Shown piece by piece: positions 1 through 64,000 of a DNA stretch of 64,000 nucleotides. The DNA is from a virus. Lineage: Duplodnaviria > Heunggongvirae > Uroviricota > Caudoviricetes > Schitoviridae. A program made the position numbers and the translations under genes. Numbering within the stretch: the first letter of the stretch is position 1; each line of letters starts with the position of its first letter. The DNA is taken from the IMG/VR virus record IMGVR_UViG_2974642717_000001, positions 14,146 to 78,145 of that record, one strand, 5' to 3'. Below the pieces are notes generated by a model. The model was not told the origin of the DNA and made no database searches. It saw only the letters and a list, made by a program, of their open reading frames with translations.

Positions 1-13
1 TGAAACTCAAGAA

Positions 14-2131
14 ATGGAGTTAGCGATGTATGAGGTAGAAATAGACACTGGGTGGTCAAATGCTCCCTCTGTTTCTGACTTAAAACAGGATTGGTTAGAT
101 GCCAAACCTTCTAAAGATATGCACACCGCTAATGTTCAGAGGTGGTTAGACAACCTGAATGTAACCGGTAATGCTAAACCTGATTGCAACCCTAACCGTT
201 CAAGTATTCAACCTAAAGTAATACGTAAGAATAATGAATGGAGATACCCAGCACTATCTGAACCATTCCTATCAACTAATGATATGTTCTCCCTTACTCC
301 ACGTACATTTGAAGATGCTGAGGCAGCTAGACAAAATGAATTGATCCTCAACTATCAGTTCTATTCTCAACTGAATAAAGTAAAGTTTATCGACGAGTTT
401 GTACGCACTGCTGTAGATGAGGGTACGGTGTTTGTACGTGTAGGTTGGGAATCGGAGGAGGAAGAGGTAGAGACTGAAGTTCCAGTATATGAGATGCGTC
501 CTGCTCAGACTCCTGAACAGATGGCTGCACTGCAACACTTTACTCAGTTACCTCCATCACATGTACCGGATGAATGGAGAGAAGCCCTACAGATTTCACA
601 GGAGTTTGGTGTACCAACTGCTGCGGTACAAGTAGATGTACGTATCGAGACAGAGAGCAAGTTAGTAAAGAACCAACCGACTATTGAAGTGGTTGATTAC
701 AATAACTTAGTAATTGATCCTTCATGTAACGGTGACTTAGACCAAGCTAAGTTTGCTGTGTATACTTTCGAAACATCCAAAGCTGAACTAGAAGCAGCAG
801 GTGTATACAAGAACTTGGATCAGATCATGATTAACTCAAGCTCTGTACTTAATGCAGCAGACAGTGATTATGATTCAAATGATGATAGTTCTTTCCAGTT
901 TAAAGATGAGCCACGTAAACGAATAGTAGCTTATGAGTATTGGGGTTACTGGGATATCAATGATACTGGTGAGGTAGAACCTATTGTTGCTACTTGGGTT
1001 GGTGATACATTAATTCGTCTGGAAGAGAACCCGTACCCAGATAAGAAGATTCCTTTTGTAAGTGCTCAGTACTTACCCGTACGTAAATCTTTATATGGTG
1101 AACCTGATGGTGAACTACTAGAAGATAACCAGAAGATTGTTGGTGCTGTTACTCGAGGTATGATTGATATCATGGCACGAAGTGCAAACGGTCAGGTTGG
1201 TATGCGTAAGGATATGCTTGATGTTGTTAACCGTCGTAAGTTTGCTAATGGTGAAGACTATGAGTTCAACCAAACAGTAGATCCTCGACAAGGTGTACAC
1301 ATGCACCAGTTTGCTGAGATTCCACAGTCAGCTCAGTTTATGATTCAGTTACAACAGAATGAAGCAGAGACTATGACAGGTGTACGTCCATATGGTGCAA
1401 CAGTAGATGGTATGAGTACAGCAGCTGAAGTACGTGGTGTATTAGATGCAGCATCTAAACGTGAGACTGCAATCCTACGTAGATTGAGTTCAGCTATTGA
1501 AAAGATTGGCCAGAAGATCATCTCAATGAACCAAGAGTTCTTAGAAGATGAAGAGATCATTCGAGTTACTAATGAAAAGTTTATTGCTATTAAGCGGGAA
1601 GACCTTGCAGGACAGTACGATTTAGTATTAGATATATCAACTGTTGAAGAGGACAACTCTAAAGCACAAGAACTAGCATTCATGTTACAGACTGTAGGTC
1701 CTAATACAGATCCTAAGATGGTGTACATGATTATGGCTGACATTGCAGACTTACGTAAGATGCCTGACTTAGCTAAGCGTCTACGTGACTACCAACCTGA
1801 ACCTGATCCTGTACAACAGATGATGCAACAGATGGAACTGCAGAAGATGCAATTAGAGAACTCTAAAATACAACTTGAAATTGCTAAGCTACAATCAGAT
1901 ACTGGCCTTCAAGATGCTAAGACCGGTGAGACTGTTGCTAAGACAAATAACATTGAAGCTGATACAGATCTTAAGAACTTGGAGTACGTAGAGAATGAAT
2001 TAGGCGTACAACATGAGCGAGATATGCAGAAGCAAGGAGCACAGGCTCAAGCTAACTTACAGCGCGATGTGATGATGGAAGCTATTAAAACTAGCCAAAC
2101 GGATTCTAAGCCTGTAGAATCTAACACTTAA
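14..2131 (+). CDS. putative portal protein (N4 gp59-like position)
   Basis: 705-aa ORF opening the +-strand structural module; followed by a small gene, an acidic scaffold-like gene and the major capsid gene (canonical portal-scaffold-capsid order). No motif verified by eye. Confidence 0.5.
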   Translation: MELAMYEVEIDTGWSNAPSVSDLKQDWLDAKPSKDMHTANVQRWLDNLNVTGNAKPDCNPNRSSIQPKVIRKNNEWRYPALSEPFLSTNDMFSLTPRTFEDAEAARQNELILNYQFYSQLNKVKFIDEFVRTAVDEGTVFVRVGWESEEEEVETEVPVYEMRPAQTPEQMAALQHFTQLPPSHVPDEWREALQISQEFGVPTAAVQVDVRIETESKLVKNQPTIEVVDYNNLVIDPSCNGDLDQAKFAVYTFETSKAELEAAGVYKNLDQIMINSSSVLNAADSDYDSNDDSSFQFKDEPRKRIVAYEYWGYWDINDTGEVEPIVATWVGDTLIRLEENPYPDKKIPFVSAQYLPVRKSLYGEPDGELLEDNQKIVGAVTRGMIDIMARSANGQVGMRKDMLDVVNRRKFANGEDYEFNQTVDPRQGVHMHQFAEIPQSAQFMIQLQQNEAETMTGVRPYGATVDGMSTAAEVRGVLDAASKRETAILRRLSSAIEKIGQKIISMNQEFLEDEEIIRVTNEKFIAIKREDLAGQYDLVLDISTVEEDNSKAQELAFMLQTVGPNTDPKMVYMIMADIADLRKMPDLAKRLRDYQPEPDPVQQMMQQMELQKMQLENSKIQLEIAKLQSDTGLQDAKTGETVAKTNNIEADTDLKNLEYVENELGVQHERDMQKQGAQAQANLQRDVMMEAIKTSQTDSKPVESNT

Positions 2132-2140
2132 ACCGAATAA

Positions 2141-2159
2141 CCCCTCTATACTGGAGGGG
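2141..2159 (+). terminator. weak hairpin after portal gene (CCCCTC-7 nt-GAGGGG)
   Basis: Inverted repeat seen directly. T-run is poor, so more likely an attenuator or RNA structure than a strong terminator. Confidence 0.3.
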
Positions 2160-2194
2160 TATCACTTATTAACTCAGACCCCTAGGAGACACCT

Positions 2195-2533
2195 ATGTCA
2201 GATATTCAACAAATCGAACTTACTAAAGAACAAGCAGAGCAATCAGTAAAACTAATGGAACGACTAGATCGTTTAAATAAGAATCGTGACTTTAAAGCAA
2301 TCATCGAAGATGAACTTTTTGACTCTTATTCCAAGTCCCTTGTGTTGCTACTATCAGATCCTTCAATGCAAGAAGATGTAGTACAAAAGGACCTTATCCT
2401 TGATATGCAAATGATCGGACGCTTCCGTCAATTCTTATCAGGCGTATTCCAGAAAGGCCGTCTAGCAGAGAAAACTCTTGAAGACACAACACGCCAATTG
2501 GAAGAACTACGAGCAGAAGGTGGAGATGAGTAA
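2195..2533 (+). CDS. hypothetical protein, 112 aa
   Basis: ORF with upstream GGAG; stop overlaps the next start (ATGA at 2530-2533). Confidence 0.5.
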   Translation: MSDIQQIELTKEQAEQSVKLMERLDRLNKNRDFKAIIEDELFDSYSKSLVLLLSDPSMQEDVVQKDLILDMQMIGRFRQFLSGVFQKGRLAEKTLEDTTRQLEELRAEGGDE

Positions 2534-3648
2534 TGAGTGAATTGAACGAGGGCCTAGAGCCCTCTTCTGCCGTTGAGCAGGATGATTTTCTAAGTATGTC
2601 GGATGACGACATTCTTAATATGCCTTTTCCTGAGGCTGAGGTTCACGACGAGGCTCCTGCCGAGGAGTTAGAACCGGAAGCCGAAGAGGATGAACTAGAA
2701 CTAGATACTGAAGAAGAGTTTGAAGATGAAGAAGAAGTAGATGAACCGGATGTATTCGGTGAAGCTGATACTGAAACTGAAGACGAACCTGAAGTTGAAC
2801 AGGAAGAAGAAGATACTAATGAAGTAGAAGAGTCTTCTGATTACAAATCTAAGTATGATGAATTGATGTCCCCATTACGAGCTAATGGTAAAGATGTCGA
2901 GATCAAGACACCAGATGATTTACGTCGTTTGGCTCAAATGGGTATTGGTTACAATGCACGTATGGCTGAGATCAAACCGCTACGTAAGATCGGTAAAATG
3001 CTAGAGAATGCTGGTTTATTAGAAGAATCTAAAATAAACTTCCTAATTGACTTGTCAAAAAACAATCCAGATGCTATTAATAAGCTCGTTCACCAGAGTG
3101 GTATTAACCCTCTTGATATTGAACCTGAGAATTCGGACGGCTATAAACCGAATACTTACACTGTAGACGACAGCCAATTAGATCTCGACGAAGCACTGAC
3201 TAATCTAGAACAGTCACCTTCAGGACAGAAAGTAATTGATGTGGTAAGCACTAAGTGGGACAGAGCCTCTAGAGAGATTCTCGTTAGCAATCCTTCAATG
3301 ATGCAAGGACTACAAGCACACATGGACAACGGTATCTACGATCAAGTAGTTGCAGAAGTCGAACGTGAGCGTATGTTCAATCGCATCCCTGCAGGAGTGT
3401 CTGATCTTGACGCATACAACCATATCGGTAATCAGATGAATGCCGCAGGTGTTTTCAATAAACAACCAGCTGCCCCTTCTTCTCCTAAACCTAATGTGGC
3501 TGCAAAGCCGAAAGATACAAAACGTAAAACTCGCAGAAAAGCTGCTGCTTCGACTCGAAGTAAAGCTACATCAACACAAGTTCCTCAGGACATTCTGAAT
3601 ATGTCAGATGCCGACTTTGAGAAGAACTTGATGTCTAAATATATCTAA
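2533..3648 (+). CDS. scaffold-like protein (extremely acidic N-terminal half, basic C-terminus)
   Basis: D/E-rich low-complexity N-terminal region and Lys/Arg-rich C-terminal tail; sits immediately upstream of the capsid gene. Confidence 0.4.
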   Translation: MSELNEGLEPSSAVEQDDFLSMSDDDILNMPFPEAEVHDEAPAEELEPEAEEDELELDTEEEFEDEEEVDEPDVFGEADTETEDEPEVEQEEEDTNEVEESSDYKSKYDELMSPLRANGKDVEIKTPDDLRRLAQMGIGYNARMAEIKPLRKIGKMLENAGLLEESKINFLIDLSKNNPDAINKLVHQSGINPLDIEPENSDGYKPNTYTVDDSQLDLDEALTNLEQSPSGQKVIDVVSTKWDRASREILVSNPSMMQGLQAHMDNGIYDQVVAEVERERMFNRIPAGVSDLDAYNHIGNQMNAAGVFNKQPAAPSSPKPNVAAKPKDTKRKTRRKAAASTRSKATSTQVPQDILNMSDADFEKNLMSKYI

Positions 3649-3659
3649 GGAGATAAAAC

Positions 3660-5108
3660 ATGGCTGTAGAAGTTCCAAACACAGGTCCATATAATGTGGA
3701 TCAACGCAAATACGGTAATGGTCAGGACAGTTCAATCGGTCCTCAAATCCGTACTGATTACTTTAAAAAGAAAGCACTGATTGAAGTAGTTAAAGACGCT
3801 GTATTCTCACCACTAGCTGATGCTGAAGCGATGCCTAAGCACTTTGGTAAGACTATTAAACGTTTCCACTACCTACCATTGCTAGATGACCGTAACACGA
3901 ATGACCAAGGTATCGATGCTACTGGTGCTGCTGTAAACCAAGGCGTAACAATTCAAATCGCTTGGGCTGGCGCAGGTAAGTACACTTTTGTACCGGGTCA
4001 AATGCATGGCCAAACTGTTAAAGGTGAAGGCGTAGATGCTGCTGCTGCTCTTACAGACGCACAAGCTAAAGCATTCTCTGTACTAAAAGAAATGGGTTTC
4101 GCTGAAGTTGACTATGCAACTGCTAAAGCTGCTGCAGAAACTGCTGGTTTCTTTGTAGATGAGTCTGCGTCTTACCCAGTAACTGGTAACCTATATGGTT
4201 CAAGCAAAGACGTTGGTACGATCTCTGCTAAACTACCTGTTCTTTCTGAGCACGGTGGTCGTGTAAACCGAGTTGGTTTCCGTCGTATTGAGATTGAAGG
4301 TTCTATTGAGAAGTTCGGCTTCTTCGATGAGTACACTCAAGAGTCTCTAGACTTCGATTCTGATGAAGAACTAGAAATGCATGTACACCGTGAAATGCTT
4401 CGTGGTGCTAATGAAATCACTGAAGATATGATCCAAATGGACCTTATCATGGGTGCTGGTGTTGTGATGTTCGCTGGTGACGCTACTGCTGATGCAGAGA
4501 TGTCTCCTGAAGGTGCTGAAGCTGATGAAGTAACTTACGATGACTTCGTTAAACTAGGTATCGAGATGTTTAATAACCGTACACCTAAGCAAACTAAGAT
4601 GATTGCAGGTTCTCGTATGATCGATACTCGCGTAATCGATGGTGGTTGGGTAATGTTTGTAGGTTCTGAATTGATCCCTACACTTCGTCGTCTAACTGAC
4701 TACTTCGGTGATAAAGCTCTTATCGAGACTAAGCACTACGCTGATGCAGGTTCGGTACTTAAAGGTGAAATCGGTTCTATCGATCACTTCCGTATCGTTG
4801 TAGCACAAGAGATGCAACACTTCGAAGGTGCTGGTGCAGCTGTAGGTACTAACCCGGGTTACCGTGAAACTGGTGGTAACTACGATGTTTACCCAATGCT
4901 AGTTGTTGGTGAAGGCTCATTCACTACTATCGGTTTCCAAACTGATGGTAAAGGTGTTAAGTTTAAGATCCAACACCAGAAACCGGGTAAAGGCGACAAG
5001 CATGACCCATTCGGTGAGACTGGCTTCATGTCAATCAAATGGTACTACGGTTCTATGATCCTACGTCCAGAACGTTTGGCACTAATCAAAACAGTTGCTC
5101 GCTGGTAA
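3660..5108 (+). CDS. major capsid protein (putative)
   Basis: 482 aa; strong SD AAGGAGAT before the ATG; highly biased codon usage; strong terminator directly downstream; position after the scaffold-like gene. Confidence 0.6.
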
Positions 5109-5125
5109 TCAGAGCTAATTAAGTG

Positions 5126-5149
5126 AGACCTCCTACGGGAGGTCTTTTG
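5126..5149 (+). terminator. rho-independent terminator after capsid gene
   Basis: AGACCTCC-tacg-GGAGGTCT followed by TTTT; a second GGGGTATACCCC palindrome follows at 5155-5166. Confidence 0.7.
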
Positions 5150-5194
5150 ACTGAGGGGTATACCCCCATAAACTTTTAAATAGAGAGATACACT

Positions 5195-5746
5195 ATGACA
5201 GACACAAACGATGATCTAAAACTACAAGCACTAAAAAAGAAAGCAGATATGCTGGGCCTCACATACCACCCTTCAATCGGTATGGATAAACTAAAAGCTA
5301 AGGTGGACGAAAAGATGGCAGAGAACCCTGATAAAGATCCTGTAAGTGATGGTGCTATTAAAGTACTAGACCAAGGCGGTGAAGCAGAGATGAAACGTCG
5401 AGAAGCTTCTAAACTTGTACGTGTAGTTATTAACTCACGAGATCCAAATAAGAAAGACTGGCCGGGTGAGATCTTCTCTGTAGGTAACCGTACTGCTGGC
5501 TTCTATAAGAAGTACATTCCTTATGGTACTGAGTGGCACGTACCACAAATCATTTTCAACACCATTCGAGATAAAAAGGTACAAGTATTTGTATCATCTA
5601 CAGACTCGAAAGGTCGTAAGATTAAAGTTCCTAAGATTATCCCTGCATACTCTTATGAAGTTCTTAACCCACTAACAGCAGAAGAGCTAGCTGACCTAGC
5701 TAAAGCACAACAAGCTTCTGGCCGTTTAGAGGATGGTAACGAGTAA
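5195..5746 (+). CDS. virion-module hypothetical protein, 183 aa
   Basis: ORF with SD; lies between the capsid terminator and the next structural gene. Confidence 0.45.
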   Translation: MTDTNDDLKLQALKKKADMLGLTYHPSIGMDKLKAKVDEKMAENPDKDPVSDGAIKVLDQGGEAEMKRREASKLVRVVINSRDPNKKDWPGEIFSVGNRTAGFYKKYIPYGTEWHVPQIIFNTIRDKKVQVFVSSTDSKGRKIKVPKIIPAYSYEVLNPLTAEELADLAKAQQASGRLEDGNE

Positions 5747-6480
5747 TGGCAGATGTAGACTTCTCTGAGATTACAGATGGATGCCCTGAAGGTCAGGGCG
5801 TTTTTGATCAGATGATGAAATCCGTCAAGGCGCATTTAAAAGAAGAGTATGATGCACAACGTATCCGAGGTTCTGAATATACTCAGGTTTACCTCAATGG
5901 TCTCCAAACTGCTATGGGTCAATCGATTCAATGGCAACTAGGTGCAGAGATCGCTAAGAACCAAGCACTACTAATTAGTGCTCAGATTGAAGGTCAAGAG
6001 AAGCAGAATGAATTGATTGCTGCTCAAGTTGCTCTAGCAGAACAACAACTACTTAACCTACAACAAGACCTTGTTAACGCTAAGGTACAAGAAGACATTC
6101 TTACTACTCAGAATGATACAGCTGAATACCAATTAGCTAATATCCTTCCTGCACAGAAAGAGAAGACAGAAAGTGAAGCTGCTATCCTTGCTCAGAAGAT
6201 TATTACTGAGGAAGCTCAAACCAAGGATGTTACTTCTCAAGGACCAGTTACTGGTATCATGGGTCGTCAACGTGATCTATACGAGAATCAAGCTGAAGGC
6301 TTTATTCGAGATGGTGAGCAGAAAGCTGCACGTATCCTATCTGATGTGTGGGGCATTAACTACAGTGCCGATGTAGCTGCAGAAGCTACACCAGATAACG
6401 TAGCTAAAACCAACATGGATAGTATGTTAGGTGAGTTACGATCTAAGGCAGGATTAGGCAACTATACGCCATTCCCTTAG
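5746..6480 (+). CDS. coiled-coil structural protein, 244 aa
   Basis: Q/E/A-rich heptad-like sequence; ATGA overlap with the upstream gene. Confidence 0.45.
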   Translation: MADVDFSEITDGCPEGQGVFDQMMKSVKAHLKEEYDAQRIRGSEYTQVYLNGLQTAMGQSIQWQLGAEIAKNQALLISAQIEGQEKQNELIAAQVALAEQQLLNLQQDLVNAKVQEDILTTQNDTAEYQLANILPAQKEKTESEAAILAQKIITEEAQTKDVTSQGPVTGIMGRQRDLYENQAEGFIRDGEQKAARILSDVWGINYSADVAAEATPDNVAKTNMDSMLGELRSKAGLGNYTPFP

Positions 6481-6511
6481 AATGGTAATTAAAGGTCGAT
6501 GAACTAATGGA

Positions 6512-6537
6512 GGAAGGGGGCGAAAGCCTCCTTTTTT
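6512..6537 (+). terminator. rho-independent terminator (GGGGGC-GAAA-GCCTCC + T6)
   Basis: GNRA-type tetraloop hairpin with one G-U wobble, followed by TTTTTT. Confidence 0.6.
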
Positions 6538-6543
6538 ATATCT

Positions 6544-8565
6544 ATGGGAAAATACGCAACATCGGTAGCCTCATATGCTACCAACATAAATGATATAACA
6601 GGGAATCCCACTAAGAACACGATTGCATCTATATGTCATAAAAGAGAAGTAGGCGATCATAAGTCGGTTAACTCCTCACTACTTGAGTCCATGCATAACG
6701 GATTGGCCGTAAAGGTTAACTCTGGTATTAAGTATGGCAGGGAGGAGTATGTATACGGACTGCCTGAAGGTTATATAGTAACAGCAGATATTGATGTCAG
6801 TGTGGTCCAAGAAGTAATATCCGAAGAGTTAGGTACTGAGGTCAACATTGATGTTGCTTTTATAGCTGAACCTGATCCAGATTACTTTGCTCGGTGGCAT
6901 TCGTATAATAACTGGGGTGGTGATCCTTTAACCGGTCACATGACTGATCCTCCTGTTGATGGGGATGATGTTAGAATTGTAGAGTCTGCATGGACTAGCT
7001 ACGGTCAACTAGAAATTCTGGTTGGTTACGAGCAAAGTGACGGTCAATTCAAGAATGAAACATTCATTGTATGGCCCCCAACAAATGTAAACCTAAAAGA
7101 GCAGTACTACCACGTAATATACACCCGAGAAGATACCATCTTCCCTACTAGTGACTTTTGGATTTACGAGTTAGGTACCGATACCATTCCTGAACTCGAG
7201 GTGGAAGTGGAGGATACCCTAGACAGCCCTTTCTTACCTGTGGTTCCAGTAAGGGAGAACAATATAAACTTAGGTCCTGAATCCAAAGATGGTGAATTTA
7301 TATATGATGAGGATGGTCAGAAGATAGTACCGGATACAGAGCTATACCGAACCAGTGTAAAGCTATGTGAGAAGTTTAGGATAGGTTTTGATGATATATC
7401 CCGTGAGATTACCGGCAACCCCGATGTAGCTAGTATTGACCACGCGTACATTATTTTTGGTATCGATATACGCTCGGACACTAAACCAGGTAAGACCTTC
7501 TTATTCGACTTCTTTGAGAAGTTAGCCTTTAGTACTATAGGCGCTTCCGAGATTGAAGTAAGGGATGCTCAGTACTATAAGATACGTATAATATTTGATT
7601 CATGTACATCTATGGATGAGGTGGGCGACTTAGACGAAGTAGAGGTCGAATATTCAGGCAATACTATGTACCTACGTGCCCCACTAGAACCGGGTATGTA
7701 CCGTGAAATTACCGTAGTAAATCCAATACACGTTAACTATGTGTACAAGGCCCATACTGTCGTAACCACATTGGCAGATAGTGCGGATGAAGAAAACTAT
7801 AATTTCATTGTACCCTTAGAGTATTTTATTGCTCAGTCTGCAGGATCTTTGTTTGATAGGGAAAGGTTGTATGTGGAGGCAGCTAAGATAGTATTTAACT
7901 GCTATGAAAGGAAGAAACTTAAGTGGTACCAGAGTGGGTGGTTTAAGATAGTTTTGGTTGTGGTAGCTATCGTGGTAACAGTATTTACAGGGGCAGGTGG
8001 TGCCTTCGTGGCAGCACTAGAGGCAGGTATAACAGCTACTGTATTGTACTTGGTACAAGCAGTCTTAATATCTACTCTAATAAAGTATGGCTTCCAGATG
8101 CTGGTGGATGTGTTGGGAGTAGAAATAGGTATATTATTAGCTGTAATAGCCGCTGTAGCGTCTTTCATGGTAGGTGATACAACTGGCATACTTAGCGCAG
8201 AAAACCTTATGACAGCGTCCTCAGGCTTTATAGTGGGAGCAGATGCTTCCCTATCAGCAGACATGGAAAAGTTAGCTAAGGAGATGGCAGCATGGACAGA
8301 TGAAGCTCAGAGATTAGATGACGAGTTGAATGAAGCTTTTGAAGAGCTAGATACAGACACTTTCTTTAATGTATATGACTTCATCAATGCAGGTAACATA
8401 TTCGTACCTAATGAGGTTCCTGAAGAATACTTCAATAGAACCATTCATACAGGTAACATTGGTGTAGGTACTCTGTCTGTACCTGAGAACTATGTAGACA
8501 ATGCTTTGACGTTACCTACAGTTAGCCGCTTTATGGGGTATGAGGATACAGAGGATGGCGTTTAG
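6544..8565 (+). CDS. virion-module protein with four C-terminal transmembrane helices; codon usage foreign to its neighbours
   Basis: 673 aa. Hydrophobic stretches at aa ~455-540 (FKIVLVVVAIVVTVF..., ITATVLYLVQAVLISTLI..., IGILLAVIAAVASFMVG). Frequent ATA, AGG/AGA and GGG/GGA codons that are almost absent from adjacent late genes. Confidence 0.5.
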   Translation: MGKYATSVASYATNINDITGNPTKNTIASICHKREVGDHKSVNSSLLESMHNGLAVKVNSGIKYGREEYVYGLPEGYIVTADIDVSVVQEVISEELGTEVNIDVAFIAEPDPDYFARWHSYNNWGGDPLTGHMTDPPVDGDDVRIVESAWTSYGQLEILVGYEQSDGQFKNETFIVWPPTNVNLKEQYYHVIYTREDTIFPTSDFWIYELGTDTIPELEVEVEDTLDSPFLPVVPVRENNINLGPESKDGEFIYDEDGQKIVPDTELYRTSVKLCEKFRIGFDDISREITGNPDVASIDHAYIIFGIDIRSDTKPGKTFLFDFFEKLAFSTIGASEIEVRDAQYYKIRIIFDSCTSMDEVGDLDEVEVEYSGNTMYLRAPLEPGMYREITVVNPIHVNYVYKAHTVVTTLADSADEENYNFIVPLEYFIAQSAGSLFDRERLYVEAAKIVFNCYERKKLKWYQSGWFKIVLVVVAIVVTVFTGAGGAFVAALEAGITATVLYLVQAVLISTLIKYGFQMLVDVLGVEIGILLAVIAAVASFMVGDTTGILSAENLMTASSGFIVGADASLSADMEKLAKEMAAWTDEAQRLDDELNEAFEELDTDTFFNVYDFINAGNIFVPNEVPEEYFNRTIHTGNIGVGTLSVPENYVDNALTLPTVSRFMGYEDTEDGV

Positions 8566-8636
8566 AAGGTATACAGGTTAGAATCTACTACTTAACTAGT
8601 TAACTAATGTAATACAACAACTCATGAGGAAATAAT

Positions 8637-9326
8637 ATGGCAGATACAAATAATGGATTCTTTGGTGGTGTCTCTAACTGGTGGGATCAAAACTTTGTCC
8701 AACCTACAGAGGGTGCTTACCAAGGTCTCCCGGGGGTAACTCCAGCATATAAGAATAGTACGGGTGTAATCACCCCTAATGGCGCCGCTACTCCAGTAGC
8801 TGGTGGTTTTCAACCAATTGTTAATAGCAACACAGCACAGGTAGACAACTGGACACCACGTAACAATAACTTTGCTGCACCGCAAACTGCAAACTCTGTA
8901 TCTCCGGGTACACAGCCAGCACTGTTTGCACCACAGACACAAGGTGGTATTGCTACCCCGGGTACAGTGGGAACTGATCCAAGCATCTTCCAAGCTATTG
9001 GCAATCATACCGACGGTTCTTGGGTAGGTAATCCTAACATTGCAAGTGTAGGTACTAACCCTCAACAGGCAAGCTTCTTAAGTGGAGTGGGTGATACATT
9101 GAGCGGCGGTTGGGATGCTATCGGTGGAATGCAGGGACTGTCCCAAGGACTAGGTGCACTGTCGGGTATTGGTCAAACTTATATGGGCTTCCAACAGTTG
9201 GGTCTAGCAGAAGATCAATTCAACTTTACGCGTAATGCATGGCAACAGGATTACGATATGCGTCTAGCAGATTACAATCGTCAGGTATCTCGTCAGGAAG
9301 ACCGTGATGCTGCGTTAGCTCGATAA
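8637..9326 (+). CDS. Gly/Thr/Pro/Gln-rich low-complexity virion protein, 229 aa
   Basis: ORF with SD GAGGAAAT; low-complexity composition typical of internal or ejection proteins. Confidence 0.45.
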   Translation: MADTNNGFFGGVSNWWDQNFVQPTEGAYQGLPGVTPAYKNSTGVITPNGAATPVAGGFQPIVNSNTAQVDNWTPRNNNFAAPQTANSVSPGTQPALFAPQTQGGIATPGTVGTDPSIFQAIGNHTDGSWVGNPNIASVGTNPQQASFLSGVGDTLSGGWDAIGGMQGLSQGLGALSGIGQTYMGFQQLGLAEDQFNFTRNAWQQDYDMRLADYNRQVSRQEDRDAALAR

Positions 9327-9336
9327 GGAGGACATA

Positions 9337-10194
9337 ATGGCAATTACATGGCAATCAGTAAGTACACCTAACTTTAATGCGAGTAATAACTTAGCAGTTC
9401 AGGCAGGTAATACTATTACAGGTGGTATTGATCGTCTTGCTAAGTCAGCACAGGGAGTGGCTGACCGACAGAAGGCATCAACACACGCAGAGTTTCAACA
9501 TAACCTTTTAGACCTCAGTATGAATCCTGACTTGAATAAGAATGAGTTCTTGAGCCAAGCACTTCAAATGAGTAAAGAGAATAACCTTGATCCTAATCAG
9601 GCATTGAAGCAGATTGAGTCTATTCGTAATGTACGTAACACAGCAGAGCAGTTGGATGGTGGTCAGCAGTTAGAGTTTGATAACATGCAGAGTAACCTAG
9701 CTAACCTGCAACAGTTAGGGCAGCAGAACATTCAGGCACAGTTGGAAGCGTTTGACCAACGTAACCCTCAGGTACGTCAGACTGCACTAGATTTAAATAC
9801 GTTTGAAGCTGGTGGTGGTTTAGGTTCTATTTTGAATGAGATGTATGGGAGTATTGAGGGTACGGGTGACCGTGAGGAAACTTCAGATGTTTTCAACGAA
9901 GTACGTCAAGGATATGACAATGACTTTGTAGTTGCTCAGGCACTTCAAGAAGTAGGTCTAGGTGAGGTGGGTTTTATATTTGATAGTTCATTAATCAACT
10001 CGGAGAAGTTTAAGAGTGCTTTAAACTTCCACCAGAAACGTATGGATACGTACCAGAAGAATGCTGAAGCTCGGACTACTCTACAGAATGTACTTAGTAA
10101 CAAACTAAATACAGATCTGCAAAAAGGACGTAGTGACCTCGAAAAATGGAATCGTGATACTAAAGCGAGTAACTTACGTAGTTTTTCTTTCTAA
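9337..10194 (+). CDS. structural-module hypothetical protein, 285 aa
   Basis: ORF with SD AAGGAGGA; Q/N-rich. Confidence 0.45.
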   Translation: MAITWQSVSTPNFNASNNLAVQAGNTITGGIDRLAKSAQGVADRQKASTHAEFQHNLLDLSMNPDLNKNEFLSQALQMSKENNLDPNQALKQIESIRNVRNTAEQLDGGQQLEFDNMQSNLANLQQLGQQNIQAQLEAFDQRNPQVRQTALDLNTFEAGGGLGSILNEMYGSIEGTGDREETSDVFNEVRQGYDNDFVVAQALQEVGLGEVGFIFDSSLINSEKFKSALNFHQKRMDTYQKNAEARTTLQNVLSNKLNTDLQKGRSDLEKWNRDTKASNLRSFSF

Positions 10195-10246
10195 AAAAGC
10201 CATTATCCTCTAATATAGTCAGTTCTTAATTAAGAGGAAAAATACT

Positions 10247-13200
10247 ATGGCAAATATCTTTTATGGGGCCGATGCAGTTAATCAAGTTGAACTTGCGGAA
10301 GGCCCTCTTTCACCTATCGAGCGTGTGATCGTAGAGGAAGAAGGTTATGCTGATGCTCCGTACGCAGACACCAAGGGTATTACTACCACTGGGGTTGGTC
10401 AGACAGGTGACTACGCTAGCATGTCAGCTAAGGAAGCAATCGCAGACAAGACTCAACAGACACGTCAACTGATCCCAGCTTTTGATAATCTAGACGTAGA
10501 TACTCAAGCACAGTTGGTTTCAGCTATGTACCGTGGTGACCTAGGCCAAAGCCCTAAAGCACGTGCCCTATTTAATCAGGGTAAGTATGCTGAGGCGGCT
10601 GATGAGTTCCTAAACAATGACGAGTACAGAATAACTCAACACCCTGCCATCCAGAGACGTATGGAGCGTGTGGCTGATGCTATGCGTAACGCAGGAAATA
10701 CTCAGGAAGCTGCCGCAGAGTTTGAATTGCAGAACAACCCTGAAGTTACCCCTATTACTTCTCAAACCACTGTCCCTACAACAGGTGACAAGAAGATGGT
10801 TGAGCTAGAAGCAAAGAACACAGCCAAGATGGAAGAACTTGCAGTTAAGTCTGAGCAGAAGCAAATGAAAGCTGCGGGCATGACTGACGAGCAATTCAAC
10901 GCATTAGACCAATCTCTTGAGCAATACATCCAAGCAGGTGACCCGTCTGAGGCAGCCGCACGTGCAACATTCTACCTAGATGCACAACGTACACAGCAGG
11001 AGCTAAGTGCAGCAATCAATGCGCCTAAAGATGAGACAATCTTCCAAGACTTGAATAACCCTCTAGAGTTTGCAGGCAACACTCTATTATCTACAGCTAA
11101 CGCTATTGGTAATATCTTTGGTGGTTTGGCTTCTATCCCTTCAGAGATCCGTGCAGGTCTAAACTTATCTAATGTAAGTGCAGAAGACATGGCTATGTAC
11201 AACCAACTGCAAGGTCGTTCAGAAGCTGTATGGACTGATGAAGAATACAAATGGTACCAAGATAATCAAGATGCTGTTGCAGATATCCAGAAAGCTGAAG
11301 AACAGTTTGCTGTAAGTGATGCAATCAGCGGTGTAACTGGTGTACTTGAACCATATATCAATAGTGAATTAGGTGAAGACTTCGTAGCCGAAGGTAAAGA
11401 CATCTATGATGATGCCCTAGCAGGTAACTCATCTGCTGGTGAGATCGTTAATGGTCTTACTAACCTGTTCATTAATAATCCGGGTGCACTAACACAGACT
11501 ACGGTTGAATCACTTCCTTATATGATTGCAGCGGCATACAACATGCCTATGACAATGGCGTCAGGTTGGGCAAACAACCAGTCAGAAGCTATTCAAGCAT
11601 TCGAAGAAGAGAACGGTACACTTCCAACAGAGAAAGACCTAGCTAAGATCACTGCTCTTACTGGTGCTCAAGCATTAGTAGATATGGCAGGTGACCGTCT
11701 AGTAACCGGTGGTGCAGCAAACCTTAAGAAGTCTGTACAGGCTTTAACAGGTAAGAAAGTAGCAGCTAAAGGTGTAGGCGCAGCAACAGGTCGAGCAGCT
11801 GTATCAGCAGCCGGTGAGTTTGCGGCAGAAGGTGGTGCAGATGTACTAGGCCAATTAGCGGCAACAGCCGGTGAAGGTGACGTAGATGTAGGCCAAGCAG
11901 TTGGTACCGGTTTACTTGGTGCAGGCTCTGGCGGTGCTACCTCTATTGCGGTAGACGCTCCACAGGTTGTAGCGGATGCAGGTAAAGCAACAGCTAAGAC
12001 AGCACAGACAGCTACTACTAAAGTAAAAGAAGTTAAGACTAGTAAGACTTACAAAGATGCTGCTAAGACTAATGACCCCTCTGTATTGCCTAAACAAGGC
12101 GATAAAGGTTATGACGCTAAGCAGGATGTAGAAGCACGAACTGCTATGCTGGAGTCAGGTGCTCTAGAAGAATCTGTAGCTAAAGAGTCTTATAACCAAG
12201 TTATCAAAGATAACAATGCTCGTATTAAAGAGTTCCAAGAACTTAAAGCTAAATCTGATGCTGGTGACACGTCGGTTAATACCCGTGCACGTGAAGTATT
12301 TGCAGAGATCAAAGCTATTAAGCCTATTGTTGCTCGAGCTAAAGCAACACGTGCCCCTAAGAATGTACAAGCACAGGCTACTAATCTAGCAACAGCTACG
12401 ACTAACAACACGAACACAGCAGCGGCTGTTAATACTGTTCTTGGTTCTATGGCTCAAGATCCTCAAGCTATTCCAGTTGAGACTGTAAAACAGATTCTTG
12501 ATAACGAGTCTCTGAACCTTACTGCATTCCAACGTGCACGTATGAACGCTAACCTTACTACACGTACTGCAGAAGTGAGTCTTGATGACGTAAGTCGTGA
12601 GATCATCCAAGGTAGTTCAGCTAACATGGGTGTTCGTCAGTACGTAGCTGAATCACTTGCAGCAGTGGAGATTGAAGATACAGATACAGCACAGTCGTTG
12701 CTTACTGGTCTACAAGCATTCCGTTCTAGTCAAGTTAAGAAGCTAAACCGTGAAGGTAACACAGCTCGATTCACTGAAAACGTGACTAAAGAGATTCGTT
12801 ACATGGATGCAGCTATTAATGAAATCCGAATTGCACTTGGAGGTACAACTGATGCTGATACTACTATTAACGATACTGTGGCTACTGATGATGTTAGCGA
12901 TAGTGTGGATGGAGAAAATGTAGATGGTGATATTACAACTGATAATGCTGACACTGCTAGTAGCGATACTACTGTCCCTACCGAGGGAGTAGCCGAGCAA
13001 CAAGCTTCGGCTCCGTCCGAAGCGCAGGTTGCGGAGGATACGACTACTACACTTTCACCTCTTGCTGAATCTTTGCCAGCTCCTTTGGAACTTCCAGAAG
13101 ATGCTGAGATTTCTGCTGAGGACTTACACGTAGATGCTCTAATCGAGGAAGCACAAGTGCTACTTGCCGAGGGAACTACATACGATCAAACAATTGAAGC

Positions 13201-16200
13201 AATTGAACAACGTTTCGGTAAAGAGACTGCTGACTTTGTTGCTGATGGTTTGGAGTCTGAACAGGCTGAAAGCCAAGGTACTCTAGGTGAGCAACTTACT
13301 CGATCTCTAACAGAAGCTCCTGAAGAAGTAGCTTACTCTGTTGATCTGGATGCAGTTGAGAAAGTAGACGAACGCCTAACCAACCTAATTACTTCAGCTG
13401 GTTTGGCTCAATCTAGTCCACATCTGAACGATGCATTAGAAGATGTTAAAGCATCAATCCGTGCTGGCGCTACAGTAGCAGCATCAATTAAAGAGATTGT
13501 TCCTGCTTATACAGGTAAGCCGGTTAAACGTCTGAATGCTTCAGTACGTAAACTACAAGCTGACATCAACCGCGTACCTACTAACGTAGATAGCGGCATG
13601 ACAGTCGAAGAGCGTAAGTCGTGGCTACAACAAGTGAACTGGGTAAAAGAGTTCTTTACTCCAACTAATCCAGACAACATCTTACAGACTAATGGCAACT
13701 TGTTTAACCAAGCTAGCTCTCGTCGTCAGATTGAGGAGTACATTGGACGACCTCTTACAGATGGTGAACTAGAACAGTTAATCGATTACAACACTCGTCG
13801 AAAGTCTTTAGCTACGGCACTAGATAAAGTATTTAGTACTGAAGGTTACACAGACAACTACGCTCTAGGCGAACGCGATGCTGAAGGTAAACTGAAAGCA
13901 CCCAAGTACAACGATATGATGCAGTACCTTGCTGAAGACGGTGAATTACCTGCTGGAGTTAAAGAAGCAATCATCTCAGCTGCGTATAACTGGATTGCTA
14001 CATCTGCAGGTGACACGCTGTTTAATGAGGACTCAGCAATGAATAGTATTCTTGGTGAGACTAATGGTGATGCACACATCCACCGCGATGTACGTAACAT
14101 CCTGCAAGGTGTTGGTACAACACGTACTACAATCCTACAGTCATTAGGCAAAGACGTAATGAGCACGATTGGTATCTCTGGTACACGTAATGCACCGGGC
14201 AACGTTAACTCTAAGTTAGAGACTTCACTTGGCCAATTTACTCTTGAAGTTATGAAGCAAGCAGGTGTTGTTAAACAAACACAACTGTCGAAAGAAGATA
14301 TGGCAACGCTTAACCGTTTCTCTAAAGACGATGCAGGTGTTAGCCCTAACATCCGATTCATCAAAGCAGCTACAAACAAGGAAGGTAAACTACACACTAA
14401 ATTGAATGATGTGGTTCAACTTACTAAAGAAGCTCGTATCTCTGCACGTGAAACAGGTACACCGGCAGCATGGACACAGATGTTTGGTATTCAATCTCGT
14501 CAGGTATTCCCTGAGTTTGAGAAGCCTACCGAAGTAGCAACTAAAGTAACTGGCACTAACCGTGATGTACCACGCAAGACACAAGAAGTTCTAGCTAAGC
14601 ATAATGCACGCGAACACTTCCTTAAAGGTGATCTTACAGCTATGGCTCAAACAATGGCTGAGGAAGCTTCTGATGAGTTTATGAAGTTACTTGGTGTAAC
14701 AGACCCTGATTCAGTTCACGTCTCTCGTCGTGATGCACAGGACGCAGATAACCGTAATATCGAACGTGTATGGGGTAACTTTGATGAGTTCTACCGTCAG
14801 AACCTAGAAGTAGGTCTTGATCAACCACACTACTACACACATAACGTGTGGAAGAATGGTCGTTTTGGTATTGCACAGAATATGGTTAACCCTCAGGGTG
14901 ACAAGATTCACCGCGCATTCATTAAACAGAAAGGTTGGGATGTAGAGCTAGATCCAAACAACGTAGAACAGATGTCACAGTTCTGGGCTGCTATGGATGA
15001 AGAGTTAGGTTTTGATAATCGTAATGACATGCCCCGTTATATACAAGAAGCTGCGAACATTGTACGTGGATTCCTTGAGACAGATACATTCGAAGATGGT
15101 GATATCGAGACTCTATCAGCAATCATCCGTAATGAGCTTGGTGGTGCTTCTAACACAGCAATGCTGAAACTAGATGCAATCATGCATATCGCACGTCATG
15201 ACATCGCGGTAGATACTAATGAAACTTTCCAATCAGAAATGTTCATGGAAATCGATGGTAAGACAAACGGTATCATTATCTCACTGATTCAGTATGGTGC
15301 AGCAGCAACAGGTATTGATTTGCTTAATTTAGTTGGTATGGGTGGTCTATACGGAGAAGGGGATATCCGTAACTTTAATGACTTTAAGAAGGCAGGTAAT
15401 CTAGATGCGTACAACAAGTTAGCTAAAGATTGGATTAAGAATCTAAAACTTACTTACACAGGGGCGGACACAACAGCAATGTTCAAACTGTTTGGTCTAA
15501 TTGATGAGAAAGGTAATGCAGTACCTAAACAGGAACGTAACCTAGCGAAGAACCCACTAATGGTAATCTTCTATGGTTCAGGTGAGAACGCGGTTAAGCA
15601 ATCTCTAGGTTCAGCATTCACTGAAGTGGTAATGGATAAATTGGAAGCAGCTGGTCAAGCCGGCGATCTTCAAGCGTACAATGACATCCGTGACGAACTG
15701 AACAAGATTGTTCCTCATGCACTTCCAGAAGTAACACAGGCGAGCCAAATCTTAGAAACAGATCTAAGTAATGCTACCCTTGCTAAACTGGAAGAGACAG
15801 TAGGGGAAGTGTTCGGTTCAACTGCATACGCAGAAGTTCAGGCTCAGTACCCAGAGTACATGAAGCGTCGTGACCAAGTTCGTGATGTATATGACTCAAT
15901 GTACCGTCGCCATGCAGCGCTACGTGAGAAGTTAATCGAGAAGCGTAAAGCAGAGCTAGTAGCACTAGGTCAATTGTCTAACTTAGAGGATATGGCTAAG
16001 CACGAGTACCGCGCTATTGATGATCGAATTGCAGCAGTCGGTCCACACTTTAACTCTCACTCTACTAAGGGTGGTCCAGTTGAAGAGTCGATTGATCCAA
16101 GCAAGACTAAGACAGAGGTTGATACTAAGACACGTGTACAAGCTAAATACGGTAACAAAGAACAGAAGGTAACTTCTGAAGGTACTAAGCGTGTACCGGC

Positions 16201-19200
16201 AGCACCGGGTGTTGGTGCAGGTCCAATGAGTATTCACAGTGCAGATGCTTCAATCATGCGTGAAACGTATGATAACGACATTGACTCTATTGGTGTTCAC
16301 GATGCTAACTTAATCGGTATTACCGATGCTAAGAAGCTGGGACAAGTACAGAACAAAGCTTTTGAGACTGTTACACGTGAGACGAGTGTACTAGTAGAAA
16401 CTCTTAAAGCATTCCGTAACTCTGACCAGACTTACACATCAATCATCAAGGAAGAAGGTTTAAACCGTACTGAATTAGATAGTGCGGCAAATGGTTTAGA
16501 TACTCCAATTGAACCTACTGTTATCCGTGAACGTCTACTTGATCTAGTAGATTCTACTAAAGCAGCAGGCCGAGTGAAGGATGAGATGTGGCAGAACACT
16601 CGTTATGTACATCAATACGCTGACCATAATGGCGTCTCAGCGCATGAGTCTAACACTAAGAAGTGGGAACGCTTCCAGTACGTTAAGTCTGGTGATGCTA
16701 AGTCTGTAGCTGCGAATGCAGCGGAAGACGTTGTTACAGAATCATTAGGATCTAGTCAAGGTATCGACTTTGCAGAGGCAAGTGATTCTAACAACTATGA
16801 TAACTCAGTAGACGTTGACCTAACTAACGTTGGTGAAGTATTCGAATCATTGCCGGCAACAGGCGGTAAGATTGAGAACGATGTACATAAAGAGACTCTA
16901 CGTGGAATGGTCTTCAACCTAACCAACAAACTGTCAGTACCGTTTGGTTTCCATATGCGTGAGAAAGAAGATGTTCCTAACTACGGTGTAGCAACACAGT
17001 CTGACATTTACCTAACTACGTTAGCTAATGGCGCACCTGAAACATCAGGCATCTTGGCTCAAGGTATTCGTATGAGTCCAGAAGAGATCATGGCACACGA
17101 ACTGAATCACTTAGTATTTGCAGAAGGTTTTAAAACAGATTCACGTTACCGTCGTCAATTTGAACGTATCTTCAACGCTGTGAAAGCTGAGGCTACCCCG
17201 GATATCTTCCTAGAGAACCCGGTTAACCCTACGGCCGCAGAGCAAGAAGCTGCTCAGAAGCATTTTGACTACATCTTCAACAACAAAGATGGTAACAGCC
17301 TTGAAGAGTTTGGTGCATTTGCTACTACTAATGAGAAGCTAATCGACTTTACCAACACAATCACAGTTAAGCCGGAGAAGTGGGTACAAGGTGATAGCCC
17401 TTACGAGATTATGGTTAACATCCTTTCCCGTATTGTGGATGCTTTCAATGCTCGTATCTTACACCTTTCGGATATTAGCAACGATAAGAAGCTATTCGCT
17501 CTTATGGATGGTATGAACCGTATTACAGGTAAGAAGCAGAACGGTATTATTGAAGCAGCGCAGAGTGCAGCAGCTATGGCACAACAAGTAATGCAGATTC
17601 CTTCAGCGATGATTGAAGGGGCAGCACGTAAGTTGGCGGCAGTACCAGTGTTCAAAGACAGTCGTTACGCAACAGTACGTATACTGTCGGAAGCAGTACG
17701 TAAAGGTAACTCTGGTCGTGACCTGAACCAAGCAATGTTAGATCACCTTAACTTGATGCGCGACATCACTACCGAGAATAAGTATGGGTGGTTCCAATCT
17801 ACAGCAGATGAGATGATTGGTCGTACAGTTGATAACGCTACATTCCGTGATATGGCACGTACTTCTAACGTAATGCTAGATATGGGCCGTAAGCGTGCTA
17901 AGGATGCAATGACGAAACACATTCAAAACTCTTTCACTACCCCGGTAGAAGATAGCGAATGGAATGCAATCAACAAAGTAATCCTTAAACTAGACATCGA
18001 CTCTATTTCAGATATTGGTTTAGAGAAGGTAGGTCAATTGATGAATAGTGATGCTGCACTTGAAACTGAGATTGCAGGTCTAGAGCAATTGCTTAAGACT
18101 TTCAACAACTACAACTTCTACCGCCGTCATGCAGAGAACCTAGGTTACTTCATGAATACTGGCCGTAGTATGGAAGCAGCAGCACTGTTGAATGCTCACA
18201 ATATCTCTAAAGGATACGGTGATACTAAGATGAATGTTACTGATGCAACCGCAGCTCGAGTTGAACCAATCGTAGATAAACTAGCAACGCTTTACGGTAT
18301 CAAGCATGCAGATGCTACTAACCGAAATGCAATTGCTGACCTAATCAGTCGCGATGTAGACGGTATCAATGCAGTAATTGATGCTCACCACACACTGAAA
18401 GAAGGTTCAAAGGATCAGTTCGCTTCTACACAGGAACAGAAGACACTATCTCTAAAAGGTTGGACTAAGGAAGAGTACAATGCAGCAACTGGTGTTGAAG
18501 TAGCAACTCTGGATAAACGTGAAGAACTAGAGTCTCAAGGTTACATCATGCAAGAGAATCCGATTCCTCGTGATAGTAAAGACCCTGTTCAAACTGACAT
18601 GTATATGTTCGTGGCTCCTGATGGTGCACTTGCTCCATACATGGCACAGATTGCATCTCTTACTAGTAATGTGGCTAAAGGTTCTGACACAGTGAAGGTT
18701 GAAGCTCAGTACGGTGCAGATAACCCATACGATTCAGGGTTGGTTGATGTAGGTATCATCAATAAAGGTAAAGAGGCTGCACAAGCACAGGTTCACCTGA
18801 ACCCTGTTAGTCCGGGCCCAAGTGGTAACAAGATGATTCCAATCATTTCACCGAAGGACGGTAAAGTAGTGGGTTGGCGTTATATGATGACCGAAGCTAA
18901 TCGTGATGAGATTCTTCAAAAGGATAACAACGCAGCTAACGTTCTTGGCGCCATGGCCGGTAACATCGTAGATAAGATTAAAACACAGGAAGTTAATAAA
19001 GAGTTGGTAACAGCAGCTAAAGCTCAATACGATGCAGACCTAGCTAAAGGTCGTGGTAATGCATATGTTGAGATTAGTGAGGAAGCAGAAGGTGAGTTGC
19101 TTGAGATTTGGCGTAGAATGCCTGAGGAAATGCAGAAAGAGGTTGTGAGTACGTTTGGTTCTCCGCGCATGATGGTACGTTCTGACTTGGTAGACCAGAT

Positions 19201-20281
19201 GTTCGGTTACCGTAAACCAAGTATCAATGAGTTGTTTGAGAAAGATCCTGCTGCTCGTCGTTACTGGGAGCACATGGTTGTTCAGGTACTATCTACTGTA
19301 TTACCAAAGGATACAGTACAGAAGGTTCGTAAAGCTGAAAACATCATTCAAGCAGTTGTGCAAGAGACTAAGGATATTGTTGTAGTACGTTCAATCGTAG
19401 TACCACTATTCAACGTATTCTCAAACACAATGTTCTTGATGCTTCAAGGTATCGATCCTGTAACTGCAATCCGTGGACAGGTAGAAGCGTACGTAGCCGG
19501 TAACCGTCTTGTAGCAGACATTCGTAAGAAAGATGAGCTAACTATCCAAGTAGCAGCTAAGTCTATTCAAGCGGCTACACGTACACGATTACTAGGTGAA
19601 TTAGCAGCAGTTGAAAGACGTATTGCTATCAACCCTACTAATGCTTCTTACCAAGCGGGTATGATGCCATCGGTAGTAGATGATGCAGAGACTAACGTAA
19701 ATATCTCTAACTCTCTACGTGGTCAGACTCAACGTAAGGTGAGTGCAGGTGTTGATAAAGTATTCGGTCGTATGCCGGCTCTAGTGCCAGATACAATCAA
19801 AGGTGTTCTAGGTTTGCCAGACAGTACAGCTTACCGCGCAATGAATAACTTTGTACGTAACTCTGACTTTATCGCTCGTCACGTTGTAGCTAACCATTGG
19901 GCAGCTCAACAAGCGAAAGAGCAAGGTCGTGCAGTAACGGAAGCACAGATGAATGAGCACTATGCAGAAGCAACTGAACTGTTTGTTAACTTTGATGCTC
20001 CTACTCACCGAGGCACACAGTACGCGAATGATATCGGTATTGCATGGTTCACTAAGTACTTGTTCCGTGTAAACAGGGCAGTGGCTAGAACATTCCTTAA
20101 GAACCCAGTTAAAGTATCTCTGGCAATGCTTGGTATGGAACTAGCAGGGTTTGATTCATTCTCTGATACTCCAATCGGTTCAGCTATGGTAGCAGGTCGT
20201 GATCCACTATCGACACTAGGTGACCCAGTTACCTCAGCTATCTCGGCACTAAGCCTAACAGTACCGGGCCAAGTCCTCTAA
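10247..20281 (+). CDS. virion-encapsidated RNA polymerase (N4 gp50-like vRNAP) with N-terminal T4-lysozyme-like domain
   Basis: 3344 aa. T7-like RNAP motifs: A 'EIDGKTNGIIIS' (~15251), B 'RNLAKNPLMVIFYGSGE' (~15536-15580), C 'IGVHDANL' (~16298). N-terminal ~150 aa resemble GH24/T4 lysozyme (EGYADAPYADTKGITTTGVGQ; later ...YAEAADEFLNN...QHPAIQRRMERV). Confidence 0.85.
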   Translation: MANIFYGADAVNQVELAEGPLSPIERVIVEEEGYADAPYADTKGITTTGVGQTGDYASMSAKEAIADKTQQTRQLIPAFDNLDVDTQAQLVSAMYRGDLGQSPKARALFNQGKYAEAADEFLNNDEYRITQHPAIQRRMERVADAMRNAGNTQEAAAEFELQNNPEVTPITSQTTVPTTGDKKMVELEAKNTAKMEELAVKSEQKQMKAAGMTDEQFNALDQSLEQYIQAGDPSEAAARATFYLDAQRTQQELSAAINAPKDETIFQDLNNPLEFAGNTLLSTANAIGNIFGGLASIPSEIRAGLNLSNVSAEDMAMYNQLQGRSEAVWTDEEYKWYQDNQDAVADIQKAEEQFAVSDAISGVTGVLEPYINSELGEDFVAEGKDIYDDALAGNSSAGEIVNGLTNLFINNPGALTQTTVESLPYMIAAAYNMPMTMASGWANNQSEAIQAFEEENGTLPTEKDLAKITALTGAQALVDMAGDRLVTGGAANLKKSVQALTGKKVAAKGVGAATGRAAVSAAGEFAAEGGADVLGQLAATAGEGDVDVGQAVGTGLLGAGSGGATSIAVDAPQVVADAGKATAKTAQTATTKVKEVKTSKTYKDAAKTNDPSVLPKQGDKGYDAKQDVEARTAMLESGALEESVAKESYNQVIKDNNARIKEFQELKAKSDAGDTSVNTRAREVFAEIKAIKPIVARAKATRAPKNVQAQATNLATATTNNTNTAAAVNTVLGSMAQDPQAIPVETVKQILDNESLNLTAFQRARMNANLTTRTAEVSLDDVSREIIQGSSANMGVRQYVAESLAAVEIEDTDTAQSLLTGLQAFRSSQVKKLNREGNTARFTENVTKEIRYMDAAINEIRIALGGTTDADTTINDTVATDDVSDSVDGENVDGDITTDNADTASSDTTVPTEGVAEQQASAPSEAQVAEDTTTTLSPLAESLPAPLELPEDAEISAEDLHVDALIEEAQVLLAEGTTYDQTIEAIEQRFGKETADFVADGLESEQAESQGTLGEQLTRSLTEAPEEVAYSVDLDAVEKVDERLTNLITSAGLAQSSPHLNDALEDVKASIRAGATVAASIKEIVPAYTGKPVKRLNASVRKLQADINRVPTNVDSGMTVEERKSWLQQVNWVKEFFTPTNPDNILQTNGNLFNQASSRRQIEEYIGRPLTDGELEQLIDYNTRRKSLATALDKVFSTEGYTDNYALGERDAEGKLKAPKYNDMMQYLAEDGELPAGVKEAIISAAYNWIATSAGDTLFNEDSAMNSILGETNGDAHIHRDVRNILQGVGTTRTTILQSLGKDVMSTIGISGTRNAPGNVNSKLETSLGQFTLEVMKQAGVVKQTQLSKEDMATLNRFSKDDAGVSPNIRFIKAATNKEGKLHTKLNDVVQLTKEARISARETGTPAAWTQMFGIQSRQVFPEFEKPTEVATKVTGTNRDVPRKTQEVLAKHNAREHFLKGDLTAMAQTMAEEASDEFMKLLGVTDPDSVHVSRRDAQDADNRNIERVWGNFDEFYRQNLEVGLDQPHYYTHNVWKNGRFGIAQNMVNPQGDKIHRAFIKQKGWDVELDPNNVEQMSQFWAAMDEELGFDNRNDMPRYIQEAANIVRGFLETDTFEDGDIETLSAIIRNELGGASNTAMLKLDAIMHIARHDIAVDTNETFQSEMFMEIDGKTNGIIISLIQYGAAATGIDLLNLVGMGGLYGEGDIRNFNDFKKAGNLDAYNKLAKDWIKNLKLTYTGADTTAMFKLFGLIDEKGNAVPKQERNLAKNPLMVIFYGSGENAVKQSLGSAFTEVVMDKLEAAGQAGDLQAYNDIRDELNKIVPHALPEVTQASQILETDLSNATLAKLEETVGEVFGSTAYAEVQAQYPEYMKRRDQVRDVYDSMYRRHAALREKLIEKRKAELVALGQLSNLEDMAKHEYRAIDDRIAAVGPHFNSHSTKGGPVEESIDPSKTKTEVDTKTRVQAKYGNKEQKVTSEGTKRVPAAPGVGAGPMSIHSADASIMRETYDNDIDSIGVHDANLIGITDAKKLGQVQNKAFETVTRETSVLVETLKAFRNSDQTYTSIIKEEGLNRTELDSAANGLDTPIEPTVIRERLLDLVDSTKAAGRVKDEMWQNTRYVHQYADHNGVSAHESNTKKWERFQYVKSGDAKSVAANAAEDVVTESLGSSQGIDFAEASDSNNYDNSVDVDLTNVGEVFESLPATGGKIENDVHKETLRGMVFNLTNKLSVPFGFHMREKEDVPNYGVATQSDIYLTTLANGAPETSGILAQGIRMSPEEIMAHELNHLVFAEGFKTDSRYRRQFERIFNAVKAEATPDIFLENPVNPTAAEQEAAQKHFDYIFNNKDGNSLEEFGAFATTNEKLIDFTNTITVKPEKWVQGDSPYEIMVNILSRIVDAFNARILHLSDISNDKKLFALMDGMNRITGKKQNGIIEAAQSAAAMAQQVMQIPSAMIEGAARKLAAVPVFKDSRYATVRILSEAVRKGNSGRDLNQAMLDHLNLMRDITTENKYGWFQSTADEMIGRTVDNATFRDMARTSNVMLDMGRKRAKDAMTKHIQNSFTTPVEDSEWNAINKVILKLDIDSISDIGLEKVGQLMNSDAALETEIAGLEQLLKTFNNYNFYRRHAENLGYFMNTGRSMEAAALLNAHNISKGYGDTKMNVTDATAARVEPIVDKLATLYGIKHADATNRNAIADLISRDVDGINAVIDAHHTLKEGSKDQFASTQEQKTLSLKGWTKEEYNAATGVEVATLDKREELESQGYIMQENPIPRDSKDPVQTDMYMFVAPDGALAPYMAQIASLTSNVAKGSDTVKVEAQYGADNPYDSGLVDVGIINKGKEAAQAQVHLNPVSPGPSGNKMIPIISPKDGKVVGWRYMMTEANRDEILQKDNNAANVLGAMAGNIVDKIKTQEVNKELVTAAKAQYDADLAKGRGNAYVEISEEAEGELLEIWRRMPEEMQKEVVSTFGSPRMMVRSDLVDQMFGYRKPSINELFEKDPAARRYWEHMVVQVLSTVLPKDTVQKVRKAENIIQAVVQETKDIVVVRSIVVPLFNVFSNTMFLMLQGIDPVTAIRGQVEAYVAGNRLVADIRKKDELTIQVAAKSIQAATRTRLLGELAAVERRIAINPTNASYQAGMMPSVVDDAETNVNISNSLRGQTQRKVSAGVDKVFGRMPALVPDTIKGVLGLPDSTAYRAMNNFVRNSDFIARHVVANHWAAQQAKEQGRAVTEAQMNEHYAEATELFVNFDAPTHRGTQYANDIGIAWFTKYLFRVNRAVARTFLKNPVKVSLAMLGMELAGFDSFSDTPIGSAMVAGRDPLSTLGDPVTSAISALSLTVPGQVL

Positions 20282-20290
20282 ACTCCACAT

Positions 20291-20324
20291 AAAAAAACCC
20301 TCCATAAAGGAGGGTTTATTTTTT
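20291..20324. terminator. bidirectional intrinsic terminator between convergent vRNAP gene and - strand genes
   Basis: A7-AAACCCTCC-ataaa-GGAGGGTTT-T6: perfect 9-bp stem flanked by an A-run and a T-run. Confidence 0.8.
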
Positions 20325-20405
20325 AGTATTTCTTAGTCCATGGAAGTAATTGATTTATTCCATAGGCGATTAGGCATATCCCAACTACTAACCAGAACAT
20401 AGCCA

Positions 20406-20771
20406 TTACCCGAACAGAGACTGTTTAGCAGTAGGCTCAGCTTCCGTTTCAAATGGTGCTTCGTCTTCTTCGTCAGTTACTTCTGGAATAACTTCATCTG
20501 ACGCTTCGCTTTGTAGTCCTGCCACATTTTCTGTAGTCTCTTCGCTTGGGCTTCCCGTTCCGCATGCAGCGCTGCTGCCTGTTTCCTCTCTGTTCTCCCC
20601 AAAGTGTGCCTCCACTGCAACAGCAATGCTGTCTTTACCTGAACGTTTAGCTGAGAACTCGATTGAGTCTACAATGATTGTAGGGTCTTGCTTAGCAATC
20701 AACTCGATAAGAGCTTGCTCAACGTCTGCTTGGGTTACCTTAATTTTAAGGCTCTTGATGATCTCTAACAT
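20406..20771 (-). CDS. acidic protein, 121 aa, C-terminal ...SLFG
   Basis: ORF convergent with vRNAP; D/E-rich C-terminal half; shares the terminal tetrapeptide SLFG with the adjacent SSB-like protein. Confidence 0.5.
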   Translation of the reverse strand: MLEIIKSLKIKVTQADVEQALIELIAKQDPTIIVDSIEFSAKRSGKDSIAVAVEAHFGENREETGSSAACGTGSPSEETTENVAGLQSEASDEVIPEVTDEEDEAPFETEAEPTAKQSLFG

Positions 20772-21165
20772 GTGTTTCCTTAATATGTATTTCTACTCTT
20801 GGATTGTCCTTGTCGAATCCTCCAAAAGATTGGTGTGCGTCTGTAATGTACCGCCAGTCATCGCCATCTACGTGGCCGAGTTCTACTAATGCATCTTCAA
20901 AGAACTTCTGATGTACTGAGGTATGGTTACCCAAGTCTCCCTTTCGCTTATCTTTGGAGAACCAAACATAAGTAATCTCAGGTTTAATATACTTAGGTAA
21001 CTTATCGATCTGAGGTTTCATTAATTCCTTGTAGAACTTCTTCACCTCATTCAACTCTCTGTGGTGTCCATTACGATACCAAGAAAGACTAATAGGGACA
21101 CGTTTATCCTTCTTAGTCCTTCGAGGCAGGTAAACCGCCACAGGAGCTGTGACGATATCAACCAT
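20746..21165 (-). CDS. rusA: RusA-like Holliday junction resolvase
   Basis: 139 aa. 'DLGNHTSVHQKFFEDALVELGHVDGDDWRYI' matches the RusA D-x-D-N...DAL...DD catalytic region. Confidence 0.5.
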   Translation of the reverse strand: MVDIVTAPVAVYLPRRTKKDKRVPISLSWYRNGHHRELNEVKKFYKELMKPQIDKLPKYIKPEITYVWFSKDKRKGDLGNHTSVHQKFFEDALVELGHVDGDDWRYITDAHQSFGGFDKDNPRVEIHIKETHVRDHQEP

Positions 21166-21905
21166 TAACCGAACAGGCTGCCACCAGCAGGTTTAACCGC
21201 TGCAGCTGGAGCACCAGCAGTTGGAGCACCTTTCGCTGCACCTTTAGCTTTGTTACGAACTTCGCCACGGTTCTTCTCTTCCCATGCAGTCTTGAACGTA
21301 GCTTCACGTAGACCAGCTTCAGCTTCAGTCACAGTCACTTCGAACTCTTCGTGGAAAGCTTTAACAACTTCGTTGATCTCTTTAGTCTCGCCACCCGGTG
21401 CGTACGTACCGTCTGGCTGCTGAACGTTCTTATCAACGATCTGCTTCTCAACAGCAAGGATAACGCGCTGACCAATTAGATCATCGAATACTTCACGTTG
21501 CTGAGGCACTTCTTTACGTTGAGTAAAGTCGTAGATACCTACTGCACGAGACTCAGTATCTTGCTCGAACAACGGAGTATCTGTTGCTAGTACACAGATA
21601 TCGTCTACTAGGCTGTAACCCGGTAGTGGACGCTGCTTACCGCTACGCTTATCTTCGTAGTAGTGCTTGTTGCCTTTAGCATCACCAGACGTTACCCATT
21701 GCTGAGAACGTAGCTTCTTACCATTGTCATCTTCTAGGTCGAAGTTAACACTCATTGCACCACCTTTAGAGTAGTCAACGTAAGCCATCTTGATTGTCAC
21801 TGGGTATGTATCCGTATCCCATGGACCGAAGCCACCACCACCAAGTGAATCTGTTGCTTTCTCAATTACTACTGAATCTGCTTTTAGTTTGTCAAAAATA
21901 CCCAT
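21165..21905 (-). CDS. ssb: single-stranded DNA-binding protein (N4 gp45-like), putative
   Basis: 246 aa; Gly/Ala/Pro-rich flexible C-terminal tail ending GGSLFG; synteny next to RusA and convergent with vRNAP as in N4. Confidence 0.45.
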   Translation of the reverse strand: MGIFDKLKADSVVIEKATDSLGGGGFGPWDTDTYPVTIKMAYVDYSKGGAMSVNFDLEDDNGKKLRSQQWVTSGDAKGNKHYYEDKRSGKQRPLPGYSLVDDICVLATDTPLFEQDTESRAVGIYDFTQRKEVPQQREVFDDLIGQRVILAVEKQIVDKNVQQPDGTYAPGGETKEINEVVKAFHEEFEVTVTEAEAGLREATFKTAWEEKNRGEVRNKAKGAAKGAPTAGAPAAAVKPAGGSLFG

Positions 21906-21971
21906 AGTTTATATCTCTCTTTGTTTTGGGGGGACACCTGTCCCCATTTAATTAATTAGTTTGGTTTACGC

Positions 21972-22697
21972 TTATGCGTAGTATTCTTCTAGTCGCGCAA
22001 GGACTTTGGCACAATCGTTATCGATGTAGATCTCTTTTGGACCCCACATGCCCATTGGGCTACGAATGCGCTCCTTAACTGTCTTCTTGGTTAACTGAAC
22101 TTGGAATACGTGTTTGAAGCCTAGTGCTTCTTCTTGAGGTGTGATCGTTAACAAGTCGCTCTCATTATCTTTAAGATCTTTGAGCTGGACTTTCTTAGCC
22201 GCCACAACAGTTGAGAAGTAAGCTTCTACGCCTTGGTTCATGATAGAACCTTTAACTTTTACACAAGTCTCTAGGATTGCATCTTCTGTCATCACGTCTG
22301 TAACGTGCGCTAGGAAGATAACGTTCTTAGTAGACTTAGCTACGTGCTGTTGCATCAAACGCTTAAAGTATTGTGCGTAGTCGCCCCATGCCTTCATAGT
22401 GTTTGCTGAATTAAGTACGTATAGTGATTCGTATTGATCCATCAAGAAGCTTAATGTATCGATTACGATCGTATGAATCTCTGGCATCGCCTCTGCCGCC
22501 GCAAAGCCTTCTTCGACTTGCATCGGATCAACGATCTTAAATTCTTTGAACTTGCTGCGAAACGGTAATTTCTTACCAGCCTCTGTACCTAGGTACATCA
22601 CCCCTTCAGGGTTAGGCATGTTCATTAGTGAAGCTGATTTACCTGCACCGGATTTACCACCGACGAGGAATAATTGGTCATTTACGTCATTTGACAT
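21972..22697 (-). CDS. P-loop ATPase, RecA-fold (Sak4/AAA_24-like)
   Basis: Walker A 'VGGKSGAGKS' near the N-terminus and a 'VIDTLSFL' Walker-B-like strand; 241 aa. Confidence 0.55.
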   Translation of the reverse strand: MSNDVNDQLFLVGGKSGAGKSASLMNMPNPEGVMYLGTEAGKKLPFRSKFKEFKIVDPMQVEEGFAAAEAMPEIHTIVIDTLSFLMDQYESLYVLNSANTMKAWGDYAQYFKRLMQQHVAKSTKNVIFLAHVTDVMTEDAILETCVKVKGSIMNQGVEAYFSTVVAAKKVQLKDLKDNESDLLTITPQEEALGFKHVFQVQLTKKTVKERIRSPMGMWGPKEIYIDNDCAKVLARLEEYYA

Positions 22698-22706
22698 GTG
22701 TGTTCC

Positions 22707-22913
22707 TTATGAGTTTGCGGGAGGATATTTCTCATAATCCTCCGCGCAGTCTTTATCGCAGAACCGCCCACCATCTGGTAGCTGTTCCTTACAGTTGAGG
22801 CAATAGCCTGTCGAAAGTTGTGACTTGGCAAGGTCTTTACGAGCTGCCTCAATTGAGTTATTCAGCTTTTCTTGCTGTAATTGCTCCGCCCTCTCTAAAT
22901 CACTTTCTCTCAC
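22707..22913 (-). CDS. DksA/TraR-family C4 zinc-finger protein
   Basis: 68 aa; CLNC...13 aa...CDKDC (Cys4) preceded by a coiled-coil helix. Confidence 0.5.
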   Translation of the reverse strand: MRESDLERAEQLQQEKLNNSIEAARKDLAKSQLSTGYCLNCKEQLPDGGRFCDKDCAEDYEKYPPANS

Positions 22914-22989
22914 GACAGCTCCTCCGCTAGGTCTTGGTCATAATCAGGAACCCAAATATCATCTAGATATTCTGAGGTCATTTGTAGCC

Positions 22990-25155
22990 TTATTTTTTGC
23001 TTAGTTTGTTACCCACCGACTTCATGATAGTCGAGTAGATCTCGGATAAATCCATGCTATCTTGCATCTTGCTGTTTAGAGCAATAACCGCATCCTGCAC
23101 TTCATCGTAGTCCTTACCTGAATCAACAAGCATTAATGCATACTTGATCATCTGGTTTGAACGATTACCTTTGCCGGTCTTCTGAATGAACCAACGTTCC
23201 AGATTATCGAGAGACTGGAGATCAGTCACACGCTTCTTCTGTTCGTCAGCTTTCGAAGACTTCGGAATGAACGGGAGTACGTCTAAAATCTCACCGTCAT
23301 TGTACTCATACTCGTGTTCATGGCTCATCCATTTACGAGGACGGTCACAAGTACCATCATCAACCTTGAACGGCAACCAATCATAAACATTCTGCATAAA
23401 CTCTTTGTAGTCCTCAGAGTTCAGCTCCAGCTTATAGTTAGTTGGGAACAGGATTCGGAATCGATCACCATGTTGAGTACCATCGTCATCCAGTAGTTGG
23501 TGACGTTTGGTTGTATAGAACAAACACTTATGATCTTTCAGAAGTAATTTAGCAGTTGCTAAACTAACGCCTTCATCCACATCAATACATACCATGTTGA
23601 ACCCGGGGATAATGTTATCGTCTGCGCGATGGCCATTAGTCAGGTGGTGCGCTACCCAGTGGATACCGTCTTCCTGAACAAGCTCGTGTAAGTCATCCCA
23701 TTTGTATACATGGTTCTGGTAATTGTAAGCTACATCCGTAGACATAGAGAATATCATCTCGTCAAGGTTCGTTTCATCCAGCGAATCTGCTGAGAAAAAC
23801 TCGATACCATCTACAAATGACTTCTTAATTACAATGTTGTTCTTATAGCCCCAAGCCGTTGCTAAGTTCATCTGCTCGTTCTTGAACGCAGCAGAGCCTT
23901 TGAACGTAGGTACATCTTCCAGCAAGTCAGCATATGTAACATCTGAACCCACATCAGCTAAGTACTTAGCAAGTTTGACATGGGGCTTATCACGCTTCAG
24001 CAATTCCTGGAGGGCATCCCCAGATTCTTCAACCAATTTGACTGCTTCTTCGAAGTGATTAGACTTGATGTTATGCGATCCATCTATGAATGCGTACGTG
24101 CCTGCGAGTTTAAGAGCTTTGAAGTAACGGTGTGTCATTTCAGCTCGTGCAATAGATTGCATCTCAGGCATCATCCCTGCGCGTTGAGCACAGCGCATTT
24201 CATATTCGATGATCTGGAGTGTTACCGCTTGGTCTACCAGCAGCTTCTTACCGTGATTCTGAGGCTCAGCGATCTTTTCGAGTTGGTCTGCAACATCTGA
24301 AAGGAACTTGCTGTTATTGCCGTCAGTACGACGCTTAAGAATCTCAGCTGGGTCTAGTGTTAACATGTCGTTAGTGTGGTTCTTAACAAACCCGAACAGG
24401 CAGCGACGAGCATAACCCGTAGACAGGAACGAGTAGAACTCTTCCTCAGTTTTACCGCCATCGAACAGTTTGTCAGGAGTACCAAACAACATCATGTTAG
24501 TGGGTGTACATCCGTCAATATCTTCCGAACGTACATTCTCCACAGTATTTTTAATGAGCTTTGGTTTAGTCTTACCCACATCGTATAACTCAAGGAACGA
24601 GTTAAGCACATCTGTGTTAGCGATAAGGTTAGAACCAATCTCATCCATCTCTAGGTTTACCGCACCCGTCTTGGCCATCAGTAACTTGTGGCGCATCTGC
24701 TTAACAGCAGGGGCAGTACCTTCAGAGAAAGAGAAAACGAATTTACCGAGTTTCGTAAACTCAATGTTTACATCTTCTCGTTCCTTATCAGGATCAGTGC
24801 CTTTCGTTGCCGCACGTTCCATAGCTAAGTCTTTTAGAGACTGTTCGCCAATGATAGGGAGGGTGTTCTTAAGAAAGAAATCCTTAAACTTGTGGATTAC
24901 TTGTGTTTCGATCAGGTTAGTAGAGTAGCCTTTACTAAAGCCTGATGGCGCCAAGTTAATGGCGTACATGTTGATAGGGATAGTGCCACGGTCCATTGTC
25001 TGAATCTCGGGCCTCATAGTCCCTACCACCTTAGCAAGGTAGTAAGCTATGAGTACCCGAAAAAAGAGAGGGTTATCTGATTGTGTCTTGTTACACAAAA
25101 CACTAACCAGCTTCTCCGACAAAGGATTGTGAACCATATCTTCAAATGGTTTCAT
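22990..25155 (-). CDS. DNA primase (prim-pol/PriCT-like C-terminal domain), putative
   Basis: 721 aa. C-terminal 'VCIDVDEG...YTTKRH...DRFRILFP' resembles the AEP prim-pol DxD / H / R motifs plus a PriCT-like helical tail. Confidence 0.45.
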   Translation of the reverse strand: MKPFEDMVHNPLSEKLVSVLCNKTQSDNPLFFRVLIAYYLAKVVGTMRPEIQTMDRGTIPINMYAINLAPSGFSKGYSTNLIETQVIHKFKDFFLKNTLPIIGEQSLKDLAMERAATKGTDPDKEREDVNIEFTKLGKFVFSFSEGTAPAVKQMRHKLLMAKTGAVNLEMDEIGSNLIANTDVLNSFLELYDVGKTKPKLIKNTVENVRSEDIDGCTPTNMMLFGTPDKLFDGGKTEEEFYSFLSTGYARRCLFGFVKNHTNDMLTLDPAEILKRRTDGNNSKFLSDVADQLEKIAEPQNHGKKLLVDQAVTLQIIEYEMRCAQRAGMMPEMQSIARAEMTHRYFKALKLAGTYAFIDGSHNIKSNHFEEAVKLVEESGDALQELLKRDKPHVKLAKYLADVGSDVTYADLLEDVPTFKGSAAFKNEQMNLATAWGYKNNIVIKKSFVDGIEFFSADSLDETNLDEMIFSMSTDVAYNYQNHVYKWDDLHELVQEDGIHWVAHHLTNGHRADDNIIPGFNMVCIDVDEGVSLATAKLLLKDHKCLFYTTKRHQLLDDDGTQHGDRFRILFPTNYKLELNSEDYKEFMQNVYDWLPFKVDDGTCDRPRKWMSHEHEYEYNDGEILDVLPFIPKSSKADEQKKRVTDLQSLDNLERWFIQKTGKGNRSNQMIKYALMLVDSGKDYDEVQDAVIALNSKMQDSMDLSEIYSTIMKSVGNKLSKK

Positions 25156-25166
25156 TCAATCTCCTC

Positions 25167-26042
25167 TTAACCGTCAAACCAGTCTTCGTAGTTATCAGGT
25201 AGGGTGTAACCACCGAAGTGGTAGATAAATAGGGTACGAACAGAAGCAGGGAAGTCGAAGTCAGAGCCATCGATCTTATTGCTTGTGTCCAAGTAGTAGT
25301 TGAACTTGTCGTCAACCGGCTTAGGTATTTGAGTAACACCGGCAGGAACGTAAGGTGCAGTGTTCCATTTGCAACGGTATCGGCCCATAGCAGCACAGAT
25401 CATTGCTAAGTCCACGTCATCATACGTATTATCGAATAGCTTAGGTGCTAACTCGGCAATAGTAGTGCCACGCTCAGCTTTGCTGTAGCTACTAGGATTC
25501 TTATCCATACCAATGAAGTCTTCATCGCCAAGCAATGTTAACAGTTCAATCTCGCCCACCTTTTCACGGATGAGAGATTTCAGCTGTTTGTTGATCACCA
25601 TTGGTTTATTAGAGACGAGTTCGCCTTCGTAAGGACAGTCATGAACGATCAGCCCTCGTCGAAGGGGGTCGTACTGTACCTTAATTTTGTTGCCACCGAT
25701 AGGAATATCTGTCTGTCCTAGTCGTCGGTAAGAACCGAATTGATGCTTCTTATTGCCTTTCACTTCTCCCAATCCGTAATAGATTGTAGATAGTGAACTG
25801 CTAAACATCTCGATTACTGGGAATGTCTCATCCGTCAAGAGTGTCCAGTTTCGTACAGGGGAGCGAACTTCCCAGTAGTCTGTCTGAACGGCCACACCCT
25901 TCATTAACTCCAATGAGTCCAGTAGGGTTTGAATATTGTCCTTACGCATAAGAGATTCCAGTGTGACATTCAGATGGTCCAAGTTACCCGTGAGAGGGTA
26001 AAACTTCTTTCCTCTCGGTAGAGGAGTTGTTTTCATGTCCAT
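25167..26042 (-). CDS. hypothetical protein, 291 aa
   Basis: ORF in the replication operon; ATGA-type overlap with the upstream gene. Confidence 0.5.
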   Translation of the reverse strand: MDMKTTPLPRGKKFYPLTGNLDHLNVTLESLMRKDNIQTLLDSLELMKGVAVQTDYWEVRSPVRNWTLLTDETFPVIEMFSSSLSTIYYGLGEVKGNKKHQFGSYRRLGQTDIPIGGNKIKVQYDPLRRGLIVHDCPYEGELVSNKPMVINKQLKSLIREKVGEIELLTLLGDEDFIGMDKNPSSYSKAERGTTIAELAPKLFDNTYDDVDLAMICAAMGRYRCKWNTAPYVPAGVTQIPKPVDDKFNYYLDTSNKIDGSDFDFPASVRTLFIYHFGGYTLPDNYEDWFDG

Positions 26043-27025
26043 TAGATTTTTAACTCTCCAGAGTTGATATATTTATCCTTCTGGGTACATGCATTGAAAC
26101 CGGCACAGTACATACAAGCACGCGGTGGTGGCTTGATCTCTTTGACGATACCAACTGAACCATCTTGTACAAATCTAAGATTCGCTTCCTGAGGTGTATC
26201 AAACACCTTAGTAGCTCTAACCCCCTTGGGGTTCTTATAGTATTTCCACTTGGTTCCGGTACGCCAAAGTTCCTTGTCGGTACATTCGGGAAGAGCGTTC
26301 TCTGGGAGCTGAGAGTACATGTCTATCTGGCTCAACTTACGTAGAATCCAGTTTTGTGTCCAATCAACATCCTTTAACGGGAACTCCTTCTCGACCATGT
26401 CAGCAGGAGGATAATTGTTTTGTTTGGAGCTATAGCTGTTCCAATCCTTAAAGAAGAACTGAATGGCCATAACATCCTTGGTTATGATGTCAGGCATACC
26501 CCACTTATAGATACTACCCTGCATAGAGTAGTCCTCATCCTTGTTACCGGATGTGTAGGTGTAAGTACCTGTCTGTTTGAAATCTTCTAGGCGACCATCG
26601 CCACAGAAGTCGAATTGACCGGTCACAATCCAGTCGCCCAAAGGCTTATAGAAGCGTTGCTCCATATAGACCGGGATCTGGCCGGGTTCTACCTTATCAG
26701 GGTTCAACACCACCTTGTCGATAATGTTCTGAGGGTATCCCAGAGCTTCCATCGAACCTTTGTAGTTGTTAACCCAAGCACTTTCAATAGCATCGTGTAG
26801 AGCAGTACCGCCTCGTGATGCGCTCATATGAGCAATATCTACAGGCTTAGCCATGGCGGTACCATCAGCTCTGCTAGTTAAGATGATCTGTCTGGTGCTT
26901 TTGAGTAGGGTCGTAGCTGAGATGTACTTTTTCCCATCATCGGGAGGCTGCTGATATGTATCGTTAGCCAAATACACTGCTACTGACAGAGGTATGTTTC
27001 TGTCGTTGGTGTAGGTTTTTGTCAT
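26042..27025 (-). CDS. PD-(D/E)XK exonuclease, Cas4/RecB-like with C-terminal Cys cluster
   Basis: 'QFDFCGDGRLEDFKQT' (D...E.K motif) and C-terminal 'CMYCAGFNACTQ' Cys cluster typical of Fe-S Cas4/AddB-type nucleases. Confidence 0.55.
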   Translation of the reverse strand: MTKTYTNDRNIPLSVAVYLANDTYQQPPDDGKKYISATTLLKSTRQIILTSRADGTAMAKPVDIAHMSASRGGTALHDAIESAWVNNYKGSMEALGYPQNIIDKVVLNPDKVEPGQIPVYMEQRFYKPLGDWIVTGQFDFCGDGRLEDFKQTGTYTYTSGNKDEDYSMQGSIYKWGMPDIITKDVMAIQFFFKDWNSYSSKQNNYPPADMVEKEFPLKDVDWTQNWILRKLSQIDMYSQLPENALPECTDKELWRTGTKWKYYKNPKGVRATKVFDTPQEANLRFVQDGSVGIVKEIKPPPRACMYCAGFNACTQKDKYINSGELKI

Positions 27026-27037
27026 AAAACCCCCTTA

Positions 27038-28903
27038 TTATTGGTGCTTGGCTCTTAAGGTTACTTCACGTTGCTTACCTTTATTGAAAGGTCTTGCATT
27101 AGTATTCCCAAGATACCCACACACACGTTTTGTAATCTCCATACTTGTAGGGTCAACGTTGCCACAGTGACCGCACTCAAACCCATCGGAACTAGCTTTA
27201 GCATCACCTTCCCAACCACAACTGTGACACTTATCTATAGCACAGTTCTGACCATGGTAAGGGATACCTACCTCTTCAAAGGCGTATGTCCATAAGGTAT
27301 TAAGCATAATCTTACGATTGGTAAGATCTACATTAGGTACTTCCACATAACTGATATGTCCGGAGGACGCATGTTTATGGAATGGAGACTCAAAAGAAAA
27401 CTTAGTGAATGGGGATACCTGTTCCTGTACGTCTAAGTGAAAACTATTAGTATAATATCCCTTATCAGTAACATCGGGGATCTCCCCGAACTTATCAGCA
27501 TCCAAACGACAGAATCTGTCGCATAACGACTCACTAGGAGTAGAGTACAGTCCGAACTTAACGTCTGAAGTTTTATTCCACGTGTTCGTTGCTTCACGCA
27601 GTACCTTGACCACTTGCTGCTGAAACCCATATTTAGCGGTATTCTTAAGAGCTGGTTCGCTACCTAAGATGTCGCTAAGAGCTTCTGCTGCTTCGTGCAG
27701 CCCAATGTACCCTAGTGAAACGCTGGCACGGTGATTATCAAACAACTGAAAGATGTTGTCGTCTACATTCAGTCTGCCAATTGCACCACTTTGATATAGG
27801 ATAGGGGCTACTTCAGCTTTCACCCCTCTGAGCCGGTCTACACGGAAGTCTAAGGCATCTTTTGCCAAAGCAAGACGATCGTCCAGAATGTTCCAAAACT
27901 CTTCAAGAGAGTTTGCTTGGATGGCAATTCGGGGGATATTAATGCTTGCAACGCCTAGATTGTTACGGCCGTCCCAAACCTCAACACCTTCCGAATCTTT
28001 CCACTCATGGAGGAAGCTTCGGCACCCCATAGGGGCACAACCACCACCGCTTGCTCTAAGGGCAGGCATGTTTAGTACATCAGGGTAATTACGTTTAGCT
28101 GCACATTCAATAGCGAGTTCACGAATGTCATGATAGTTAGGGTCACCTTCACGAGCGTTAACACCTTCATCAATGCAGTAGACCAACTTAGGGAAGATCG
28201 CAGTTCTTTTCTGCTTACCTAATCCATCTATTCGTTGAGTTAATATACCTTTCTGAATACTCTTAGCCTGCCAAGATGTGCCTAGACCGAAACCAAACGT
28301 AACGAATGGTGTTTGACCTTGTGAAGTGAATAAGGTGTTAACCTCGTATTCCAGTCCCTGACACGCAGAGTCTACTTCTTGATGGGTCATCTTAGTAGCA
28401 TAGGCAACAGCTTTATCCCTGCTTTCGCAGTACTGCAATCCCACAGCCAAGTGCTTCTTATAGCTCTTAGCCACGTATGGGGCCAGTATCTCGTCAATGC
28501 GGTTAATAGATACACCACCATATTGGTGACATGCTACTTGCGCAATTATCTGGGCAGTTACTGCTGCTGCGGTGGCAATAGATTTAGGCGTTTCAATTTC
28601 CGCATTACCAATCGTACAACCGTTATCCAACATATCTTTAAGATTTACTAAACAACAGTTATAGAAAGGAAGGAAAGGGCTCTCATCCAGATCATGAAAA
28701 TGAATATCCCCTGAGCGGTGACCATCGTATACGTGGGCAGGTAACATCTCCGCACCCACTTCTTTTACGACTTCACCTGCTATCATGTTTTTCATAACGG
28801 GAATACGCTCACTAGCTTTATTAGCATTATTGTGCAGTAGGGCTTTATCGGCCCCACCTAATACAATCTGCTTACTGGTTTCAATAGCACTCAATATTTC
28901 CAC
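27038..28903 (-). CDS. nrdD: anaerobic ribonucleoside-triphosphate reductase (class III)
   Basis: 621 aa. C-terminal Zn ribbon 'CHSCGWEG...CGHCG' followed by glycyl-radical motif 'RVCGYLG'. Confidence 0.85.
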   Translation of the reverse strand: MEILSAIETSKQIVLGGADKALLHNNANKASERIPVMKNMIAGEVVKEVGAEMLPAHVYDGHRSGDIHFHDLDESPFLPFYNCCLVNLKDMLDNGCTIGNAEIETPKSIATAAAVTAQIIAQVACHQYGGVSINRIDEILAPYVAKSYKKHLAVGLQYCESRDKAVAYATKMTHQEVDSACQGLEYEVNTLFTSQGQTPFVTFGFGLGTSWQAKSIQKGILTQRIDGLGKQKRTAIFPKLVYCIDEGVNAREGDPNYHDIRELAIECAAKRNYPDVLNMPALRASGGGCAPMGCRSFLHEWKDSEGVEVWDGRNNLGVASINIPRIAIQANSLEEFWNILDDRLALAKDALDFRVDRLRGVKAEVAPILYQSGAIGRLNVDDNIFQLFDNHRASVSLGYIGLHEAAEALSDILGSEPALKNTAKYGFQQQVVKVLREATNTWNKTSDVKFGLYSTPSESLCDRFCRLDADKFGEIPDVTDKGYYTNSFHLDVQEQVSPFTKFSFESPFHKHASSGHISYVEVPNVDLTNRKIMLNTLWTYAFEEVGIPYHGQNCAIDKCHSCGWEGDAKASSDGFECGHCGNVDPTSMEITKRVCGYLGNTNARPFNKGKQREVTLRAKHQ

Positions 28904-29841
28904 CCCCCCTTTAGACCACCAACTGAATAATCAGATACGCGTTGCTCAAAGAAGTTGGTATGACCATCCGCGAGTACCCAATCCAACCAAGGGAATGGGT
29001 TAGGCGCGTTGTATAGTTTCTCAAAGCCTAACTGTGTTAGACGATAATCGACCATATGACGTATGTATTGCTTGGTCTCATTGGCAGTAATACCTTCGAT
29101 TCCACCTAACTTAAATGCTTCGTCAATGAATGCATCTTCCAGATCTACGGCTAAAGCTGCCTTACGTTTAGCAACTTCACCTAGAACTCCCATATCCACA
29201 TTGGATTCAGTAGCATATGTACGGAATAACTGTGACATTCCTTCTACGTGTGCTGACTCATCCCGTAAAGACCACTCGGTGATCTTACTTAGTCCAAGCA
29301 ACTTACCATAGCGTTGGAAGTTCAATAGCATAACGAATGACCCAAATAGTGATACACCTTCATTCAGTACTGTCTGGATAACAGACTCGCACGCTTTAAG
29401 ATCACTACTCATATCGACCGTAGTCATATTATCAACCTTGTTAGCCATTTCTTCATACTCTAAAAATTCAGAGTATATGGTTTCAGGCATACCAAGAGTA
29501 TCAGTGAATAGTGCATAGGCACGTTGGTGAATACCCTCACGAGCTGCGAAAGATCCCATCATGTTACGTAATTCATTATTCTTGAAGTACGGGATGAAAT
29601 GTTCATAGTAGCACTGCCCTACCTCAGTATCCGACTGCGTAAACAATCGCATAATTTGCAGAACAAACGCTTTCTCTTCAGAAGTAATCTTGTCTGAGTT
29701 CCATTGAGCGACATCGTCACCCAATTCAATTTCATGTTCAGTCCAGTGGATCTGCTCATGTTCTTCTGCCATTTTCATGGCCCAAGGGTATCGGAATGGT
29801 TTATACGTCCCTGAATATTCTACGCATGACATTGTGTACAC
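28891..29841 (-). CDS. nrdB: ribonucleotide reductase class I small subunit (R2)
   Basis: Di-iron/tyrosyl motifs: 'AAREGIHQRAYA' (E-x-x-H + Tyr) and 'RDESAHVEG' (second E-x-x-H). Confidence 0.85.
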   Translation of the reverse strand: MYTMSCVEYSGTYKPFRYPWAMKMAEEHEQIHWTEHEIELGDDVAQWNSDKITSEEKAFVLQIMRLFTQSDTEVGQCYYEHFIPYFKNNELRNMMGSFAAREGIHQRAYALFTDTLGMPETIYSEFLEYEEMANKVDNMTTVDMSSDLKACESVIQTVLNEGVSLFGSFVMLLNFQRYGKLLGLSKITEWSLRDESAHVEGMSQLFRTYATESNVDMGVLGEVAKRKAALAVDLEDAFIDEAFKLGGIEGITANETKQYIRHMVDYRLTQLGFEKLYNAPNPFPWLDWVLADGHTNFFEQRVSDYSVGGLKGGWKY

Positions 29842-31604
29842 TCCTCATCGTCTGCTTTATCTTTAGCAACTACATCGGTAATGTTAACTTGCTTGATAGA
29901 AGTTGTACGCAGGTAGTAAAGACCTTTAAGTCTTCGCTCATATGCAGAAAGGTGAACACTGTTAACGTAGCTCTTAGGTACTTCCGCAGGGAAGCTAAGG
30001 TTTACCGACTGGCCCTGACATAAGAAATCCTGTCGGATGCCTGCCTGATCAATCACGTAGTGTTGGTCAATTTCTTCAAATGTCTTGAATACTAACTTCT
30101 CGTGGTCAGATAGATAGTCCAGATGTTGAACTGAACCTTTATTCTGAATCACTGAGGTGATCTGCTCGTCTACCCAACTTTGCTCACTCTTACCTAAGAT
30201 AGTTAGGGTGGGTGGAATGTGGGAATTAAGGAGAGCAACTAAGTATTTGTTCACTATTAAATCAGTACCTGCACGTGTTCTGTGTGCAAAAGCATTACTC
30301 TTAATAGGTTCAATACTCGCTGTAGCGTTACATATAGCACTCGAGTTAGCATTTGGAGCAATGGCAAGTAAATGAAGGTTTCGTACAACCTGACCCGCTT
30401 CCTGTGCGTCTGGACAGCTACCCTTCTCCACAGCTAACTGCTGGGAACGGGCAACCGCTGCTTCCTTGATACGGCGGAAGATCTTATAAGTTTCACGATT
30501 AGCCTCAGTAGATTCAAAAGCAATACTCTTCTGCATCAAGTAGCCGTGCCAACCCATAGCACCAATGCCAATATCGCGACTGCGCATGGCTGCGTACTTA
30601 GCTTTACTGACAGCATCTGGGGCTATATCAATGAAATATTGAAGTACATTATCCAGTAGCTCCACTAAATCTCCTACTAGGCCAGTGTTTTTCCAGTCGT
30701 CATACTTCTCTAGGTTAAGAGATGCTAGACAGCATACCGCAGTACGTTGCTCATCTGTTACCAGATGAATCTCATTACATAGATTGGAACCATGAATCTT
30801 AAGACCTAGCTTCTTTTGTACAGGGTGTAGTGCATCATTGGCAGTATCGATAAAATTCAAGAATGGTTCACCAGTACGGTGCCGAGTCTCAAGGATTGAT
30901 TCCCATAACGCACGTGCTTTAATAGTCTTGGTTACGCGCTTACTGTGAGGACACTTAAGTTCCCAGTCCCAGTCAGCATATACATGCCTCATGAAATCGT
31001 TAGTAAGGTTCACTGCATGGTGGGAGTTGAAGTTCTTGCGGTTAATATCGCCTCCTGTAGGGGTACGACTTGTAATGAACTCTTCGATATCAGGGTGACC
31101 TACATCCAAGTAAGCTGCATAGGCACCTTTACGAGTCTGTCCCTGCTTGTAAGCAGTCATGGCTCCATCAATATCGTGAATAAATGGGATAGGTCCAGGG
31201 GATTTATCTGAGACAGCTCGAACAGCGTCCCAGTGCCCACCAACACCACCACCCAGTACAGATAGCCAGCGAGTTTCTTCACCATGTTTGATTAGTCCTT
31301 CGACTGAATCAGGCACATAACTAAGAAAACAGCTAATAGGCATACCTTTGTTACCATCACCTGCATTAGACAGGATAGGCGAACTAAACATAAAGTGCAG
31401 TTGTGATACGTGATCATACAGCCGTTGTGCATGAGCATCGTCAGTAGCAAAGAACTTACAGGCACGTGCAAATGCCTCCTGTGGTGACTTTTCTTCTCCT
31501 TGCAGGTAGTAATCTACGACTAGTTTACGTCCCTGTTCGGACATAAGCTTATCGCGGTTGAGTTTGATTTCCAATGTAATCTCCTCGTTAATGAAAAAGG
31601 GCAA
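29820..31604 (-). CDS. nrdA: ribonucleotide reductase class I large subunit (R1), no ATP-cone
   Basis: 'SPILSNAGD', 'ISCFL', 'GGGVGGHW', 'KGAYAAYLDVGHPDIEEFI' and 'HGSNLCNEIHLV...AVCCLASLNL' align with E. coli NrdA catalytic motifs. Only ~70 aa precede the catalytic core. Confidence 0.9.
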   Translation of the reverse strand: MPFFINEEITLEIKLNRDKLMSEQGRKLVVDYYLQGEEKSPQEAFARACKFFATDDAHAQRLYDHVSQLHFMFSSPILSNAGDGNKGMPISCFLSYVPDSVEGLIKHGEETRWLSVLGGGVGGHWDAVRAVSDKSPGPIPFIHDIDGAMTAYKQGQTRKGAYAAYLDVGHPDIEEFITSRTPTGGDINRKNFNSHHAVNLTNDFMRHVYADWDWELKCPHSKRVTKTIKARALWESILETRHRTGEPFLNFIDTANDALHPVQKKLGLKIHGSNLCNEIHLVTDEQRTAVCCLASLNLEKYDDWKNTGLVGDLVELLDNVLQYFIDIAPDAVSKAKYAAMRSRDIGIGAMGWHGYLMQKSIAFESTEANRETYKIFRRIKEAAVARSQQLAVEKGSCPDAQEAGQVVRNLHLLAIAPNANSSAICNATASIEPIKSNAFAHRTRAGTDLIVNKYLVALLNSHIPPTLTILGKSEQSWVDEQITSVIQNKGSVQHLDYLSDHEKLVFKTFEEIDQHYVIDQAGIRQDFLCQGQSVNLSFPAEVPKSYVNSVHLSAYERRLKGLYYLRTTSIKQVNITDVVAKDKADDEECTQCHA

Positions 31605-31631
31605 CGATGTTACCCTTCTATGGTTAGGGTG

Positions 31632-31991
31632 TCAAACAACATTCCATTGGCTGTTAGTTAAATCCACAATCAATGTCTCGCTGTTATTCCACTCATAATC
31701 ATGTGATTCAACGATCTTAGCATCCTTTATTTGGTAGTAGTCCCCACTAAGGTATAGGGCAGCACGCTTGGCTTCCTCTGCAGGAGTACCGTAGTTAGCG
31801 TACATATCCCAACGGGTCTGGTGTAACACGCACATGCATCGAAACATCTCAGTCAGTCGATCATCCAGACTACCATCTTTGTCCATAGCTTTAATAGCTT
31901 CTTCACCTACGTCTTGGATGACATGTTCAGCTAACCCGCTTAGAGCATTGTAGAAGTCATTATCACCAAAGTTAATTACGAGAAAACTCAT
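31632..31991 (-). CDS. hypothetical protein, 119 aa
   Basis: ORF; 4-nt overlap with the upstream gene. Confidence 0.45.
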   Translation of the reverse strand: MSFLVINFGDNDFYNALSGLAEHVIQDVGEEAIKAMDKDGSLDDRLTEMFRCMCVLHQTRWDMYANYGTPAEEAKRAALYLSGDYYQIKDAKIVESHDYEWNNSETLIVDLTNSQWNVV

Positions 31992-32410
31992 AAGTCTTCC
32001 TCCTTAACGTACATACCATCAATCATTTTCCCACGTCGGTCTTTGATCTCTTGGTATGAAGTGTTTAAACAGTGGGCATAACCCCAACCATTACGTTCAG
32101 CCATGTTAATAGCTACAACACCCATGTCACCTAGACCATCTTTGAGAGCTGCTTGCGCGTGCTCAGCCTTCACAGGCTTGATTCGCCCAGAGTCATACAG
32201 ATCGCTAACCATATCTTGAACTTTAGCTGCGATACTCACAGCCTCTTTCTCAGGCATCTGTGCTGCAACCACCTCAATAAACTCTTCTAGGAGCTTCTTG
32301 GTTTGATTCCAGTCAGTTGTACCGTCGATAAGGTTACGGTCTTCATGCCATCGGGTAATATTTTCAATTACCTGCGGTGCAATATTGTTGTTGGGTTTAG
32401 TATTAATCAT
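31988..32410 (-). CDS. hypothetical protein (possible MazG-like NTP pyrophosphohydrolase; weak)
   Basis: Likely start is the ATG at 32410 (MINTKPNNN...), not the track start at 32527. 'LLEEFIEVVAAQ' is a helical EExxE-like segment; assignment is tentative. Confidence 0.3.
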   Translation of the reverse strand: MINTKPNNNIAPQVIENITRWHEDRNLIDGTTDWNQTKKLLEEFIEVVAAQMPEKEAVSIAAKVQDMVSDLYDSGRIKPVKAEHAQAALKDGLGDMGVVAINMAERNGWGYAHCLNTSYQEIKDRRGKMIDGMYVKEEDL

Positions 32411-32546
32411 CGTCCACCGCCTTCTTACGCTTACGCGTGTTCTTACGGTTACGTTTCTCAATCTTAGCCTGTTCTCGCTCATTGCGACGAGCTTGGTAAT
32501 CACTGTGACCCCAGTCCTCTTCGCCATAGCGTCGTTTATTTCCCAT
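32403..32546 (-). CDS. small highly basic protein (47 aa from ATG at 32546)
   Basis: Strong SD TAAGGAG 7 nt upstream of the ATG at 32546. The track ORF start at 32642 is probably an upstream artefact. Confidence 0.4.
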   Translation of the reverse strand: MGNKRRYGEEDWGHSDYQARRNEREQAKIEKRNRKNTRKRKKAVDDD

Positions 32547-32763
32547 ATCGGAACTCCTTAATAGCTTCCAAATAGTGAATTGCTTTGTCGATGTCCTCCG
32601 CACCGTTCTTACTCTTGTGACGGAGTAGGTACTTGAGGGCATTACCTTCGTAGAAATCTAACTTATTAGCGTTAATGATTTCCCAAGGTTGTAGGGCTTC
32701 ACCTTTATAGTGATCCCCACCATGTTGAACATCTAGGACGGACATGTGAGCTCCTTCCAACAA
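32536..32763 (-). CDS. DUF3310-like phage protein
   Basis: 'GGDHY...QPWEII...GNALKYLLRHKSKNGAEDIDKAIHYLE' matches the conserved DUF3310 pattern common in phage nucleotide-metabolism modules. Confidence 0.45.
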   Translation of the reverse strand: MLEGAHMSVLDVQHGGDHYKGEALQPWEIINANKLDFYEGNALKYLLRHKSKNGAEDIDKAIHYLEAIKEFRYGK

Positions 32764-33160
32764 ATCGGGTACAGGGGTTCAATCAGAGCACCAATCTCTT
32801 TTGCAAGATCTTGGATCTCCATTTGAGCGTGACTATCTGTACGCTGATTATAGAAGCGAGCAAATGCCGCTAGAGAGCCAGTCCAATACCAGTTAACTTC
32901 ACAGCCTTGTGGTAGTAGGAAACGAGCTTGTTCTTCTGCTACACCACTATCAAGCATATCTTCATAGTCTTGAATAGCTGAGTTCACCGAATCTCGGTAC
33001 GCCTTCTGTAGCTTGGCGTTGTCTGGGTGTAAACCACCACTACCTTGCTTCTTATTGTCAGCCTGAATACGGAACTCAGGTACAAAGAAGGTTGGTGTGC
33101 CACTAATGTATCGACGAGATTCCTCGTTTTCCGAGAAACCTACTTTGTGTTTAAACTTAA
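32733..33160 (-). CDS. thyX: FAD-dependent thymidylate synthase, exon 2 (approximate 5-prime boundary)
   Basis: Hand translation upstream of the track ORF gives 'FKHKVGFSENEESRRYISGTPTFFVP', the ThyX 'FRHRIASY...SxRY...YIP' region with K-H-K in place of R-H-R. C-terminal 'ARFLLPQG...GSL...RTDSHAQMEIQ' is the ThyX tail. Confidence 0.55.
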
Positions 33161-33926
33161 CCTTCTCCTGAGGGCGTTAACCTTAGGACGTTCTCTTACG
33201 AACTGCTACGTATTTCTACGCAGAAGAGACTATATCATCACCGTCATCTTCTGTTACGGTGTCCTGCGCTTCCATCGCACTTGCGATGTACTCCCCTATG
33301 GGATAGTCGTTGCACCTTCCACTTTCGTGGCTTGGCTCAGGATTGCCCACAGCACCATCTGTTTGGGGTTCCCCTGAATTCACAGGAATTAACTCTATGA
33401 ATTTCTCCATAGAACTGCTTAAACTGTATGTACAAGATTCCCTATCAAACTCTATTAATCCAGCTTGTATGAGTGAGTAGGACACTTCTTCTAATTGGCC
33501 ATGACATTTACGGTGATCCGCTTTAGTCATATGGATTAGGTTAGACTTCTCGTTGTGTAGTTTATTACCATCGATATGATGTACCACATCGTCTGCTGAT
33601 ATATCGGGGAAAGGTATTCTATGTGCTGGGACGTATTTAGTCCCATCATACACTAGATGATATCCTTGCTTAGTAATATACCCGTCCCCGTAGTTACGGG
33701 CATCGTGGCGAGCTTTCTTACCGCACTCTACACAGGTGTTATGTTCCCTAGGGGCTTGTATCCAACGTTGCTCACTGCACGTAGGGCATTCCACTAAGTA
33801 TTCATATATGATCCGGCCTTTAGCATTATGGCCTTTAATACGAGAATCTAGGTAGTTCTTAATCTTGGTCATTGTGGTTCCTTATATTTAAATATACATG
33901 GAGTATACTATAAGGATACAGTATTA
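33161..33926 (-). mobile_element. putative group I intron (or other intervening element) interrupting thyX, carrying an HNH endonuclease ORF
   Basis: ThyX exon 1 ends at stop 33924-33926 right after '...APVPIRTQ'. ThyX homology resumes ~760 nt downstream in the same orientation. The HNH ORF lies wholly inside the gap with its own start. Confidence 0.5.
33216..33872 (-). CDS. HNH homing endonuclease (intron-encoded)
   Basis: 218 aa. N-terminal Cys4 (CPTC...CVEC) and HNH core 'HHIDGNKLHNEKSNLIHMTKADHRKCHG'. Confidence 0.8.
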   Translation of the reverse strand: MTKIKNYLDSRIKGHNAKGRIIYEYLVECPTCSEQRWIQAPREHNTCVECGKKARHDARNYGDGYITKQGYHLVYDGTKYVPAHRIPFPDISADDVVHHIDGNKLHNEKSNLIHMTKADHRKCHGQLEEVSYSLIQAGLIEFDRESCTYSLSSSMEKFIELIPVNSGEPQTDGAVGNPEPSHESGRCNDYPIGEYIASAMEAQDTVTEDDGDDIVSSA

Positions 33927-34142
33927 ACAACATTGTGTGCGTATTGGTACAGGTGCACGCACTCGTACTGTAACGCTGGTATGTTGGAAAGGAGTAATAT
34001 GCCGGTGTTTAGCCAGATATTTAATAAGTCGTTCATTTTGTTCCTCCGTACGACTACTGTCGCCTTCGTTAGCAAAGGAAACCCTTGCTGCTGCTACTAC
34101 ACTAGCGTCTGAGCCCATGTAGTCAATCAGTTCTGCTTGCAT
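33927..34142 (-). CDS. thyX: FAD-dependent thymidylate synthase, exon 1
   Basis: 'VVAAARVSF...RLIKYLAKHRHITPFQHTSVTVRVRAPVPIRTQ' closely matches the ThyX N-terminal region. Confidence 0.6.
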
Positions 34143-34384
34143 TAACCCTCCAAGATTCTTTCAAGACGTAATTCAACAGGCAGTTTAACCACCTGAGATG
34201 TTTTTCGATTACATGCAAACTTACCGCCTTGATCACGGCTCATTGAGAACCCTAGAGGTGTAAACTTCATGATGTAACCTTCTACCAGCTCGTTATATTT
34301 AGGTTGGATGTAGACGACTAAGTCGCCTACCTTCACTTCCTGACCACAAGCATCTTTACGTACTTCAGTCTTTAGAGCTGTCAT
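34142..34384 (-). CDS. hypothetical protein, 80 aa
   Basis: ORF; overlapping stop/start with neighbours. Confidence 0.45.
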   Translation of the reverse strand: MTALKTEVRKDACGQEVKVGDLVVYIQPKYNELVEGYIMKFTPLGFSMSRDQGGKFACNRKTSQVVKLPVELRLERILEG

Positions 34385-34559
34385 ACACTTCCCACCCTAA
34401 TTTATTTTCATAGTATGAATTTAGGAATACGAGTAACGATGCAGGAAGTAGCACCCATAGACCAATCTGAGGTATCATTACCAACACTGCCATATAAATG
34501 GCTATGTCTATGAAGTTCCAGATAGGCTTGAACATAAATTGAACAATTTTGTTAACCAT
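34365..34559 (-). CDS. small membrane protein, 64 aa, two hydrophobic helices
   Basis: 'IAIYMAVLVMIPQIGLWVLLPASLLVFL' hydrophobic core. Confidence 0.4.
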   Translation of the reverse strand: MVNKIVQFMFKPIWNFIDIAIYMAVLVMIPQIGLWVLLPASLLVFLNSYYENKLGWEVYDSSKD

Positions 34560-34568
34560 TTCAATTCC

Positions 34569-34850
34569 TTAGTTGTCTTCTAGGATATCCGCCATCTTTC
34601 GATAGTCAGATATCAGTTTCATTTCTTTGTACAGCGCGTACATGTTTGGAGCCAGCTCTTTGAATTGCTCCTCACCTAGTTCCTCCGCAAGACTAGATAA
34701 ACTGGTAAAGCTAGTGTTCATACTTTTAGCCCGCTCGTGTTTTTGAATACGTCCAGCAGCTTGAGCTATAACAGAGTAAATATCTTGGTCATGGACACCT
34801 CCCCATATTGTGGGAGGTGGTGCACCAAATACATTATCTCCCGACGACAT
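34569..34850 (-). CDS. hypothetical protein, 93 aa
   Basis: ORF immediately downstream of the polymerase gene (overlaps it by 17 nt). Confidence 0.45.
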   Translation of the reverse strand: MSSGDNVFGAPPPTIWGGVHDQDIYSVIAQAAGRIQKHERAKSMNTSFTSLSSLAEELGEEQFKELAPNMYALYKEMKLISDYRKMADILEDN

Positions 34851-37377
34851 TCAGGATCTCCTTTCTACTTAGATTATTCTTAATGTTGATATCATCTTTC
34901 CATGAAGGGTAGAAGATATCTAACTCCGCGCCTATCTTAACGGTTGGGTGCCAGTCAAGCTCCGGCAAGCCGTGGCTCTCCATACACTCTACGAGGTTAT
35001 TGTTTAACCACTCAACTGCACCAACATCGTCTGGTAGCATCAAGTAACACGCATCATGAATCAGAGCACTGATATGAATACGGCATCGATACTCCGAGGC
35101 ATTGATTCTCTCTTGCAACATAGCAGCTGCTTTTGAGTTAACAAGACCATAAGATTGGCCTAATGCATTACCTGCTGTACGTCCCTCAGCTGCAGCCTCT
35201 TTAGGCATACGTGGTGCGCCCCATACAACATTACGAATCAGGGGAGTTCTAACTCTTAATCCGTAAGCTACGGTAACGTAACCATCTTTGTTTGCCTGCT
35301 GTAGTCTATCTTGCACCCACTTATCAGATACCTGATACATCTCGTGGTAGGAGTCCTCAATCTGCTTGGCTTCATCTCTCGAGAAACCACAGTTATTCAT
35401 GAGGGTGGTGAATGTGCCTTGATAGGTTAGAGCAAAGGTTGGAGCCTTAGACTTCTGACGAACATCCCCGAATACCTTTTCATTCTTCAGTTGGTTCACA
35501 TGGTCAGGAGTCTCAGTCATCCAATCAGGCATCTGATCTTTGAAGTAATAGTAAGCACGTAGACAGTGTCCACAGTAGCCATCTTCATAAACTTTAATCT
35601 TATTGGGATCTCTGGTCGTTAGAGCAGATACATAATCTTCGAGGGAGTTGTAATCGGCACCAGCAAATAGCTGTCCTTTAGGAGCACGGAAGCAATTCTT
35701 AATAAGCTTTGCGTAGGTACTGCCGCTAGGAATTTGCTGTAGGTTAGGTTTACTAGATGATAGTCGTCCTGAAACGGTACCGCCTAAGTTGAACCCACCG
35801 TACAATCGGTGTGTGCCATCACTAACAGGGACAGCATTGAGGAAGTTGGGCATAAACGAGGAGATTATCTTATCTACTTTAGACAAGTGAATCAGACAAC
35901 GAATAATCATTATCTTATCCTTGTCCTTTGTATGCTTCTTTAGCTTCTTGAGGGTCTTAGTTCCCGTAGCAGGCTGCTTGGTATCAGTAAGATCTAATAC
36001 CGGAAACTCCCAATGGGTGTATAGCAGTTCCTGTAATTGTTTCGGGGAACCTGGATTTAACTCAAGGTCTAAGAAGTCATCCTCCGTCTTACGCTTCACC
36101 TTACGGGTGGTGTTGTAGAGGTGTGTCTCTTGCTGTCTTCTAATCTTCAGGTAGCCTACTTCTTCGAGCTTACGTTGCAAGAACCCATAATAGGTATCAT
36201 GTAGTCGGGTCAGTCGGTTGTTAGCCTTGTGAACTGACGGCATGTGAAGTGGCATTCCTACCAACTCCATTTGCAGTATCTGTTTAGCTGCTGGCTTGAA
36301 CAGACTATCGTAAATCTCGCGCTGATCATCGGCATCAACAGTACCGTTGTGCTTGTTAAACACATACCAAGTAGATAGGCAATCCACTAGGTTGTACTTC
36401 ATTAGTTTGCCCTTTTTTATCAGGCGAATATCGTTGATGTTATCTTCAGCATAGTTACCTGCGAACTCATGGGCTTGTTCCTTCAAGCTCAGCTTATTAC
36501 CGGCACATGAATTGGTAGCGAGGTAAGTCAGAAGCTTAGTGTCATCGAAGTTCTTCGTGACAGCTTCTACCCCTTCTATCATTCCATCGTAATCTAGGTA
36601 ATCCTTCATCCACAGAGTGTAGACAAGGATTTTCAGATCGTATCCAGCGTTATGCCAGATGAGTTTACCTTTGTACTCAGTAAAGAACTGCTTGAGTAGG
36701 GCCCTCACTTCCGCGTTGTCCTCCCGTGCCCCCGGGGTATCAACAGGTTTGATTTCCATCAACTCCTGCATCTTGGACAGAGGTGCATTGTCTACGTAGT
36801 CACACATGACTACGCCACCTTCGTGCTGATTCCAAGCGAAACCAACAGTACCGATGCCTGCATCTCCAAAGAAGAGTGAGAATGTTTCTAAGTCACAACT
36901 CAATTCTGGATATTTATGTAAGCCTTTCAAGAACTTAGCAATATCAGCAACATCTTCGTGGTACTCAGAGTGCTTGATAATATCCGAACCGAGTTCGGTG
37001 AATGTACCATTCTTGTGATCATTCAAAGTCTGCAAGGACAAGGCGAGCTTATCTTTGTTCTTTGGATCATAGAATAGTGACTGGTAATTGATCCCATAGA
37101 TCACCTTAATATGTCCAAAACCCTTCCAAGCACAGTCAACCACAGACCCTAAACTAGGTTCTGCCTTAGTGAGCTTAGTCAGCTTCTTGAAATATTCGCC
37201 ATCAGCACAGTAGACTATCTTGATGGATAGGCTATCTATCGCCTTCAATAGCGTAGGGATATAGGCATTAGCAGTCTTAGCAGAAGGCTTCTTCTTACCG
37301 CCATAGTCGAGACTCAACGCTACAGTCTTGTCCCGATCTAAAGCAGGGAAGTAGTTATCTTCTATGTTGCGCTGCAC
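34834..37377 (-). CDS. DNA polymerase, family A (N4 gp39-like) with 3-prime-5-prime exonuclease domain
   Basis: Exo I 'CDLETFSLF'; motif A 'GADYNSLE'; motif B 'RQKSKAPTFALTYQG'; motif C 'LIHDACYLM'. Confidence 0.85.
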   Translation of the reverse strand: MQRNIEDNYFPALDRDKTVALSLDYGGKKKPSAKTANAYIPTLLKAIDSLSIKIVYCADGEYFKKLTKLTKAEPSLGSVVDCAWKGFGHIKVIYGINYQSLFYDPKNKDKLALSLQTLNDHKNGTFTELGSDIIKHSEYHEDVADIAKFLKGLHKYPELSCDLETFSLFFGDAGIGTVGFAWNQHEGGVVMCDYVDNAPLSKMQELMEIKPVDTPGAREDNAEVRALLKQFFTEYKGKLIWHNAGYDLKILVYTLWMKDYLDYDGMIEGVEAVTKNFDDTKLLTYLATNSCAGNKLSLKEQAHEFAGNYAEDNINDIRLIKKGKLMKYNLVDCLSTWYVFNKHNGTVDADDQREIYDSLFKPAAKQILQMELVGMPLHMPSVHKANNRLTRLHDTYYGFLQRKLEEVGYLKIRRQQETHLYNTTRKVKRKTEDDFLDLELNPGSPKQLQELLYTHWEFPVLDLTDTKQPATGTKTLKKLKKHTKDKDKIMIIRCLIHLSKVDKIISSFMPNFLNAVPVSDGTHRLYGGFNLGGTVSGRLSSSKPNLQQIPSGSTYAKLIKNCFRAPKGQLFAGADYNSLEDYVSALTTRDPNKIKVYEDGYCGHCLRAYYYFKDQMPDWMTETPDHVNQLKNEKVFGDVRQKSKAPTFALTYQGTFTTLMNNCGFSRDEAKQIEDSYHEMYQVSDKWVQDRLQQANKDGYVTVAYGLRVRTPLIRNVVWGAPRMPKEAAAEGRTAGNALGQSYGLVNSKAAAMLQERINASEYRCRIHISALIHDACYLMLPDDVGAVEWLNNNLVECMESHGLPELDWHPTVKIGAELDIFYPSWKDDINIKNNLSRKEILNVVGR

Positions 37378-37445
37378 TAGTGATTGCTCTTTTAGAAGTA
37401 GAGCAACTTCATACGGGCCATCAGCCCAAATAAAATGATGGATAG

Positions 37446-37709
37446 TTATTCCTCCATTAAGTGCACCATATGAGCCATCTCATGTAACTCTGCCAATGAC
37501 TCGGTTTCATGTCCTGTGTCAATCCAGTCATGTACAAGGACTGCATTCCATCTTTCAGGATCTCTAGAGATGCGGATATGCTTCGGGTCAAGTAAACGGT
37601 GAGGACCTAAGTTAGCTCTGGTTTCAATACCCATAGCAAATTTAACGTAAGAGTCTCCTTTACGTGCCATATAAAGGTGAGGGTTACTAGCCTTTAACAG
37701 TTTCCACAT
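37446..37709 (-). CDS. hypothetical protein, 87 aa
   Basis: ORF in a tightly packed operon; product ends ...MEE. Confidence 0.45.
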   Translation of the reverse strand: MWKLLKASNPHLYMARKGDSYVKFAMGIETRANLGPHRLLDPKHIRISRDPERWNAVLVHDWIDTGHETESLAELHEMAHMVHLMEE

Positions 37710-37710
37710 A

Positions 37711-37971
37711 TTACATCTCCAGTATTTGCATTAGAGAGAGTTGGTCATAACACTCTTTAAGCGTCAGACCGTCATCTACTAATTCGTAATCTTCCATATT
37801 ACGAAGGATAGTAGCATCCGTGACAGGAATCCATACAGAGGTAGGATCTATCAGGGACTCAAGTTTGAAGGTCGTAGTGTCTGGGTAAGTCCACACAGCA
37901 CGATACCTCCTCTTTTCCATGTCCACGCATAGATAACGTGCCCTTCGATACTTTATCTTGTAAAGGTCCAT
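37711..37971 (-). CDS. hypothetical protein, 86 aa
   Basis: ORF; ends ...ILEM. Confidence 0.45.
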   Translation of the reverse strand: MDLYKIKYRRARYLCVDMEKRRYRAVWTYPDTTTFKLESLIDPTSVWIPVTDATILRNMEDYELVDDGLTLKECYDQLSLMQILEM

Positions 37972-38309
37972 TACTCCTCCAGTAACTTCTCAGTTAGGCG
38001 GATGTGGATATGCTCCATTGCTTCAGCATGTTTCTGCTTCAGCTCAAGAGCTTCTGCCGGTTCATCCTCTTGCGGATTCGTGACGTATTCATCGACAAAC
38101 TGGTGCAAAGGTTTAGGTAGCAGATGATACAACTGCTTCTTGGTAGAAGCAGCCGTTAGTACATCAGCGATGTACCAGTGCATTAAGTCAACCACGTTAG
38201 CAGTGTCTTTGGTAATGCTAGTAACTAGCACTTCCATTAGGGTCTGCTTCACGTGGAATTTGTGTTGAGGTGACAGGGTATCTGACACCAAAGGTCTTAC
38301 GCGTTCCAT
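37971..38309 (-). CDS. hypothetical protein, 112 aa
   Basis: ORF; ends ...KLLEE. Confidence 0.45.
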   Translation of the reverse strand: MERVRPLVSDTLSPQHKFHVKQTLMEVLVTSITKDTANVVDLMHWYIADVLTAASTKKQLYHLLPKPLHQFVDEYVTNPQEDEPAEALELKQKHAEAMEHIHIRLTEKLLEE

Positions 38310-38324
38310 AGCAGACCCCCAGGA

Positions 38325-38585
38325 TTAGCCGATTAGTTCTTCAAGAGCTGCAACCTTACGGTTAGTAGCTTCTAGTTCGCCAGTCAGACGTTGGAATTCA
38401 GTTTCGAATACCGTCATGATAGCTTGGCCTACAGCAGCATCTTTACGTTCAACAACAAGGCTGACAGTACGAGAGCCAACAGTGATTAGCTGTGTAGCTT
38501 CTGCTTCGTTAAGCAGTGCATCAAGTAGTGCAACTTCTTCAGTAAGTTTCTTTTGTGATGCTAGTAGAACAGTTAGTTTAGACAT
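38325..38585 (-). CDS. hypothetical helical protein, 86 aa
   Basis: ORF with SD; ends ...EELIG. Confidence 0.45.
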   Translation of the reverse strand: MSKLTVLLASQKKLTEEVALLDALLNEAEATQLITVGSRTVSLVVERKDAAVGQAIMTVFETEFQRLTGELEATNRKVAALEELIG

Positions 38586-38618
38586 TATGTGTTTCCTTAT
38601 GGTTTTTAAAAAGGTGGA

Positions 38619-39815
38619 CTAGTTGTAGCCCACATCAAATTCAATTACGGTACCGAACTTCGGATTGAAGCCGTGTCCCGGTAGTTTTACCCAAATTACC
38701 GGATAGTCCGGTTCTTCAGTGATTTCTCGACACTCCAAGTCAGAGAAAACGATTAGCACTAGAGGCTTGTTCTCTTCTTTGTTGTAGTGTTCGAAGATAG
38801 GTTCAAGAGCTGTACCACCACGGCCATGGAACGTCACATCACGCAAGTCTTCGCCTTTCGCAAGGTTGTAGATCTTGTGGATCTGAGTATCACAGTCGAT
38901 GATAGACATCTTCTCAGGGTTGTTGTTTTCCATGATGTCGTCCAACTCAGTAATGAATGCTGAGAATTGGTGGTTCGACACTGAACATGAAGTATCAACA
39001 GCAGCACCGATATGGCCTAGGCTCTCAGAGAACATAGACGGCAGGTACATGCCTTGTGATTGGTAACGACGGTTAGGCTTCTTCCAAGAGAAGTCTTCTT
39101 TATCGAACGCTGCCATGTAGTTCTGTAGAATCACATTCCACGGAAGTTTAGGGTTAGTTAGACGTTCAATAGATACCGCGATGTCGCCCGGGATTGCACC
39201 GGCTTCACCTTTGATCTTAGCAGCAGTAGAGGCTTTGATGATCGCGTCTTCAACTTTACGTTGTACGTCAGCTTCATCTACCTTGCCGCCCTGTCCGTCA
39301 CCGTCTTTGTCACCACCGGGGCCAGTGCCCGCAGGAGCGAAGTCAGGTTGGAAGTTAGGATCTTGCTTATCTTGGTTCTTCATCAAGTCATCAAAGATCT
39401 TGTCAGAAGACCATTCTTTCTGGTCTTTGTACTGGTGATCAGCTAGACCGCCTTGAATCATCTTGTAACCGGCATCGATTAGCATGATGTTAATGTAGTG
39501 GTCAGTCGCCTGATTCCATACATTGAAGTTGTCTTTCTTAGTCTTGTTCATTCGCAGCATGTGCTGGAATGCAACGTGCCAAGCTTCGTGAGCTAGCAAA
39601 AAGATGCGCTCATCAGGGCTTAGTGGTTCAAAGAAATCTGGGTTAACGTATAAGTTCAAACCATCCGTACATGCAGTAGGGCATTCGTCGGTCCAGTTGA
39701 ACTTTAGACTGAAAAGAATTGTTGAGATAAAGACAGAGCCTTTAACCTGTAACAAACCGATCTTAGCTCGGTCGTATGCTTTTTGTAGTTTTGCATCTAC
39801 TTTGATAGTTTTCAT
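38619..39815 (-). CDS. vWA-domain protein with N-terminal HExxH metallopeptidase-like domain (DUF2201-VWA-like)
   Basis: 'LLAHEAWHVAFQHM' (HExxH). Internal Gly-rich linker 'GTGPGGDKDGDGQGG'. C-terminal MIDAS-like 'AAVDTSCSVS'. Confidence 0.6.
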   Translation of the reverse strand: MKTIKVDAKLQKAYDRAKIGLLQVKGSVFISTILFSLKFNWTDECPTACTDGLNLYVNPDFFEPLSPDERIFLLAHEAWHVAFQHMLRMNKTKKDNFNVWNQATDHYINIMLIDAGYKMIQGGLADHQYKDQKEWSSDKIFDDLMKNQDKQDPNFQPDFAPAGTGPGGDKDGDGQGGKVDEADVQRKVEDAIIKASTAAKIKGEAGAIPGDIAVSIERLTNPKLPWNVILQNYMAAFDKEDFSWKKPNRRYQSQGMYLPSMFSESLGHIGAAVDTSCSVSNHQFSAFITELDDIMENNNPEKMSIIDCDTQIHKIYNLAKGEDLRDVTFHGRGGTALEPIFEHYNKEENKPLVLIVFSDLECREITEEPDYPVIWVKLPGHGFNPKFGTVIEFDVGYN

Positions 39816-39817
39816 TT

Positions 39818-40051
39818 TTACTCTTCCAAAATGTTTAGTAGTTGTTGTTCCTGTTGGAACGCTTCAAGGGATTCGGCATTCTGTAGGAATGTGTAATCCG
39901 AACGGGTGTAAAAGGCATCAGCCTCTGATAGTCTTTCATGGCTAGCATGGGTTAGGCCGAAGAATCGTATCGTTTTATCTTCGTATACGCACTTGTAACG
40001 AAAGTATGATGAACCAGTTTCGTAATCAGGACGTGAATGTATTTCAACCAT
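39818..40051 (-). CDS. hypothetical protein, 77 aa
   Basis: ORF; ends ...NILEE. Confidence 0.45.
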   Translation of the reverse strand: MVEIHSRPDYETGSSYFRYKCVYEDKTIRFFGLTHASHERLSEADAFYTRSDYTFLQNAESLEAFQQEQQLLNILEE

Positions 40052-40323
40052 TATGCCTCCAATAGAGCAATCATCTTTAGCTCATTGATTGTTTGTTCGA
40101 GGTTGCCATAGTCAGTGACATTTCCGTCAGCATCTTTGCTTACGTCAACACCAAACACACACTCGTCACATTCAGTCTTGCAGTCAATAGCCCCTGACTC
40201 CCTAACGGTAGCATTGGCACTGTGTTTACACACCTCACGTTCAGCTAGGGTATCAGCGTCCATGCTTAGTAGCATTGGTTTTAACGTCTCAAGCCGTTTA
40301 ATGGTTAGTTCGATATTGGTCAT
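40051..40323 (-). CDS. small Cys-rich protein (putative zinc ribbon), 90 aa
   Basis: 'CKHS...CKTECDECVFG' cysteine cluster; ends ...ALLEA. Confidence 0.45.
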   Translation of the reverse strand: MTNIELTIKRLETLKPMLLSMDADTLAEREVCKHSANATVRESGAIDCKTECDECVFGVDVSKDADGNVTDYGNLEQTINELKMIALLEA

Positions 40324-40631
40324 ACGTCCTCCAGTAAGGCATCAACCTTCTTGATATTCAGTATTCCCATGTGCTCGACTAGGTGCATTGGTAGGTCTTT
40401 ACGCGTACGTAACTCCTTCTCCAATTCAACTAGAGCTTCATCCAAGTAACCGGCAGGTGGATTGGTCATATCAGGAGCTTCATCACTGTTAGCCCAAATG
40501 GTATGAGGGTAACGAGCTTTCCACGCCATACGTAATGCATGGAATACGTGGGAAGTAGCCATCTGGGAGACACGTTTGCCATACCCATGAGCATTCATCC
40601 ATAAGAAGTTGCCATAGTTATCTTCCATCAT
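40320..40631 (-). CDS. hypothetical protein, 103 aa
   Basis: ORF; ends ...ALLEDV. Confidence 0.45.
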   Translation of the reverse strand: MMEDNYGNFLWMNAHGYGKRVSQMATSHVFHALRMAWKARYPHTIWANSDEAPDMTNPPAGYLDEALVELEKELRTRKDLPMHLVEHMGILNIKKVDALLEDV

Positions 40632-40912
40632 TCATCCTCCAGCAGATCTGTCAGCTGTACAACTTGGATAATCTTATCCATGTCACGGTTAACCGCATCT
40701 GCTGAGATATGTCCAAAGAAACATCCCTCACAGTCATTAGCTTTAGTTACTAGACGTGGGTCCCTTGGACTATCTCCTTTACCTTGGCGACATACAGGCA
40801 CACAGAAGTGCTGCTCAAAGTAGTCCTTAGAATCTTCCGTAGCTTCATGATTGTTTATCACATGCATGAATTCGCGCACAGACTCTAGGGCTTTTAATAT
40901 ATTTACACTCAT
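40628..40912 (-). CDS. small Cys-rich protein (putative zinc ribbon), 94 aa
   Basis: 'CVPVCRQG...CEGCFFGH'; ends ...DLLEDE. Confidence 0.45.
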   Translation of the reverse strand: MSVNILKALESVREFMHVINNHEATEDSKDYFEQHFCVPVCRQGKGDSPRDPRLVTKANDCEGCFFGHISADAVNRDMDKIIQVVQLTDLLEDE

Positions 40913-40987
40913 ATTTGTACCTTGTGTTAGAATTGCCTATACCTAATTATGAGGAATTAAATATGGCACATGTGTTGAAATTATGGA

Positions 40988-41470
40988 CTAAGCTTTAGTC
41001 CAACCTTTATGACTTTTACCCTTACCCTTAGCTATTGCAGCCATATGGGAGGGGTGTAGTCGGTTATCTCTGCAGAATTTACGTAGGTTGTATACACTTA
41101 CCACGTTCCCTTGAGGATCTTTAAATGTATACTGCTTAGCACGAGACTCCACTTTATTCTCAGTGGGGGTCACGAATTTACACGTATACGGGCTGTAATG
41201 TTTTGAGCCTGCTATATGTAGCACGTCCTTATCCAGTTGTGCCCCTTCAAAGTAATTACTCCCATCACACCATGCTGCAAACACTTGGTAATCATGCCAT
41301 GCGTCACATACAGTTACGCCCTTTGCCCCATACCATCGATAGGCACGAGTCTTGGGGTTATAACACCTACCTAACATTCCCACCCAAAGTCTATAACACT
41401 TAACCTGTTTCCCTTTAACGGTTGTAGGGTAGGGGCCGGGCCCGATGAATCCTATATTACATACTGACAC
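40988..41470 (-). CDS. AP2-like DNA-binding / homing-endonuclease-associated protein, paralog 1
   Basis: Shares 'CYRLWVGMLGRCYNP...YRWYGAKGVTVCDAWHDYQVFAAW...YNLRKFCRDNRL...SHKGW' with ORFs 50421..51158 and 51845..52327. Confidence 0.45.
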   Translation of the reverse strand: MSVCNIGFIGPGPYPTTVKGKQVKCYRLWVGMLGRCYNPKTRAYRWYGAKGVTVCDAWHDYQVFAAWCDGSNYFEGAQLDKDVLHIAGSKHYSPYTCKFVTPTENKVESRAKQYTFKDPQGNVVSVYNLRKFCRDNRLHPSHMAAIAKGKGKSHKGWTKA

Positions 41471-41554
41471 GACACCTCCTTACTGGTATACTGCGCGGTT
41501 TTAGGGTGGTACTATATCGCTATAATAATATATCCCAACTCTTAAGAGGAAATT

Positions 41555-42475
41555 ATGGCATACACTAAAATTACAGCCGACGGGCTGTACCCTTTAAATA
41601 ACGATATGAATACTAGCGAAACCACCATTTATGTTGGTGAGATACCAGCAGCAACTACTATCGCAATTGGTTTTAATGATCCAGATGGGAATTGGACTCC
41701 ATTCCCCAACTCGACATTAACTTCCCACACACCACTATCTATCAGCCATGGGCATGATGTAATGCTTATCGCATTAGCGGTAGATGTGTCTGGTGAAATT
41801 AACATCAGTACCAAGAAAGAAGGTCTTGGAAGCCTTGAAGGTTTACTTAATGTTATCGCGGATAACACCCAATCACCTATTAAAGTAGATGCTCCTGTAG
41901 ACACCCCTAGTGTACGTGTACAAGGTGGATGGCTTGAAGGGTATACCAAAGCTCAGATAGATGAGTTATTACTCTTAGGTAATGCTAGGTTTAGCGCATA
42001 TACCCTTGATGGTGTGACAGTGAGTAAAGACCCATTGAACCCTACATATCTAGACGGAGTTACCCTATTTCCATCATCTAGCGCAGACTTCCAACTCATC
42101 TATAACAATGCAGGAGAGTCGTGGATCAAGAATGTATCTTCCCGCACCGTTGAAATGGTAGGTGATTCTATGTGGCAGTTGGCTCAAGGTGCAGGTAGTA
42201 CAGGTGAGTTCGTCTTATGGTCGGAGAGATCTTCAGATGATGGGGAAACTTACTTTGAAAACGACCTGTCGTTACGTAAGAAATTAATCCCTAATAACTC
42301 TGCAGACTCTGTTAGCCTACCTACAGCTGTGGGTACTTGGGCACCTGATGAGTGTATTAGGTGGGCCATGTATAATAAACAGTCCGGTGACGTTATTCTT
42401 GCTACTCCAACGGATACAGTTAACGGTAACCCTATTTCAGGTATCGCTGTATACTGGAGACTAGAAGAGATCTAG
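41555..42475 (+). CDS. hypothetical protein, 306 aa; only +-strand gene inside the - strand block
   Basis: SD AAGAGGAAAT before the ATG; uses GGG/AGG/AGA/ATA codons more than core genes; flanked by an AP2-like selfish gene and a lipoprotein gene. Confidence 0.5.
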   Translation: MAYTKITADGLYPLNNDMNTSETTIYVGEIPAATTIAIGFNDPDGNWTPFPNSTLTSHTPLSISHGHDVMLIALAVDVSGEINISTKKEGLGSLEGLLNVIADNTQSPIKVDAPVDTPSVRVQGGWLEGYTKAQIDELLLLGNARFSAYTLDGVTVSKDPLNPTYLDGVTLFPSSSADFQLIYNNAGESWIKNVSSRTVEMVGDSMWQLAQGAGSTGEFVLWSERSSDDGETYFENDLSLRKKLIPNNSADSVSLPTAVGTWAPDECIRWAMYNKQSGDVILATPTDTVNGNPISGIAVYWRLEEI

Positions 42476-42954
42476 TCCCCACCTTTACAAGCTATAAAGT
42501 TACCTAGTAACTCGCCATCATGATCGTCGTGTTTATAGGTGTACCTTAAGTTGCAGTTCTCTTGGGCCATCATATACATACCCCAGATTTGGGATGAACG
42601 CATATCAGCTGGACTAAATAAGTCAGATGTCCATCCACTGCCCTGGTCCGGGTGGGTGTGCATGTAGGCCATAGCCTCACAGTTCTTCTGTGGGGTGTTT
42701 ACTTTTGGGTCCATCGTATTAGACAAACCTCCGACCTGCATATCCGAGAAGAAGTAACCTTCATCACATTGATATATCCAACCCATTGCTTCCTGTTCAG
42801 GGGTTAGATTGTTGATAGCATCCATATGGTAGTTATACCAAGCATAAGCAGCAGAATGCTGATCTTTATGTACAATCGGTATTGTTTTATACGTAGGTAG
42901 TGGCTCACACCCTACAGTGCAGGCTGCTGCCAACAAGGCAATAAACATTTTCAT
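42472..42954 (-). CDS. lipoprotein with HxHP...SPAD (JAB/RadC-like?) motif
   Basis: Signal peptide with lipobox 'LLAAAC'; 'AYMHTHPDQGSGWTSDLFSPADM' resembles JAB/RadC-type HxH...S..D metal motifs but with non-canonical spacing. Confidence 0.4.
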   Translation of the reverse strand: MKMFIALLAAACTVGCEPLPTYKTIPIVHKDQHSAAYAWYNYHMDAINNLTPEQEAMGWIYQCDEGYFFSDMQVGGLSNTMDPKVNTPQKNCEAMAYMHTHPDQGSGWTSDLFSPADMRSSQIWGMYMMAQENCNLRYTYKHDDHDGELLGNFIACKGGD

Positions 42955-43015
42955 AATTATCCTTAGCGGAAAGACTCGGTGGCGGGATTCTTCCCGCCTC
43001 CGCAGTCTTGCAGCG

Positions 43016-43480
43016 TTATTCCATTAGTTCCATCATTCGAATGAAAGCTAGAGCTTCACCAAGAGTTTCAAAGTCACCCTTATCAATCACACCTTGATGT
43101 TCTTCCATTGATTCAAGTTCCTTCTTAATAGGATTTGCCAGATATTCCGTGATAACCTCTAAGGTATCAACAGGATCTACCCAGAATCCATACTCGGTAT
43201 CTCCTTGAATACACCATTCAAGAGTACCTTGAGCCTCTGGGTCAAACCATACAGTGAAATTACTCATAGTATCCCCCTGCATAAATAGTAAGTGGTCAGC
43301 GCGGTACTCAGCCATAATCCCTAAGTAACACTGAGCATCACGTTCAAGGTCATACGCTTCTTGTTCCATTCCTTGCTTTGCTGCGCTAACAGAAAGCTCC
43401 ATACAGTCTTGCTGCATCTCTTGAAGTATCTCAAGTGTTCTATGTGCGATCATAATGAATTCCATATAAAAAAAGCCCAC
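43016..43480 (-). CDS. acidic hypothetical protein, 154 aa
   Basis: ORF; a T-rich hairpin-like region lies downstream at ~43470-43500. Confidence 0.45.
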   Translation of the reverse strand: MGFFYMEFIMIAHRTLEILQEMQQDCMELSVSAAKQGMEQEAYDLERDAQCYLGIMAEYRADHLLFMQGDTMSNFTVWFDPEAQGTLEWCIQGDTEYGFWVDPVDTLEVITEYLANPIKKELESMEEHQGVIDKGDFETLGEALAFIRMMELME

Positions 43481-43508
43481 TATAAAGTGGGCATTTGGTT
43501 AGTTAGGT

Positions 43509-43739
43509 TTAGCCTTTGTCAGCTTTATTGACGATGTCAATCGCTTTACTATTTAAACCTACGACCACTAATAGACCCATAATAGTCATCAGTGTTACAG
43601 ACAGCGGCCATAGTAATGCACCTAACAAAACGTTAGGCCATCGCATAGGCTTTTCCATTGCTGAGTTAAGAGCCCAGAAGAACAGCGCATATAGCGCAGC
43701 CACAGTTAAGTAAATACCCATTAGTCTTCGTCTCCACAC
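43509..43739 (-). CDS. small two-TM membrane protein, 76 aa
   Basis: Two long hydrophobic helices (LTVAALYALFFWAL, LLGALLWPLSVTLMTIMGLLVVVGL). Confidence 0.45.
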   Translation of the reverse strand: MWRRRLMGIYLTVAALYALFFWALNSAMEKPMRWPNVLLGALLWPLSVTLMTIMGLLVVVGLNSKAIDIVNKADKG

Positions 43740-43924
43740 ATTGATTTAATGTTTTGACGAATCTTCTTCGCCTTCTCAGCTTCCTTAGCGAGAGTGTCCA
43801 CCTTTTCCTGCATTGCTGCGATCTTAGCTGCACTTTTCTCGTTTTTCTTTTCAGCCGCTTTCGCGAATGAAGCAGCTTGGTTTTCCAACCAAGCCATAAG
43901 AGCTAGTAATACTTTAAAGTTCAT
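43721..43924 (-). CDS. small coiled-coil protein, 67 aa
   Basis: K/E/A-rich helix; overlaps neighbours by a few nt. Confidence 0.4.
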   Translation of the reverse strand: MNFKVLLALMAWLENQAASFAKAAEKKNEKSAAKIAAMQEKVDTLAKEAEKAKKIRQNIKSMCGDED

Positions 43925-43936
43925 ACTTTGTCCTTA

Positions 43937-44878
43937 TTATTTACCCGGTAGCCACAATGCATCAGGTGTTTCGCCAATACTCATGTTTGGAACAGAACCG
44001 TTCCATTGTTTAGCGCGAACCATCTCTACTTCAATACGCTTAAGTTCAACGATTGATGGAGTAAGAGATTTAGCTAGAGTCTTGTTACCTTCAGCTGTGT
44101 TCTTCATTGCTTGAAGTTCAGCTTTAGATACAACATCGATTTCGTGTGCACGAGCGTTAGCTTTAGACTCACGTTCGAATTGGTCAGCACGAGCTAGAGC
44201 TTTACGCTCTTTCTCAATACCTTCTGCTACAGCTTCTTTAGTCTTAGACTCAGTCTGCTTTAGCTTAAGGTTATGCTGTTCAATCATATCGTCTTCAGCA
44301 CGTTGAGCTGCACGGTCAATACGATCGGCAATCTTAGCGTGAGGAAGTACAGATTGAGGCAACACTTGTACGATTTGTACGTGTGTAGCGTACTTCTGTA
44401 GCTCATCAAACAGATACTCACCAAGGCCCTGACGAGACTCAGGCAACATCAGTGTACGAGTATCTTTGATCTGTGCAGCGTAGTAGTTAGCAAGAGAGTG
44501 AACACGTTGTGTCAGCTCTTGGTCTACATAGTTCTCCACTGTACCGTACTTAGCTGCAACGACAGGAGCCGAAGTAGTTTTAAGGCGGTAGTTGATCATG
44601 ATGTCACCACGTGCCGGGGTAGCGGCATCGGCTTCAGTAGTAAGTTTGATGTTCTCAAAGTACTTCTTCTGCTGAGTAATAGGCATGATCTGTAGATCTT
44701 CAATGATTGGGATAGTCACAATCGGACCAGTACCTACAGGTACGTCTTGGATCTCACCTAGTCGAGTAAGTACACCAATCTCTTTATCATTGATGATATT
44801 GATGTTGCTTACAGCTACGCCAACAGTAGCTAGACCGAGTGCAGCAATACCTGCGATGGCAATGTGTTTCATGTTCAT
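43937..44878 (-). CDS. SPFH/band-7 (stomatin/HflC-like) membrane protein
   Basis: N-terminal TM 'IAIAGIAALGLATVGVAV'; SPFH core 'EIGVLTRLGEIQDV...PIVTIPIIEDLQIMPI...GDIMINYRLK...APVVAAKYG'; C-terminal coiled coil. Confidence 0.6.
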   Translation of the reverse strand: MNMKHIAIAGIAALGLATVGVAVSNINIINDKEIGVLTRLGEIQDVPVGTGPIVTIPIIEDLQIMPITQQKKYFENIKLTTEADAATPARGDIMINYRLKTTSAPVVAAKYGTVENYVDQELTQRVHSLANYYAAQIKDTRTLMLPESRQGLGEYLFDELQKYATHVQIVQVLPQSVLPHAKIADRIDRAAQRAEDDMIEQHNLKLKQTESKTKEAVAEGIEKERKALARADQFERESKANARAHEIDVVSKAELQAMKNTAEGNKTLAKSLTPSIVELKRIEVEMVRAKQWNGSVPNMSIGETPDALWLPGK

Positions 44879-44902
44879 TCGTTTGGTTCCTGTGTTAAAT
44901 GA

Positions 44903-45718
44903 TTAAGCGACTAACTCACCTTCGATAGCTTCTTTCTCCATTCGTTGTTTGAATGGTAGAGCCATTGAAGGATCAACAGTGTTTAGGGCAGTTACTTTTG
45001 TGCTCACATCTTCAAGCACAACCTTCTGACGTTCGATGAATACATCTAGGCCAGACTCGTCAACAGTAGACGTTAGTTTCAAGCTGCTATCAATCTCTGC
45101 GTTCAGAGCGATAACTGCTACAGCTGTCTCAGCTGACTCAAGACGAGTTTGCTTAACGCTTAGCTCGTTCTCTTTGTTCATTACGTTCTTCTCAAGTACA
45201 TCGATTGTAGCTTCGAATGTACCAAGAGATTCCAACTGAGCATTCAGACGGATCTTCTTGTTAGAGATAGCACGTTGAAGGTTTGAGCCTTTAATTTCAA
45301 GCTCACCACGCGTGTTGTCGTCAAAGGCTTTCGCCCAGTCGCCTTCCACTACGTCAAGCTCAGCTTGTAGAGATTCAATCTCATTGCTTAGCTTACCTTG
45401 GTTGTTACGCATCACAGCAAGCTGTGCTTTTTTGTCGAACAACGTTTCACGGGCATTATCAATTGCGCGTGCTTCTTGGTCGAGACCATTAGAGAAGTCT
45501 TCAAGGCGTTGTTCCTCTTCAGTCTTCTTCGGTTTCATCATCTCTTCCAGACGAGCAGCTTCTTCTTCTTTACGGCGCTTCTCAGCTTCGTCTTTCAGTC
45601 GTTTCTTCTCGTCGGTTTTACGTTGCTCTTCTGCACGTGCAAGTGCTTCAGAGTCAGCGATCATTTGTTGTTCTAGACGGTATGCGTTTGGGGTGAAGAT
45701 TTTCTTTAAAAAGCTCAT
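44903..45718 (-). CDS. long coiled-coil protein (ER/K-rich single alpha-helix plus heptad coiled coil; PspA/flotillin-C-like?)
   Basis: 271 aa, almost entirely helical. 'KTDEKKRLKDEAEKRRKEEEAARLEE' segment. Directly upstream of the SPFH gene in the same operon. Confidence 0.35.
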   Translation of the reverse strand: MSFLKKIFTPNAYRLEQQMIADSEALARAEEQRKTDEKKRLKDEAEKRRKEEEAARLEEMMKPKKTEEEQRLEDFSNGLDQEARAIDNARETLFDKKAQLAVMRNNQGKLSNEIESLQAELDVVEGDWAKAFDDNTRGELEIKGSNLQRAISNKKIRLNAQLESLGTFEATIDVLEKNVMNKENELSVKQTRLESAETAVAVIALNAEIDSSLKLTSTVDESGLDVFIERQKVVLEDVSTKVTALNTVDPSMALPFKQRMEKEAIEGELVA

Positions 45719-45752
45719 GGTACTTTTCCTATTACTATTTGATTAAATGAGT

Positions 45753-45959
45753 TTATTCTACTGGGATGATTTTAAGAGCACGCTGACCTTTGTCAGTCTC
45801 TTCTAGACCTTCGATCGTAATCTCTTGTCCAGGTTTCAGAAAGCGAAAGCCTTCCATTGTGATAACTGACTGATGAAGTAATACATCTGACTCGATACCT
45901 TCGACTTTTGCGAATCCGTAACCACGGGTTCTGTTAAACCATTCTACGACAGCTTTCAT
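45753..45959 (-). CDS. cold-shock domain protein (CspA family)
   Basis: 'KAVVEWFNRTRGYGFAKVEG' matches the CSD RNP1 motif (KGxVKWFNxxKGFGFI). Confidence 0.75.
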   Translation of the reverse strand: MKAVVEWFNRTRGYGFAKVEGIESDVLLHQSVITMEGFRFLKPGQEITIEGLEETDKGQRALKIIPVE

Positions 45960-46004
45960 TTGTTGCTCCTAATTAATATATAAAAAACGGGGCACATATG
46001 TCCC

Positions 46005-46259
46005 CTAAGATACAACACTGTACATGTTAGCCATGCGCAGTGCTTTAGCTTTGCTCTTTGAACGATATAAAGCCATTGAAGGATCTATCAATAGAAATTC
46101 ACTAGTACGTTCATTGATTTGTGTACCAACCTGATACCCTTTAGGGCTTAACACAGCTTTGGTAGGTAGGTGCAACACTGTTACACCCATGTGAGGTGAC
46201 TCGACTACCAAGTACATAGGCTTAGTCGTCAGCGAATAGGTACTTCGCGTTCTGAACAA
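46005..46259 (-). CDS. hypothetical protein, 84 aa
   Basis: ORF; overlaps the start region of the ATPase gene. Confidence 0.35.
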   Translation of the reverse strand: MFRTRSTYSLTTKPMYLVVESPHMGVTVLHLPTKAVLSPKGYQVGTQINERTSEFLLIDPSMALYRSKSKAKALRMANMYSVVS

Positions 46260-47304
46260 TCCATTTACGCATAATCGGGTCTTTCTTTACAGCAGGTGTA
46301 CGCTTAAACATGTCACGGAAACAGATAATCTGGAACTCCATGCTCATGCGCTCTACGTACTTAACAACTTGCGCCAGATCTTTCGTATCTGTCTTCGATG
46401 CGATAGTACCGCAAGTGAAGTACAGAGCCGAAGGCTCATCTGGTACATCAAGTGTGTCAGGCTTAGCCAAGATTTGTTGGAAGGTTGGTAGTTTAGAACC
46501 AATCTCACAGTAACCTAGGAAAGCACGCGCAGGACCTTCGCCTACAATACCAGCCATAGCAGGCATATGTTCAGCAGTAAGATCATTAGCTTTACCATAA
46601 CGCGACATGAAGTCCCAAGTACGAGGACAAGGGAATGTCTTATCATGGTGGTTCGGATCAAACTCGTGGAGCTTATCCGGTGCGAATGCAATGTAAGAGG
46701 TCACTCGTGAATCAACACCGGCACCAGATGCCCATGATAACCAGTCTTCATGATCAATATCCACTTCCAAGTGCATAAGACGAGACTGCATTGCAGTACC
46801 GATTTTGTTTACGATCGCACCATCGTTCTTACGGTTACCCGCACAAACAATGTGTACTTTCGGATGAAGCTTGTGCTGACCTACTTCTTTATCAAGAGCT
46901 AGCTTATAAGCAGCAGCTTGAACAGACATCGGTGCAGACGGTAGCTCATCCAAGAACAGCAACCAGCCGTCCTTACCTTTTGGCACGTCACAGCCTTCAA
47001 TCGGGAACAGATCAAATGGAGTGAATGTAGCACTACCATTTACAATTGCAGGAAGACCACTTAGATCTGTTGGATCTGAGGTGGATAGACGGTGGTCAAT
47101 TACTTCAAGGTTTAGCTCTTGAGCTACTTGACGCACGATGTCTGACTTACCAATGCCCGGGGCACCAGCAACATACGGCACCAACTTAGCGTTAAGTGCA
47201 TTTACAACGAATTTACCTGCATTCTTTAGAGTTACGATCATTACTTTATTTCCTTTTACTTTAGAGAAGACCCTTACGGGCCTAGATTTGGGTGTCCAGC
47301 GCAT
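46222..47304 (-). CDS. MoxR-type AAA+ ATPase (AAA_5/CbbQ-like)
   Basis: Walker A 'GAPGIGKSDIV'; Walker B 'LLFLDELPSAP'; ~360 aa, single AAA module. Confidence 0.7.
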   Translation of the reverse strand: MRWTPKSRPVRVFSKVKGNKVMIVTLKNAGKFVVNALNAKLVPYVAGAPGIGKSDIVRQVAQELNLEVIDHRLSTSDPTDLSGLPAIVNGSATFTPFDLFPIEGCDVPKGKDGWLLFLDELPSAPMSVQAAAYKLALDKEVGQHKLHPKVHIVCAGNRKNDGAIVNKIGTAMQSRLMHLEVDIDHEDWLSWASGAGVDSRVTSYIAFAPDKLHEFDPNHHDKTFPCPRTWDFMSRYGKANDLTAEHMPAMAGIVGEGPARAFLGYCEIGSKLPTFQQILAKPDTLDVPDEPSALYFTCGTIASKTDTKDLAQVVKYVERMSMEFQIICFRDMFKRTPAVKKDPIMRKWIVQNAKYLFADD

Positions 47305-47397
47305 TATCCCCAGCTATGCTACACCGCCCCCTTGGATATAAGCTTTCGCTACCGGCAGCAGTATTGGGATTGAACCAATCAGTCTCTGGACATTTGT

Positions 47398-47778
47398 TTA
47401 GGTTTTGTCGCGTAGAGCAATAAGCTCTTCGATAGACAGGTTACTTAGAGACTCATCTTCTTTCTGAGCGATTAACTCATTAAGCTTGTTGCGCTCTTCT
47501 TTACGTTTACGCGCGTTAGCTGCTGTATCACGCTTATCTTGACGATATGCAATGACAGCCTTCACGATTTGCAGTTTGTTAGCAGCGAAGTTACCCGCCT
47601 TTGACGCCGGTTCAATGAAGCTAACAGTGTTAGCCTCGCTTTCCTCATGTAGACGGACAGCAACATCATTGACTTGAGTCAGTGGCATTTGGAACAGATC
47701 TTCCAGAGTCACATCACCTTTAGCAGAGGCAAAGCGAAAACGCTCAGCCAATGCTACCATTAGTAGTTTTTCCATCAT
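47398..47778 (-). CDS. hypothetical protein, 126 aa, K/R-rich helical
   Basis: ORF between the ATPase and the large gene. Confidence 0.45.
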   Translation of the reverse strand: MMEKLLMVALAERFRFASAKGDVTLEDLFQMPLTQVNDVAVRLHEESEANTVSFIEPASKAGNFAANKLQIVKAVIAYRQDKRDTAANARKRKEERNKLNELIAQKEDESLSNLSIEELIALRDKT

Positions 47779-47784
47779 GGTTCC

Positions 47785-49764
47785 TTAGAATTTGATGTTG
47801 TACAGACGACCATCAGCACGAACAAGTAGTTCATCGCGCTTAGTAGCAGAGAAGCCTAGGCCACTTGCTTGGTCAGTGGTGTGTGGAGCTTTCAACTTAG
47901 CACCTAGGTGTTCGAATACCTTACGGTCTTCATGTAGATCACCATGTAGGAACTCGTTGTACAGACCACGTGCTTGGTCAGGGTTCACACAGTTCTCCAG
48001 TACGAAGAAGTAGTGCTTATTGCCAACCGCGTTATCATCCCAGAAGTTAGGACTGAGCATGCTCATCGTAACTTTATGGAACTGATTAGTAGTGATACCC
48101 CAATGCTCAACACCTGGAGCAGCCTTACCGCTCTGAGAGTTGTTGATAGAGAACTTGCCATCTTTCAATGTAACTGTAGCTACATCGATAGTGCCAGTAC
48201 CGCGAGGGATATTACCTGAGAACGAATGGATCTGACCTTCAAACTCAATCTCTGCTTCCCAGTCAGCATTACCTTCACCTGAGTAATCATGGATCTTGAA
48301 TTTGTATTCGCCATTACGCATGCGCGTAACGTCAGGCCAAGTGATGTTCTCAACAGCTACGTTGTTACCCGGGCTTTGGATATCTACATCCAATTCACCG
48401 CCCATTGAATCACGACGATTACTGAAGTAAATATGGCCAGACGGACTATGTGCGTGAGCATCTAAGTCACGAGCATATTGGTTGTTCTCATTCCAACGGA
48501 TAGAGAAACGTAGATCGCCATCGATCTTACCGCCTTTAGCTTTAACTTGCTGGGCCATGGTAGAGTCAGTAACTTCACCATTGTAAGTCCAAGAGAAGTT
48601 GTTATCCCATTTCAGGATACCCGGTGCGTCAGCATTAACTGGAGCCACAAGACTGAATAGGTTACCGGTATGTTTACGGTCGAACTGAGCTTCAAGAGAT
48701 GAGGTCTTGTTCAGTACAGTCGCTACAAAGTCAGCAATGTTAATCTCAGTTGCTTTCGATGGATCAACGCTAGCGTTCGCAGTGCTACCAGCCAGTACAT
48801 CAAATGCACCAAGAGACTCTTTAACTGAACGGTCTGCATGCAGTACGTTGTTAATAGTTAAGTCATCAGTCTTAGCGAATCGACGCATCAGACTATCTTG
48901 GATACCAAGGACTGCTACGCGATCGTGAGCAGCTTTAATCATTTTAGGTGTAACTAATGCTTTGCTACGTTTGTAGTTAGCAGGAGCTACGCGAGCTTCA
49001 TATTTGCCTACTGCTGTCTCAAGATCATCGCCTTTAGCCATATCGACTAGAAGTGAACCGATTACAGTAGAACGGATGTTACCAGAGTGACCAATCTTAA
49101 GGGCTGTCTCCCACAGATATGCTTCTTTATCATCAGCTTTGCTGTATGCATCTTGCAAAGCAAGTAAAAGTTGTAGCTTACCCTTATGTTCATCGCCACG
49201 GTATAGAGTGCTAGACACTACCATCTCATAAATTGAGCTGATATGGTCGCCATCTAGTTCAGTGATTGAACGCTCAATGCCTTGCTTCATGTCACGGAAT
49301 TCACCGCGCATACGAGCACGATCATTGTGAGCATATTCACTAGGGAATTTGTAATGGAAGTGATTCCAAGTGATACCTTCATCATAGTTAGCAACTGATG
49401 TAGCTTGGCTCACCATGCAGTTGTCTACGTACAGCTTAGTATCGATGTTGCGAGAACGTACATACGCTGCCATAGCATCAGCTACAGCTTGGTAAGCAGG
49501 CTCAGATACTTTGATGTCCCAGATGGTCATCAACTTACCGTTGTTGTAAGCTACTGTGCCACCAACCTTACGGATGAATGACTTACAGCAGTTACAGTCA
49601 TGTTCAGTACGCTCACGGTAGATAGGGTTAGTACCTTCCGGGAATGATGCTAGGTACGTATCAAAGATCTCATCTTTGTCTACTTCAACAGTAAGTGCGT
49701 GGCCTAGTTTAAGCATTGCGTTTAGTTGCTTGGTAATTGCTTGTGCGAATGGTTTGAAGTTCAT
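47785..49764 (-). CDS. large hypothetical protein, 659 aa
   Basis: Long ORF with SD; contains 'HDCNCCKSF' Cys cluster; function not recognisable by eye. Confidence 0.5.
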   Translation of the reverse strand: MNFKPFAQAITKQLNAMLKLGHALTVEVDKDEIFDTYLASFPEGTNPIYRERTEHDCNCCKSFIRKVGGTVAYNNGKLMTIWDIKVSEPAYQAVADAMAAYVRSRNIDTKLYVDNCMVSQATSVANYDEGITWNHFHYKFPSEYAHNDRARMRGEFRDMKQGIERSITELDGDHISSIYEMVVSSTLYRGDEHKGKLQLLLALQDAYSKADDKEAYLWETALKIGHSGNIRSTVIGSLLVDMAKGDDLETAVGKYEARVAPANYKRSKALVTPKMIKAAHDRVAVLGIQDSLMRRFAKTDDLTINNVLHADRSVKESLGAFDVLAGSTANASVDPSKATEINIADFVATVLNKTSSLEAQFDRKHTGNLFSLVAPVNADAPGILKWDNNFSWTYNGEVTDSTMAQQVKAKGGKIDGDLRFSIRWNENNQYARDLDAHAHSPSGHIYFSNRRDSMGGELDVDIQSPGNNVAVENITWPDVTRMRNGEYKFKIHDYSGEGNADWEAEIEFEGQIHSFSGNIPRGTGTIDVATVTLKDGKFSINNSQSGKAAPGVEHWGITTNQFHKVTMSMLSPNFWDDNAVGNKHYFFVLENCVNPDQARGLYNEFLHGDLHEDRKVFEHLGAKLKAPHTTDQASGLGFSATKRDELLVRADGRLYNIKF

Positions 49765-50012
49765 TACTTATCTTCCAGTAGTTCGTTAAGTGCGATGCAG
49801 TCCCAATCGTCCTGCGTTAGATCTCGAGCCTTCTCGAGTAGTTCCCAGTCTGCTTTATCAATAAAGTAGTGGTCTAGGCAATGAATAATGACATCATTGT
49901 CACTATCAATTTCAAATGTAACGTTGTCTTCGTTAGCGATGCAGTCTCCGTTAGCATCAGACAGTGTGTACAGATTAATATCTGCTTCAACAGTTATTGT
50001 GTGTTGTGCCAT
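49764..50012 (-). CDS. acidic hypothetical protein, 82 aa
   Basis: ORF; ends ...NELLEDK. Confidence 0.45.
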   Translation of the reverse strand: MAQHTITVEADINLYTLSDANGDCIANEDNVTFEIDSDNDVIIHCLDHYFIDKADWELLEKARDLTQDDWDCIALNELLEDK

Positions 50013-50403
50013 GCTCCTGTTCCTTTATTGACTTGATTGTACGTTCGACCATGCGAAGGATATGTGTCCATTCTACATCGTCCGTTGTGGAGACAAGTTG
50101 CTCCATTCTACCTTTGAGTTGATTGATATCGTGACGCACACCAGCTGAGTTCTCGGGGAGATAACCCTTACTATTGTCGATGCGGTCTACTGTGGGTGTT
50201 TCCACAGTCATTGGAAGCCCAGTAAGTGCACAGGTCTTACGCATACGCATGCGCTTAAACTGTGGAAACATTAGTTCAAAGTCATGACCTGCCTGTTTGG
50301 CATTGCCTGCTTTTGATACGTACTTCTTACTGAGGTTGATTTCTTGATTTACCATAGCATGTTCCTTTATTTCTACATCTTGGTTTGGGAATAGGTCACC
50401 CAA
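49987..50403 (-). CDS. HNH / T4 endonuclease VII-like His-Me finger protein, possibly degenerate
   Basis: 'CALTG...PTVDRIDNSKGY...AGVRHDINQLKG' aligns with EndoVII 'C..C...HLDHDH...GLLCNLCN..G', but several Zn-ligand Cys/His are replaced. Confidence 0.3.
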   Translation of the reverse strand: MGDLFPNQDVEIKEHAMVNQEINLSKKYVSKAGNAKQAGHDFELMFPQFKRMRMRKTCALTGLPMTVETPTVDRIDNSKGYLPENSAGVRHDINQLKGRMEQLVSTTDDVEWTHILRMVERTIKSIKEQEHGTTHNNC

Positions 50404-50420
50404 TGGATGAGCTATAACTA

Positions 50421-51230
50421 TTAACCTCGACGAATGTGTGTACGAACCGAAGCTGTACCAGATTGAATTTCACGTGCATCCGCTAACCAGCGATAATGCG
50501 TACGCTCACTTACTTCCATCAGTTCACGTAATGCTTTACGGTCACCTTTAGGAGTCAGTGCAAAGAAATCAGCATATGCTAATTTGAACTCCAGTGGAGC
50601 ACGGATAGCACCAGATGGATATGTGTACTCATCTTTTAGCTGTTGCTTTAACGCGCTAGCTAGACGGACACGGACGATACCAGCACGAGGCTTAGTACCT
50701 TTGGCTTGCTTCACTGAAGAGCCTGCGAATAGATCAAGTTGGTTTGTTTTTAGTACTGTTTTCATAAGCTTTACTCTAGGGTTAGTTTTTCTCCAGCCTT
50801 TATGAGACTGGCGTTTACCGGAATTCACATGTCGCATGCCACCCGGGTCAAGGTTATTGTCCCTACAGAACTTCTGCAAGTTATAAACCTGCACATGTTC
50901 ACCAGTAGGGGAGATGAAATCGTAGTGCTTTGACTTTGCGATTTCGGAATTCTTTTGAGGAGTTAGGAACACACAATTAGCAGCTGAGTATATCTTGCCG
51001 CCCTTGAGGTCTTTATCTAAGCACGCACCTTCTTGGTAGTTGGCTTCGAACCATTCAGCAAATACTTGGAAGTCATGCCAGTCACTATGGATTGTGACAC
51101 CCTTTGCCCCGTACCGACAATACTCTTTACACTTCGGGTTGTAGCATCGATTGATCATCTGATACCAACGCGCATAAGCAGGTGTTTGCTTACGCCCATC
51201 CTTAGTAGAGTGAATGCCTTTACTGTTGAA
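50421..51230 (-). CDS. AP2-like paralog 2 with extra C-terminal HTH domain; no in-frame ATG before the conserved N-terminus
   Basis: Frame is open upstream to a TAG at ~51231 and encodes 'YGVGFNSKG...YARWYQMINRCYNP', homologous to the other paralogs, with GGAGG just upstream. The only ATG is at 51158. The C-terminus adds 'RKALRELMEVSERTHYRWLADA' (HTH-like). Confidence 0.4.
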   Translation of the reverse strand, partial: FNSKGIHSTKDGRKQTPAYARWYQMINRCYNPKCKEYCRYGAKGVTIHSDWHDFQVFAEWFEANYQEGACLDKDLKGGKIYSAANCVFLTPQKNSEIAKSKHYDFISPTGEHVQVYNLQKFCRDNNLDPGGMRHVNSGKRQSHKGWRKTNPRVKLMKTVLKTNQLDLFAGSSVKQAKGTKPRAGIVRVRLASALKQQLKDEYTYPSGAIRAPLEFKLAYADFFALTPKGDRKALRELMEVSERTHYRWLADAREIQSGTASVRTHIRRG

Positions 51231-51424
51231 GCCTACTCCGTAAATTAGTGTACTGATATTAGCCTCCTATAATGAGTTTCCTTTTACACTTGTGTGTTTT
51301 TGGTACAGCCATATTCAATGTCTGTGTCAGTGATTCGTGACGGTAGTGACAGATTCTCAATTCGAACCCGTCAACCACCGATAGTGATGAGCCTAACAAT
51401 AACAGACTAATCATTTAAAATTCC

Positions 51425-51841
51425 TTAATCGTCGGACAGTAGATCTTCTAGTTTCAGTTCTTCCACTGTGCGCGTTTCAACAGTCACCTGATCTTCAGGT
51501 GGAGTTAGGTTTTTGATAAGAGAGGTCACGCCCTCTGATGTCTTAAAGAACACCCGATTGGCATTACGAAATGAACATACGTCCCAATCTTTATGACGAC
51601 TGGTCTCTCTCAGAAACCATTCAGTCTCTCGAAGTCCCCACAGTGCATATACTCGCACCGCGTAACGTTGTGAACCGTCAATTTTGTCAGTAACAATCAC
51701 CGGCTTATACACTAGACCATAACGCTTATGGTTCATCTGACTATCTGGCTTCCCACACGAGTGGAACATCAACATACACAGATACGCGAATAGCGCAATT
51801 ACTGGTGCTGCAACTAACACCGCTACAAATAGATTACTCAT
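51425..51841 (-). CDS. membrane-anchored protein, 138 aa (N-terminal TM helix)
   Basis: 'LFVAVLVAAPVIALFAYLCMLMF' N-terminal anchor. Confidence 0.45.
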   Translation of the reverse strand: MSNLFVAVLVAAPVIALFAYLCMLMFHSCGKPDSQMNHKRYGLVYKPVIVTDKIDGSQRYAVRVYALWGLRETEWFLRETSRHKDWDVCSFRNANRVFFKTSEGVTSLIKNLTPPEDQVTVETRTVEELKLEDLLSDD

Positions 51842-51844
51842 AGA

Positions 51845-52327
51845 CTACTTTTTCCATCCTTTACATGATTTACGCTGACCGCGCATAACTTGTCTAATAT
51901 TAGCCCTGTCTAAGTTATTCTCACGACAGAACTCTTTAAGGTTGTATCCGCTAACAACGCTACCGTCTGGGGCTGTTAACGTAAACTCCATAGCATTAGC
52001 ATCGGCAATGTTATCCAATGCTGGTACAAAGCTACAGCCGCTAGGTCCATAGACCATATTACCTTTCACCTTTAAATCTTTATCTAAGTGGTAACCCTCT
52101 ACATAGTGTTGGTCTGCCCATGCAGCGAATGCTTGATAGTCATGCCACTCATCGCACACAATTACGCCTTTAGCTCCGTAGCGAACGTAATCTTTACATG
52201 TATCAACGTAGCAGCGTCTAAGCATTGCCTTCCATATGCTGTAGCATCTGACAGGTTTGTTGTCTGCTCGTGATGGGTATTCGCCTCCACTATTGTAGCC
52301 AATCCCACACACTGTTCTTTTTGGCAT
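51845..52327 (-). CDS. AP2-like DNA-binding / homing-endonuclease-associated protein, paralog 3
   Basis: 'RCYSIWKAMLRRCY...YVRYGAKGVIVCDEWHDYQAFAAW...YNLKEFCRENNL...SCKGW'. Confidence 0.45.
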   Translation of the reverse strand: MPKRTVCGIGYNSGGEYPSRADNKPVRCYSIWKAMLRRCYVDTCKDYVRYGAKGVIVCDEWHDYQAFAAWADQHYVEGYHLDKDLKVKGNMVYGPSGCSFVPALDNIADANAMEFTLTAPDGSVVSGYNLKEFCRENNLDRANIRQVMRGQRKSCKGWKK

Positions 52328-52446
52328 GGACTATCTTACCTCCGTCTATTCCCATAAGCTCTTCTAGAAGCTTTTCCATCCCTTCCTAGAATTCCTCTAG
52401 AAATCCACTAGTGAGCGAAGCGAATGCTTTTGATCTTTGTGTGCTC

Positions 52447-52474
52447 TTAAAAGAAAAAGGAGCCCGAAGGCTCC
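52447..52474 (-). terminator. rho-independent terminator ending an early transcription unit
   Basis: On the - strand: GGAGCC-ttcg-GGCTCC followed by TTTTTCTTTT. Confidence 0.7.
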
Positions 52475-52476
52475 AG

Positions 52477-52719
52477 TTAATCTTCCATGAGTATCAACAT
52501 ATCTATGAAGGCTTTCGCCTTAGTATATGTAGGTTCAACACCTAACAACGCACCCCTAGTTGTCATGGCGTCTATTGAGTTGGGATGTGCAGTCATGCTT
52601 TTAGCACCTCTACATAGCCACGCTCTTTGGGGTGTAGCTACTTCGACTATGCCGTAGTATCTCTCATCTGCTTTTGATTGGTAGATCTTAAACATCCAGT
52701 AATGCCTCCATCTTTGCAA
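52477..52719 (-). CDS. early-region small protein, 80 aa
   Basis: ORF; ends ...LILMED. Confidence 0.4.
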   Translation of the reverse strand: MQRWRHYWMFKIYQSKADERYYGIVEVATPQRAWLCRGAKSMTAHPNSIDAMTTRGALLGVEPTYTKAKAFIDMLILMED

Positions 52720-52915
52720 AGCCTTTAGCCTTAGCGAGTGACTTAGAGCGGTAGATACACTGAATTAGTTCTAGTGCTAAAGCACCTTCGAACTGTTTCA
52801 GGTAGTGAGCAGGAGTTGCCTCCAGTTCCCAATCACTGTACTGATCTTTGATGTAGATCTCATTGCCTCTGAGGATGCAATACTCGTTGTCTTCATTCTT
52901 GTATACTTTATACAT
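52688..52915 (-). CDS. early-region small protein, 75 aa
   Basis: ORF; translationally coupled; ends ...EALLDV. Confidence 0.4.
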   Translation of the reverse strand: MYKVYKNEDNEYCILRGNEIYIKDQYSDWELEATPAHYLKQFEGALALELIQCIYRSKSLAKAKGFAKMEALLDV

Positions 52916-53216
52916 TGTCCATTAACTCCAACATTTGAATGTAGTCACGTACATCCTTCAGTGTCCTGAAATAGCCGTGATGTTCCACTACCTTATGTAG
53001 TGTGAGTATCTGATTCTCTGGTATGCCTGAAGCATAGTTCTCTGCGTAGTGACCAAAGTTGTTAGGTCCTACAGTGCCATGATTGATCAGTGGGTTTAAC
53101 CAGTCTGATCTAGGTACACGTGCTACCTTATTGCTTGAGGAGATAATCACCCAAGTGGTCTTGGTTTTAACGTATTGGGACAAGCCCTCTACTAACATGA
53201 ATCTTGCGTTATGCAT
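52908..53216 (-). CDS. early-region small protein (start revised to ATG at 53216)
   Basis: ATG at 53216 (MHNARFML...) lies within an ATGCATAA overlap with the upstream stop; ends ...LELMDNV. Confidence 0.4.
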   Translation of the reverse strand: MHNARFMLVEGLSQYVKTKTTWVIISSSNKVARVPRSDWLNPLINHGTVGPNNFGHYAENYASGIPENQILTLHKVVEHHGYFRTLKDVRDYIQMLELMDNV

Positions 53217-53475
53217 TGAGTAAGTGCTCCATTTCATAGTGGTGGTAAACTTCAGCGAATGTATCGTATTCACCTACCCATACAAGGGTATCTACTGAAA
53301 TTTTCTTCAAGGCTGCACGGAATTCTTCAATAGAATCATCCCAATCCGCCATGCTCCAGTGATGTAGTTCATAACTTAGTGAGTTTGGTTTGGTATCAAG
53401 CCACATAAACTTAGTATCAATGACCACACAGTAGCGATCATCACCGATGTCTTGCCATAGTTCGTATTGCATCAT
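53209..53475 (-). CDS. early-region small protein, 88 aa
   Basis: ORF; ends ...HLLNA. Confidence 0.4.
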   Translation of the reverse strand: MMQYELWQDIGDDRYCVVIDTKFMWLDTKPNSLSYELHHWSMADWDDSIEEFRAALKKISVDTLVWVGEYDTFAEVYHHYEMEHLLNA

Positions 53476-53729
53476 TGCTCCAATAACATTGTCATTTGAA
53501 TGTGGTTGTATGCTTCATCTAAGGTAGTTTCCACCAACTCTAGTTGAGGATTCTCACCACTTGTGATGAACTCATATAGGTCAGTAGAACCTTGCTCTGT
53601 GATCTCAAAGTAAGGTAGATCTGGTATGCCCTCGTCGTTCCAGATCTTGAAGTCGTCATTCTCATCTACAAGCATCCAGCCCATTCCAAACTCTTTGAAT
53701 GGTGGTAGTCGGTATAATTGTACTCTCAT
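53472..53729 (-). CDS. early-region small protein, 85 aa
   Basis: ORF; ends ...MLLEQ. Confidence 0.4.
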   Translation of the reverse strand: MRVQLYRLPPFKEFGMGWMLVDENDDFKIWNDEGIPDLPYFEITEQGSTDLYEFITSGENPQLELVETTLDEAYNHIQMTMLLEQ

Positions 53730-53777
53730 ATCTTATCCTTAAAGTAGGGCACACGAGGTGCCCCATTAGTTAATTAT

Positions 53778-53975
53778 TTAGGGTAGACATATAAATATGC
53801 CTAATGCTAAGACTAACCCGAAAAGGGTTCCCATTAGGAAATGCCCCGCCTTATCCACAAGAGTCACTTTATTTTCAATTACTTTATTTCCTTGAATGTA
53901 AACATCCTTGTCCGTGACTACTACGGTACGTGCGCCTAGCTGTACTGTTATATTATTCATTGTAATCCTTAGCAA
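53778..53975 (-). CDS. small membrane protein, 65 aa (C-terminal TM)
   Basis: 'LMGTLFGLVLALGIFICL' hydrophobic tail. Confidence 0.4.
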   Translation of the reverse strand: MLRITMNNITVQLGARTVVVTDKDVYIQGNKVIENKVTLVDKAGHFLMGTLFGLVLALGIFICLP

Positions 53976-55183
53976 ATTGGGTATTCAGCTTTACGAATAT
54001 GTGCAGCCATTTCAGTCTTAGTTAGACCATTACGTACATTCTCATACACTTCGTCTTCGCCAGTTAGATCACTGAAGATAGAGCTAAGTAGGTCAGACTC
54101 TGCAAGTTCAGCTAAGATCTCACGGTAGTGCTCACGCATAGACTGTACGTGGTTAGGTAGACACTTGAACGCGTCATGAATAGTGATTAGCTCGAATGAA
54201 CTGCGGCTAAGCACATCGTTGATCACCTTGTTAGCGCGGTAGATCTCTTCATAGCTCACAGTATCAATGTCCTGCTCACATGCAGTACGAAGGCTCATAG
54301 CTGCACTTAGGTCGATTGGATCTAGTGGCTTAGTGTTCAACATCAATGCAATCTGACACTTGTCAGCGATAGCACGTAGGTCATGACCAGTCACGTTCTC
54401 GAATGCAGTGTAGTTACAACGTCTGTGCATCTCACGTACCATGTACGCATCGATAGAGTGAACTACGTTAGCAGCTAGCATTACAGCATGGTCACGAGTA
54501 CCAATCTCTTTGAACTCATGGTAATACGTATGCTTAAGCTCATCAATGTAGATCTCTTCCATACGAGAGTTAACTACACGAATGATTACCTTGAAGCCAT
54601 CAGGCAGAGTCCACGTGTACTCTTCGGCTTCTGGGTCCCACACTTCAATCAGGTCGTTACGTAGCTCGTAAGCCCCTTTCAGTTTCTTACCACACATGTA
54701 GTAGAACTCATCCAGTAGCTCCGATGCTTGGCCTAATTCTTTCTCTGGTTCAGCTGTAGAGCCGTAGAAGTATGTCATTAGAGCATTCTTAGCCATCTTA
54801 CGTGTTAGGTCACATGCTGACTTAAGACCAGCGAGGATAGCTTTGAATGCCTCGGTGTAGCAGTCGTAACGTTTGCTAGGGTCAATCAGGTTAGTCCATA
54901 GACCACCAGTGTAACAACCAGTCAATGCTGACATGATCTGTACACCTGATGTAGTTGAATCGAACTCAACCAAGTGACCTGATGCTTTACCAGCTTGTGC
55001 ATCACGGATAGCCATCACTGACTTCATGAATGCAATTGGTTCATCTGCATCCATTACCATCTCTTCCAGCTTATCCAAGTTCTTCTCGGTGAATGCTAGA
55101 CGTGTCTCGAACTCATCTTTATCAAGGCCGAAGTTGTTTGCTACATCGATGAATAGAGCTTGCTTACCATTTAACTTGATCAT
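53969..55183 (-). CDS. phage RNA polymerase II, catalytic (C-terminal-type) subunit, T7-like (N4 gp16-like)
   Basis: Motif A 'DSTTSGVQIMSAL'; motif B 'RKMAKNALMTYFYGS'; motif C 'ITIHDAF'. Confidence 0.8.
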   Translation of the reverse strand: MIKLNGKQALFIDVANNFGLDKDEFETRLAFTEKNLDKLEEMVMDADEPIAFMKSVMAIRDAQAGKASGHLVEFDSTTSGVQIMSALTGCYTGGLWTNLIDPSKRYDCYTEAFKAILAGLKSACDLTRKMAKNALMTYFYGSTAEPEKELGQASELLDEFYYMCGKKLKGAYELRNDLIEVWDPEAEEYTWTLPDGFKVIIRVVNSRMEEIYIDELKHTYYHEFKEIGTRDHAVMLAANVVHSIDAYMVREMHRRCNYTAFENVTGHDLRAIADKCQIALMLNTKPLDPIDLSAAMSLRTACEQDIDTVSYEEIYRANKVINDVLSRSSFELITIHDAFKCLPNHVQSMREHYREILAELAESDLLSSIFSDLTGEDEVYENVRNGLTKTEMAAHIRKAEYPIC

Positions 55184-55194
55184 AATACTTTCCT

Positions 55195-55377
55195 TTACTT
55201 TTGTAGGTTTGGGTGACGTTGAAGGATATAACCTTTAAGGATTTGATAGTTGTACATAGCTTCTGCACAAGTAATGTTAGGTCGGTGGTCTAATAGCTGT
55301 TGGCAGAATTGTTCAGTGAATCCATCTACCATAATTTCTATATCTGATTCTGTTTCAGAACCTAACTGACTAGCCAT
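55195..55377 (-). CDS. early-region small protein, 60 aa
   Basis: ORF with SD-like GGAAAG; a hairpin promoter candidate lies 47 nt upstream. Confidence 0.4.
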   Translation of the reverse strand: MASQLGSETESDIEIMVDGFTEQFCQQLLDHRPNITCAEAMYNYQILKGYILQRHPNLQK

Positions 55378-55423
55378 AATACTTTCCTATTTATGGGAGA
55401 GGTGCCACCATGACACCTCTTTA

Positions 55424-55436
55424 AACACGTAGTGTT
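55424..55436 (-). promoter_or_regulatory. vRNAP hairpin-promoter candidate (AACAC-GTA-GTGTT)
   Basis: C-GTA-G (GNA-type) mini-hairpin on the template (+) strand; same motif as six other early intergenic sites; 47 nt from the downstream ATG. Confidence 0.5.
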
Positions 55437-55438
55437 GA

Positions 55439-55663
55439 TTAACCCTCTAACAGGGCTTCCATCTTAGCTTCCACTTCTAGGTCTTTAGCACACTGAAGTA
55501 GTTCAGCATGGCTATGGCTTGAGTAGTGAACAAACCAGTTAGCTAGATTGACTGGATTGATATAGTTATACCATTCCTTTTCGTATATCTGGAACACACC
55601 CTTGCGAGTGTGCTCTTCCATACGTCGTTTCATTAGACGAATCTCATGAGTCTTCATCTTCAA
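55439..55663 (-). CDS. early-region small protein, 74 aa
   Basis: ORF; ends ...EALLEG. Confidence 0.4.
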   Translation of the reverse strand: MKMKTHEIRLMKRRMEEHTRKGVFQIYEKEWYNYINPVNLANWFVHYSSHSHAELLQCAKDLEVEAKMEALLEG

Positions 55664-55862
55664 GAATCTCCATTAGTCTTTGCTCTTGATTGATTGGGTA
55701 TGACTCCAATGTGCGTACATCCCATGACATCTGGTAGTAGTCACAATCCTCGTTCTTACACGAGATAGAGCTGTAGTCATTGTTCACACCGTTCTCACGT
55801 TTATGTAGCATGTCACCCTCACAGTTAGGGCATCGGTATTTCTTTTGGTTTGGTTCAATCAT
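55644..55862 (-). CDS. small Cys4 zinc-ribbon protein, 72 aa
   Basis: 'CPNCEG...CKNEDCDY'; ends ...EILEDEDS. Confidence 0.4.
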   Translation of the reverse strand: MIEPNQKKYRCPNCEGDMLHKRENGVNNDYSSISCKNEDCDYYQMSWDVRTLESYPINQEQRLMEILEDEDS

Positions 55863-56079
55863 TCATTAATGTCTCCATCTTTAGTTCAACAAACAGCTCT
55901 TTCACAGTTTCAGCAGAGCATACATATATTTCTCCACCCTCTTCATGGTGGCCGGCTAAACACCACCAGTTGTCAGGGTTAGCCATTACAGTGACTAGAT
56001 CTTTATCCACAAGCCAACCTTTGCCATCATACTTAAGCAAGTAGCTTGAGCCATTACGGATTGAATATGCATCAATCAT
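55855..56079 (-). CDS. early-region small protein, 74 aa
   Basis: ORF; ends ...ETLMND. Confidence 0.4.
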   Translation of the reverse strand: MIDAYSIRNGSSYLLKYDGKGWLVDKDLVTVMANPDNWWCLAGHHEEGGEIYVCSAETVKELFVELKMETLMND

Positions 56080-56327
56080 TCAGTCACCTCTAACATCTTA
56101 ACCATTGGTAATATCTTCTCGAGAGTCTGGTAACGAGCATCCCAACCGATGAACATACACTTACCGCATGCCTCCAGTTGCTGCCGGCCATACTTACAGT
56201 GAGTGCACATAGTCTGAGTACTGTCGTTCTCATTATTGACCATGAGTTGATTGTTATCATCCTCACGGCCTATTTGTATCAACCACTCAATCATCTCTGA
56301 TGCTGTTGGTTCAGTATTATCACTCAT
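56076..56327 (-). CDS. early-region small Cys-containing protein, 83 aa
   Basis: 'CTHCKYG...CGKC'; ends ...KMLEVTE. Confidence 0.4.
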   Translation of the reverse strand: MSDNTEPTASEMIEWLIQIGREDDNNQLMVNNENDSTQTMCTHCKYGRQQLEACGKCMFIGWDARYQTLEKILPMVKMLEVTE

Positions 56328-56502
56328 CTATTAGCTTCCTCATACGAATGTAATCGATACGTTCTTCCATAAGCTTAATCTTATGGGGATTCTTGTATGT
56401 CTTCAGTCGGTCTAACAACACGCTCAATGAACGGTCAAAGCCATGCACTAGAGCTTGTTGATAGGTCTTCTCGAATGACTTCTGGTCTTTATTACTACTC
56501 AT
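56320..56502 (-). CDS. early-region small protein, 60 aa
   Basis: ORF; ends ...KLIDE. Confidence 0.4.
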   Translation of the reverse strand: MSSNKDQKSFEKTYQQALVHGFDRSLSVLLDRLKTYKNPHKIKLMEERIDYIRMRKLIDE

Positions 56503-56737
56503 CCATCAGTTTCTCCATCTTGTGATGTGCTACCACATCTTTCCAACCACGTCCCAATGCCAGTGGGCATCGGCTACATGTCCATTCACACTTAAGCTTA
56601 GTAGGCTCACCACCACCCTGAATGATGAGCAGCATTGGGATGTAGTCATACTCACCACCTCTGTGCTCAACTTTCTTGAGGTCATTATGTTTAGTCAAAT
56701 CGATTAGTCGATTGATTGCAGTGTTCTTATCATTCAT
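56495..56737 (-). CDS. early-region small protein (start revised to ATG at 56737, 80 aa)
   Basis: ATG at 56737 (MNDKNTAINR...) overlaps the upstream TGA (AATGAATGA); contains 'CEWTCSRC'. Confidence 0.4.
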   Translation of the reverse strand: MNDKNTAINRLIDLTKHNDLKKVEHRGGEYDYIPMLLIIQGGGEPTKLKCEWTCSRCPLALGRGWKDVVAHHKMEKLMDE

Positions 56738-56963
56738 TGAGTAGCATCTCCAGCTTGAGTTCATTGAGTGAATCACCTTCAGCAACAGTCTCAATGTTGA
56801 GCTGTATGTTAGGGTCTTCGCCTCTATAGTCACGGTTATGGACGTGGAAAGTATGTGATTCCAGAGCTTTCTCAATTGTGGTGCTCCACTTACCTCTAGT
56901 CTTATCACTCACAACAATCCAAGTGAGATCAGGATCATCAAGGTCTTTAATCAGTTTAAGCAT
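56730..56963 (-). CDS. early-region small protein, 77 aa
   Basis: ORF; ends ...EMLLNE. Confidence 0.4.
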   Translation of the reverse strand: MLKLIKDLDDPDLTWIVVSDKTRGKWSTTIEKALESHTFHVHNRDYRGEDPNIQLNIETVAEGDSLNELKLEMLLNE

Positions 56964-56964
56964 A

Positions 56965-57225
56965 TTAGTTCTCCAGTACTGAGAGCAGTAGTAGCTCTTC
57001 TAAGGTTTCTGCCTCAAACATTAAGGCTTTTGGTTCATGCAGGTTCTTTATACGTGCATGCTCTACACCAAATGGATCATCCTTAAATGTGATCCGTTTA
57101 TTTTGAACATGTTCTACAGCTTCCACAGGAGAGTTTGCCCACGAATAGGCATCTTCTCTCGTGTTAACTGCGTACACATCTCCATTGGTACGCAATTGCC
57201 ACATATTAGTCTTCCAATAGTTCAT
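56965..57225 (-). CDS. early-region small protein (start revised to ATG at 57225, 86 aa)
   Basis: ATG at 57225 (MNYWKTNMWQL...); the track start at 57354 overlaps the upstream gene by 149 nt. Confidence 0.35.
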   Translation of the reverse strand: MNYWKTNMWQLRTNGDVYAVNTREDAYSWANSPVEAVEHVQNKRITFKDDPFGVEHARIKNLHEPKALMFEAETLEELLLLSVLEN

Positions 57226-57472
57226 ATGTTTTAAGTAGGTTGACCAAGTCAGTCTTGGCCATATCATCCTCGAATGGACAAGCATCACAATTGATGCCTG
57301 TACATGCAGTAGACTCGCACAAGTCTTTGCGCCTAGTCTGTTCAAGGACTGCAATGAGCCCTTTGAGTCTAGAATCCATCAACCACCTCTTTGTTATGTA
57401 GTTCAACGATGCTCTTACGGAACACATCGCCTTGAGTGTTAGCATGGTAGCCAGATGCATACTTACGACCAC
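57206..57472 (-). CDS. early-region small Cys-rich protein, 88 aa
   Basis: 'CESTACTGINCDACPFE'; ends ...YELLED. Confidence 0.4.
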   Translation of the reverse strand: MVVSMHLATMLTLKAMCSVRASLNYITKRWLMDSRLKGLIAVLEQTRRKDLCESTACTGINCDACPFEDDMAKTDLVNLLKTYELLED

Positions 57473-58301
57473 GCTTATCAGGCTTGTGAGTCAAGTAGAA
57501 GCGGTTACCATTCTTAACCAAGTAAGCATACACATCAGCTGAGTCACGCATGAACTTGTCATACTGCTCTTTACGCTTAGGGTCACGCTTAAGCTCAACC
57601 TGTAGTTTCTTAGGGATCAACAGTGAATCAGTGATACCTTTCAACATCTCAATACTCAAGCTCATGGCTACACCATTAGCAATGTTAAGAGTATCAAGAC
57701 AGATATCACCATCATGATGATTAAACTTACCTAAGATCAATGACTTATCTTCACCAGTAAGCAATGGGTTGCTACGGTTATGAGTCAAGTGAGCAGGCTT
57801 ACACACCATTGGTGGTAAGAACATAGCACGTTGCATCAACTGAGCTGTTGTATCACTCACTTCCCAAGGGTTAGTGATGTAGTAATACTCTTCAGTGATC
57901 ATCTGACCAGTCTCTTCATCCTCATCATCGTACGACACGTACTCGATGTCGAATAGATCTGCATCGGCAAGAACCACTAACACACGGTTAGCTAGTTCAA
58001 TAGCATCAGCCTTATCATCACGCTCAAACAAGTGTGACAACTGACCAGCTAACGCACTGATCAACTCACGTCGCTCATCCAATGCCATTACTAACAACAT
58101 AGCCTCATGTACTACTAGACTTGGTTCATCACCTAAGTCAATATCATGCTGAGCACTCCAACGATACAGCGCCATAGAAGCCTCAAACATGGCCTCCATT
58201 ACTTCACCGTCACGTGCAATCTCACCCTCTAAACGAGTGCGAATGCCTGCTTTGCTTAACGATAGTTCAGTAGCTGTTTGTACATCAACGATATTAGTCA
58301 T
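57369..58301 (-). CDS. phage RNA polymerase II, N-terminal-type subunit, T7-like (N4 gp15-like)
   Basis: 'FYLTHKPDKRGRKYASGYHANTQGDVFRKSIVELHNKE' aligns with T7 RNAP 'IWFPYNMDWRGRVYAVSMFNPQGNDMTKGLLTLAKGK'. Confidence 0.6.
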   Translation of the reverse strand: MTNIVDVQTATELSLSKAGIRTRLEGEIARDGEVMEAMFEASMALYRWSAQHDIDLGDEPSLVVHEAMLLVMALDERRELISALAGQLSHLFERDDKADAIELANRVLVVLADADLFDIEYVSYDDEDEETGQMITEEYYYITNPWEVSDTTAQLMQRAMFLPPMVCKPAHLTHNRSNPLLTGEDKSLILGKFNHHDGDICLDTLNIANGVAMSLSIEMLKGITDSLLIPKKLQVELKRDPKRKEQYDKFMRDSADVYAYLVKNGNRFYLTHKPDKRGRKYASGYHANTQGDVFRKSIVELHNKEVVDGF

Positions 58302-58303
58302 AA

Positions 58304-58540
58304 CTATTTCTCCATTAAATGAATCATTTTAAGGGTATTTAAATCTTCGTACTCACCAAGTAGTTCTATCGGATATTCAGTATGCATATCCTTAGGGTAC
58401 TTATCCTTCTTCCACACGTAGTGTAGGTCTAGCTCCATGTCACCTATTGAGTACCAACATGCGTAGTTACCTCGGACAACATAGTAAGGGACATTGACAA
58501 TATCACCCTCTTCAGTAACCTCTTTATATATCTTCCACAT
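58304..58540 (-). CDS. early-region small protein (start revised to ATG at 58540)
   Basis: MWKIYKEV... start overlaps the upstream TGA (AAATGATATG); ends ...HLMEK. Confidence 0.4.
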   Translation of the reverse strand: MWKIYKEVTEEGDIVNVPYYVVRGNYACWYSIGDMELDLHYVWKKDKYPKDMHTEYPIELLGEYEDLNTLKMIHLMEK

Positions 58541-58541
58541 A

Positions 58542-58793
58542 TCATTTCTCCAGTAATAACAGTAACTTAATCTCTTCAACAGTATCAGCTTCAGCTTTCA
58601 ACTCATAACGTTGAGTCATATACTTTAGCTCAACTGGATCTTCTACATCAGTTGGGAACATATTCTCTCGATAACACTCATCATCAGTTGCACACCAGTA
58701 TGACCAGTGAGTGATGTAACCATCATCACCCACTTTCAACAACATCCAAGGAGTGAATATATCCTTAGCGTCATAGATCATTACATATCTCAT
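58542..58793 (-). CDS. early-region small protein, 83 aa
   Basis: Ends ...LLLLLEK; CTGGAGAAA supplies the SD for the next gene. Confidence 0.4.
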   Translation of the reverse strand: MRYVMIYDAKDIFTPWMLLKVGDDGYITHWSYWCATDDECYRENMFPTDVEDPVELKYMTQRYELKAEADTVEEIKLLLLLEK

Positions 58794-59044
58794 TACGACT
58801 CCAATAGCTCAATCAGCTTGAGCTGTTCAATTGCTTGATTAACAACGCGTAGATGATCAGCATCATTCAGTATCATGTTGAGTTCAGGGTACTGCTTCTC
58901 ATACGATGAAGGAGTAACTTGATCACCTGAGTCAAAGTTAGTACCAGATACTATGTATGTACCATCACGTGTGATCTCTTTCTTGTTATCCAGATCAATA
59001 AAGTCACGGATACCAATCAACACCATCATTAGTTCTTGGTTCAT
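58793..59044 (-). CDS. early-region small protein, 83 aa
   Basis: ORF; ends ...LIELLES. Confidence 0.4.
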   Translation of the reverse strand: MNQELMMVLIGIRDFIDLDNKKEITRDGTYIVSGTNFDSGDQVTPSSYEKQYPELNMILNDADHLRVVNQAIEQLKLIELLES

Positions 59045-59045
59045 A

Positions 59046-59315
59046 TTAACCTTCCATTAGTTTAGCCATAGGCATGTAGTTCTCAATTAACAACAGACGT
59101 TCAGCCCACATAGGCATACACTTAGCCATTGCCTTACGTGTCTTAACACTCAACAGGTATCTATTACCATCACCCTCTTGCCATGAGTAGTGATTATCAC
59201 GCATCATGAAGCGTTGTATCTGATACTCAAGAGCTCTGCGTTCACACTCAAGCTGATGCACACTCATGTTGTACATCTTCTCAACGAATAGTTTGTTATG
59301 TTGGTTCGGTATCAT
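59046..59315 (-). CDS. early-region small protein, 89 aa
   Basis: ORF; ends ...AKLMEG. Confidence 0.4.
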   Translation of the reverse strand: MIPNQHNKLFVEKMYNMSVHQLECERRALEYQIQRFMMRDNHYSWQEGDGNRYLLSVKTRKAMAKCMPMWAERLLLIENYMPMAKLMEG

Positions 59316-59316
59316 G

Positions 59317-59625
59317 TTAACTCTCCAGTAGCATTATTAGTTTAAGTTCGTCCAAGGTGTTACCCTCGGCTATCAGGTTATAAGCACCTATCTCACGAAT
59401 AGCTTGGTAGTTCTTTACCATAGGTGTCTCCGCGAATGCGTCCTCTACAGTCTCACACCAAATGGTGGGATTACATCTGTAGTGATACTCATCCTCTGGT
59501 TTAGGTAGTCGTTGCACCTCACCCACTGTCCTGAAGTACATATCATCAGCTGGGTCTTGCCATAGTCTATGCATGATAGAACTTCTCATGACATGGCGTA
59601 TCGCCTTGTTTAATAAGAGTGGCAC
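59317..59625 (-). CDS. early-region small protein, 102 aa
   Basis: Ends ...LIMLLES (CTG GAG AGT TAA C ATG: SD embedded in the last codons). Confidence 0.4.
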   Translation of the reverse strand: MPLLLNKAIRHVMRSSIMHRLWQDPADDMYFRTVGEVQRLPKPEDEYHYRCNPTIWCETVEDAFAETPMVKNYQAIREIGAYNLIAEGNTLDELKLIMLLES

Positions 59626-59754
59626 AGTACACCTCGTAAGGGATATTGCCTTGGATACACATTTTAATCATTGCTAAGTGTTGTTCGTTATTCATGGTGG
59701 TTTACCTATCTATTTAAAAAGAGTGGCACACCCTAAGGCATGCCACATATCACG

Positions 59755-60027
59755 TTAAGCGAACTTAACTTCACCTTTGGGTGCATTATCAACCACATGC
59801 ACAGTACCAACGAGTTTGAACTCAACAGCATCAGTACCAGCTTCATCAGCTGCCATTTGAGCATTGATCATCATCTCATGGATATGCTTCTCAAGGTGCA
59901 TAGCCATATCTTTAGGAAGACGATGTTGATTGCCAGCAGCATCTACAACCTCAAGACGCAAGAATGCATCAGCAGGTTTGAAGTTAGAGTTACCAGCAGT
60001 ACGAGGAGTTGAAGTTTTACGAGCCAT
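59755..60027 (-). CDS. early protein, 91 aa from ATG at 60027
   Basis: The ATG at 60027 (MARKTSTPR...) is 49 nt downstream of a hairpin promoter candidate; the track start at 60099 runs through the promoter. Confidence 0.45.
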   Translation of the reverse strand: MARKTSTPRTAGNSNFKPADAFLRLEVVDAAGNQHRLPKDMAMHLEKHIHEMMINAQMAADEAGTDAVEFKLVGTVHVVDNAPKGEVKFA

Positions 60028-60075
60028 AATTGTATACCTATAAATTGAATTGGGGATGCAACAGCGCATCATTTT

Positions 60076-60090
60076 AAGCACGTAGTGCTT
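60076..60090 (-). promoter_or_regulatory. vRNAP hairpin-promoter candidate (AAGCAC-GTA-GTGCTT)
   Basis: 6-bp stem, GTA loop, flanked on the left by ATTTTA; 49 nt from the ATG at 60027. Confidence 0.55.
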
Positions 60091-60188
60091 GGAAACCATC
60101 TATCTTGATAGAGGTAAGTGATTTAATACGTAGGACATGCTCTTGATCTTTGTGTCAAAGAGGAACACTCCGAAGAGTGTTCACATGT

Positions 60189-60704
60189 TTATTTGATACG
60201 AGTAGCTTCTTTGATTGCTTGCTTGAACTCATACTTAACAAGTGAGTATTCGTAGTAAGTCTTGATGTTATCAAGCGTACTGTCACCATCACATAGGATT
60301 CCACCATCACTACCTTGATAGCACTGAAGGTTCTCATCCCATTGATATTTCACTTGGTTCTCGGCATCCACATCCCATTTGAATGAGTACACATCACCAG
60401 CTGCTAGTGAGTTCTCACCAGAGCCTTGAGAGTAGACAACAGTAGTTGAGTCTGAGTACTTAACAGAGTCTATTAGACCTGTTGTTGCACGTATGTCTAA
60501 CGACACTAAGCCATTACATTCATTAACCTCAAATACATATGTACGAGTACCTAGATACTCATGGTACGTATTATTAACTGAGCAATGCTCAACAGGAGTT
60601 ACTACTACATCATCGCTTGGAGTAGAAGGAGTTGAGCTACCACCACCTCCACCACCACAACCAATAAGAGCTAGAGACATTACCATTGCAATTAAATATT
60701 TCAT
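60189..60704 (-). CDS. early lipoprotein with poly-Gly linker (start at ATG 60704)
   Basis: 'MKYLIAMVMSLALIGCGGGGGGSSTPSTP': signal peptide + lipobox LIGC + Gly6; SD AAGGAAG. Confidence 0.5.
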   Translation of the reverse strand: MKYLIAMVMSLALIGCGGGGGGSSTPSTPSDDVVVTPVEHCSVNNTYHEYLGTRTYVFEVNECNGLVSLDIRATTGLIDSVKYSDSTTVVYSQGSGENSLAAGDVYSFKWDVDAENQVKYQWDENLQCYQGSDGGILCDGDSTLDNIKTYYEYSLVKYEFKQAIKEATRIK

Positions 60705-60750
60705 TGTATCTTCCTTTAAAAGAGTTAGGGACAGCACATACCATCCCTTT

Positions 60751-60765
60751 AATCACGTAGTGATT
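60751..60765 (-). promoter_or_regulatory. vRNAP hairpin-promoter candidate (AATCAC-GTA-GTGATT)
   Basis: Identical 15-mer also at 61339-61353; preceded by CTTTA; 47 nt from the ATG at 60704. Confidence 0.55.
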
Positions 60766-60853
60766 GTATTACTTACTAGATTGTTTCTTAGCATCTTCAA
60801 TAGCTTTCTTAAGCTTAAGGAGAGCATCTTTACTATAGTTATTTAACATAGTA

Positions 60854-61105
60854 TTACCTTAATAGTAGTTCTAGTTTAGCTTCAGCAGCTACAGTCTGTA
60901 GGTTAGTACCTTCAGTTACTAGACGAAGATCCCAACGGCTAATAATATCTTCAACATTACGGTCTTCTGAGCGGAAGAACTCTGGATTCTTCTGTAGGGT
61001 AGCATCCACACTTTCATAAGCGTGGATTTTATTCCCATGTTGTAGCCAGATATCATCATCACGGTCTATGTAGATGGAGTACATATTAGTCCTGTAGTGC
61101 TTCAA
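60854..61105 (-). CDS. early-region small protein, 83 aa
   Basis: ORF; ends ...LELLLR. Confidence 0.4.
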   Translation of the reverse strand: MKHYRTNMYSIYIDRDDDIWLQHGNKIHAYESVDATLQKNPEFFRSEDRNVEDIISRWDLRLVTEGTNLQTVAAEAKLELLLR

Positions 61106-61292
61106 GCACAGATTTCTTAGTTAGACCAAACTTACGTGATACAACAGTAAGTTGCTTTTGATTACCTGACTGAGCAGTATCACCACCAACACCATATACA
61201 CTTACAGTGATACCACCATTACGTAGTGCTTGTACACGTACTTCTTGGTTAGCTGAGTTAGTCATGCGGATTACTTTAGGAGAGATAGACAT
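61086..61292 (-). CDS. early-region small protein, 68 aa
   Basis: SD AAGGTAAT; hairpin promoter candidate 47 nt upstream. Confidence 0.45.
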   Translation of the reverse strand: MSISPKVIRMTNSANQEVRVQALRNGGITVSVYGVGGDTAQSGNQKQLTVVSRKFGLTKKSVLEALQD

Positions 61293-61338
61293 AGTTATTA
61301 CCTTTATAGTTTAAGTGAGCACGATTGCTCTATCATTT

Positions 61339-61353
61339 TAATCACGTAGTGAT
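61339..61353 (-). promoter_or_regulatory. vRNAP hairpin-promoter candidate (AATCAC-GTA-GTGATT)
   Basis: Preceded by CATTTTA as at 60751; 47 nt from the ATG at 61292. Confidence 0.55.
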
Positions 61354-61397
61354 TGCCTTTAAAAAACAAATGCACACCCTCTCGGATGTGCAATGTA

Positions 61398-61622
61398 TTA
61401 GTGCTGACGCTTGTTGAATGATGACAGTAGGTTGTTCTCATTCATCACGTCCCAATTGGTAGTACCAAGAGCTTCACTAATGTAGTCAAACTCTTGTTCA
61501 TCGTAGTTACAATCTAACTCACGACTCATACCACTCCCACTGAAATAGCTACTGAACAGGTCTTGCAGTTCAGCGTAGTATTCAGGAGTGATAGACTGAG
61601 GAGCAACAGATAGTAGTGCCAT
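61398..61622 (-). CDS. early-region small protein (start revised to ATG at 61622, 75 aa)
   Basis: SD AAGGTAA precedes the ATG at 61622 (MALLSVAPQ...); the track start at 61733 runs through the promoter hairpin. Confidence 0.4.
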   Translation of the reverse strand: MALLSVAPQSITPEYYAELQDLFSSYFSGSGMSRELDCNYDEQEFDYISEALGTTNWDVMNENNLLSSFNKRQH

Positions 61623-61658
61623 GTTATTTACCTTTAGGTTGATTGGATTGTTCTTCTT

Positions 61659-61673
61659 TAGCACGTAGTGCTC
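61659..61673 (-). promoter_or_regulatory. vRNAP hairpin-promoter candidate (TAGCAC-GTA-GTGCTC)
   Basis: 5-bp stem AGCAC/GTGCT with GTA loop; 37 nt from the ATG at 61622. Confidence 0.45.
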
Positions 61674-61814
61674 GCTCTTCCATCTGTTGACAAGCTTGAT
61701 CATTGACATGCTTGAAGTATGTAGCACCATCAAAGATGATGTGACACATGATACGGAACAGGTTGTAAGGTAGTTTAATCAGTAGCCAGATGTTCATCAG
61801 CATAGGAGTATTCT

Positions 61815-62162
61815 CTATTTAGTTAAGGTCTTGAGGGATTCTGGGGACATATTGTCTAGAAGGAACTGCATTTGTACCCACTGGTTTAGTTCTTCAATGC
61901 TATCGAAGTCACCAATGATATGTATATGCTCATCATCAGTGATATGACCACCATCAACAAACATACGTTGATATGCATCATTAGCTAACTCTTGCTTGCT
62001 ACTAACATGAACACATACGAAGTATGAGCTATTGATAGCAGTTTGAGCTTTTTCAACATTCTCAACTAAACTACCTACCCATTGGAAATGGTCGTATTCA
62101 GTAAGTAATGCTAGGCTTGGTTTACCAACATTAATGTATACAGCGTATAGACGTAGCTTCAT
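61815..62162 (-). CDS. early-region protein, 115 aa
   Basis: ORF downstream of an AT-rich inverted-repeat intergenic region. Confidence 0.45.
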   Translation of the reverse strand: MKLRLYAVYINVGKPSLALLTEYDHFQWVGSLVENVEKAQTAINSSYFVCVHVSSKQELANDAYQRMFVDGGHITDDEHIHIIGDFDSIEELNQWVQMQFLLDNMSPESLKTLTK

Positions 62163-62202
62163 AGTTTATAACCTTAGGGATATTTTGGAGGTTAAACATT
62201 AG

Positions 62203-62234
62203 TATAGATATAGCCATTATTAGCTATATCTATA
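62203..62234. repeat. perfect 12-bp inverted repeat TATAGATATAGC-8 nt-GCTATATCTATA in an AT-rich intergenic region, plus two GTATTAGTATA direct repeats (62235-62245, 62267-62277)
   Basis: Read directly from the sequence; the 127-nt non-coding gap 62163-62289. Confidence 0.7.
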
Positions 62235-62289
62235 GTATTAGTATATAGGTGCAATAGGTAAGAGAAGTATTAGTATACTTCTATAGAAG

Positions 62290-62601
62290 TTACTTGTTCT
62301 TGAAGTAGATGTCTTCATCAACTACACATACTCTATCTATTAGTGCAATGTCTTGTCTCTCAATGCCTTGTGATACAAGGTGTGCAATACATTTAGCATC
62401 TTCTCTATAGTTCTCTAGTTCAGTCATGAATAGCTCATAAGTGTATAGACCTGATGTAATAGCACCTATTACACATAGGATAGTTACTAGAGCAGTGATG
62501 TATTCAATACGAGTAAGGTTTAGTTTAGGCATAGGATATTCCAATGTAGTGTAAGGGTTAAGGATGCAACACAGTTGCAATGAATAGCAGTGATATACCA
62601 C
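62290..62601 (-). CDS. early membrane protein (TM helix ITALVTILCVIGAITSGLY); start GTG 62601 or ATG 62532
   Basis: ORF; hydrophobic helix; start ambiguous. Confidence 0.4.
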   Translation of the reverse strand: MVYHCYSLQLCCILNPYTTLEYPMPKLNLTRIEYITALVTILCVIGAITSGLYTYELFMTELENYREDAKCIAHLVSQGIERQDIALIDRVCVVDEDIYFKNK

Positions 62602-62615
62602 TAATCTACTACCTT

Positions 62616-62630
62616 ACTCACGTAGTGAGT
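62616..62630 (-). promoter_or_regulatory. vRNAP hairpin-promoter candidate (ACTCAC-GTA-GTGAGT)
   Basis: 6-bp stem with GTA loop, between a terminator/(TTGTG)4 repeat and the next gene. Confidence 0.45.
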
Positions 62631-62656
62631 GCTCTTTCCTACCCTATCTGTCTTCT

Positions 62657-62676
62657 TGTGTTGTGTTGTGTTGTGT
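62657..62676. repeat. (TTGTG)x4 tandem pentanucleotide repeat
   Basis: Four perfect tandem copies between the terminator at ~62681-62715 and the promoter hairpin at 62616. Confidence 0.8.
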
Positions 62677-62680
62677 AGAA

Positions 62681-62715
62681 AGAAAAAAGGGTGAAGCAGC
62701 CCTAAGGCTACTTCT
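62681..62715 (-). terminator. intrinsic terminator after gene 62708..62896
   Basis: - strand RNA: GAAGUAGCC-UAG-GGCUGCUUC (9 bp, one G-U) followed by ACCC + UUUUUUCUUU. Confidence 0.55.
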
Positions 62716-62896
62716 CTTCTTTGTCTAGTTCTAGCTCTGATGCGTCTAGGTCTAAGTCTTCTAACGTATCGTTGAGTAGCTTAGTTGAATGTGCTTGACC
62801 AACCTTAGCTAGGTTGTCCATGCCTACCATGGTACGCTCTGCTACTGTGCCGATCATGAATAGTGCACGGAATAGTTGACCGATTGATGCGAACAT
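62708..62896 (-). CDS. early-region small protein, 62 aa
   Basis: First gene downstream of the 62937 hairpin promoter candidate (41 nt spacing). Confidence 0.45.
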   Translation of the reverse strand: MFASIGQLFRALFMIGTVAERTMVGMDNLAKVGQAHSTKLLNDTLEDLDLDASELELDKEEK

Positions 62897-62936
62897 AATG
62901 TTATACCTTTAGTTATTATGACGTAATTGTCATGTT

Positions 62937-62951
62937 AATCCCGTAGGGATT
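62937..62951 (-). promoter_or_regulatory. vRNAP hairpin-promoter candidate, variant stem (AATCCC-GTA-GGGATT)
   Basis: Same C-GTA-G loop and TTAAT left flank but a different stem sequence; 41 nt upstream of the ATG at 62896. Confidence 0.45.
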
Positions 62952-62966
62952 GCTCTTGATCTTATA

Positions 62967-62976
62967 GGGGGGGGGG
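62967..62976. repeat. G10 homopolymer tract
   Basis: TATAGGGGGGGGGGTCTT read directly; intergenic, between a terminator and the first early promoter. Confidence 0.9.
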
Positions 62977-63054
62977 TCTTCTCTTTTAAAAGGATCAAGG
63001 AGTATAGTACTACTCTCGTACCTAATTATTAAAAATTTCAAAATACCTGCGGGT

Positions 63055-63080
63055 ACAAAAAAGCCTCCATTTTCGGAGGC
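63055..63080 (-). terminator. intrinsic terminator after gene 63101..63439
   Basis: - strand: GCCTCC-gaaaat-GGAGGC followed by TTTTTTGT. Confidence 0.7.
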
Positions 63081-63100
63081 TAGTTAGTAAGTAATATTTA

Positions 63101-63439
63101 CTATTCTTCTGTTGGTTCTTCTTTAACCTCTTCCTTTTTCTTTCGTGGTTTACGTTTCTTCTTAACTTCTGTCTCGATAGCTTCTTCTCGCTTATCAATG
63201 ACACCATCTTTGTTTAGGTCTTTGGCTTCATCTACTGATTCAAATAGAGCATGGAATGCCTTTGGATCGTAGTAGTTGATCTTACCAGAGTCAGTCTTTA
63301 CGACTACTTGGCCTAGTGCAGGACGTAGGTGTACTTGTCGTTTACGTAGTGCTGATAGGAACCATACAGGTGCTGCTTCGTTACCTCCGTATACAAATGC
63401 TTCTACTTCTGTTGGTTTAGCACGGTATGTTTTACTCAT
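63101..63439 (-). CDS. hypothetical protein with Lys/Glu-rich C-terminal tail, 112 aa
   Basis: ORF immediately downstream of the ClpP-like gene (ATG/TAA adjacent). Confidence 0.45.
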   Translation of the reverse strand: MSKTYRAKPTEVEAFVYGGNEAAPVWFLSALRKRQVHLRPALGQVVVKTDSGKINYYDPKAFHALFESVDEAKDLNKDGVIDKREEAIETEVKKKRKPRKKKEEVKEEPTEE

Positions 63440-64000
63440 TTATTTCTCCTCGTAGTAGGTTTTAGATACAAGAGCTTTCGTCTCGTTAGCTGAGAACCAT
63501 AGATCTGTACCGTCCATTAGGCGTTCCACATCTCGTTCATCTAGGTACTTTGAGTAGATGTCAGCGTAGACTTCGTTCATGTATTTCTTTTGATACTCCA
63601 TCTGTTTCTCTGTATCGGAGCCTTTACCTACTATACCACCTGATTCACGGTGAAGCATTAGCGAGCCAAACTTACCTACTTGTTTGTTCTTACAAGCTAG
63701 GAAGATTAGGGAGCCTGCTGAGAAACCATCACCTACTAGGCGTGCTGTTACGTTACCTTTACATTGTTCGATTGCATCGATTAGGTGTACTGCTGTGTCT
63801 AAACGACCACCTGGGGTATTGATTGTTACTAGTACCTTGTCGCCTTTACGTGCTTGACGGAGGATTTCAAATTCACGACTGTAGTCACTAGGCTGTTCAA
63901 TAGCCTCTAGTAAGTCGATGTACCCTACACGGTAATCACCATGGTCGGTGAATAGTGGAATGTCTTTAGCTGGTGCTTTTGGAATTAGTAGATCGATCAT
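63440..64000 (-). CDS. ClpP-like serine protease (S14 family); start at or beyond window edge
   Basis: 'TINTPGGRLDTAVHLIDAIEQCKGNVTARLVGDGFSAGSLIFLAC' aligns with ClpP 'INSPGG...G.AASMG..LL.AG' around the catalytic Ser. Confidence 0.6.
   Translation of the reverse strand: MIDLLIPKAPAKDIPLFTDHGDYRVGYIDLLEAIEQPSDYSREFEILRQARKGDKVLVTINTPGGRLDTAVHLIDAIEQCKGNVTARLVGDGFSAGSLIFLACKNKQVGKFGSLMLHRESGGIVGKGSDTEKQMEYQKKYMNEVYADIYSKYLDERDVERLMDGTDLWFSANETKALVSKTYYEEK

What the first reader, a model, noticed from the sequence alone, without database searches (positions are those of the whole stretch)
6544..8565. Virion-module membrane protein with foreign codon usage
The 673-aa ORF between the coiled-coil structural gene and the Gly-rich protein uses ATA (Ile), AGG/AGA (Arg) and GGG/GGA (Gly) repeatedly. 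The flanking capsid, portal and vRNAP genes almost exclusively use ATC/ATT, CGT and GGT. Its C-terminal third has about four transmembrane helices. This is a strong signature of recent horizontal acquisition of a membrane-inserting virion/ejection or superinfection-exclusion component. A similar but weaker bias is visible in the +-strand island gene 41555..42475.
Basis: seen in the sequence. Interest (0 to 1): 0.55.

Follow-up and report, generated by a model that had tools for sequence, protein, structure and literature searches.

The report
Single-copy phage tail plug, unbiased codons
The odd-looking gene is the conserved tail plug of N4-like phages, and its rare codons reflect near-neutral codon usage seen in this gene across the whole family, not a recent foreign acquisition.

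Summary
The window is Vibrio phage vB_VspP_pVa5, an N4-like phage of the Schitoviridae. The raw observation holds. ORF 6544-8565 (673 aa) uses ATA for 29/52 Ile codons, against 8% elsewhere (p=2e-17). It uses AGR for 11/20 Arg codons, against 13% (p=1e-5). It has a hydrophobic block at aa 462-550.

The horizontal-transfer interpretation does not hold. The ORF is the ortholog of N4 gp53 / DEV gp74, the single-copy tail plug that corks the 12-mer tail tube. Support comes from sequence hits to PDB 9ZE4 and 9YFT, a fold match to 9ZE4, and conserved synteny. The 'TM helices' align to the published hydrophobic knot of the plug.

The gene is weakly biased, not differently biased (Nc 52.7, third-position composition close to intergenic). 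Relatives at 94%, 83% and 71% identity show the same pattern. Across 53 dereplicated Schitoviridae lineages, the plug gene is less codon-adapted than its late-gene neighbours in 46 (p=4e-8).

Relaxed translational selection on the only one-per-virion structural protein is the best explanation. A tail-module swap is visible, but in relative 1.097.O, not in pVa5.

By-products: a truncated GenBank start, and a conserved terminator-like hairpin with an apparently hairpin-bridged Shine-Dalgarno before the plug gene.

The parts
6544..8565 (+). Tail plug gene, ortholog of N4 gp53 / DEV gp74 (673 aa). The true start is 6544; GenBank annotates window 6691.
   Evidence: PHROG 2220 E=1.3e-155. PDB sequence hits 9ZE4_M E=9.5e-37 and 9YFT Gp53 E=6e-23. 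Foldseek hit to 9ZE4_M E=9e-24. M1 and G2 are invariant in 10 homologs. The GenBank CDS starts at record 20836, which is window 6691.
6694..7923 (+). Globular alpha/beta core of the plug (aa ~50-460). In N4 and DEV this part sits outside the tube and contacts the receptor-binding protein.
   Evidence: AF2 pLDDT 75-91 over these residues. The fold match to the DEV plug covers 539 columns. The role is inferred from PMC13434306 and PMC12892993.
7915..8193 (+). KWYQSGWFK motif plus hydrophobic helices (aa 458-550).
   Evidence: Kyte-Doolittle segments at 462-550. These residues align to N4 gp53 ~659-745, which includes the published knot residues 670-716. W461, Y462, G465 and F467 are invariant.
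8194..8562 (+). C-terminal helical tail (aa 551-673). It probably lies in the tail lumen, like the last ~160 aa of N4 gp53.
   Evidence: It aligns to the C-termini of 9ZE4_M and 9YFT. The AF2 model is low confidence and helical here. The location is inferred from PMC13434306.
6509..6543 (+). gp54|gp53 junction: GGAGG (6509-6513), a 10-bp stem with GAAA loop (6512-6535) and a U-run (6532-6537), ending 7 nt before the ATG. It looks like an intrinsic terminator and probably carries a hairpin-bridged Shine-Dalgarno.
   Evidence: Read directly from the sequence. The fold centroid is -15.3 kcal/mol. There is no SD at canonical spacing (+0.2 kcal/mol versus -6 to -12 for neighbouring genes). The hairpin is conserved in relatives, with a G.U pair changing to A-U. 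The consensus scanner did not flag it.
5746..6480 (+). Tail tube gene (N4 gp54-like, 12 copies per virion). Its C-terminal two-thirds (from ~6008) co-vary with the plug.
   Evidence: PHROG 2050 virion structural protein. Synteny. N-terminal 87 aa are 86% identical to 1.097.O and the C-terminal part 53%. ATA 0/16 and AGR 0/7.
8637..9326 (+). gp52-like ejection protein (outer-membrane complex in N4). Its N-terminal ~100 aa co-vary with the plug.
   Evidence: Synteny. N-terminal part is 23% identical to 1.097.O and the C-terminal part 76%. ATA 0/8 and AGR 0/7. The role comes from PMC13434306.
6008..8937 (+). Tail-tip cassette with no nucleotide similarity to 1.097.O, although the flanks are 79-87% identical.
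   Evidence: blastn breakpoints at 6008 and 8937. Protein identity matrix.
9337..10194 (+). gp51-like ejection protein (context).
   Evidence: Synteny. PHROG 20377.
10247..20281 (+). Virion RNA polymerase (context, 3344 aa).
   Evidence: Annotation of the record. ATA 3/177.

Best explanation
Shown: ORF 6544-8565 encodes the Schitoviridae tail plug, the ortholog of N4 gp53 and DEV gp74.

From the published N4 and DEV structures, one copy of this protein seals the distal end of the dodecameric gp54 tail tube. A globular core sits outside the tube and is held by the receptor-binding protein. A knot of short hydrophobic helices corks the lumen, and the C-terminus extends into the lumen next to gp52. 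Receptor binding displaces the plug and releases gp52, gp51, the vRNAP and the DNA. The 'TM helices' of the pVa5 protein are this cork segment.

Shown: the unusual codons are not a foreign signature. The gene has almost no codon bias. It lies about three-quarters of the way from late-gene usage to the neutral expectation. The same gene-specific loss of bias recurs in most Schitoviridae lineages.

Inferred: because the plug is the only structural protein needed once per virion (MCP in hundreds of copies, tube x12, gp51/gp52 at least 10, vRNAP 4+-1), translational selection on its synonymous sites is weakest, so they drift to mutational equilibrium. In a phage whose other late genes are strongly biased, that shows up as many ATA, AGR and NCC codons.

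Inferred: expression is further set by a terminator-like hairpin directly upstream, which read-through transcripts must cross. Its stem appears to bridge a displaced Shine-Dalgarno to the start codon.
For: Identity:
- PHROG 2220 E=1.3e-155.
- phmmer hits to 9ZE4_M 'N4 gp53-like protein' at 9.5e-37 and to 9YFT Gp53 at 6e-23, with the hydrophobic block aligned to N4 residues around 670-716.
- The AF2 core matches only 9ZE4_M (E=9e-24, prob 1.0).
- The gene order MCP-gp55-gp54-gp53-gp52-gp51-vRNAP is conserved in 9 annotated phages.
- Plug role and 12:6:1 / 12:1 stoichiometry come from PMC13434306 and PMC12892993.

Codons:
- Nc is 52.7, against 34.8 for the MCP and 41.3 for the vRNAP. Third-position composition is close to intergenic.
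- The neutrality index is 0.26 for pVa5. Across 53 clusters the median is 0.79; it is below 1 in 49 and never below 0. Nc is higher than in neighbours in 46 of 53 (p=2e-8).
- The leave-one-out adaptation z-score is negative in 46 of 53 clusters (p=4e-8), and the plug is the lowest late gene in 21. The gp55, gp54, gp51 and vRNAP positions are positive.
- The signature persists in relatives at 94%, 83% and 71% identity.
- ATA positions are not conserved beyond chance (13 observed versus 10 expected). Synonymous-codon retention is the lowest of all late genes (0.58 versus 0.63-0.78).
- The co-varying parts of gp54 and gp52, the gp67-like adaptor and the 149-aa tail protein have essentially no ATA or AGR codons.
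- pVa5 has no tRNA genes.
Against: - Copy number alone does not order all genes. The vRNAP (4+-1 copies) is well adapted, which needs an extra argument: selection for accuracy and processivity in a 3344-codon gene (established theory, not tested here).
- About 7 of 53 lineages show no deficit.
- pVa5's ATA fraction (0.56) is marginally above a trinucleotide-based neutral value of 0.42 (p=0.03).
- The 562-aa tail fibre is also rich in rare codons although fibres are usually multi-copy.
- No expression or proteomic data exist for pVa5. Virion presence and single-copy status are transferred from N4 and DEV.
- The neutral model uses only a few kb of intergenic sequence per locus.
Confidence: 0.62

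Rival explanations
1. One reading: the gene was recently acquired by pVa5 from a donor with different codon usage, as a membrane-inserting virion or superinfection-exclusion protein.
For: The ATA and AGR excess is very strong. The gene lies inside a block that is demonstrably exchangeable in this phage group.
Against: It is a core gene in conserved synteny, found in 259 phage records. pVa5-1.150.O identity of 83% equals that of the flanks. The same bias is present in relatives at 94%, 83% and 71% identity. GC is 0.417 versus 0.433, Nc is 52.7, so usage is unbiased, not differently biased. The adjacent co-varying gene parts lack the signature. All 28 database homologs are phage-sized-contig proteins of 624-909 aa.
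Confidence: 0.04
2. Chronic mosaicism: tail-tip and tail-module alleles move so often between schitoviruses with different hosts and codon preferences that the plug never reaches the codon equilibrium of its current genome. The cause would be amelioration lag, not low expression.
For: There is a sharp cassette break at 6008-8937 against 1.097.O. 1.150.O and 1.097.O are 92-99% identical in portal, gp57, MCP, gp55 and gp51, but 61/41/48% in gp54/gp53/gp52. The plug allele co-varies with the adaptor, the 149-aa protein and the 562-aa fibre. The fibre genes also carry rare codons. Host-recognition modules of schitoviruses are known to be exchanged (abstract of PMC10579305, seen).
Against: The other members of the same co-varying module (gp54 C-terminal part, gp52 N-terminal part, gp67-like adaptor, 149-aa protein) are well adapted. 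The plug's usage moves toward neutral, not toward another bias; the index is never below 0 and Nc is higher. The shift of gp53 GC3 away from the other late genes shows no systematic direction. The signature is stable through a vertically inherited series at 71-94% identity.
Confidence: 0.14
3. Active attenuation: non-optimal codons are selected to keep synthesis of a hydrophobic, potentially membrane-toxic, single-copy protein low or slow, or to help co-translational folding of the knot. They would act together with the upstream terminator and the structured ribosome-binding site.
For: ATA at 0.56 exceeds the neutral estimates of 0.35-0.42 (p=0.002-0.03), and ATC is depleted (4/52). A terminator-like hairpin lies directly upstream in at least 30 of 53 lineages. 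The effect is specific to this gene family.
Against: At the whole-gene level no lineage goes beyond neutral (index never below 0). Rare-codon positions are not conserved between relatives. There is no reproducible clustering in the hydrophobic segment (0.16 versus 0.20, p=0.41) or along the ORF. pVa5 was picked as the extreme case, so its marginal p-value is inflated.
Confidence: 0.18

Closest known systems
Coliphage N4 gp53 tail plug (PDB 9YFT, tail-gating complex; PMC13434306)
   Same: The position between the tail tube gene and gp52 is the same. The invariant MG N-terminus, the KWYQSG(I/W)FK motif and the following hydrophobic helices that form the cork are shared. The C-terminal helical tail is shared. 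The sequence E-value is 6e-23 over aa 384-652.
   Different: pVa5 is 673 aa against 885 aa. The N4-specific insertions (alignment columns ~300-440 and ~580-690, presumably the beta-feather) are absent. Only about 22% identity. The partner that holds the plug must differ, because pVa5 has no obvious gp65 sheath homolog in the region examined. N4 has no hairpin between gp54 and gp53.
Pseudomonas phage DEV gp74 tail plug (PDB 9ZE4 chain M; PMC12892993)
   Same: It is the best sequence match (E=9.5e-37) and the only fold match (E=9e-24). It lacks the beta-feather, as pVa5 does. The litunavirus LIT1 (740-aa gp53-like protein) has a terminator-like hairpin between the tube and plug genes.
   Different: Only 15-23% identity. 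In LIT1 the hairpin is followed by an ordinary SD, whereas pVa5 has the SD 5' of the hairpin. Codon deficit is weak in LIT1: only GGR is affected, z=+0.35.
Expression-linked codon bias in phage and bacterial genes (weak bias in low-expression genes)
   Same: Bias falls from the MCP (Nc 34.8), through 12-copy proteins (about 45), to the single-copy plug (52.7). Synonymous sites of the plug turn over fastest.
   Different: The contrast here lies inside one co-transcribed structural module and is conserved across a virus family. The vRNAP does not follow simple copy-number ordering.
Hairpin-bridged (discontinuous) ribosome-binding sites of T4 genes 38 and 25 (recalled from the literature, not checked here)
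   Same: The order is SD motif, then a stable stem-loop, then a short spacer, then AUG. Folding would bring the SD to canonical distance.
   Different: Here the bridging hairpin also looks like an intrinsic terminator with a U-tract. No experimental evidence exists.

Membership tests
Schitoviridae tail plug (N4 gp53 / DEV gp74; PHROG 2220) | Significant sequence homology to the structurally characterised plugs | tested here: met
   9ZE4_M E=9.5e-37 and 9YFT Gp53 E=6e-23. PHROG 2220 E=1.3e-155.
Schitoviridae tail plug (N4 gp53 / DEV gp74; PHROG 2220) | [quoted passage not shown] | tested here: met
   The gene order is conserved in pVa5 and nine annotated relatives, including N4-type 3HA13 and LIT1.
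Schitoviridae tail plug (N4 gp53 / DEV gp74; PHROG 2220) | Globular core with the plug fold | tested here: met
   The AF2 core (pLDDT 75-91, aa 50-460) matches only 9ZE4_M (E=9e-24, TM 0.47 normalised to the target). 9YFT was not in the Foldseek library.
Schitoviridae tail plug (N4 gp53 / DEV gp74; PHROG 2220) | C-terminal hydrophobic helices that form the cork (N4 residues 670-716) | tested here: met
   pVa5 aa 458-540 align to N4 ~659-745. Kyte-Doolittle segments lie at 462-550.
Schitoviridae tail plug (N4 gp53 / DEV gp74; PHROG 2220) | N-terminal contribution to the knot (N4 residues 29-56) | tested here: inconclusive
   The N-terminus is conserved (M1 and G2 invariant). The sequence match here is weak, and pLDDT is below 50 for aa 20-39.
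Schitoviridae tail plug (N4 gp53 / DEV gp74; PHROG 2220) | Present in the virion as one copy sealing a 12-mer tube | not testable with these tools
   Known for N4 (LC-MS, cryo-EM) and DEV. There is no virion proteome or structure for pVa5.
Recently acquired horizontal-transfer island | Base composition or a directional codon bias different from the host genome | tested here: not met
   GC is 0.417 versus 0.433. Nc is 52.7, so usage is unbiased. Third-position composition is close to intergenic. The neutrality index is 0.26, between late-gene usage and neutral.
Recently acquired horizontal-transfer island | Absent from, or discordantly related in, the closest relatives | tested here: not met
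   The gene is present in all relatives. pVa5-1.150.O identity is 83%, like the flanks at 82-96%. Discordance exists for 1.097.O, not for pVa5.
Integral membrane / superinfection-exclusion protein | Hydrophobic helices that span a membrane in the functional state | tested here: inconclusive
   Helix-length hydrophobic segments exist. In N4 the homologous segment is a knot inside the tail tube, not in a membrane. Whether it inserts into a membrane after unplugging is unknown.
Intrinsic (Rho-independent) terminator | GC-rich stem-loop followed directly by a U-tract, located between transcription units | tested here: met
   Window 6512-6537: 10-bp stem, GAAA loop, U6. Comparable hairpins occur in at least 30 of 53 lineages. 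Termination activity itself is not testable here, and the consensus scanner did not list it.
Hairpin-bridged Shine-Dalgarno | SD motif 5' of a stable hairpin, with the AUG a few nt 3' of it and no SD in between | tested here: met
   In 14 clusters the SD lies in the 5' flank (median -5.5 kcal/mol) with none downstream. In 16 clusters the pattern is reversed (p=3e-5 and 3e-6). The effect on initiation is not testable here.

The most novel reading that the evidence does not exclude
Schitoviruses may actively hold the plug at one copy per virion with a conserved three-part control module. The first part is a leaky terminator after the tail tube gene. The second is a ribosome-binding site that works only when that terminator hairpin folds in read-through mRNA. 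The third is selected non-optimal codons that slow or limit translation of a hydrophobic, knot-forming protein. On this reading the rare codons are functional and not just drift.
Probability: 0.18. Interest if true: 0.5.

Novelty: new member of a known kind. Interest (0 to 1): 0.3.

Why it matters
It removes a false horizontal-transfer call and gives a functional name (tail plug) to a gene that GenBank labels only 'N4 gp53 protein / transmembrane protein' and annotates with a truncated start.

It also makes a general point for genome scans. Inside a strongly biased late operon, a gene with merely neutral codon usage looks 'foreign', so codon anomaly alone is not evidence of transfer.

The family-wide result is modest but new as far as the searches here show. 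The one-per-virion plug is the least codon-adapted late gene in most Schitoviridae, so codon bias may be usable as a rough read-out of virion stoichiometry.

The co-varying block (tube C-terminus, plug, gp52 N-terminus, adaptor and fibre) gives evolutionary support to the contacts seen in the N4 and DEV tail-gating structures. It also points to the 562-aa fibre as the likely plug-holding receptor-binding protein of pVa5.

Tried and rejected
- tRNA compensation: there are no tRNA genes in the window or in the first 24.5 kb of the record, in agreement with the genome paper.
- Pfam: no hit for the plug or its neighbours.
- Position-specific rare codons (programmed pauses): ATA/ATA coincidence between pVa5 and 1.150.O is 13 against 10 expected. 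Rejected.
- ATA concentration in the hydrophobic cork: 8/9 in pVa5, but not reproduced over 41 clusters (0.16 versus 0.20, p=0.41). Rejected.
- 'No SD, therefore weak initiation': withdrawn after one search showed a conserved SD on the 5' side of the hairpin.
- Consensus terminator scan: it did not list the 6512-6537 hairpin, nor the terminator the record annotates after the MCP. The terminator reading therefore rests on the sequence, the fold and conservation.
- LUZ7 ONT-cappable-seq preprint: it reports stepwise read-through termination in late cassettes, but I could not map a site to the tube/plug junction.
- Literature search for earlier reports of this codon feature in Schitoviridae: nothing relevant found. 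This is not proof of absence.
- I briefly believed loci fetched in parallel were lost. The files simply hold several records each.
Full report
**Origin and observation**

The window is Vibrio phage vB_VspP_pVa5 (KX889068.2, Schitoviridae, Pontosvirinae). Window position 6544 is record position 20689.

The ORF exists as described: 6544..8565 on the + strand, 673 aa. The codon counts are:

| Codon class | This ORF | Other genes in the window | Fisher p |
|---|---|---|---|
| ATA (Ile) | 29/52 | 65/853 | 2e-17 |
| AGA+AGG (Arg) | 11/20 | 89/711 | 1e-5 |
| GGA+GGG (Gly) | 11/47 | 182/1038 | 0.33 |

The Gly result is raised only against the late module (0.24 versus 0.11). The rare codons are spread evenly along the ORF. 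A hydrophobic block with 3-4 helix-length segments lies at aa 462-550.

The secondary gene 41555..42475 is only a weakly biased gene of unknown function: ATA 2/20, Nc 55.9, PHROGs of unknown function.

**What the gene is**

The record calls it 'N4 gp53 protein'. It matches PHROG 2220 at E=1.3e-155 and has no Pfam hit. tblastn finds homologs in 259 phage records, which by organism name are N4-like phages of Vibrio, Pseudomonas, Klebsiella, Salmonella, Escherichia, Roseobacter-group hosts and others.

In nine annotated relatives the gene order is MCP, gp55, gp54, gp53, gp52, gp51, vRNAP.

Two 2026 papers define the family:
- In N4, gp53 is a single-copy tail plug closing the 12-mer gp54 tail tube (12:6:1 mismatch with the sheath). 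It has a globular core outside the tube. A 'hydrophobic knot' made of residues 29-56 and 670-716 corks the tube, and the last ~160 residues lie in the lumen. It is present in virions by LC-MS (PMC13434306).
- In DEV the homolog gp74 plays the same role and is held by the gp56-gp55-gp54 receptor-binding fibre (PMC12892993).

The pVa5 protein hits both solved chains: 9ZE4_M at E=9.5e-37 and 9YFT Gp53 at E=6e-23. Its KWYQSGWFK motif and hydrophobic helices align to N4 residues ~659-745.

An AlphaFold2 model built on 28 homologs is confident for aa ~50-460. Its only significant PDB match is 9ZE4_M (E=9e-24, probability 1.0).

Whether they ever enter a membrane is unknown.

M1 and G2 are invariant in ten homologs. 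The 6544 start is therefore correct, and the GenBank CDS (window 6691) lacks 49 codons. The genome paper states that starts were curated by looking for Shine-Dalgarno sequences, which may explain the miss.

**Is the codon usage foreign?**

No. Four lines of evidence agree.

- The gene is nearly unbiased. Nc is 52.7, against 34.8 for the MCP, 41.3 for the vRNAP and about 45 for portal, tube and gp52.
- Third-position A/C/G/T is .28/.19/.19/.34, and intergenic composition is .28/.21/.20/.31.
- GC is ordinary, 0.417 versus 0.433.
- On a scale where 1 is the usage of the other late genes and 0 is the neutral expectation from intergenic composition, pVa5 gp53 scores 0.26.

**Is it private to pVa5?**

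No. The same signature appears in relatives:

| Relative | Protein identity to pVa5 | ATA/Ile in the plug gene |
|---|---|---|
| Logan contig L101 | 94% | 26/52 |
| 1.150.O | 83% | 23/54 |
| Logan contig L102 | 71% | 25/53 |

Independent alleles in 1.097.O, D505, N4-type 3HA13 and several IMG/VR contigs also show an ATA, AGR or GGR excess.

I then analysed 86 loci from GenBank phages and IMG/VR, collapsed to 53 clusters at 60% plug identity. For each late gene I computed a leave-one-out adaptation score against the other late-strand genes of its own locus:
- The plug is below the mean in 46 of 53 clusters (binomial p=4e-8, median z=-1.25).
- It is the lowest late gene in 21 clusters and among the two lowest in 31.
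- The control positions are not low: gp55 (median z +0.85), gp54 (+0.49), gp52 (+0.10), gp51 (+0.31) and vRNAP (+0.86).

The neutrality index has a median of 0.79. It is below 1 in 49 of 53 clusters and never below 0. Nc exceeds that of the neighbours in 46 of 53 clusters (p=2e-8). pVa5 belongs to the most extreme cluster.

**Is there any horizontal transfer here?**

Against 1.097.O, nucleotide similarity runs at 87% up to window 6008, vanishes until 8937, then resumes at about 79-81%.

1.150.O and 1.097.O are 92-99% identical in portal, gp57, MCP, gp55 and gp51. They are only 61%, 41% and 48% identical in gp54, gp53 and gp52. The breaks fall inside gp54 (aa ~87) and gp52 (aa ~100).

The plug allele co-varies with the rest of the tail:

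| Protein | pVa5 vs 1.150.O | vs 1.097.O |
|---|---|---|
| gp67-like adaptor | 94% | 57% |
| 149-aa protein | 93% | 64% |
| 562-aa fibre | 84% | 40% |

Replication genes stay at 94-97%.

pVa5 and 1.150.O share one allele, at a divergence that matches their flanks. The simplest history is a tail-module exchange in the 1.097.O lineage and vertical descent in pVa5.

The other members of the co-varying module carry essentially no ATA or AGR codons. These are the gp54 C-terminal part, the gp52 N-terminal part, the adaptor and the 149-aa protein. The codon signature therefore follows the gene, not the transfer history. That is the strongest argument against both the recent-transfer reading and the chronic-mosaicism reading.

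**Why this gene?**

Published copy numbers are: tube x12, gp51 and gp52 at least 10, vRNAP 4+-1, plug x1.

Relaxed translational selection on the least-needed structural protein fits several results:
- Usage is near neutral.
- Synonymous-codon retention against 1.150.O is the lowest of all late genes (0.58 versus 0.63-0.78).
- ATA sites interchange freely (13 coincident against 10 expected).

Active selection for slow codons is not excluded. ATA at 0.56 is slightly above a trinucleotide-based neutral value of 0.42 (p=0.03). But the index never goes below zero. Rare codons are not position-conserved. The apparent ATA concentration in the cork (8/9) does not replicate across 41 clusters.

The good adaptation of the 4-copy vRNAP needs an added length and accuracy argument that I did not test. 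The rare-codon-rich 562-aa fibre would fit the copy-number idea if it is a DEV-like single lateral fibre, but that is speculation.

**Junction upstream**

Window 6509-6543 reads GGAGG, then a 10-bp stem with a GAAA loop, then U6, then 6 nt, then the ATG at 6544. The fold centroid is -15.3 kcal/mol. There is no SD at canonical spacing.

Using strict criteria, 30 of 53 clusters have a hairpin plus T-tract in front of the plug gene:

| Design | Clusters | SD energy in the 12-nt 5' flank of the stem (median) | SD energy between hairpin and ATG (median) |
|---|---|---|---|
| Stem ends 10 nt or less from the ATG (includes pVa5) | 14 | -5.5 kcal/mol | none (+2.25) |
| Stem ends 17 nt or more from the ATG | 16 | none (+0.4) | -6.95 kcal/mol |

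The two contrasts give Mann-Whitney p=3e-5 and 3e-6.

This looks like an intrinsic terminator separating the high-copy head and tube genes from the low-copy plug and ejection genes. In the pVa5 type, the hairpin also appears to bridge a displaced SD to the start codon, as I recall for T4 genes 38 and 25. All of this is inference from sequence. The simple scanner did not flag the site.

**Verdict**

The interpretation as recent horizontal acquisition is not supported. The gene is an ordinary, conserved member of a recently characterised family. Its codon usage is best read as relaxed, near-neutral usage that characterises the plug gene across Schitoviridae.

The novelty is limited to three things: the family-wide pattern, the delineation of the co-varying tail-tip module, and the junction architecture.

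Noticed in passing
window 6544-6690 (record 20689-20835): The GenBank CDS for gp53 starts at window 6691 (624 aa). The invariant MG N-terminus and full-length alignment of homologs show the true start is 6544 (673 aa). The annotated starts of the 1.097.O (MERGGRKLSLFLY-MGKY) and JSF3 (MDNHPFFI-MGLF) homologs instead appear too long, because they read through the upstream hairpin.
   Followed up: yes
window 6509-6543; also L001-L009 and IMG/VR loci just upstream of the gp53 homolog: A terminator-like hairpin plus U-tract lies between the tail tube and plug genes in at least 30 of 53 lineages. There are two mutually exclusive layouts: the SD lies 5' of the hairpin (14 clusters, including pVa5), or an ordinary SD lies 3' of it (16 clusters). 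This suggests a hairpin-bridged ribosome-binding site nested in a terminator.
   Followed up: partly
window 6008-8937; L002 19453-22375: A sharp mosaic block covers the tail tube C-terminal two-thirds, the plug, and the gp52 N-terminal ~100 aa. It has no nucleotide similarity to 1.097.O although the flanks are 79-87% identical. The breakpoints fall inside genes, which implies these three parts form one co-adapted unit at the tail tip.
   Followed up: yes
L022 10719-12407 (record coordinates, upstream of the window); L001 8317-10011; L002 9131-11566: The 562-aa 'phage tail fiber' co-varies with the plug allele (84% versus 40%). It is the only other tail-module gene rich in ATA and AGR (8/28 and 10/15). 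It is a candidate for the plug-holding receptor-binding protein of pVa5.
   Followed up: partly
window 33216-33872 (-): This is the lowest codon-adaptation gene of the window (ATA 9/17, GGR 8/16). It is an HNH endonuclease (PHROG 19902, E=4e-91) lying next to a 657-aa DNA polymerase ORF (34834-36807). It is a more plausible genuinely mobile gene than gp53.
   Followed up: partly
window 41555-42475 (+): This + strand gene sits inside the - strand early/middle region. It is of unknown function (PHROGs 23862 and 32924) and weakly biased (Nc 55.9), but ATA is not enriched (2/20). By analogy with LUZ7, such opposite-strand genes may be late-transcribed.
   Followed up: partly
L001 4879-7626: In 1.150.O a 915-aa tail protein is as rich in rare codons as the plug (ATA 24/64, AGR 22/34). 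It shares only its N-terminal ~260 aa with the pVa5 726-aa and 771-aa tail proteins, which indicates domain-level shuffling of tail fibres.
   Followed up: no
window 1-20000: The consensus terminator scan missed two sites: the 6512-6537 hairpin, and the terminator that the GenBank record annotates after the MCP (record 19261-19301, window ~5116-5156). Negative results from that scan should not be taken as absence.
   Followed up: no

Follow-up and report, generated by a model that had tools for sequence, protein, structure and literature searches.

The DNA analysed, referred to here as the window, is the final 64 kb of Vibrio phage vB_VspP_pVa5 (pVa5), whose record places it in Schitoviridae; Pontosvirinae; Galateavirus. 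ARAGORN found no tRNA within this 64-kb window. The gene examined is pVa5 gp025, which encodes a virion RNA polymerase (vRNAP) of 3344 residues, the length originally predicted, in one ORF with no internal break. The ORF is a 100% match to the product annotated as “virion RNA polymerase” in KX889068.2/NC_049379.1, and it matches phrog_2206 (virion RNA polymerase) with an E value of 0. Its start is backed by the N-terminal sequence MANI(F/L)YG, which is conserved in phage VBP47. The features of the locus are as follows.

6544 to 8565, plus strand: gene at the gp53 position, 673 aa (annotation, synteny)
8637 to 9326, plus strand: gene at the gp52 position, 229 aa (annotation, synteny)
9337 to 10194, plus strand: gene at the gp51 position, 285 aa (annotation, synteny); the three genes span 6544 to 10194, upstream of the vRNAP gene
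10233 to 10238, plus strand: Shine-Dalgarno sequence AGAGGA, 8 nt 5' of the vRNAP ATG, read from the sequence
10247 to 20281, plus strand: vRNAP gene (gp025), 3344 aa, single uninterrupted ORF
10247 to 10699, plus strand: GH24/T4-lysozyme-type muramidase domain, residues 1 to ~151 of vRNAP
10340 to 10342, 10367 to 10369 and 10385 to 10387, plus strand: predicted catalytic residues E32, D41 and T47, respectively (family alignment, hhalign)
10700 to 10816, plus strand: Thr/Pro/Glu/Gln-rich linker, residues ~152-190, joining the lysozyme module to the conserved vRNAP N-terminal region (composition)
10817 to 12826, plus strand: remaining vRNAP N-terminal region, residues ~191-860 (hydropathy scan, alignments)
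11081 to 11137 and 11897 to 11953, plus strand: moderately hydrophobic Gly/Ala-rich segments, residues 279-297 and 551-569 (hydropathy scan)
12827 to 13276, plus strand: acidic Ser/Thr-rich low-complexity linker, residues ~861-1010, preceding the polymerase domain
14825 to 16306, plus strand: single-subunit RNA polymerase core (motif positions, BLASTP to N4 gp50)
15254 to 15271, plus strand: motif A, DGKTNG, residues 1670-1675 (motif position)
15536 to 15577, plus strand: motif B, RNLAKNPLMVIFYG, residues 1764-1777 (motif position)
16292 to 16306, plus strand: motif C, GVHDA, residues 2016-2020 (pattern plus a weak aligned segment)
17057 to 20125, plus strand: C-terminal domain (CTD) homologous to the N4 gp50 CTD, residues 2271-3293 (phmmer)
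17096 to 17110, plus strand: HELNH (HExxH) motif, residues 2284-2288 (pattern only)

By homology, giant size and gene neighbourhood, the pVa5 protein is a Schitoviridae (N4-like) vRNAP. It is built on the same plan as N4 gp50: an extended N-terminal region leads into a low-complexity linker, which is followed by a T7-like core and then a large CTD. The genes at the gp53, gp52 and gp51 positions lie upstream of it in the N4 order. BLASTP aligned pVa5 residues 1527-1799 with N4 gp50 residues 1409-1698 (E 4e-14), a segment spanning motifs A and B, while motif C was aligned to N4 gp50 in a weak segment only (E 0.88). All three motifs lie where they had been predicted, that is, A at residue 1670, B at 1764-1777 and C at 2016. 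The match to PF21894 (N4_RNAP_helical) was weak (21.4 bits), and in phmmer against the N4 vRNAP chains in the PDB the CTD matched with an E value of 3.6e-50. The HELNH motif lies inside the region aligning to the N4 CTD; Iyer et al. 2017 (PMC5512222) reported HExxH in N4-like vRNAPs as a signature of zincin-like metallopeptidases. The acidic linker contains 21-24 Asp plus Glu and 2-8 Lys plus Arg per 100-aa block, and it parallels the N4 low-complexity linker at residues 907-1006 (PMC13434306).

In N4, vRNAP counts among the ejection proteins, and its N-terminal domain (NTD) associates with the inner membrane (PMC13434306). By analogy with N4, residues 279-297 and 551-569 of the pVa5 protein are candidate membrane-interacting segments, and residues ~265-310 are strongly conserved in VBP47 and pYD6-A. 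BLASTP of the pVa5 NTD against the N4 gp50 NTD detected no sequence similarity (E values of at least 0.88), so we infer this role purely by analogy. No lysozyme domain was detectable in the N4 gp50 NTD, which sets it apart from the pVa5 protein.

The head of the pVa5 vRNAP is a GH24 T4-lysozyme-like domain. The catalytic signature of T4 lysozyme (T4L) had been recognised in this region in the original prediction, and it is indeed present as E32-G33, Y39, D41-T42, G44, T47, G49 and G51, with exactly the spacing of E11-G12, Y18, D20-T21, G23, T26, G28 and G30 in T4L. The later helix that had been pointed out likewise corresponds (Y114..A117A118..L122....Y127 in vRNAP to W126..A129A130..Y139 in T4L), with two additional residues in vRNAP ahead of the Q-x-P, and the boundary found here agrees with the domain end previously placed at 10700 (~residue 150). 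Alignment to PF00959, which had been proposed as a check, gave 23.4 bits (E 8e-5) for residues 1-200, where the gathering score is 22.3; with all 3344 residues as the query, the score dropped below this threshold, to 19.0 bits. PF00959 was matched by 25 of the 28 members of the family assembled here, with a best E value of 1.3e-12. Judged from these profile scores, membership in PF00959 is marginal for the single sequence and solid for the family.

Profile and structure comparisons lead to the same assignment. A PDB search with the 28-member family profile retrieved lysozymes only (P22 lysozyme, 7e-7; T4L, ~2e-5), and hhalign of the domain against T4L (E 4.6e-6) placed E32, D41 and T47 opposite E11, D20 and T26. 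In the family alignment (24-28 homologs), E32 is invariant, and conservation of D41 and T47 is 90% or higher. The AF2 model of the domain has a pLDDT of 95.6 and a pTM of 0.88, and in Foldseek against the PDB, 50 of the 50 matches listed were T4L, T4L fusion constructs, or the DLP12, P1 Lyz and R21 endolysins, with moderate TM-scores to solved lysozymes (0.52-0.64). Low-score TPR matches at residues 105-121 and a low-score PDB match to FAP360 were set aside, as each covers one helix pair within the lysozyme C-lobe. All computational tests that were run agree on the identity of the domain.

The fold and the positions of the catalytic triad are those of T4 lysozyme (gpe), P22 gp19, P1 Lyz and phage 21 R21. 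When compared to T4L, the pVa5 domain lacks a counterpart of residues ~31-57 and has an N-terminal extension of ~30 residues that is conserved in the family. These endolysins are free-standing or SAR-anchored, are made late and act from within, whereas the pVa5 domain, by analogy with N4, would head a packaged and injected protein.

Among 474 phage records with a vRNAP homolog found by tblastn, the GH24 fusion is present in 15, all of them in one marine clade of three genera: Galateavirus (pVa5); Nahantvirus; and Stoningtonvirus (VBP47, VBP32 and PJN101). These are independently sequenced GenBank records with the fusion in frame, and two IMG/VR entries also carry it. Between pVa5 and the Nahant phages the GH24 head is 87% identical and the CTD 85%; between pVa5 and VBP47 the corresponding values are 59% and 44%. 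The head is thus conserved as much as, or more than, the polymerase CTD. In N4 and ten other vRNAP representatives, Pfam scans of N-terminal pieces detected no wall hydrolase, and the N-terminal 900 and 200 aa of N4 gp50 gave no Pfam match, in line with the earlier statement that the canonical N4 vRNAP has no muralytic domain. As Pfam is insensitive on 900-aa N-terminal pieces (the GH24 domain of VBP47, with 55% identity to that of pVa5, was missed at E<=0.01, and as a 160-aa piece gave 18 bits), these negatives mean “nothing detectable” rather than proof of absence. A homolog search with the polymerase core (residues 1101-2150) produced 8000 word candidates, none significant, and the representatives were therefore sampled by hand rather than via precomputed Pfam architectures.

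A different module occupies the same place in the sister phage pYD6-A. At the N-terminal position held by GH24 in pVa5, its vRNAP carries a substitute of ~170 aa, and homology among the pVa5, VBP47 and pYD6-A vRNAPs resumes directly after the head module and linker; the pYD6-A CTD is 44% identical to that of pVa5, which equals the closeness of VBP47. In PHROGs the substitute hits phrog_27932 (1.6e-21), annotated as “baseplate hub subunit and tail lysozyme”. Rhizobial and Tenacibaculum myophages have homologs of it in their gp5-like baseplate hub proteins, where it corresponds to the lysozyme region, and its family has an invariant Glu-Ser motif. Single-sequence and profile searches of this module against PDB sequences gave no match, and Pfam gave PF06737 at E 0.14, a hint only. 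When a model of a 60%-identical homolog was compared with the PDB by Foldseek, almost all matches were lytic transglycosylases or related lysozyme-like enzymes. The assignment of the pYD6-A module thus rests on PHROGs, tblastn and a weak but uniform Foldseek list. Given this swap, selection appears to keep some wall-cutting head at the vRNAP N-terminus. T4 gp5 tail lysozyme and other virion-associated hydrolases similarly place a GH24-type lysozyme in the virion part that touches the wall at penetration, although gp5 is a rigid external component at the tip of a contractile tail whereas the vRNAP head would be carried inside the particle and would have to thread its way through the short tail of a podovirus.

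T7 gp16, the largest internal protein that T7 ejects, begins with its wall-cutting domain, which passes from the capsid via the tail and opens the wall at entry; the pVa5 vRNAP likewise begins with its wall-hydrolase domain, in residues 1-150. The head of gp16 is a GH23/SLT-type transglycosylase, whereas profile and triad place the pVa5 head in GH24 and outside GH23/SLT, its Glu-Asp-Thr triad being of the kind usual in hydrolytic muramidases; the pVa5 carrier also includes an RNA polymerase and has over twice the length of gp16. Judging from this triad, the pVa5 head would be gp16-like in its working but lies outside the enzyme family of gp16. The T7 gp16 transglycosylase is dispensable under many laboratory conditions, so that a phenotype in pVa5 could be conditional as well.

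The GH24 subfamily itself is compact and widespread in marine phages (491 IMG/VR contigs). It is found: at the N-terminus of the internal virion protein at the gp16 position in the Alteromonas autographivirus H4/4; at the head of virion proteins of ~1520-1580 aa in 16 of the best 80 IMG/VR loci; at the C-terminus of proteins of 770-1025 aa; and in free-standing proteins that, as is common for endolysins, have LysM domains or a TM segment. The vRNAP has been described as embedded in a homolog of IVP-D (the T7 gp16 group), and internal virion proteins as hosts of tail lysozymes (PMC4819975). The contrast with T7 gp16 drawn in the original prediction is therefore misleading: with the vRNAP embedded in an IVP-D homolog and the same GH24 subfamily on the H4/4 protein at the gp16 position, the pVa5 arrangement is the same design as T7 gp16 and not an alternative to it.

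The idea of a lysozyme fused to a vRNAP or internal virion protein is not new (Iyer et al. 2017; Hardies et al. 2016), and MG592410, the GenBank record of a close relative, is already annotated as “lysozyme domain protein”. Iyer, Burroughs, Anand, de Souza and Aravind described an N4-type RNA polymerase, an HExxH region and a lysozyme-superfamily domain in one giant virion protein, and proposed that lysozyme domains on such polyvalent proteins breach peptidoglycan at invasion (PMC5512222). The pVa5 vRNAP combines such a polymerase and lysozyme domain in one polypeptide and has a candidate HExxH region. Their example is the Moraxella prophage protein DR90_1081 and not a member of the Vibrio clade, and the replacement of GH24 by a transglycosylase-like module at one position among sister phages is absent from that work.

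According to the 2026 ejectosome paper, ejection in N4 requires a peptidoglycan hydrolase, and no such enzyme is seen among the N4 ejection proteins; in the N4 model, vRNAP exits the capsid last, via a periplasmic tunnel prebuilt by gp52 and gp51 (PMC13434306). Packaging of vRNAP in the virion and its ejection have been shown for N4 and DEV (PMC13434306, PMC11445570), and recent structural work describes the N4 vRNAP as an unprocessed polyprotein (PMC13492108). In pVa5, Pfam and PHROGs scans of the three upstream genes at the gp53, gp52 and gp51 positions detected no wall-hydrolase domain. The gp51-position protein is unusually short in this clade, with 285-288 aa vs 402-644 aa elsewhere.

Residues 1 to ~150 of the pVa5 vRNAP are probably a virion-delivered GH24 muramidase that opens peptidoglycan during ejection, a reading based on sequence and models in which we have reasonable confidence. 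In the proposed mechanism, these residues would form a catalytically competent muramidase of the T4/P22 type, flexibly linked to the N-terminal ejection region. By analogy with N4 and DEV, vRNAP would travel inside the capsid and leave through the tail when the phage infects a cell, and if so, the lysozyme head would be a peptidoglycan hydrolase delivered by the virion. The head would be the first part of the polypeptide to reach the periplasm, where it would cut glycan strands locally, allowing the trans-envelope channel and the membrane-associated N-terminal region to pass the wall; the polymerase and C-terminal domains would then proceed to the cytoplasm. Functionally, the head would equal the N-terminal transglycosylase of T7 gp16, built from another lysozyme family. 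From these comparisons we infer that the head is active as an enzyme, is exposed in the periplasm and acts when the phage enters rather than when the cell lyses; the entry role gains support from the module swap in pYD6-A and from the existence of a separate endolysin in the clade. If pVa5 keeps the N4 ejection order, the vRNAP lysozyme would come after the wall had been crossed and might be shielded inside the tunnel. It also speaks against the entry role that in most Schitoviridae no such domain is detectable at the vRNAP N-terminus.

The head might instead act at the end of infection, with unpackaged or released vRNAP serving as an auxiliary glycan-cutting endolysin beside an M15 peptidase after holin opening. 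A canonical N4 lysis cassette was not found in pVa5, VBP32, VBP47 and pYD6-A (PMC5746245), which together represent the clade with head modules, and the free-standing relatives with LysM domains or a TM segment do look like standard endolysins. However, every clade member has a dedicated stand-alone M15 peptidase endolysin, encoded by a separate gene beside phoH, and one would hardly expect lysis to depend on a protein of 3344 aa that is produced to be packaged, with only a few copies in each virion. Moreover, entry is suggested by where the GH24 subfamily and the pYD6-A module turn up elsewhere, namely on internal and other virion proteins and on tail lysozymes. We consider a role in late lysis improbable. 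The published annotation of pVa5 is in any case corrected, as the pVa5 paper gives the M15 peptidase as the sole wall-active protein.

Little more can be said for the view that the lysozyme fold is kept mainly as a non-catalytic anchor to peptidoglycan, or as an element of ejectosome assembly or packaging, and we regard it as equally improbable. The domain has diverged from characterised GH24 enzymes (17-21% identity, the TM-scores given above and a shortened N-lobe) and carries the conserved N-terminal extension of 30 residues, both of which would fit such a function. Against this, the conservation of the Glu, Asp and Thr described above holds across 28 members that include free-standing, LysM-linked enzymes, and the pYD6-A substitute has an invariant Glu-Ser of its own, suggesting that it is catalysis that has been retained and not a specific binding surface. 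Finally, an artefact, either a sequencing or assembly join of a separate lysozyme gene or a chance motif match, is extremely unlikely. In its favour, the H4/4 lysozyme has two annotations, one as a 161-aa ORF of its own and one as a fusion via a proposed -1 frameshift, and ORFs of 157-162 aa of the GH24 subfamily occur at many IMG/VR loci. However, the pVa5 ORF runs from the domain into the remainder without a stop or a change of frame, the profile, fold and catalytic-residue evidence excludes a chance match, and the recurrence of the in-frame fusion in 15 records rejects an assembly artefact.

Returning to a virion-delivered muramidase acting at entry, a broader and more speculative reading may be offered, which we hold to be possible but doubtful: the vRNAP N-terminus in this one marine Schitoviridae clade might be an exchangeable wall-cutting cassette, paired with the short gp51-position protein. 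Should the cassette indeed act on peptidoglycan, this region would have to arrive at the wall no later than during construction of the periplasmic conduit, and it would partly replace the role that gp51 has in N4. The versions of such a cassette would be GH24 in pVa5, Nahantvirus and Stoningtonvirus, and the transglycosylase-like tail-lysozyme module in pYD6-A. If true, this would contradict a simple ejection order in which vRNAP comes last through a finished tunnel, and it would offer a genetically tractable system for peptidoglycan crossing by Schitoviridae, a step that is explicitly unsettled for N4.

The passage of a 3,500-residue polymerase and of phage DNA through the cell wall is a subject of active research in N4-like phages. 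The pVa5 clade appears to supply a predicted wall hydrolase in cis, on the polymerase itself. It would thus be a natural system for testing: whether the vRNAP N-terminus contacts peptidoglycan; in which order the proteins are ejected; and under which conditions wall hydrolysis is needed.

The virion RNA polymerase (vRNAP) analyzed here is that of Vibrio phage vB_VspP_pVa5 (Schitoviridae, Pontosvirinae, Galateavirus; KX889068.2 / NC_049379.1, 78,145 bp): its first 200 codons are 100% identical by tblastn, and the coordinate offset makes the window the final 64,000 bases of that record. The protein matches phrog_2206 "virion RNA polymerase" (E=0), its C-terminal domain (CTD, residues 2271-3293) matches the solved N4 vRNAP chains (3.6e-50), and residues 1527-1799 align with N4 gp50 residues 1409-1698 (4e-14), a stretch including polymerase motifs A and B. 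Motifs A, B and C were found where the original prediction had placed them, some 1650-2000 residues downstream of the head, motif C being aligned weakly.

Features of the pVa5 vRNAP gene (window positions) and protein (residues)
10247..20281, + strand: vRNAP ORF, 3344 codons in a single uninterrupted frame
8 nt upstream of the start, + strand: AGAGGA ribosome-binding site, read from the sequence
Residues ~152-190: Thr/Pro/Glu/Gln-rich linker, directly after the lysozyme domain
Residues 279-297 and 551-569: conserved, moderately hydrophobic Gly/Ala-rich segments of the N-terminal region
Residues ~861-1010: acidic low-complexity linker ahead of the polymerase
Residue 1670: motif A (DGKTNG), inside the 4e-14 alignment to N4 gp50
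Residues 1764-1777: motif B, inside the same alignment
Residue 2016: motif C (GVHDA), aligned to N4 gp50 in a weak segment only

At the start of the CTD, a pattern search alone found an HELNH (HExxH) motif (residues 2284-2288, window 17096-17110), which fits the zincin-like metallopeptidase signature reported in N4-like vRNAPs by Iyer et al. 2017 (PMC5512222). A 179-aa antisense ORF (window 13858-14397, - strand) lies wholly within the vRNAP gene and is most likely spurious, as an ORF inside a long coding sequence. Elsewhere, a group I intron (window 33206-33446, - strand; Rfam RF00028, 99 bits, E 1.9e-24) agrees with the published self-splicing intron of the pVa5 thymidylate synthase gene (PMC5746245). 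A search of the window with ARAGORN gave no tRNA, although the same paper mentions an interrupted one.

The lysozyme head on the polymerase is real, and its assignment to the T4-lysozyme type (GH24) is secure. The predicted signature is present with the exact spacing of T4 lysozyme (T4L), E32-G33, Y39, D41-T42, G44, T47, G49 and G51 corresponding to T4L E11-G12, Y18, D20-T21, G23, T26, G28 and G30. The later helix was likewise confirmed (Y114, A117-A118, L122 and Y127; T4L counterpart W126, A129-A130, Y139), as was a domain end near 10700 (boundary at about residue 150). In the PF00959 comparison that had been proposed, the first 200 residues scored 23.4 bits (gathering score 22.3), falling to 19.0 bits for the whole protein, and a single-sequence PDB search reached P22 lysozyme at E 0.01. 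As these single-sequence matches were only marginally significant, relatives were gathered for a profile: 23 metagenomic proteins (41-54% identity), several with LysM domains or the source name "GH24 family phage-related lysozyme", plus phage homologs. In the 28-sequence alignment, E32, G33, Y39, G49 and G51 are invariant, with D41 and T47 conserved in at least 90% of sequences. PF00959 was matched by 25 of the 28 members. The family profile matched 504 PDB sequences at E<=0.01 (best, P22 lysozyme, 7e-7), and all of the best 60 were lysozymes or T4L fusion constructs. Using hhalign, the catalytic triad aligned with that of T4L (probability 86%, E 4.6e-6), the pVa5 domain having no counterpart of T4L residues ~31-57. 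AlphaFold2 on residues 1-160 with the family alignment gave a pLDDT of 95.6 and a pTM of 0.88, and the 50 PDB matches listed by Foldseek were all enzymes of the T4L type or fusion constructs of T4L (T4L, DLP12 endolysin, P1 Lyz, phage 21 R21; TM 0.52-0.64).

This design is already known, and pVa5 adds a well-supported further case. T7 gp16, the largest ejected protein, likewise has an N-terminal wall-cutting domain, in that case a transglycosylase. Hardies et al. 2016 described internal virion proteins as hosts of tail lysozymes and the N4 vRNAP as embedded in a homolog of the T7 gp16 group (PMC4819975). According to Iyer et al. 2017, N4-like RNAP modules have lysozyme/transglycosylase domains among their partners, for example in a Moraxella prophage; these authors proposed that such domains breach peptidoglycan at invasion (PMC5512222). 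In GenBank MG592410, the vRNAP of the close relative 1.026.O is labelled "lysozyme domain protein" (IPR023347).

A vRNAP homolog occurs in 474 phage records (tblastn with the CTD), and the GH24 module is joined to it in only 15 (tblastn with the N-terminal 200 aa).

Records carrying the GH24-vRNAP fusion, by phage
pVa5: 2
Six Nahant-collection Vibrio phages: 8
PJN101: 1
VBP47 and VBP32: 4

The carriers are the vRNAPs nearest to pVa5 by CTD identity (85% and 44%), Pseudoalteromonas phage pYD6-A (44%) being the sole exception; this confinement to one marine clade is a modest novelty. The module is at least as conserved as the CTD (87% versus 85% identity to the Nahant phages; 59% versus 44% to VBP47), which argues for purifying selection. 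No Pfam wall hydrolase was found in the N-terminal 900 and 200 aa of the vRNAPs of N4, JSF3, MS02, PT15-A5, LP14, Presley, D456, 1.238.B, D491 and DSS3P2, in the N-terminal 900 aa of PG11, or in one reading frame at the start of the frameshifted AD45-P1 vRNAP region. This agrees with the earlier statement that N4 vRNAP has no muralytic domain, within the limited sensitivity of a 900-aa scan that misses VBP47's own GH24 domain.

In the exception, pYD6-A, a different module of ~170 aa (locus L017:2937-3446) stands in place of GH24, and homology to the pVa5 and VBP47 vRNAPs restarts directly behind it in a three-way alignment. The replacement module is related to phrog_27932 "baseplate hub subunit and tail lysozyme" (1.6e-21) and to the lysozyme region of gp5-like proteins in rhizobial T4-like and Tenacibaculum jumbo phages (1e-10 to 1e-20); in Pantoea phage TacPo2, it makes up the C-terminal end of a 1547-aa protein. 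Its family has an invariant Glu-Ser and Y-x-G-x-YQ-x-G and SHLVG motifs. In the PDB, the modelled structure of a homolog with 60% identity (pLDDT 87) matched, with few exceptions, lytic transglycosylases and related lysozyme-like enzymes (phiKZ gp144, MltD, Slt/Slt70, MltE, MltF, goose-type lysozyme, phi6 lysin, Rpf domains); from these weak matches (E 0.02-0.4, TM 0.35-0.5), a lytic-transglycosylase-like fold is predicted. Thus, two sister lineages hold different lysozyme-like modules at one polymerase site, a swap that is also modestly new and is difficult to account for unless the vRNAP head is selected for wall cleavage.

The GH24 subfamily has varied carriers. In Alteromonas autographivirus H4/4 (gp39/gp40, L002:7995-13864), it heads the gp16-position internal virion protein (~1950 aa) and has two annotations there: a 161-aa "putative endolysin" of its own, and a fusion to that protein through a proposed -1 frameshift. 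Zobellviridae carry it either as the C-terminal part of a 782-aa protein (VPMCC5) or inside a 257-aa TM-helix protein (521E56-1). It is encoded by 491 IMG/VR contigs. The best 80 loci include 53 small ORFs, 16 N-termini of ~1520-1580-aa proteins (one of them with a further match to a "virion structural protein" PHROG), three C-terminal copies in ORFs of 770-1025 aa, and the two Nahant vRNAPs. These carriers mark the subfamily, as judged from its contexts, as a mobile wall-hydrolase cassette, serving as an endolysin and also, repeatedly, attached to one or the other end of large virion proteins. At many IMG/VR loci, near-identical ORFs of 157-162 aa stop a few codons past the domain; together with the double H4/4 annotation, this makes a recurrent frameshift arrangement possible.

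Other Schitoviridae place a wall hydrolase elsewhere. In Acinetobacter phage Presley, the protein encoded just upstream of vRNAP (the gp51 position in N4 gene order; L011:203-2002) has an SLT domain (PF01464, 4e-9, residues 273-353), and therefore the hydrolase is on different ejection proteins in different members of the family. No wall-hydrolase domain was detectable in N4 gp51 or eight other gp51-position proteins, including that of pVa5. This protein is 285-288 aa long in pVa5, VBP47 and pYD6-A versus 402-644 aa in ten other Schitoviridae; the short form occurs in the three lineages whose vRNAP has a (predicted) wall-cutting head, and no family match accounts for it (phrog_20377, of unknown function).

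Genes for the short gp51-position proteins
pVa5 gp024: window 9337-10194
VBP47: L005:2087-2950
pYD6-A: L017:2047-2913

Could the vRNAP head be a second lysis enzyme? This is unlikely, as its carrier is a giant packaged protein and all clade members, including pYD6-A and VBP47, already have a dedicated lysis enzyme, a 120-aa M15 peptidase (PF08291, 1e-11) encoded next to phoH and annotated as endolysin by RefSeq. It is the only lysis-related item named in the pVa5 genome paper, where the GH24 domain is unmentioned (PMC5746245).

M15 endolysin gene of pVa5
12963-13325 of the pVa5 record, just upstream of the window start, on the strand opposite to the structural genes: M15 peptidase

A function in entry is likely. 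Packaging and ejection of vRNAP have been shown for N4 and DEV (PMC13434306, PMC11445570), and we infer the same for pVa5. Leading the polypeptide, the GH24 head would come out into the periplasm and cleave glycan strands locally; its hydrolytic Glu-Asp-Thr triad suggests a muramidase proper and not a transglycosylase. The remaining N-terminal region, with the 279-297 and 551-569 segments, would then associate with the inner membrane, and the polymerase and CTD, beyond the acidic linker, would enter the cytoplasm. In the current N4 model, vRNAP exits last, through a tunnel that gp52 and gp51 have already built (PMC13434306), an order in tension with a functional lysozyme on vRNAP. This implication for ejection order and topology is modestly new: if the lysozyme is functional, then in this clade at least the vRNAP N-terminus would come into contact with peptidoglycan sooner, or on the outside of the tunnel.

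Follow-up and report, generated by a model that had tools for sequence, protein, structure and literature searches.

Phage group I introns and their endonucleases

[quoted passage not shown] Like the pVa5 intron, td interrupts the coding sequence of a critical enzyme region, has an in-frame stop codon just inside the intron, has the ribosome-binding site of its endonuclease masked by a hairpin (a predicted feature in pVa5) and carries an endonuclease ORF whose 3' end enters the ribozyme core (PMC2988022). The I-TevI ORF lies mostly in a non-essential loop, and just its 3' end is in the structured core (PMC2988022). The two systems differ in host gene and endonuclease, since td encodes ThyA and I-TevI is a GIY-YIG enzyme, whereas the pVa5 gene encodes ThyX and its putative endonuclease is of the HNH type. 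I-HmuI (PDB 1U3E), encoded in the DNA polymerase intron of Bacillus phage SPO1, is an HNH_3-type endonuclease from a group I intron, as the pVa5 ORF product putatively is; the two differ in target gene and N-terminal region, and nicking by the pVa5 enzyme is assumed. Introns of Staphylococcus Kayvirus (K-like) phages, the T7-like DNA polymerase gene, T4 nrdB and the Bacillus beta22 thymidylate synthase gene have cores 69-78% identical to that of pVa5 over 40-79% of the length, and the beta22 and T4 nrdB cores reach about 84-88% over shorter stretches; their host genes and ORF positions are unlike those of pVa5.

Katharios et al. (2017, PLoS One) reported a group I intron (RF00028) and an HNH endonuclease in the pVa5 thymidylate synthase gene on purely computational evidence, equated the gene with T4 td (ThyA), and termed 57 amino acids of the enzyme 'completely missing' (PMC5746245). 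The intron is thus already known; what is added here is a correction of the annotation.

Gene model of the pVa5 thyX locus

The window, that is, the whole 64,000-nt stretch analysed (positions 14,146 to 78,145 of IMG/VR record IMGVR_UViG_2974642717_000001), derives from pVa5. Its thyX gene lies on the minus strand, with a 774-nt group I intron between two exons (Table 1). A preliminary description of this DNA had proposed that ORF 33924..34142 encodes a ThyX N-terminus that stops abruptly, that ThyX homology resumes about 760 nt downstream and that a complete HNH gene with its own start lies in between, in the organisation of a group I intron. These proposals were borne out. The ORF ends at a TAA two codons into the intervening sequence, homology restarts at 33155 (TTT AAA CAC AAA, F K H K) after a gap of 774 nt, and the HNH ORF has an ATG and a Shine-Dalgarno AAGGA. 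The predicted group I organisation agrees with an Rfam match, with covariation across P2-P9.2 and with a junction colinear with the intronless allele, and the range proposed for folding (33161..33926) was only a few nucleotides off the true intron.

Table 1. Features of the thyX locus (positions in the window)
Feature	Position	Strand	Description and basis
thyX exon 1	33930..34142	-	codons 1-71, ending ...CAA TGT (Q70 C71); colinear with intronless 1.026.O ThyX
Group I intron	33156..33929	-	774 nt; Rfam RF00028, edges from intronless-allele alignment
thyX exon 2	32733..33155	-	codons 72-211 and stop; first codons TTT AAA CAC AAA
Omitted codons	32985..33155	-	57 codons FKHK...RDSV including ThyX motif; absent from deposited CDS
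K73-H74-K75 codons	33144..33152	-	counterpart of ThyX-motif R-H-R; T. maritima ThyX alignment
In-frame TAA ending exon-1 frame	33924..33926	-	two codons inside intron (sequence)
HNH ORF	33216..33872	-	218 aa; ATG at 33872, stop TAG 33218..33216 inside P9 stem-loop
P1 5' strand	33916..33932	-	exon UGU and intron nt 1-14; five-intron pairing table, inferred model
Leader hairpin	33879..33916	-	3' arm over Shine-Dalgarno AAGGA of HNH ORF
Internal guide sequence	33416..33429	-	P1 3' strand; G33418 faces U33930 (model)
Ribozyme core	33166..33413	-	five-sequence alignment and pair counts
P2	33413-33394	-	core helix
P3	33387-33381 with 33268-33262	-	core helix
P4	33377-33372 with 33342-33337	-	core helix
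P5/P5a			core helices in five-sequence alignment
P6/P6a	33336-33314	-	core helices
P7	33308-33303 with 33233-33228	-	core helix
P7.1	33302-33293	-	invariant
P7.2	33288-33273	-	two pairs with compensatory changes
P8	33261-33239	-	core helix
P9	33223-33206	-	core helix; contains HNH stop TAG
P9.1	33203-33190	-	core helix
P9.2	33188-33166	-	core helix

The spliced gene encodes 211 aa. This product and the ThyX of Vibrio phage 1.026.O are 88% identical in amino acids and align across the junction without a gap; a tblastn search covered 100% of the product, in two pieces. The intronless 1.026.O protein places the junction (marked by a slash) at ...RTQC/FKHK..., and the deduced ligated sequence of pVa5 reads ...CAATGT/TTTAAACAC... 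(TGT/TTT).

The deposited annotation differs. In RefSeq NC_049379.1 (gp040/gp041) the thyX CDS is annotated as two joined pieces, and the deposited protein P0008 (RefSeq/GenBank) has 155 aa and reads RTQCC/NSAIQ. In both the paper and RefSeq, exon 2 starts with the GTG ORF (window 32984), 171 nt too far downstream; the 57 'missing' residues are therefore encoded, and it is this misplaced start alone that deprives the deposited ThyX of its catalytic motif. The 2017 figure leaves 279 nt of intron outside the HNH gene (PMC5746245), against the 117 of 774 nt found here. The corrected CDS in NC_049379.1 is complement(join(46878..47300,48075..48287)).

The predicted spliced product is a ThyX with a lineage-typical K-H-K motif

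The spliced protein matched Pfam Thy1 (PF02511) with 161.2 bits (cut-off 24.8) over profile positions 1-190 of 191, a match to ThyX, the fold of which is unrelated to that of ThyA, and it matched Thermotoga maritima ThyX (PDB 1KQ4) with E=5e-31. T. maritima ThyX (TM0449, PDB 1O26 and others) belongs to the same fold family and has the same eight catalytic residues: H53, Q75, E86, S88, R90, Y91, R147 and R174 (T. maritima numbering) are all found in pVa5 ThyX, in 119/119 near clusters and in at least 128 of 150 distant representatives, where the exceptions are mostly alignment gaps.

K73-H74-K75 align with T. maritima R78-H79-R80; the spacing from motif to Ser changes from 7 to 8, and G89 is replaced by Arg. 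The K-H-K reading given in the preliminary description was correct and is no artefact of splice-site placement, because intronless 1.026.O reads RTQCFKHK at the same place. An alternative splice site restoring RHR was ruled out, as uninterrupted homologues read KHK. Where the ThyX signature is RHRX7S, pVa5 has KHKX8S (K73 H74 K75 ... S84); because the deviation is lineage-wide, it speaks against a strict reading of the signature and leaves the assignment to ThyX intact.

The same description had called the motif unusual, had taken R-H-R to be strictly conserved and phosphate-binding, and had suggested altered substrate handling. Lys occupies the first position in 119/119 nearest clusters and is the norm for a large phage lineage, and R-H-R is kept in only 3 of 142 distant representatives aligned at the motif. 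To call the triad a binder of the dUMP phosphate would be too simple: solved ThyX structures show it in contact with the FAD phosphates and ribityl, its first Arg facing the flavin N1/C2=O (PMC6514825, PMC11940539). In the T. maritima enzyme, the anionic reduced flavin is stabilised by a basic residue that faces N1 (PMC11940539). Lys could also take this position, and in a K-H-K ThyX it may do the same flavin-stabilising job. Altered substrate handling is thus not indicated, since the triad is a flavin/FAD contact and K-H-K is the norm of the lineage, with a first position that appears open to Lys.

We nevertheless weighed whether the K-H-K (K/R-H-x) lineage is functionally divergent, for example in its substrate or product or in how it handles flavin or reductant, and no ordinary dTMP synthase, which we think unlikely. 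Such divergence would fit the change from RHRX7S to KHKX8S and the third motif position, which is Q, K, T, M or another residue across the lineage, so that a positive charge there is dispensable. It would also fit an extra Arg (S-R-R-Y for S-G-R-Y) that goes with loss of the third Arg (248 sequences with and 6 without it where that Arg is lost, 3 and 5 where it is kept) and suggests a rewired site; these counts come from phylogenetically non-independent sequences, which weakens the association. Against divergence, every residue known to contact dUMP or the flavin ring is conserved apart from R78 and R80, the first position is still basic, and the neighbouring ribonucleotide reductase, MazG-like and DNA polymerase genes are those that one would expect around a gene of dNTP supply. 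Searching the literature for ThyX together with KHK gave no result, and we know of no K-H-x-type ThyX that has been assayed. On its sequence, pVa5 ThyX is most likely an active dTMP synthase, in which K-H-K is most likely the lineage-typical form of the flavin/FAD-phosphate contact.

The intervening sequence is a complete subgroup IA ribozyme

Rfam Intron_gpI (RF00028) matched the pVa5 intron over the full model (1-253) with 99.2 bits (E=5.6e-26; gathering score 50) and four related loci with 83-92 bits. The intron begins with UGUUAA and ends with GUUAAG. Its edges were set by alignment with the intronless allele; sequence alone permits a slide of one nucleotide, which was settled by the rule that U precedes the intron and G ends it. 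U33930 before the 5' splice site and the terminal omega G at 33156 are kept in 5/5 introns, and a stop codon lies 1-2 codons past the splice site in all five.

A manual P2-P9.2 structure of the five introns had 97.2% of cells paired and changes on both sides in 29 of 72 pairs; none of 500 shuffles matched this pairing and covariation, and slid controls gave 35-44%. The helices P3-P9, the P3/P7 pseudoknot included, are present, with compensatory changes in support among these pairs; P4, P6, P7, P7.1 and P9.1 never vary and are therefore uninformative for covariation. Two extra hairpins, P7.1 and P7.2, stand between P7 and the 3' strand of P3, and the intron is a T4/Twort-like member of subgroup IA, which we take to be IA2-like in the Michel-Westhof classes. 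The J6/7-P7 17-mer is exactly matched in more than 119 viral contigs. Compared with phage 1.097.O, pVa5 shows 90.6% identity in the core, 82-85% in the exons and 61% in the ORF part.

These data bear on whether the intron is a decayed, non-splicing relic, with thyX a pseudogene or the source of a truncated 72-aa product and the phage relying on host dTMP. Splicing of the pVa5 intron is a prediction from sequence, and the deposited 155-aa protein lacks the catalytic motif, which would suit a relic; that protein, however, is an annotation artefact and not a feature of the sequence. Every core helix is intact, the core covaries, conservation is higher in the core than in the exons, and the exons, among them the 57 codons that lack a start of their own, are open and 88% identical to the uninterrupted homologue, so that we give a relic very little credence. 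It is very improbable that ThyX is made as two polypeptides that assemble without RNA splicing around a free-standing HNH gene: gene callers do give two Thy1 fragments around the HNH gene in several genomes, but position 33155 offers exon 2 neither a start codon nor a ribosome-binding site, initiation at the earliest in-frame start (GTG 32987, 57 codons downstream) would delete FKHK...SRRY, and the gap is filled exactly by a complete group I ribozyme. The element in pVa5 thyX is an ordinary, well-formed mobile intron.

P1, the guide sequence and the leader hairpin

A P1 hairpin local to the 5' splice site was rejected: the GUAU candidates had 4 bp each and were inconsistent across the five introns. 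For this reason we adopted a long-range model of P1, in which the U-G, G-C and U-A pairs are invariant in five introns and the distal helix covaries. G33418 would be the partner of U33930. This corresponds to the register of alignment G33, chosen because the alternative, with alignment G36 facing U-1, breaks down in related locus L126. The exon portion of P1 is short (3-4 bp). The modelled guide sequence, which sits within HNH coding sequence (T-Y-S-L-S), includes a candidate P10 partner GUUUAA for exon 2 UUAAAC; the P10 pairing is imperfect in loci L124 and L126. In minimum free energy folds, the Shine-Dalgarno sequence or AUG of the endonuclease ORF was occluded in 5/5 leaders, by differing sequences.

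The HNH ORF overlaps the ribozyme core

The ORF matched PHROG 19902 'HNH endonuclease' with E=4e-91 and Pfam HNH_3 with 20.8 bits, under the cut-off of 24.8; precomputed PF13392 is found on most of its homologues, which form about 115 clusters. A profile built from 44 homologues matched a single solved structure, I-HmuI 1U3E, and weakly (E=0.015, 54 profile positions); phmmer with the ORF against PDB gave no match. H98, H99, N107, N111 and H124 vary little or not at all among the homologues, and the N-terminus has four invariant Cys (C29, C32, C47 and C50) with a weak zinc-ribbon match. We regard the product as a putative I-HmuI-like HNH endonuclease. The related-locus search found no relatives of the protein among viral contigs. 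Matches by tblastn to residues ~155-218 in many viral loci were set aside as translated ribozyme core, not protein homology.

According to the structural model, the ORF begins in the P1 loop and runs through P2 to P9 (about 70 codons), unlike that of I-TevI, for which the loop is P6. More than 100 protein clusters keep the HNH frame open between the guide sequence and the end of P7.1 (VNSG...NPEPS...GRCNDYP..EY), and their P5/P6 indels are multiples of three. Among 80 related cores of other phage contigs, the frame is open in one and closed or shifted between P4 and P7 in 79. That the core doubles as selected protein-coding sequence in the pVa5-type intron family is a tentative reading, which we rather doubt.

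Distribution and mobility of the intron

The same intron and HNH ORF occur at the identical RTQC/FKHK site in phage 1.097.O and three metagenome contigs (the L126 site reads RVQC/FKHK), and in all four the thyX annotation is fragmented. The intron is absent from the close relatives 1.025.O, 1.026.O and others. The five thyX genes with the intron are 53-90% identical to one another, and the ThyX of the three metagenome contigs are only 53-59% identical; that genes so different share this intron and endonuclease in an identical position indicates homing. The intron lies one codon upstream of the ThyX motif. Inteins in relatives are found about seven residues past that motif.

Proposed mechanism and significance

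We consider it highly probable that pVa5 thyX carries a mobile subgroup IA group I intron directly upstream of its active-site-motif codons and that it works as follows. On the minus-strand transcript, ribosomes on exon 1 would halt at the TAA two codons into the intron. Exon UGU and intron nt 1-14 would pair with the guide about 500 nt downstream to form P1, which would place the first ~147 endonuclease codons in the P1 loop, and the core P2-P9.2 would fold after P1. Free guanosine probably attacks after U33930, exon 1 would then attack after terminal G33156, and the ligated mRNA would yield the complete ThyX. The ribosome-binding site of the HNH endonuclease would be masked by the leader hairpin. 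The last ~70 HNH codons are also ribozyme core, so that, if T4 I-TevI is a guide, each RNA should serve either for translation of the endonuclease or for folding of the ribozyme, not for both. Within mixed infections, intronless thyX would be nicked or cut by the endonuclease in the conserved sequence ...CARTGT/TTTAARCAYAAR..., and the intron would be copied in during repair, which amounts to homing.

The main practical gain is the gene model, which turns a deposited 155-aa ThyX without catalytic motif into a complete 211-aa enzyme. The replacement of R-H-R by K/R-H-x in a large phage ThyX lineage matters for motif-based screens and for ThyX enzymology. Together with the inteins in relatives, the pVa5 thyX intron is a clean case of mobile elements targeting DNA that codes for an active site. 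If the core-encoded tail were a functional part of the endonuclease or a switch between translation and folding, this would be an unusually extensive instance of RNA/protein dual coding.

Structure of the interrupted thyX gene

Megablast matched window positions 32000-35000 at 100% to Vibrio phage vB_VspP_pVa5 (KX889068.2 / NC_049379.1), an N4-like podovirus of the Schitoviridae; subtracting 14145 from a record coordinate gives the window coordinate. Every gene around thyX lies on the minus strand; thyX itself follows a DNA polymerase gene and is followed by DUF3310, MazG-like and ribonucleotide reductase genes. The 3' end of thyX and the start of the DUF3310 gene overlap by 13-31 nt, depending on start codon choice, and the DUF3310 product (Pfam, 37 bits) is named 'nucleotide kinase' in RefSeq.

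Features of the thyX locus (window positions)
Feature	Position	Strand	Remark
ThyX N-terminal ORF	33924..34142	-	reads MQAELIDYMG...APVPIRTQCC, then TAA stop
thyX exon 1	34142..33930	-
Intron	33929..33156		774 nt
Intervening HNH ORF	33216..33872	-	218 aa, between both thyX parts
Rfam Intron_gpI match	33446..33206		full model
Segment just 5' of P2	33429..33416		candidate 3' strand of P1
HNH ORF stop codon	33218..33216		TAG, spans end of P9 5' strand and loop
ThyX-like sequence restart	33155	-	begins FKHKVGFSENEESRRY...
57 codons called missing	33155..32985		NC_049379.1 47130-47300
Codon of R85	33116-33114		extra Arg of S-R-R-Y
thyX exon 2	33155..32733	-
thyX/DUF3310 overlap	32733-32763

Joining the two exons yielded a 211-aa protein, which matched Pfam Thy1 from end to end (161 bits) and T. 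maritima ThyX with E=5e-31, confirming the preliminary description of a thyX gene interrupted by an HNH ORF. The uninterrupted 211-aa ThyX of Vibrio phage 1.026.O, which is 88% identical to the pVa5 product, is colinear with it without gaps (...PIRTQCFKHKIGF...), which places the pVa5 junction after C71 and before F72. The DNA sequence itself would allow a shift of this boundary by one T; the register compatible with a group I intron (last exon base U, last intron base G) sets the intron boundaries. The boundaries first proposed for the element were closer than those of the public annotation. The Rfam Intron_gpI match reached 99.2 bits against a gathering score of 50, which bears out the assignment to group I introns, and was the sole Rfam match within the 64-kb window. 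ARAGORN with default settings found no tRNA in window 1-64000; the 'tRNA-Stop interrupted by ~2.5 kb' of the 2017 genome paper, obtained in an ARAGORN run allowing 3-kb introns (PMC5746245), looks doubtful.

Correction of the deposited annotation

Katharios et al. (2017) reported the intron computationally, on the basis of Rfam, with an HNH gene within the 'td' gene (PMC5746245). Homology of the gene to T4 td (ThyA) was rejected; the gene is thyX. RefSeq NC_049379.1 gives the thymidylate synthase CDS in two pieces, and the deposited protein (YP_009876159) is 155 aa long and reads RTQCC|NSAIQ at the join, because the annotated exon 2 starts at a GTG ORF. The 57 aa described as 'completely missing' from pVa5 (PMC5746245) are encoded right after the true 3' splice site, and the skipped codons include the ThyX motif. 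The corrected CDS in NC_049379.1 is complement(join(46878..47300,48075..48287)).

Related introns and the ribozyme core

Vibrio phage 1.097.O and the metagenome contigs L123, L124 and L126 have the same order of thyX 5' fragment, HNH ORF and thyX 3' fragment, and all four loci gave group I matches of 83-92 bits. The ThyX proteins of this set are 53-59% identical to that of pVa5, and their gene neighbours differ. All five introns share one insertion point, between the Cys codon that ends RTQC (RVQC in L126) and FKHK. Relative to pVa5, ThyX exon 1 of L123, L124, L126 and Pectobacterium phage CB1 carries a 29-38-aa insertion after the YLA(K/R) helix, that of CB1 being judged by eye; many 50%-cluster representatives likewise match pVa5 ThyX in two stretches.

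The five introns were aligned over their 3' 295 nt, and P2, P3, P4, P5/5a, P6/6a, P7, P7.1, P7.2, P8, P9, P9.1 and P9.2 were written out. Standard pairs filled 97.2% of cells (P2-P9.2), and 29 of the 72 pairs showed changes on both sides; the observed pairing values were reached by none of 500 shuffles, and pairing fell to 35-44% when the 3' partners were slid by 1-3 columns. Compensatory changes make up nearly all of P2, P9 and P9.2, while P4, P6, P7, P7.1 and P9.1, being invariant, are uninformative for or against pairing. The P7.1/P7.2 pair places the intron in subgroup IA, like T4 and staphylococcal phage introns. Consistent with this placement, the core was 69-78% identical by blastn, over 40-79% of its length, to Staphylococcus Kayvirus introns, T7-like DNA polymerase introns, the T4-type nrdB intron and the Bacillus phage beta22 thymidylate synthase intron, with shorter stretches ~84-88% identical in T4 nrdB and beta22. 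Exact copies of the J6/7-P7 17-mer occur in >119 viral contigs. The N4-like Pseudoalteromonas phage pYD6-A has an uninterrupted thyX reading K-H-K and two intron-core matches (JF974296.1 ~26517-26646), at least one of them within the DNA polymerase I gene; related introns thus sit in other replication genes of the same phage group.

Other mobile elements in thyX

Four related ThyX proteins of 474-640 aa (P0143, P0153, P0267 and P0142) carry inteins (Intein_splicing with HNH; LAGLIDADG in P0142). These interrupt the Thy1 profile at positions ~75-78, as in ...VHN|CENEVSRRY, some seven residues downstream of where the intron lies. Two different types of mobile element thus target the stretch that encodes the ThyX motif. 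In Pseudomonas phage KIL4 (NC_042054.1 68748-71444), two 'thymidylate synthase' fragments, just one of which has ThyX C-terminal homology, alternate with two HNH endonuclease genes. They come after a 305-aa 'putative thymidylate synthase' gene, whose product had no detectable similarity to pVa5 ThyX. The arrangement suggests a further thyX broken by mobile elements at different sites.

The K-H-K motif

Alignment of the predicted spliced ThyX upheld the earlier reading of K-H-K in place of R-H-R: K73-H74-K75 aligns to R78-H79-R80 of T. maritima ThyX, and one extra residue precedes the motif Ser (KHKX8S). In the 119 nearest 90%-identity clusters, with the deposited pVa5 protein left out, position 1 is always K (119/119) and position 3 is K in 108 and A in 11, giving K-H-K in 107, K-H-A in 11 and K-T-K in 1. 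Of the 150 nearest 50%-identity representatives, which share 40-60% identity with the query, 142 could be aligned across the motif; these included K-H-Q (43), K-H-K (35), K-H-T (11), R-H-T (7) and only 3 R-H-R. Rheinheimera phage Barba and the N4-like CB1 have K-H-K, phiEco32 has K-H-Q, and the N4-like roseophage V13 has the canonical R-H-R. By these counts, K-H-K is lineage-typical in pVa5-related phage ThyX.

Solved ThyX structures show the RHR triad bound to the ribityl and phosphates of FAD; its first Arg also touches the isoalloxazine and dUMP (PMC6514825) and lies opposite N1/C2=O when the flavin is reduced (PMC11940539). The remaining known dUMP/flavin contact residues are all conserved in pVa5 and in the 119 nearest clusters. 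We infer that the first-position Lys is a conservative swap for Arg; within this lineage the third position evidently tolerates other residues. S-R-R-Y (S-G-R-Y in T. maritima) goes strongly with absence of the third Arg: it was present in 248 and absent from 6 sequences without that Arg, versus 3 and 5 with it, the sequences being phylogenetically non-independent. The extra Arg (R85 in pVa5) may compensate for the lost one.

The endonuclease ORF and its passage through the core

The HNH ORF matched PHROG 19902 'HNH endonuclease' (E=4e-91) and fell slightly below the cut-off for Pfam HNH_3; its homologues form ~115 clusters of 190-247-aa proteins. Across the HNH motif, a 44-homologue profile matched I-HmuI (PDB 1U3E) alone, and weakly (E=0.015). 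The N-terminal C29, C32, C47 and C50 are invariant in the family, with a weak match to zinc-ribbon proteins. AAGGA lies 6 nt upstream of the ATG, and in all five introns the leader MFE fold hides the Shine-Dalgarno sequence (AUG in L126) in a hairpin of differing sequence, a masked translation start known from T4 intron endonucleases (PMC2988022).

Without a stop before the ribozyme, the ORF covers the guide sequence and then P2 to P9. Its near-invariant VNSG, NPEPS and GRCNDYP are the translated P3-J3/4-P4, J5/4-P4'-P6 and P6'-J6/7-P7, respectively. Between pVa5 and 1.097.O, identity was 90.6% in the core-encoded part, 82-85% in the exons and 61% in the remaining ORF; differences in the core keep base pairs rather than amino acids, indicating that RNA constraints dominate there. 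In 80 related cores from other viral contigs sharing the J6/7-P7 17-mer, the P4-to-P7 stretch was out of the endonuclease frame in 62, in frame with stops in 17 and open in 1. An open frame through the core is not automatic in related introns. The frame is open through P7.1 in >100 clusters of HNH homologues (P0271-P0383; window 33216-33430), past which the tails diverge in frame and length (189-247 aa). Core-invading intron ORFs are a recognised category (PMC3984707, PMC2988022); the overlap in pVa5 is unusually long.

A long-range model of P1

No hairpin beside the 5' splice site consistent across the five introns was found. Alternatively, the segment just 5' of P2 offers a pairing partner for exon UGU together with intron nt 1-14. 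All five introns keep the pairs U(-1)-G, G(-2)-C and U(-3)-A unchanged, and a distal helix of 5-7 bp shows compensatory changes (ACUGUAU/AUACAGU in pVa5, AAGUUG/CAACUU in L123 and L124, GGUGU/ACACC in L126). A candidate P10 (6 bp in pVa5) can form between the bases on the 5' side of the guide G and the beginning of exon 2. Because few exon bases take part in P1, this long-range pairing is a model rather than a proof; were it correct, the first ~147 endonuclease codons would lie inside the P1 loop.

Collectively, these features describe an ordinary mobile group I intron in a good state of preservation; its type is known, and its presence in pVa5 had been published before. The new contributions are modest: a corrected splice site with the resulting protein, the apparent presence of the same intron and endonuclease at one site across diverse phage thyX genes, the modelled position of the ORF in the P1 loop with selected read-through of the core, and the breadth of RHR variation that the alignments point to among phage ThyX.
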